Below are positions 1 to 14,479 of a stretch of DNA of 14,479 nt, piece by piece; the stretch's first letter is position 1, and each line of letters begins with the position of its first letter. Both the position numbers and the translations under genes were made by a program. The DNA comes from Bdellovibrionota bacterium (GTDB lineage: Bacteria > Bdellovibrionota_C > UBA2361): positions 1 to 14,479 of the forward strand of contig JBILDU010000080.1 in assembly GCA_044352465.1 (NCBI GenBank), read 5' to 3'. Below the pieces are notes generated by a model, which ran no database searches, had not been told where the DNA came from, and worked only from the letters and a program-made list of their open reading frames with translations.

Positions 1-206
1 TAAGAGCCTCTTCAGCTTCCGGTTCTCGTCCTCAAGGCCTTTCAGCTTGCGTAGGTCGGTGCTCGTCATCCCTTCGTACTTCTTTTTCCAGCTGTAGTAC
101 GTCGGCTCACTCACTCCGTGCTTTCGGCATACCTCGGCAACTTTGCCGTAAGCTACGCTTCCTGGAGAATCTTCACTATCTGATCCTCCGTAAATCGCTT
201 TCTCAT
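1..206 (-). pseudogene. IS3-family transposase OrfA (HTH), frameshifted
   Basis: MRKRFTEDQIVKILQEA stops at TAG (155-153). Homology resumes in a shifted frame as GKVAEVCRKHGVSEPTYYSWKKKYEGMTSTDLRKLKGLEDENRKLKRLL, a typical OrfA HTH plus leucine zipper. A one-base loss near 145-155 would explain it; a sequencing error cannot be excluded. Confidence 0.85.
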
Positions 207-267
207 CTCGTCCTCCTGTTAAAGAGGACTATTCATCATCCCGTAGCTATTTCAGGGGGGCAGGGCA
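1..267 (-). mobile_element. IS3-family insertion sequence (IS407-group-like), left end only; the rest lies outside the window
   Basis: The minus strand starts 5'-TGCCCTGCCCCCCTGAAATAG at 267, a TG terminus resembling IS3/IS407 ends. It is followed by AGGAGG (217-212) and an OrfA-like reading frame from ATG 206. Confidence 0.85.
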
Positions 268-327
268 AACCCACTTATCCTCATCCTTCAGCGCCTCGAT
301 GAGCGCAGGCACGACGCTGTCCGGCTG
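268..327 (-). pseudogene. HEAT (PBS-lyase-like) repeat gene fragment abutting the IS end
   Basis: The minus strand reads QPDSVVPALIEALKDEDKWV and ends exactly at the IS terminus. This matches the AVPALIEALKDEDxxVR repeat consensus. An in-frame TAG lies a few codons upstream. Confidence 0.6.
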
Positions 328-369
328 GCGTGAGGTTTGGTTGCGCTAATCAGGGACAGCAGGCCAAGG

Positions 370-714
370 TCATGGTGATCCGCTGACCAAAACGTTAAGC
401 ACAAGCAGAATAAGGGCAGGGAGCATCTGAAACAGATTGTCCCCGATGCGAAAGCGCACGAGGACCCCGAACACCATCAGCAGAGCTAAGCTTGCGGCGC
501 TCAAAACTCTTAGCGGTTCGTAAAAAAAACCAACTATAAGCCCGAGCGCGCCCGCGATCTCAAGAGCCCCGGTAAGTTTCCTTAACTTAGGAAGCCTATA
601 ACGCTCAAACTCAAGCCGAATCACACCGGAAACGAAACAAGAGATTCCATAGCCAAGAAACGCAATAATTGAGAGCCCGTGGCAAAAGGTGTGAAAAGCA
701 GAATATGTGAACAA
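370..714 (-). CDS. DoxX-like small membrane protein
   Basis: 114 aa with about 4 hydrophobic segments and the motifs EFERYRLPKLRKLTGALEIAGALGL and LMVFGVLVRFRIGD. The TTG start is uncertain. Confidence 0.75.
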   Translation of the reverse strand: MFTYSAFHTFCHGLSIIAFLGYGISCFVSGVIRLEFERYRLPKLRKLTGALEIAGALGLIVGFFYEPLRVLSAASLALLMVFGVLVRFRIGDNLFQMLPALILLVLNVLVSGSP

Positions 715-810
715 ACCAAGTCTCTAGGTTAAATTTAATCCTTGCCTTTGAGCGGAGAGGATAGCAGGATCTTGTCAGTCTCCCCCCCCCTTTGTTTTCG
801 CAGGAATATT

Positions 811-1167
811 ATGTTCGTGCAAATTCTTCAGATTGTTGTGGCCCTCGGTCTTCTAAACGTATGGCTTGTGCGCGCGAACCTCGCCACCGCGTATCGCGGG
901 GGAGAGGCGAAAAATCTTCGGGAAGAGTTTGCCGTCTACGGGCTTCCCGGGTGGTTCTGCACGGTGGTGGGAGCTTTAAAAGTTGGCTCAGCGTTGGCGC
1001 TTCTTATTGCCCTGTGGATCCCCGAGCTGCGCCAGCCAGCAGCTGCACTGATCGCCGCTCTTATGATCGGTGCGGTATCGATGCATGCAAAGGTCAGAGA
1101 TCCGATCTCTAAAACGCTGCCCGCGGCTGCGATGTTAGCGATGAGCGTTGTCCTGTGTTTGGCTTAG
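811..1167 (+). CDS. DoxX-like small membrane protein
   Basis: ATG 811 follows AGGA (802-805). Motifs LNVWLVR, YRGGEAKNLREEFAVYGLP, VGALKV and MIGAVSMHAKVRDP are typical of DoxX-like proteins. Confidence 0.8.
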   Translation: MFVQILQIVVALGLLNVWLVRANLATAYRGGEAKNLREEFAVYGLPGWFCTVVGALKVGSALALLIALWIPELRQPAAALIAALMIGAVSMHAKVRDPISKTLPAAAMLAMSVVLCLA

Positions 1168-1294
1168 TGACGTCTTGGTTTAGTTGGTTCTGAAGCCCAG
1201 ACAATCCGCAATCAGACTCCGCTGGCAGGGCCCAGTGACGGCAACTAGTTTCATAAGGGGTCCCCGTTTTAGTTCGAGGAATATCGCGCAAAAA

Positions 1295-1400
1295 AACGAG
1301 ACTCGTTAGAAAAACCCGCTAACGAGGGGCCAATATACGAAGATCTCGTAGGGTCAGGTGACCGGGGGCGCTATAGAGGAATCATCTGCTAACGAGTGTC
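1295..1400. repeat. Cluster of inverted/direct (CT)AACGAG motifs
   Basis: AACGAG-A-CTCGTT at 1295-1307; CTCGTTAG 1302-1309 inverted to CTAACGAG 1319-1326; TACGA-AGATC-TCGTA at 1337-1351; CTAACGAGTGTC 1389-1400 matches the reverse complement of 1298-1309 at 11/12 positions. Confidence 0.55.
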
Positions 1401-1785
1401 CGAGGCCCGCTGCCGGAGGAGTTCTTTGAGCTCTTGAGTCCCTCGACGAACTAGTGCGCCGGTAGAGAGACTGGGACGTGTCGGCTAGAGGGGATTATCA
1501 AAGCCGCCCCAGCCTGCTTCCCTACTCTCTTCGTATGGGGGCCTAAAACATGCCTCGTCCTAGCTAGCTTAGGTCACTAAAGCTGACTCTGTAGTAAGCG
1601 CGATGACGAGTGCGGGATTAAGCCTGCGGATATCTTTTACTCATTCCAACACCCGACCAAAACTATAGCACAGGTGTCTAAGATACGGGGGGAACATCAG
1701 TCCGATTCAGTGACGGGGAGCTGTTCTGAAGAGCTCTTGTGAGATTCCCAGTGTGTCATGGTCTCTCTCATGGTAATCAGGGTCT

Positions 1786-2064
1786 ATGAGCCTACTCTTC
1801 GAATGGGATGCTTCCAAGGCCCGGTCAAATCTTAAAAAGCACGGAATCTCCTTTGAAGAGGCTACGACTATTTTCGGAGATCCAAGAGCGATTACCATTG
1901 AATCTTCGGTAGTTAGCGGTGAGAAGAGGCTGGTTACCATCGGTCGCTCCGCCTCCGGGCGCTTTGTGATAGTGGTAGTACACACCGATAGAAATGATAG
2001 AATACGAATTATAAGTGCTCGGCCTGCCAGCCGAGCGGAGCGAAATCAATACGAGGGCCGATAA
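1786..2064 (+). CDS. brnT: BrnT-family type II toxin (ribonuclease)
   Basis: 92 aa with the BrnT signature FEWDASKARSNLKKHGISFEEA, GEKRLVTIG, and RIRIISARPASRAERNQYE. Confidence 0.92.
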   Translation: MSLLFEWDASKARSNLKKHGISFEEATTIFGDPRAITIESSVVSGEKRLVTIGRSASGRFVIVVVHTDRNDRIRIISARPASRAERNQYEGR

Positions 2065-2065
2065 C

Positions 2066-2275
2066 ATGAAGCAGGAATATGACTTCTCGAAGGGTGTGCG
2101 GGGCAAATACTTCAAGCGCTATCAAGCAGGTTCGAATGTTGTCATCCTCGATCCTGAGATCGCCGCTGTATTCAAAGATTCCGAGTCAGTAAATGATGCC
2201 CTGCGCTCTCTCATGCGCGCTGCGGGGCATAACAAGACACTGCTGCGGACGCGCAAAGCGCGCCGCAAAGCGTAG
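2066..2275 (+). CDS. BrnA-like antitoxin, partner of BrnT
   Basis: ATG lies 1 nt after the toxin stop. MKQEYDFSKGVRGKY...VILDPEIAAVFKDSESVNDALRSL is typical of small proteins encoded after brnT. Confidence 0.8.
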   Translation: MKQEYDFSKGVRGKYFKRYQAGSNVVILDPEIAAVFKDSESVNDALRSLMRAAGHNKTLLRTRKARRKA

Positions 2276-2283
2276 CGTTATCT
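2227..2283 (+). other. Integron attC-like recombination site (57 bp)
   Basis: R'' GCATAAC (2227-2233) and R' GTTATCT (2277-2283) flank the imperfect palindrome TGCGG-A-CGCGC-AAA-GCGCG-CCGCA, which has one unpaired base. The L boxes (ACTGCTGC / GCAAAGC) are partly degenerate. Confidence 0.7.
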
Positions 2284-2340
2284 CTCTAGTATCTTCATAT
2301 GCCACAGCCCGAACAAAATCGCCGTGAAGTGTAATTACAG

Positions 2341-2523
2341 GTGGCAACTCGCGCTTACACTGATGCCGACTACCCCGCCATTGCTGACATTCTCGACAAG
2401 GCAAAATTAGTTGACCCCGAACGGGATAACCGAGAGTGTCTCGCTCGTAAAATCGAAAAAGATCCCGGCTCTATTTTCGTCGCGACAACTTCCGAGGGGT
2501 GCGCGTTAACGATACGGCTCTAG
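2341..2523 (+). pseudogene. N-terminal fragment of a GNAT acetyltransferase (YpeA-like)
   Basis: TRAYTDADYPAIADIL...RECLARKIEKDPGSIFVA resembles the GNAT N-terminus (IRPY..D..AV..LW...DIERKL..DPDLFLVA). The acetyl-CoA-binding motif A is absent and the frame runs into the end of trbI. Confidence 0.55.
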
Positions 2524-3654
2524 CACCAAGTCCTTATTTACGAAGATCGAGAACCTCTTTCCTGGCTCGATTTCGATAGTGGGCTGAATATTAAGATTCT
2601 TCCTCGCTATCTGTTGCCCCACATCGTCGACATTCATCGCAAACCCTTCTGCTCCAAGTTGGCCAAGGCTTGGGTCCACGGTCCTACTCCCCCCTTGGGC
2701 CACTCTCGAACCAGCGCTTAACACGGAGCTCACCACAACGCCGCTTAAAAGTTTTAGGTAGTGGTTATTAACCTTGTCAGCGAGCCCTGCATACCCCGAC
2801 ATATCCACTCCGGGCATCCCCTCTAACGACAGCGATTTACCGTTCGGAAAGAGAAGCCTCGTCCACACGATTAACACCCGCTCTTGGCCATACCCGATGC
2901 GACTATCGTACTCACCGACGATCTTCGTTCCCTGCGGAATGAGAAGATACTTTCCGGTGACCGAATCAAAGGTATTTTGCGACACCTGGCCAAGGATCTG
3001 GCCCGGAAGGTCGCTATTGATTCCAGTGATGAGCACACCGGGTATCTGTGTGCCCGCCATAACCTGATACTCAGTGACGGGGGAGCGAAGACGCTTTGAA
3101 AGAACCTCGTCGCCGCTGCGTCCATTAGTGACAAATGAGCGCTTACTCTCTTGGTCCGTCCCTGAAGTCCCAAAGCTTTCCCCCCTCTCCCCCATTTCCC
3201 CCTCTTTTAAAGGGTCGAGAGAACCATCCACCGCCCGCTCCCTCGTGGGTGGAGCCCTGTTCCCCCTTCCTATATCGCCACGAACCGGTACGAACACCTC
3301 TTGAAGGCGGGTTTGGAGAGCCCGCTTCTTTTTATTGAGACGCTCCATGTGCTCAAGCTTCATAAACTCAGCACTCATCCCATCCTCAACCGCACTCGCC
3401 CCCTCGGACGGCGGAAGGAGTGGAAGTGGCGGAGCCTCTTTCTTCATCTCATAGGTGCTTGGAAGACTTAATACAGCGCGTGATGGTAACGCTGGAGACG
3501 GTGGCTTTATCGCTTCTGTGGCCACGGCTTTGTCTGCCCCATCGATAAAGACGAACGCGCCGATGAGTACAATCACACCGAGGACAAGAGCGATCGCCCG
3601 TGCGTTAAGCCGTAGCCCTGGCGTGATACCTGTCTCTTTTATCTTTATACTCAT
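2506..3654 (-). CDS. trbI: TrbI/VirB10 type IV secretion core protein
   Basis: 382 aa with an N-terminal TM and Pro-rich linker. The conserved C-terminal domain includes AGTQIPGVLITGINSDLPGQI, LLIPQGTKIVGEYDS, GQERVLIVWTRL, GYAGLADKVNNHY and NIQPTIEIEPG. Confidence 0.93.
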   Translation of the reverse strand: MSIKIKETGITPGLRLNARAIALVLGVIVLIGAFVFIDGADKAVATEAIKPPSPALPSRAVLSLPSTYEMKKEAPPLPLLPPSEGASAVEDGMSAEFMKLEHMERLNKKKRALQTRLQEVFVPVRGDIGRGNRAPPTRERAVDGSLDPLKEGEMGERGESFGTSGTDQESKRSFVTNGRSGDEVLSKRLRSPVTEYQVMAGTQIPGVLITGINSDLPGQILGQVSQNTFDSVTGKYLLIPQGTKIVGEYDSRIGYGQERVLIVWTRLLFPNGKSLSLEGMPGVDMSGYAGLADKVNNHYLKLLSGVVVSSVLSAGSRVAQGGSRTVDPSLGQLGAEGFAMNVDDVGQQIARKNLNIQPTIEIEPGKRFSIFVNKDLVLEPYR

Positions 3655-3657
3655 ACG

Positions 3658-3885
3658 CTACCCAAAAATACGGTCAAATAGGGACTGCTCAAAATCCTCG
3701 CGGCGAATTCGGACCCGCTTTTTGCCGATTCTGAGCTCCGCCTCATCAAATAATCGGTCAACGATGTAACTACCGTCTTTAAGCCGGTAATTTACGAGCA
3801 CGGGCTCATTGTCCTCGATAACAAATAGTGGTGGTGCCTCATTCACCTTCATGGAAGGAGACACACCTGCGCTTCGCGCCGACAT
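3658..3885 (-). pseudogene. trbG: C-terminal fragment of TrbG/VirB9
   Basis: EAPPLFVI...LVNYRLKDGSYIVDRLFDEAELRIG is the TrbG C-terminal signature, with the stop 3 nt before the trbI ATG. Only about 68 codons are homologous; the 5' part is missing (breakpoint ~3865). Confidence 0.85.
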
Positions 3886-3897
3886 CGACGCGGCCGT

Positions 3898-3921
3898 TCT
3901 CAGATGGGCTCTCAGATGGGC
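3898..3921. repeat. Perfect 12-bp tandem duplication TCTCAGATGGGC x2
   Basis: 3898-3909 and 3910-3921 are identical. Confidence 0.9.
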
Positions 3922-3929
3922 AAGGCGAG

Positions 3930-5732
3930 CTAGTGAGCCGACGAAATACCAGGTGTCGCCACCGGTGGAGCGACCCAGGTGAGCGGCATCGCTACATGCT
4001 CAAAACCAGCAAGGAGGCGCTGCTTTTCGGTAAGAGAGGTCTCGTCATCGGCGCCAAATACAAGCTCCACATCAGCCCCTCCGAGGGCCACACCCACCAA
4101 TGAGCTACTCAAGGCGAGCTCACGTTCGTCGACCCGAACTGACGGTACGTTATCGAGAAACAGCCGCGCTACGAGCATCGCCCGAAGTCTCGACTCAGGG
4201 TCGAGTATCCGTCGCTTCGACACGACGATATCAAAGGAAAGATACGCGAACCCAGGGTTCTCATCTTGCAACGAGCGAATTTTCTGAAGGTGTACGAGCC
4301 GGTCCTCCCACGTCTCAAGAGAGGACAGCGTCAAGCTACACACCGATCCGGCACCGTAACGATGCACCCATTTAACCGCGTTGATCCATTCCGCCGCCGC
4401 GGTACCATCGCCCTGCTGATGTCGCTGACGCAACCGATCGATCAACACCCCTCCCCCCTCAGGCCGAATTCCCGTCAACCCGGCGGTGACCAGCCGACTA
4501 ATCACTTGCTCGGGAGGAATCCCCTCACGAACCGCGAGAGTAAGGATTTCTCCCACCGAGAACCCCTCTACCGGAAGGGCAGTCTCACGCCGAAGCCGCA
4601 CGATCAGCTGCTCACTCTCAGCGAGACCTTTTTCAGCCCCCCCGAGCTGGGGCAACCGAATGCAATTCGGCTTCTCTCGTTCGAGGATCGGAAAGACCTC
4701 CCGTAACGCCCGCCCACCCGCAACATACCGCTCAAGCTCGTTGACCGTCGGTGCAAAAACTTTAAAGACTCGCCGATCAGCCGCGAAGCGGCTCCGCAAG
4801 ACCTCCGCCGCAAGCCCTAGGTCGGGCAACCCAGCGCGGCGGGCGAGGCGTATCCCCTCCCGCAAACTCAGCCGACGACCATCAACGACATCTTGAAGGA
4901 GCTCGCTCACTCCGCGAAGTTTGATCTCATCAGTCGGCTTACGACTCAGAAGAGAGAACGTAGCGCTCCGGTATTCGGTCTGCGGAAGTAAGTTGAGTCG
5001 ACTCGCCCGACGACAAAACTCGCGGTAGCCCGCCAACTCCGCCTCATCAAGATAGAAAAGATGGCGTTCCCGAACAAATTTGGCGTAGACCTGCTCCTGA
5101 GAAGTGAGCAGGGTCTCCCGCGGTGCCGACAGCGCGCACCGCGCCGCGGCAGCGCGATGACACACCTCGTTAAACAACTGATGTTGCTTCATCGAGAGCA
5201 CTCCGGGACGCATCGCCCAGATGAGAAAGACGAACGGGGAACCGGTCAGAGCATGCCACTCAGTGACCAGATCGTGGCGAACCGCAAACCCCTGCACCCG
5301 CGAATGGGTCGCCTCAGCTCGCACGAGTACCCCTTCATGTGGCCGCAGATCGCTCGGGGATATATCGTGAGGCACCCGCACTAAGCGAGGTGATAGGCCC
5401 CACTGCTCCCGGAGCAACACTTTCAAAAGATAGGCGGAGCAACACGAACCCTCGTAAAGATATACCGCGTCGAGGCGGTTAATCGGCTCATTCGCGCAGA
5501 GCATAAGCGCGGAGCGCTGTTGACATCCGAAACCGAAATCGAGCCCAACATATCCACCGTGAATCGCGAATTCACTCGCCGAGATGAGCGCAATATCGAC
5601 CTCCCCCTCGTGTAGGCGACGCCGATTCTCGACCGGGTCGTTCTCCTCGAAACGGACAAAGGGCAGCTCTTGCAGGAGTCGGTACGGCTGACACGCCGCA
5701 TACGCCACACTCGCGACCGCTAACTTTCTCAC
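3930..5732 (-). CDS. MqnA-like (chorismate dehydratase fold) plus MqnC-like (CofH/MqnC radical-SAM barrel) fusion, catalytic motifs degenerate
   Basis: The N-domain has LHEGEVDIALIS and DLVTEWHALTGSPFVFLIWA (MqnA DLG.EW...TGLPFVFA.W). The C-domain (~4910-3930) has GRRLSLREGIRL, GFSVGEI, RLVTAGL, ETWEDRLVHLQKIRSLQDENPGF and ARLFLDNV (MqnC/CofH). There is no CxxxCxxC. The start is likely GTG 5732 after GGTGAGG (ORF track gives 5738). Confidence 0.8.
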   Translation of the reverse strand: MRKLAVASVAYAACQPYRLLQELPFVRFEENDPVENRRRLHEGEVDIALISASEFAIHGGYVGLDFGFGCQQRSALMLCANEPINRLDAVYLYEGSCCSAYLLKVLLREQWGLSPRLVRVPHDISPSDLRPHEGVLVRAEATHSRVQGFAVRHDLVTEWHALTGSPFVFLIWAMRPGVLSMKQHQLFNEVCHRAAAARCALSAPRETLLTSQEQVYAKFVRERHLFYLDEAELAGYREFCRRASRLNLLPQTEYRSATFSLLSRKPTDEIKLRGVSELLQDVVDGRRLSLREGIRLARRAGLPDLGLAAEVLRSRFAADRRVFKVFAPTVNELERYVAGGRALREVFPILEREKPNCIRLPQLGGAEKGLAESEQLIVRLRRETALPVEGFSVGEILTLAVREGIPPEQVISRLVTAGLTGIRPEGGGVLIDRLRQRHQQGDGTAAAEWINAVKWVHRYGAGSVCSLTLSSLETWEDRLVHLQKIRSLQDENPGFAYLSFDIVVSKRRILDPESRLRAMLVARLFLDNVPSVRVDERELALSSSLVGVALGGADVELVFGADDETSLTEKQRLLAGFEHVAMPLTWVAPPVATPGISSAH

Positions 5733-5744
5733 GCCCACCTCACC

Positions 5745-6797
5745 CTATGATTTTCCCCGCCACGAGCGCTCGTGCGACTGCGACTTCGATTCGGGCGCCT
5801 GAGTCGGCACCGCTTTCTGCAATTCGACCAACTGCTGGAGCTGCAACGACTGCCGGGTGGTTTCATCGATCGTACCGAAACCAAAATCGTTCGCTCCACA
5901 CAGGTGGGCTACCTTAAAGAAGTCGATTGAGAGGTACCGACTCGAGGCCCGTCGCCGAGACACGCTCGGTAACGCAAGGGTTCCCACCGCCAACATGCGC
6001 AACAACATCAGGTCGAGACCCGCGCCCCGGAGGGGAAAATCGCCGCAGCTCCGACTCAACCCGGGAAACCACACGCTGACGAGACCGTCGCGACCGCTCA
6101 CTGCGGCTATCGCAGCGATATGCTCAGCGAGGGCCGCCGCGTTGCTAAAACGATCGAGCGCCGTGCAAAAGCTCTGCCCCAACCCAACTGAATTCACCTC
6201 GGTCAAAGCCGTGAAATCCCGGCACGCGCGGAGCCGCTTGATCCCTGCCTCGCGAAGACGTCGCACCACTTCGCTCAGCGTCAGATTTTCGAGGGCCTTA
6301 CTGCGCCGCCCCTGGGCTTGGAGCCACGCCAAAATATCTTCAGCCGCTGGACCAACGAGGGTCAGCCCCTCGCGTGCCCTCGCAATCGCGGCGATGCGCT
6401 CTTCAAGACCACTCCCGAGCTCAGACAAATCGACCTGATCAAGCAGCACCTCTAATTCGGGGTGTTTGATTTGAGCAAGATAGCCGATCGGGTCTGGCGA
6501 ATCCTCAGTCAACGAAACTGCCACGATCGGTGTCGGTGCTATCTGCGGCGTGGCCTGGCTACCCAACTCAACAAGCTTCATCAACACGGCCAGGGGTGCC
6601 ACGGCGATGAGCCGCTCGATATCAGCTACGGCGAGCATCCCGCGCGCTACTATCCGTTCTCGGACCGGAGCAAAACCGAGCTCTTTGATCGCGCGCTCGA
6701 TAAAATCATTCGCCGGAATCGGCACGGGGAGACACCCCAGCGTCTGCACCGCTACTCGCGCACCACCGACGATACCGAATCGCGCGAGTTTGCCCAC
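5745..6797 (-). CDS. Degenerate MqnE/CofH-like protein lacking the radical-SAM cysteine motif
   Basis: LGFAPVRERI, LSEVVRRLREAGI, LLRMLAVGTLALPSV and VAHLCGANDFGFGTIDE correspond to MqnE/CofH segments (GL.PI.EKV, VL..LK.AGL, LR..AVSRL.LDN, AL.YGA.D..GT..E). It sits directly upstream of the mqnA-mqnC-like gene. The start is uncertain. Confidence 0.65.
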   Translation of the reverse strand: MGKLARFGIVGGARVAVQTLGCLPVPIPANDFIERAIKELGFAPVRERIVARGMLAVADIERLIAVAPLAVLMKLVELGSQATPQIAPTPIVAVSLTEDSPDPIGYLAQIKHPELEVLLDQVDLSELGSGLEERIAAIARAREGLTLVGPAAEDILAWLQAQGRRSKALENLTLSEVVRRLREAGIKRLRACRDFTALTEVNSVGLGQSFCTALDRFSNAAALAEHIAAIAAVSGRDGLVSVWFPGLSRSCGDFPLRGAGLDLMLLRMLAVGTLALPSVSRRRASSRYLSIDFFKVAHLCGANDFGFGTIDETTRQSLQLQQLVELQKAVPTQAPESKSQSHERSWRGKS

Positions 6798-6828
6798 GCT
6801 AGAACTCCGACCAAAAAGTTTTTTTCAT

Positions 6829-6849
6829 ATATCAGAGCCGCTCTGTTAT
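6829..6849. promoter_or_regulatory. Candidate operator palindrome upstream of the mqnE-like gene
   Basis: ATATCAGAGC-C-GCTCTGTTAT has 9 of 10 arm positions symmetric and lies about 30 bp upstream of GTG 6797. Confidence 0.35.
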
Positions 6850-7190
6850 CTCACCCGCGAAGCCTCTGGCAGGTGAAAGAATTAGTGGACGGGATACGAG
6901 GAACCCTTTCTCTTAATCATCATCCAGTCCAGCCCAACGACTCTCCCGATAACCTGAGGAACGCCGTACCAGCGGCGGCCTGAAGGGCCTACGCGAGCTT
7001 CCCGGGAGGGAACGAGCTCATTGCCCATCTCAGCCTGACCGCATACCTAGAATCGAAAGAGCGAGAAAACGAGAAGGCAACGCCGTACCGCGTGAGACCA
7101 CGCCCTGCGCACGCTGTGCAGGACATTCGACTAGTTGCCATCGACCTGCGGGCATGAGCCATTCCGAGCGTCTGAACGCAGACCCTCAGA

Positions 7191-7218
7191 TAGCTATTTG
7201 CACCTAGCTATTTGCACC
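7191..7218. repeat. Perfect 14-bp tandem duplication TAGCTATTTGCACC x2
   Basis: 7191-7204 and 7205-7218 are identical. Confidence 0.9.
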
Positions 7219-7336
7219 GAACTCCCTGACACGCGAGGGCTACGCTGCACGGGCCTCAAGCAAGGCACCCGTTCCATGTTTCCCTCGGGAGGCGAAGGTA
7301 CCAAAGACTCTCCCATTACACAACAAAAGCTTGGGA

Positions 7337-8041
7337 TTACGGGGCAGCGGGGCGACACCCCTCATAAATATACGCTATCCCCCCACTCAGCCCATCGCAG
7401 CGGGTCGCTTCAAACCCAACCTCACGCAAAATAGCCTCGAAATCGCCCCCACAGGGAAAAGATTTGGCCGTTTCCGGAAGATAGGTGTACGCCGCACGGT
7501 TACCGGTCAAGCAACCACCGATCCAGGGCATGAATACCTTTGAGTACCAATTATATACCGCCCGAAATGGAGCCCAGGTCGGCTGACCGAACTCTAGGAT
7601 CACCAACTTGCCGCCGGGCAGCATAACCCGGTGAATCTCAGCGAGCCCACGCCGAAGGTCTTCGAGATTACGAACCCCAAAGGCAACGGTTACCGCCGCA
7701 AAGGTCGCATCCGCAAAAGGGAGATTCAACGCGTCACATTGAACAAGCGGAGCGCTTGACCGACCGCGCACCCGTCCGCACTCGAGCATCGGTAGACAGA
7801 AATCGCCGCCCACAACCCCGTCCGCCCGCGCCTCGAGAAGGGGCAAGAGGTCCCCCGTTCCGGTGCAAAGGTCGAGCACCGGCGCGGCCCCCTGGGGCAC
7901 TCTGCGCGCTACCCGATATTTCCACAGGTGGTGAATCCCAAAACTGAGGACGGTATTCGTCAGGTCGTAACGCTCAGCTATCGCGCCGAACATCCGCCGA
8001 ACTTCGGTGCCCACCACACGGGGCGAGGAGGTGCTATCCAT
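7337..8041 (-). CDS. menG: Demethylmenaquinone methyltransferase (MenG/UbiE)
   Basis: Contains VRRMFGAIAERYDLTNTVLSFGIHHLWK, SAM motif I VLDLCTGTGD, DALNLPFAD, AFGVRN, PGGKLVILEF and AYTYLPET. The start is taken as ATG 8041; the ORF is open to 8089. Confidence 0.92.
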   Translation of the reverse strand: MDSTSSPRVVGTEVRRMFGAIAERYDLTNTVLSFGIHHLWKYRVARRVPQGAAPVLDLCTGTGDLLPLLEARADGVVGGDFCLPMLECGRVRGRSSAPLVQCDALNLPFADATFAAVTVAFGVRNLEDLRRGLAEIHRVMLPGGKLVILEFGQPTWAPFRAVYNWYSKVFMPWIGGCLTGNRAAYTYLPETAKSFPCGGDFEAILREVGFEATRCDGLSGGIAYIYEGCRPAAP

Positions 8042-8268
8042 AGGCGGCTTTCTATACCCCATCCGGACCAGATTAACCACTCCGTTCACCCAGATCGACT
8101 TGGCCTGACTCGCAGGTATGCTACGATATCACCTGCGTGGGCGCAGAAAGCAATTTTTGAACAAGCAGGAGCCTGCAGATGAACCTAACGCAGAAATTGC
8201 TCTCATTCCCCCCGGAAGACCGCCTTTCGGGACGAACTTTTTGGACGGCGCACTAAACGGAGTCCGTC

Positions 8269-10728
8269 ATGCCTCCTCACACTCTCCCCTCACACGCTCG
8301 GGTCGTAGTTATCGGCGGTGGGATCATCGGCTGCTCAGTGGCCTACCACCTGAGCAAGGGCGGATGGAAAGATGTCGTCTTGCTTGAGCGGGATAAAATC
8401 ACCTCGGGCACCACCTGGCACGCTGCCGGACTCATGGTAACGTTCGGCTCAACATCCGAAACCTCAACCGAAATCCGTAAATATTCAAAAAAGCTTTATC
8501 GCGAACTCGAAGCTGAGACCGGACAAGCCACCGGCTTCAAGCCGGTGGGATTTATCGAGGTAGCCGCCGACACCGATCGTCTGGAGGAATATCGTCGCAT
8601 CGCAAGCTTTAACCGCCTGTGCGGGATCGATGTCGAGGAGATTTCCCCCACCGAGATCGCCCACCTTTTCCCGTACGCCAAGGTTGATGATCTTTTGGCG
8701 GGGTTTTACGTCAGAGACGATGGTCGGGTAAATCCGGTAGATGTCACGATGGCGCTTGCCAAAGGGGCCCGTCTCTATGGCGCGCAGATCTTCGAGGGGG
8801 TCCCCGTCACCACGGTGCTCCAGCGCCACGGAGCCGTTACCGGAGTCGTAACCCCGAGCGGGACGGTGACCGCCGACTACGTCGTTAACTGTACCGGAAT
8901 GTGGGCTCGCCAACTCGGTGAAGAGCTGGGTGTGACGATTCCAAATCAAGCCGCTGAGCACTACTACCTCATCACCGACGACATTCCGGGCATACCGCGC
9001 GATCTTCCGGTGCTTGAGGATCCCGCGGCATACGGCTATTACCGCGAGGAGGTCGGCGGACTCATGATCGGCCTTTTCGAGCCGGTTGCAGCGCCGTGGA
9101 AAATAGAGGGCATCCCCAACGATTTCTCCTTCGGCGATCTCCCCCCCGATTGGGAGCGGATGACCCCCTTTCTTGAGAGAGCGATGTCGCGTGTACCGGC
9201 ATCTCTCGACGTTGGAATCCGTAAGTTCTTCTGTGGACCGGAGAGCTTTACCCCTGATTTACGCCCGATCGTTGGCGAGGCACCCGAGCTCCGCAACTAT
9301 TTCGTCGCGGCGGGGATGAATTCAATCGGGATCCTTTCCGCTGGCGGACTCGGTCGGGTTCTCGCCCACTGGATTATGCACGGAACCGCCGATGTTGACG
9401 TCACCGGATTTCATATCGATCGGTTCCACCGCTACCAATCAAATCGGGCGTATCGCCGCGAACGCACCATCGAATCGCTCGGATTAGTTTATAAATGCCA
9501 CTACCCCACGAGGGTTGCGGAGACGGCCCGGGATGCGAAGCGCTCGCCGTTTCACGCCCGCCTCACGGAGGCAGGCGCGTATTTTCGAGACGTGAGCGGA
9601 TGGGAAAGCCCTGATTGGTACGCGCCGCCCGGCATCACCCCGCAGGTCGAGAGACTCTCCTGGGGACGGCAGAATTGGTTCCCCTATTGGGCATCGGAGC
9701 ACCACGCCGCGCGTGAGAGCGTGATTATCATGGACATGAGTTTCATGTCGAAGTTTCTGGTCCAAGGTAACGATGCGGGTCGACTCTTGGACTATATCTC
9801 AGCAAATAAAGTCAACGGTGCCTGCGGCACGATTACCTACACCCAATGGCTGAACCAGGACGGCAAGATCGAAGCCGACCTCACCGTCACCAAACTCGCC
9901 GAGGATCGCTTTCTTGTTGTCGTCACTGACACCATGCACAGACACGCGGAGACGTGGCTCCGCCGGCACATCCCCTCCGATGCTCACGCATTTGTGACCG
10001 ACGTTACCTCCGGATTTGGCCAACTCAATCTCCAAGGTCCCCGCGCGCGCGAGCTCCTCCAAGAGCTCACGTCGGTCGATCTTGCGGACACGGCGTTCCC
10101 TTTCCGCGCAGCTCAAGAGATCGACATCGGGTTCGCTCGTGTCCTCTGTATCCGCATCACCTATCTCGGCGAGCGCGGCTTCGAACTCTACATCCCGGCG
10201 GAACAGTCGGTGCACGTCTACGACGCGATCGTACGGGTCGGGGTCCGTTACGGATTACGTCATGCCGGGCTCAAGGCGCTCTCAAGTCTCCGGCTCGAAA
10301 AAGGCTACCGCGATTACGGGCACGACATCGACAATACCGATAATCCCTTCGAGGCTGGACTGGGATTCGCGGTCGACCTGAAGCGTCCCGACGACTTTAT
10401 TGGGCGAGCTGCCGCAGAGCGAATAAAAGCTCGGGCACCCTACCACCGCCGCCTCGCCCAGATATTCGTTTGCGATCCCGCACCGCTCCTCTTCCACGCT
10501 GAGGTGATTTTTCGCAACGGTCAGCCGGTAGGATATGTCCGGGCCGGCTCGTACGGTCATACCCTCGGCGGTGCGGTGGGCCTCTTTATGATTGAGGCCG
10601 GCGAGCCGATCGATACCCCGTATATCGAGACGGCGTCGTGGGAGGTGGAGATCGCTGGCAAAAGATACCCCGCGCGGGTATCACTCAAGCCCCTCTATGA
10701 CCCGGAGATGCGAAAAATAAAGGGCTAA
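8269..10728 (+). CDS. GcvT-family FAD oxidoreductase (dimethylglycine/sarcosine dehydrogenase-like)
   Basis: 819 aa with Rossmann VVIGGGIIG, the covalent-FAD-type motif GTTWHAAG, GPESFTPD, and a C-terminal folate-binding GcvT domain (TYLGERGFEL, LRLEKGYRDYGHDI). SD GGAG at 8259-8262. The substrate cannot be determined from sequence. Confidence 0.92.
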   Translation: MPPHTLPSHARVVVIGGGIIGCSVAYHLSKGGWKDVVLLERDKITSGTTWHAAGLMVTFGSTSETSTEIRKYSKKLYRELEAETGQATGFKPVGFIEVAADTDRLEEYRRIASFNRLCGIDVEEISPTEIAHLFPYAKVDDLLAGFYVRDDGRVNPVDVTMALAKGARLYGAQIFEGVPVTTVLQRHGAVTGVVTPSGTVTADYVVNCTGMWARQLGEELGVTIPNQAAEHYYLITDDIPGIPRDLPVLEDPAAYGYYREEVGGLMIGLFEPVAAPWKIEGIPNDFSFGDLPPDWERMTPFLERAMSRVPASLDVGIRKFFCGPESFTPDLRPIVGEAPELRNYFVAAGMNSIGILSAGGLGRVLAHWIMHGTADVDVTGFHIDRFHRYQSNRAYRRERTIESLGLVYKCHYPTRVAETARDAKRSPFHARLTEAGAYFRDVSGWESPDWYAPPGITPQVERLSWGRQNWFPYWASEHHAARESVIIMDMSFMSKFLVQGNDAGRLLDYISANKVNGACGTITYTQWLNQDGKIEADLTVTKLAEDRFLVVVTDTMHRHAETWLRRHIPSDAHAFVTDVTSGFGQLNLQGPRARELLQELTSVDLADTAFPFRAAQEIDIGFARVLCIRITYLGERGFELYIPAEQSVHVYDAIVRVGVRYGLRHAGLKALSSLRLEKGYRDYGHDIDNTDNPFEAGLGFAVDLKRPDDFIGRAAAERIKARAPYHRRLAQIFVCDPAPLLFHAEVIFRNGQPVGYVRAGSYGHTLGGAVGLFMIEAGEPIDTPYIETASWEVEIAGKRYPARVSLKPLYDPEMRKIKG

Positions 10729-11018
10729 CCGCGGCTACGTTGAAGTAACGCCGTGGGAGACCACCCCACCACCTCAGCTCGAAGGCCCCGACTACGAGAG
10801 ATCCGTTTTGATTTTGAGCTGTAGCCTGGCCTCAAAGTGATATGCCAGAATATCGGTGCGCGGTCCGGCCATCAGGGATGGAACTCACAGAGAGCGAGCG
10901 GTGGGTAGTCCCGCCACTCCTCCCCGGTGAAAGCCTTTCGAGACAAACGACGCGCTGGGGCTGCTGCGTTTTTGACCGTGGCTCCGTTTTTACTGCCGCC
11001 CCACCGAGTGAACGACCG

Positions 11019-11876
11019 ATGAAAAATCCACTGCCGGCAATCGCCCGAACGCTCCCGATAGTCATCGGTCCAGCTTTCTTTCTATTACCTCCTGATACGA
11101 ACGCAGCGCTGGACTATGCCCGCCGGCTCCTCTATTTCGCCCTGCTGTTTGGAGCGGTCGGTGCGGTGAAGTTCCTGCTCATCCGGATGTACGGACAGGA
11201 CCTCCCCCTCACCACTGTTCAATCGGTTGAGCATCCGACGGCGTATCCCAAGCGTCCACTCGTTCATCGCCGCCGCGAGATTGTCGAAGTACTCGCCTTG
11301 ATCGGCGCTATTCTGGCGATGATCGGCCTTCTCCAAGCGGTCAAGGCGACCATGCCCACCGAGTTCTTCACCTTGGCCCTTGGAGCGATCTTCTTCGGTG
11401 CAGTTGAGCCTCGACTCGCCAGCTTGCGGTGGCCGGTCAGTGCCGCAGGTGCCAGCTTTATCGCCGCTTCCACGGTGAGCGCCCTCAGTCTCTTTCTTTC
11501 GACCGGTCAGTGGCTCTGGCAAACCACAGGGGTAAGCCTCACGTGCGGCTTTCTCATGGCGGCGCTCTCACTCGCGACGAGCATTGAGGGTCTACCAACC
11601 CCACCGCCGCGAGATCGAAAGATAATAAGTCGTATCGCGACCATAGGGATAGCGCTCAGCCCCATCACTCTGGGTGTCTTAGTTCAGCTCAAGGCACTTG
11701 GCCCAGCCTATCTGCTCACTTTCATAATTTTACCCCTCCTCTCGCCCGCGCTCAACCAACTGAAGTGCTACGAAAAAAACGGCGATATTCCGCGGAAGAT
11801 CTCGATTTCGGTGGCCGCGGCGAACCTTCTCGTCCTTGTGATCGTGTGTGGGGTAAGTATATTCTACCGCCGGTAA
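11019..11876 (+). CDS. Polytopic membrane protein resembling MenA/UbiA prenyltransferase but lacking the Asp-rich motifs
   Basis: 285 aa from ATG 11019 with about 8-9 hydrophobic segments. ARTLPIVIGP resembles MenA RPKTLP...P; FLSTGQWLWQTTGVSLTCGFLMAALSLA resembles YVQTG......AS.P.GLL..AIL; YLLTFIILPL resembles LL.LL.LPL. The membrane-protein call is solid; the MenA ancestry is moderately supported. Confidence 0.55.
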   Translation: MKNPLPAIARTLPIVIGPAFFLLPPDTNAALDYARRLLYFALLFGAVGAVKFLLIRMYGQDLPLTTVQSVEHPTAYPKRPLVHRRREIVEVLALIGAILAMIGLLQAVKATMPTEFFTLALGAIFFGAVEPRLASLRWPVSAAGASFIAASTVSALSLFLSTGQWLWQTTGVSLTCGFLMAALSLATSIEGLPTPPPRDRKIISRIATIGIALSPITLGVLVQLKALGPAYLLTFIILPLLSPALNQLKCYEKNGDIPRKISISVAAANLLVLVIVCGVSIFYRR

Positions 11877-11957
11877 AGGTGCCTTTCTCTCCTGAGCTAA
11901 AACGAGGAGTTGAAGCGCCCCCGGTGACCATTTTTTTTACTATTCGAGTAAGAGCGT

Positions 11958-12726
11958 ATGACCCGTCGAACCCCCTTCGCCCCCATCATCGCACTCACCT
12001 CCTTTATCCTTATCGGTAGTCCGGCGTGGGGTGCGCCTAAACCAGCGAGTGCGCAGGCTGAGAATGACGCCTCGAGTTACAAAGCTAACGCTCTTTCGAT
12101 CGAACTCAACGAGAAAGCGGTCCTAGCGGTTAACGCCCGGGATTTTGCCGGAGCAGAGGATCTCTTTAAGCGCTCACTCGCAGCAGATTCAAGAAATGTG
12201 ACCGCGGTCGTGAATTTAGCGGCGATGTATCTGACCAACAAAAAAAATCCTGCGGCAATTGCTCTCCTCGAGGAATACACGAGCAAGTATCCCGAGGAGG
12301 CATCACTCCAGGCTCGGTTAGGCGATGCGTATTTCGCCTCAAAGCAGGTCAAAGAAGCCACCACCGCTTACGAGCGCGCTCTGAAGATCGATCCGCGTTA
12401 CCCCAACGCCTCCGCTCGGCTTGGAACACTTTATACCCTGAGTCGAAGAGGAAGATCCGAAGAACCCCCAAATCCTCTCCAGTTTGAGCTCTATTTTGCT
12501 GGCGAACGGCAAGCCGGAGATGGCGGTGAGCACAGCGAAACGTGCGCTCCAGATTAAGCCGACCAAAGAGCTGTATGTGACCCTCGGCTCGGCCTATGAG
12601 GCGCTCAAGGATGTTAAAAATTCAGTCATCGCCTTCGAACGAGCCCGCGACATGGGAGACAACTCCACCGAGCTCAAAGCGAAACTCGAGACCCTGCGTA
12701 GCTCACTCGATAAGGCCGCGTCTTAA
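11958..12726 (+). pseudogene. Exported TPR-repeat protein, frameshifted by an internal deletion near 12445
   Basis: Signal peptide (MTRRTPFAPIIALTSFILIGSPAWG) followed by exact 34-aa TPR units. After LGTLYTLSR the repeats continue in another frame (EEDPKNPQILSSLSSILLANGKPEMAVSTAKRALQIKP...) to TAA 12726. Confidence 0.8.
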
Positions 12727-13081
12727 TCGGATCAGCCCACACACGACGGCGGGCGTGCCAGCCGACGCGCGAGAATAGGCCCGTTGACTGGCAGCATTGT
12801 TCAGTGGCCCGTCCGGTAGGTTATTTCACCGGACACTGATTTGGCGCACTCAACATACGCGCGGCCAGGATGGCCGCACAGATACCGTAGCCAAACTTAG
12901 GTATCAGGCCTCACCCTGGACCTCGGCGTGTGCTCAGTCCAAAGAGACGCCGCTGCTCAGGTAGTTACACAGCGAAGCCCGCCCCTCTCTGGGGCTGGCG
13001 GGAGAAAATCGATCTTTCTTGGCAACACTCGCTGAAAAACTCCGATGACATAGCTAAGTCCGTCTATGTATCGGAGAGAAA

Positions 13082-13804
13082 ATGGAAGCACTTATTCTAC
13101 CGGGAAAGGTATGCCAACCCACCGACTTTGAGGCCTTGAAACTTGCGATCGAATCAGCGCCCACCTATGCGTCGGCGATTCAACGCATTTTCGCTGACCA
13201 GCGCCGTCGACTGACTTTTATCACGATGGCTGAAGAGCCGGAGCCCCTTGTACTCGGCATCGTTCGTTTTCCGACCGGCTCGGAGGCTTTCTTTTCGGTC
13301 CCCCGCCCCATCGCCGTAGGCACAACTCCACTCTTCGCTCCTGCCGCGGGAATACGTCAACTTGCCGACTCAGCGGAGATCGATATCGACACGACCTGGG
13401 TCAAAAACCGAGACCGAAAATTCCATATTACGCGGTGGGGCCGCAGGAAAAGCGAGATTATGAAGGTGGCACCCCGCTCGCTTGAATCGGTTATCCTCAG
13501 TTATGCTCTTTCGCCCTACGGCCAGGTCGACCTCTCATTCGATATCCGGATCTCCCCCCCAAATCGACTACTCCGCGGACTTCGTATCGATCTCTCACAC
13601 TTCGGCGAACCTAACCGGCCCGGGATCGGAGAGACGATGTGGGTCGATTGGGAGGAACTGACCGCCTCAACGCTCGAAGGCGGGCCAGAGGAGCAGGCGA
13701 ACCGTTTGGATCCGCGCCAGCTTTCCACTTCGAAAAAGCCGCGGTCACTGCGGACTCAAGCAAAAGACACGACCAAAGGGGCATTCCCGAGCGGGCTGTC
13801 GTGA
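13082..13804 (+). CDS. Hypothetical protein
   Basis: 240-aa ORF with GGAG just upstream of the ATG and a globular-looking composition. It fills the gap between recognised genes. No family recognised. Confidence 0.6.
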   Translation: MEALILPGKVCQPTDFEALKLAIESAPTYASAIQRIFADQRRRLTFITMAEEPEPLVLGIVRFPTGSEAFFSVPRPIAVGTTPLFAPAAGIRQLADSAEIDIDTTWVKNRDRKFHITRWGRRKSEIMKVAPRSLESVILSYALSPYGQVDLSFDIRISPPNRLLRGLRIDLSHFGEPNRPGIGETMWVDWEELTASTLEGGPEEQANRLDPRQLSTSKKPRSLRTQAKDTTKGAFPSGLS

Positions 13805-13895
13805 CTTATCGATAGGAGCAGGCAGACAGGGGCGGCGCGGCACCACAGCCAGCCGACTGCCCCTTCACGACGCTTTGGGATGGCGGCGTTGTCCC

Positions 13896-14479
13896 TTACA
13901 ATTGCTCAATCACATGTGCGATCAAAGCACGTAACCGCGGCGCCGCCTCCAAGCCCGCGGCTTTCACCTCCGCGTGATTCGGCTCCTCAGACGAGAGTCC
14001 CGCCGCAACGTTCGTAATGGTCGAAACCCCCAGTACTCTCAGGGCTCCCCCCGTCATCTGCAGACCTGCCAAAACCTCCGGAACGGTCGACATTCCAACG
14101 GCATCGGCAGCCCGTAAAGACCGGAGAAATTGAATGTCGGCTCGACTCTCATAGCGCGGGCCGGGCAAGAAGCAGTAGCCACCCCGATGACACCGATCGC
14201 CCCATCCACGCCGCGCTGCCTCCGCGAGGAAAACATCGCCGAGCTGGCGGTCATATGGATCGGTCTGCGGATAGAACTTCTCGCCCAAGCGGGGATGCTC
14301 AAGCCGCAACGCTGGGTCCTCCGGGAGAAATAGAGAGAGATGGTTCTCGATCACCATCAGATGCCCGACCCCCATTCCCTCGCGGATACTGCCCGCCGCA
14401 TTCGTTACGACTAAATTCTTCACTCCGAGAAGGACCATGACGCGGACGCCAAAAGCCACCTCGCTCGGGGGAAGACCAT
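13896..14479 (-). CDS. punA: Purine nucleoside phosphorylase (trimeric PNP/XapA type), 5' end outside the window
   Basis: Contains LVVTNAAGS, GPRYES, ADAVGMSTVPE, STITNVAAGL and NHAEV. The frame stays open to the window edge (GLPPSEVAFGVR). Confidence 0.9.
   Translation of the reverse strand, partial: GLPPSEVAFGVRVMVLLGVKNLVVTNAAGSIREGMGVGHLMVIENHLSLFLPEDPALRLEHPRLGEKFYPQTDPYDRQLGDVFLAEAARRGWGDRCHRGGYCFLPGPRYESRADIQFLRSLRAADAVGMSTVPEVLAGLQMTGGALRVLGVSTITNVAAGLSSEEPNHAEVKAAGLEAAPRLRALIAHVIEQL

Follow-up and report, generated by a model that had tools for sequence, protein, structure and literature searches.

Menaquinone-enzyme homologues without ancestral catalytic motifs appear to be kept under selection in a bacterium with the classical Men genes

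The window, the whole 14,479-nt stretch analysed here (contig JBILDU010000080.1), carries dead copies of menaquinone enzymes that appear to be kept under selection, though the bacterium has dropped their source pathway and uses the other known quinone route. We give an even chance to the reading that two of them, a fusion protein and p350, form a selected, non-radical heteromeric module of futalosine-enzyme descent whose role is independent of that pathway. We found no paper describing such a module. An initial annotation had placed here four domains without active-site signatures and a normal menG; profile, structure and motif counts agree (Table 1).

Table 1. Features of the window, with positions counted from its first nucleotide
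Feature	Position	Strand	Remarks
TrbI gene	2506-3654		intact
Fusion P0001, 602 aa	3930..5738	-	MqnA-type Venus-flytrap domain + cluster-less MqnC/MqnE-type TIM barrel
Radical-SAM-type barrel of fusion, ~residues 265-602	3933..4946	-	cluster-binding loop missing
MqnA-like domain of fusion, residues 8-246	5001..5717	-	PF02621, chorismate-dehydratase type
p350 (P0002), stand-alone cluster-less MqnE-like TIM barrel	5745..6797	-	six bases upstream of fusion gene
menG/ubiE, demethylmenaquinone methyltransferase	7337..8089	-	motifs normal; TIGR01934, PF01209
p344/P0037, polytopic UbiA-fold membrane protein, 285 aa from second Met	11016..11876	+	open frame from 10842
TPR-repeat gene, split in two frames	11958..12726 (11958-12557 + 12484-12726)	+	tblastn, Pfam TPR on both ORFs

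In the fusion, which database gene calls start two codons downstream (600 aa), PF02621 matches residues 8-246 with 71-74 bits against a cut-off of 26. A profile of the fusion family (29 relatives, 36-70% identity) matched the MqnA structures 2i6e (5.5e-19) and 7ahr (4e-15), and no MqnD structure was matched in that search; precomputed Pfam annotation gives PF02621 alone in 28 of the 29. For the barrel, TIGR03699 (MqnC) scores 83.9 bits against a cut-off of 428, its match limited to model positions 115-300 of 342, TIGR03700 (MqnE) scores 68.9 bits against 434.6, and the family profile aligns with the MqnE structure 6xi9 at E 5e-23, the Cys-motif stretch of 6xi9 falling opposite a gap. The R..H..LR..QD and LDN motifs of the C-terminal part of CofH, MqnC and MqnE are retained, and many columns are invariant in an alignment of 15 sequences (33-70% identity); conserved polar barrel residues say little about function, since many are inherited family motifs. 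Neither CX3CX2C nor the relaxed CX2-12CX2C occurs in any of the 29 fusion-family members, as against seven of seven canonical MqnC/MqnE sequences. The Cys motif is also missing from all 11 p350-family members. Contig C45 of this genome has a second barrel copy, which is truncated.

PMC9672406 gives Asn17 and Ser86 as absolutely conserved MqnA residues. The equivalents of these ScMqnA positions in the window fusion are both Ala, and both columns vary across the family, that of Ser86 holding S, N, F, L, A, R or G. In place of the canonical MqnA active-site strand stands a family-specific invariant motif, EFAxHGGYVGLDFG.

A single-sequence search with p350 returned only a weak CofH_C match (E 0.007). 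Compared by hhalign, its family profile matched MqnE/MqnC with 98.1% probability (E 1.2e-13, 281 columns) and the fusion with 95.8%, and the top Foldseek match of its AlphaFold (AF2) model (pLDDT 84, pTM 0.80) was MqnE 6xig (E 1.1e-9, TM 0.6). Because both barrels lack the [4Fe-4S] cluster loop, MqnE or MqnC chemistry is impossible for them. A complex of p350 with the fusion was predicted at a score of 0.82 (best of three controls 0.01), on self-built alignments and with a possible leaning on likeness to two-chain MqnE crystal entries. Of solved complexes, 116 of 157 attained this mark; among mismatched pairs, 2 of 215 did. At least 68% of contacts agreed between runs, partner pLDDT was at least 78, and the predicted interface sets fusion barrel segments 278-316 and 513-584 against p350 segments 30-77 and 255-299. 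The prediction supports a p350-fusion heterodimer.

The initial annotation had argued from preserved frames that simple decay is not at work, and this holds up: the families are deeply conserved, synteny is kept, and dN/dS against a same-genus genome (L008, L036; dS saturated, about 2) is close to 0.1. The values for the fusion (0.10) and p350 (0.11), over 600 and 292 codons, are at the level of menG (0.09) and a neighbouring comparator gene (0.085); within the fusion, the MqnA-like domain is the most constrained part (0.06), with the barrel at 0.09-0.16. Judged from these sequence comparisons, the fusion and p350 are maintained by purifying selection and are not decaying.

Among 41 Bdellovibrionota genomes, this one (G000, 94.9% complete) included and with absences scored in MAGs of 78-95% completeness, 11 carry full-length or near-full fusion and p350 together (G000, G006, G010, G013, G019, G021, G023, G024, G030, G037, G041), G026 (87% complete) has fusion fragments only, and 29 have neither gene. 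Full-length p350 was never seen without the fusion in these 41 genomes, and the two are adjacent at every locus having enough flank. In relatives the pair belongs to a futalosine operon with the order menG-UbiX-p350-fusion-MqnP, and p344-TPR-MqnE runs divergently from it. Active relatives adjoin each dead copy there: UbiX and MqnP by p350 and the fusion, MqnE by p344. The menG-UbiX-p350-fusion-MqnP operon is the ancestral one, and it ties the module to menaquinone. Adjacency to menG is not constant, the gene being 67 kb off in G023 and on another contig in G010. A 63-kb contig of G013 has the order p390<-fusion<-p350<-menG followed by mem293->TPR->GlyRS; UbiX, MqnP and MqnE are absent there from their usual places, and the same places are empty of them in the window, L008 and L036.

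Canonical MqnE, MqnC, MqnD, UbiX and MqnP were not found in G000 at its 94.9% completeness, and no remnants of them were detectable at the syntenic window positions. This genome and its congener have the classical Men genes instead, as does one other family; the set in G000 is MenF-like, MenD, MenB, MenE-like and MenA. The MenA of G000 (on contig C7) is not of the paralogue type of MqnP, the ancestral neighbour of p344. MenB over cut-off and MenD occur in G000, G006 and G013, and MqnE, MqnC and MqnD were found in none of these three. G023 (5 contigs, 94% complete) holds the pair, MenA (278.6 bits) and MenG; MenB, MenD, MqnE, MqnC and MqnD were not found in it, leaving neither head-group pathway. 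The Men route in itself does not require the module, which is absent from 13 Men-type relatives; and since the module persists in Men genomes where MqnE, MqnC, MqnD, UbiX and MqnP were not found, its role does not depend on the futalosine catalytic enzymes. No canonical MqnA was found in nine futalosine-type relatives or in any fusion-bearing one, and the stand-alone PF02621 protein of fusion-bearing futalosine-type genomes is of MqnD type (2czl, E 2.6e-50 versus 1e-5 for MqnA). The motif losses are common to the whole family, futalosine-type genomes included, and hence predate the futalosine-to-Men switch.

For p344 there is no Pfam or NCBIfam match. Its family (202 representatives at E<=1e-3) is present in 31 of the 41 relatives, among them Men-type genomes lacking the fusion, and is kept beside menaquinone genes in conserved order. 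The best structural alignments of the p344 model (pLDDT 92) are with UbiA-superfamily prenyltransferases (UBIAD1 8djm, Z 16.3, rmsd 4.0, 239 aligned; 6m31, Z 16.3; 4od4, Z 15.0; 4tq3, Z 13.1), at modest Foldseek E-values of 0.01-0.05. Any DxxxD occurs in 3 of 42 family members and at a conserved column in none. The menG product scores 213.6 bits with TIGR01934 (cut-off 158) and 169.5 bits with PF01209. Decay of the TPR gene, also proposed at the outset, was borne out: the L010 TPR protein aligned by tblastn with the window in two frames, as pieces 11967-12464 and 12451-12699, and the gene is unbroken in L010, L012 and L027. A mobile-element remnant adjoins the gene cluster in the window.

Could the genes be relics, slowly decaying after the futalosine-to-Men switch and open by chance? 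In favour are the loss of the catalytic futalosine genes, the frameshift in the TPR gene, the mobile-element remnant adjoining the cluster and the truncated barrel copy on C45. But the selection estimates, equal to those of menG and the comparator gene, contradict this reading, the reading frames are unbroken in G000, G006, G013 and G023, and the motif losses are older than the switch; we find it hardly credible. The retained role proposed by the initial annotation stands in so far as the genes are selected, and fails for this genome in making them non-catalytic subunits that work in a futalosine metabolon with active paralogues of the same cell. That idea draws on the neighbours in relatives (UbiX and MqnP beside p350 and the fusion, MqnE beside p344) and on inactive prenyltransferase-fold subunits as precedent, going by the entry titles of 5xn6 (OsGRP), 3qkc (GPPS small subunit) and 9kp1 (heptaprenyl diphosphate synthase heterodimer). 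No active MqnE, MqnC, MqnA, MqnD or MqnP was found in this genome, G006 or G013, however, and canonical UbiX is likewise missing here with no remnant; the module is under purifying selection despite the absent paralogues, and the p344 family extends to Men-type genomes that lack the fusion. As a description of the ancestral state, with dead copies beside MqnE and MqnP, the idea may hold; otherwise it is very unlikely.

It is unlikely, too, that the MqnA-like domain is an ordinary chorismate dehydratase and the dead barrel and p350 structural baggage from an MqnA-MqnC fusion. The domain is the sole MqnA-type homologue in the futalosine-type genomes carrying it, the nearest named ESM Atlas clusters are active MqnA-MqnC fusions of 632-644 aa, and ScMqnA N17A is active; but S86A is nearly dead (both from PMC9672406), and the window protein has Ala at the Ser86 column, which varies in the family. 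Moreover, the reaction product, 3-enolpyruvyl-benzoate, has no known consumer where MqnE is missing (G000, G006, G013, G023), yet the domain is held at a dN/dS of 0.06, and baggage would not hold the barrel at 0.09-0.16 and p350 at 0.11. A neofunctionalised p350-fusion, with a new non-radical reaction on chorismate, a chorismate-derived or a naphthoate compound and, at the extreme, an undescribed naphthoquinone head-group route or salvage, is a possibility we entertain tentatively. The nearly closed G023 keeps the pair, MenA and MenG without MenB, MenD, MqnE, MqnC or MqnD; an invariant EFAxHGGYVGLDFG has replaced the canonical strand; and with no canonical MqnA in nine futalosine-type and all fusion-bearing relatives, an unknown protein must start the pathway. 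The single substitution N17D converts ScMqnA into a chorismate hydrolase (PMC9672406), so the MqnA fold shifts chemistry easily. Against this, a head-group route would be redundant in G000, G006 and G013, where Men genes are already there (in G006 and G013, MenB and MenD were the ones checked), nine futalosine genomes without the fusion do without the module, G023 may be a mere DHNA auxotroph, plausible for relatives of predatory bacteria, and we can name no catalytic residues.

In the reading we favour, the p350-fusion module of independent role would descend from two futalosine-pathway sources, a fusion of MqnA-MqnC type and a paralogue of MqnE/MqnC. Both barrels have lost the [4Fe-4S] loop, and the MqnA-like domain has lost the pair of residues by which known MqnA positions chorismate. 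The flytrap domain may still bind a chorismate- or naphthoate-like aromatic acid, and the complex could serve as a menaquinone-metabolism accessory, whether by delivering a ligand, by sensing one or by bringing late steps together around MenG at the membrane, with UbiA-fold p344 and the TPR protein as possible membrane partners. We count against it that the cluster's TPR gene is frameshifted in the window. The label 'non-catalytic' denotes, from sequence, the absence of ancestral-enzyme motifs only. MqnA catalysis is substrate-assisted and the N17A mutant retains full kcat (PMC9672406), so enzyme activity of the flytrap domain is still conceivable; the sequence is compatible both with a new enzyme and with an accessory that binds a ligand or acts as a scaffold.

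Among known systems, MqnA-MqnC fusions (PF02621 + PF04055 + PF19288, 632-644 aa; commonest in Myxococcota) share the domain order and length class of the window fusion, and their ESM Atlas clusters are the nearest named to it (features 0.95-0.96, structure TM 0.55); according to cluster summaries, 97-100% of their members carry the Radical_SAM Pfam domain, whereas none in the window fusion's family does. MqnE (TIGR03700; Pedobacter heparinus, PDB 6xi9/6xig) and MqnC (TIGR03699) share the TIM barrel and CofH_C-type motifs with both window barrels, which differ in lacking CxxxCxxC, in scoring 69-84 bits against cut-offs of 428-435 and in the deleted cluster loop. With MqnA (S. coelicolor 7ahr/2nxo; D. 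radiodurans 2i6e/6o9a) the fusion shares the Venus-flytrap fold family, its domain being of MqnA and not MqnD type, but it lacks Asn17 and Ser86, has the invariant HGGYVGLDFG strand and is joined to a dead barrel. The p344 model aligns over about 240 residues (Z 15-16) with the UbiA superfamily (MenA/UBIAD1 8djm; DGGGP synthase 6m31; ApUbiA 4od4), but p344 has no PF01040 match (one of 42 family members matches weakly, E 0.005) and no conserved Asp-rich motifs; an Arg-Pro pair follows what we take, by eye, to be the site of the first. Prenyltransferase-fold partner subunits (B. subtilis 9kp1, GPPS small subunit 3qkc, OsGRP 5xn6) are also among the p344 fold matches (Z 8.7-11). They are soluble and paired with an active paralogue, whereas none of ancestral type remains in this genome; we take the three to be inactive paralogues, and so a precedent for keeping such proteins as partners in the synthesis of isoprenoids and quinones.

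The 602-aa fusion protein joins a flytrap domain to a TIM barrel, and both parts resemble enzymes of the futalosine route to menaquinone. A PF02621 domain takes up its N-terminal 250 residues (71 bits; gathering score 26), and over residues ~383–569 the MqnC and MqnE models align with their back two thirds only. The protein scored 83.9 bits with TIGR03699 (MqnC; cut-off 428.1), covering positions 115–300 only, and 68.9 bits with TIGR03700 (MqnE; cut-off 434.6), unlike the true MqnE proteins of relatives, which reach 499–506 bits with the latter model. A profile of 15 fusion-family members matched MqnE in the crystal structure 6xi9 (E 5e-23), where the stretch with the Cys motif faces a gap, as well as the MqnA entries 2i6e (E 5.5e-19) and 7ahr (E 4e-15). 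It matched no MqnD PDB entry at E<=0.01, and the flytrap domain is of the MqnA subtype of PF02621, nearer MqnA than MqnD. The fold of the fusion barrel, a radical-SAM-type TIM barrel with a CofH_C C-terminal region, is assigned from sequence comparison only. A repeat of the word-index search from the family profile brought back the 29 known members and, besides them, three MqnC proteins.

The CxxxCxxC motif of the radical SAM enzymes MqnE and MqnC binds their [4Fe-4S] cluster. All seven canonical MqnC/MqnE sequences that we compared carry it, and neither CX3CX2C nor the relaxed form CX2-12CX2C occurs in any of 29 fusion-family or 11 p350-family sequences: the fusion barrel and p350, the stand-alone MqnE-like barrel encoded beside it, have lost the radical-SAM site. 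The fusion has also lost the canonical positioning residues of MqnA. By alignment, the window protein has Ala at the equivalents of both Asn17 and Ser86 (S. coelicolor numbering), and the two columns vary across the family. The ScMqnA study calls both residues ‘absolutely conserved in MqnA’ and reports that the S86A mutant was nearly inactive, while N17A was active with its kcat kept (PMC9672406). Elsewhere in the same genome, a 186–197-aa open frame (G000:C45:54833-55312; L026:4771-5331) duplicates the C-terminal part of the dead barrel in truncated form, 47% identical to residues 438–584 of the window fusion and 52% to the same-genus copy; no N-terminal remainder of this copy was found.

Searched alone, p350 matched only CofH_C (E 0.007) and gave 15.3 bits against the curated MqnE/MqnC models. 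Its family profile aligned by hhalign to MqnE/MqnC with 98.1% probability over 281 columns, and to the fusion barrel with 95.8% probability. By Foldseek, its model (pLDDT 84) came closest to MqnE 6xig (E 1.1e-9), and BioB, HydE and ThiH ranked next; model and hhalign together give p350 a radical-SAM-type TIM barrel with a CofH_C C-terminal region. Complex prediction from the two family alignments scored the p350–fusion pair at 0.82, and the best of three controls at 0.01; a score of 0.82 is reached by 116 of 157 solved complexes, against 2 of 215 mismatched pairs. Runs agreed in at least 68% of contacts, with a partner pLDDT of at least 78, and the predicted interface is formed by equivalent N-terminal-helix and C-terminal surfaces of both barrels. 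The model supports binding between the two proteins, and its score may echo the two-chain MqnE crystal entries.

Features of the window and loci of the downstream APH-family protein
Feature	Position	Strand	Remark
Two DoxX-like ORFs	370-714, 742-1167	opposite	
BrnT-type toxin ORF	1786-2064		
TrbI	2506-3654	-	intact
Fusion	3930-5738	-	602 aa
p350	5745-6797	-	
menG	7337-8089	-	
FAD oxidase / aminomethyltransferase fusion	8269-10728	+	819 aa; DAO + GCV_T; dimethylglycine/sarcosine-dehydrogenase-like
p344	10842/11016-11876	+	
TPR gene	11958-12726	+	two frames
240-aa ORF	13082-13804	+	no Pfam or NCBIfam match
Purine-nucleoside phosphorylase	13896-14477	-	cut by contig end
APH-family protein	L010:11033-12205; L008:2529-3638; L027:6050-7105; G000:C161:1697-2791		

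The window is the whole of the 14.5-kb contig C86, from a genome of 3.13 Mb in 170 contigs (94.9% complete), and relatives of its proteins lie in records labelled Bdellovibrionota, Bdellovibrionales, Oligoflexia or ‘Deltaproteobacteria’ MAGs. Its menG is ordinary (TIGR01934, 213.6 bits against a cut-off of 158.35, model positions 1–221 of 223). The left end (1-3654) has a lower G+C content than the rest (0.51–0.54 vs 0.57–0.60) and looks like a mobile-element remnant, beginning where relatives carry MqnP and p390, encoded downstream of the fusion. The 819-aa gene lies between menG and p344; since those two are direct divergent neighbours in G013, a relative from another family, it is a local insertion. 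The TPR gene changes frame at 12451-12464; the cause is a true frameshift or else an error of assembly. The 240-aa ORF occupies the place of MqnE and GlyRS in relatives and has no similarity to MqnE.

A p350 homologue precedes the fusion wherever the flank allows (14 loci in public genomes). The usual operon of relatives, menG-UbiX-p350-fusion-MqnP, is divergent from a p344-like gene, the TPR gene, canonical MqnE (499–506 bits) and GlyRS, and genomes bearing it also have a near-canonical MqnC (410–426 bits) beside a stand-alone PF02621 protein of the MqnD type (2czl, E 2.6e-50). The ancestral setting was therefore a futalosine-pathway cluster, with each ‘dead’ copy near an active relative. A 63-kb contig of G013 carries a trimmed cluster in which menG, p350, the fusion and p390 follow one another on one strand, divergent from mem293 (another gene of this row), the TPR gene and GlyRS. 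Just downstream of the cluster, an APH-family phosphotransferase-like protein of 350–390 aa (PF01636, E 1.6e-13) is conserved at six loci (L008, L009, L010, L012, L017 and L027); in the window genome it lies on another contig, C161.

Canonical MqnE, MqnC, MqnD, UbiX and MqnP were not found in the window genome at its 94.9% completeness. Remnants of UbiX, MqnE or MqnP were sought in the gaps at 6798-7336, 12558-13895 and 3655-3929 (tblastn E<=20, blastx E<=1), where only the TPR tail was returned. Contig C7 of the genome encodes a MenF-like chorismate-binding enzyme, MenD (287 bits), MenB (452–496 bits), MenA (282 bits) and a MenE-like ligase; no MenH or MenC was identified in the genome. This genome has changed its quinone route, from futalosine to Men.

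Across this genome and 40 relatives, p350 and the fusion, the two parts of the module, occur together in 11 genomes; one (G026) carries fusion fragments only, and 29 lack both. Three of the 11 are Men-type and without MqnE, MqnC and MqnD: the window genome, G006 (same genus, 78% complete) and G013 (95% complete). The nearly closed G023 (5 contigs, 94% complete; L028, L034) has canonical MenA (278.6 bits), MenG, p350, the fusion and a p344 homologue, and none of MenB, MenD, MqnE, MqnC or MqnD; it is either a DHNA auxotroph or a user of an unknown head-group source. G019 (the genome of L016, 94% complete) has the fusion, p350, MqnC, MqnD, UbiX and MqnP; MqnE was not found in it, and neither MqnE nor the TPR gene lies between its GlyRS and its p344 homologue. 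The other six are futalosine-type. The module thus persists in genomes where futalosine catalytic genes were not found, and it is missing from nine futalosine-type and 13 Men-type relatives. A tree of 16 fusion proteins, built to see if Men-type lineages had retained the module independently, had an unresolved backbone, with six of its 13 inner branches open; in it the window protein paired with that of L008, from the same genus (100/100), and G013 was not its sister, at only 56/81 support.

The nine fusion-less futalosine-type genomes (G007, G015, G017, G020, G025, G035, G036, G039 and G044) have MqnE and MqnC and a single PF02621 protein each, which in G007 adjoins MqnC, like the copy classified as MqnD-type in G001. 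No MqnA-type homologue that would make the MqnE substrate was found in these nine; canonical MqnA was found in none of the 18 futalosine-type relatives examined. Assigning MqnA by elimination from PF02621 copy number failed, as the fusion-less genomes are likewise single-copy, of the MqnD type. We also asked if, in Men-type genomes, OSB synthase could be replaced by the MqnA-like dehydratase fold (as a substitute for MenC or MenH), and saw no pattern. An enolase-superfamily protein (PF13378, 141–154 bits) is present in the window genome, in G006 and in G013 and also in some futalosine-type genomes, and the idea was dropped for this reason.

Selection was assessed by the Nei-Gojobori method, always against the same-genus genome, at a saturated dS of ~1.5–2.2. 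The dN/dS was 0.10 for the whole fusion (70% amino acid identity), 0.06 for its flytrap domain and 0.09–0.16 for its barrel, 0.11 for p350 (74%), 0.09 for menG (83%) and 0.085 for a neighbouring comparator gene (75%). Both compared genomes lack UbiX at the same place, and the constraint therefore acted without futalosine enzymes. The claim of the initial annotation that the dead domains are not products of simple decay holds, since the values of ~0.1 resemble those of menG and the comparator.

Enzymes of the UbiA superfamily (MenA / MqnP / UBIAD1) bind Mg2+-diphosphate through two Asp-rich motifs, NDxxDxxxD and DxxxD. The membrane protein p344 had no Pfam or NCBIfam match, PF01040 included; within its family (202 representatives at E<=1e-3), one of 42 members matched PF01040, weakly (E 0.005). 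Its model (pLDDT 92) is a helical membrane protein whose four best matches among 48,161 chains were all membrane UbiA homologues (Z 16.3, 16.3, 15.0 and 13.1; 236–241 residues aligned), with Foldseek E-values of 0.01–0.05; as chance alone can give helical models a Z of 14, support for a UbiA-type fold is moderate. DxxxD or [ND]DxxD occurs in three of 42 family members, at non-conserved places, and no Asp-rich motif occurs in the window protein: this UbiA fold has lost its Asp motifs. The protein is 57% identical to the same-genus copy (pN 0.28, pS saturated). Members of the family occur in 31 of 41 relatives, some of them fusion-less, which makes it a separate conserved family near menaquinone genes and no strict part of the module. 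One candidate homologue, L033:9927-10784, was rejected (hhalign probability 0.2%) in favour of an overlapping frame, G035:C50:36068-36874. Profiles, structures and motif counts bear out the cluster of apparently catalytically dead menaquinone-pathway homologues around a normal menG that had been read from the sequence.

The conservation, co-occurrence and purifying selection of the module all hold. We give an even chance to the reading that p350 and the fusion act as an accessory in menaquinone metabolism: the two would form a heterodimer, and its flytrap domain would bind an aromatic acid. That the pair is a new non-radical enzyme is possible and less probable. Quite improbably, the p350–fusion complex could be an active enzyme or carrier that works on the naphthoquinone head group without iron-sulfur, and so provide a third means of obtaining or handling this group; such a role would account for the nearly closed G023, with MenA, MenG and the module and neither known head-group pathway, and for the want of canonical MqnA in the 18 futalosine-type relatives.

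Judged by its sequence, the fusion is similarly doubtful as an ordinary MqnA with baggage, converting chorismate to 3-enolpyruvyl-benzoate: its flytrap domain is MqnA-like, and Ser86 is replaced. A module that partners active paralogues in this cell would suit the ancestral cluster and is very unlikely here, where those paralogues were not found. Decay is the least credible of all, as dN/dS of the fusion and p350 stayed at ~0.1 without futalosine enzymes.

With its two routes, Men and futalosine, menaquinone biosynthesis counts as a solved problem, and it is also pursued as a drug target. The module is made of inactivated futalosine-enzyme copies, is found conserved in an order of Bdellovibrionota, probably assembles as a complex according to the prediction and outlives its source pathway. 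This suggests that quinone metabolism has an undescribed component, be it a new enzyme or a complex with an accessory or binding role. It also flags holes in pathway annotation, namely futalosine-type genomes without MqnA and one genome with MenA and MenG only, and genome-based predictions of quinones that count ‘MqnA’ or ‘MqnC’ matches would misread these proteins as pathway enzymes.

We found no description in the literature of cluster-less MqnC/MqnE paralogues or of the fusion. A 2026 survey of bacterial quinones describes the Men and futalosine routes as having an unexpectedly dynamic history across bacteria, and the word MqnA is absent from its text (PMC13386864). What is new here is that the module outlasts replacement of the futalosine pathway. 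In the ESM Atlas, the nearest systems to the window fusion are active MqnA-MqnC fusions (632–644 aa), together with a Myxococcota cluster of 547 aa that is cluster-less. Nearest to p350 are many CofH_C-only clusters: CofH_C is the only common Pfam family in 11 of its nearest 30 Atlas clusters, three of which, of 276–301 aa, are commonest in Acidobacteriota. Cluster-less MqnC/MqnE-like barrels may thus be a widespread undescribed class.
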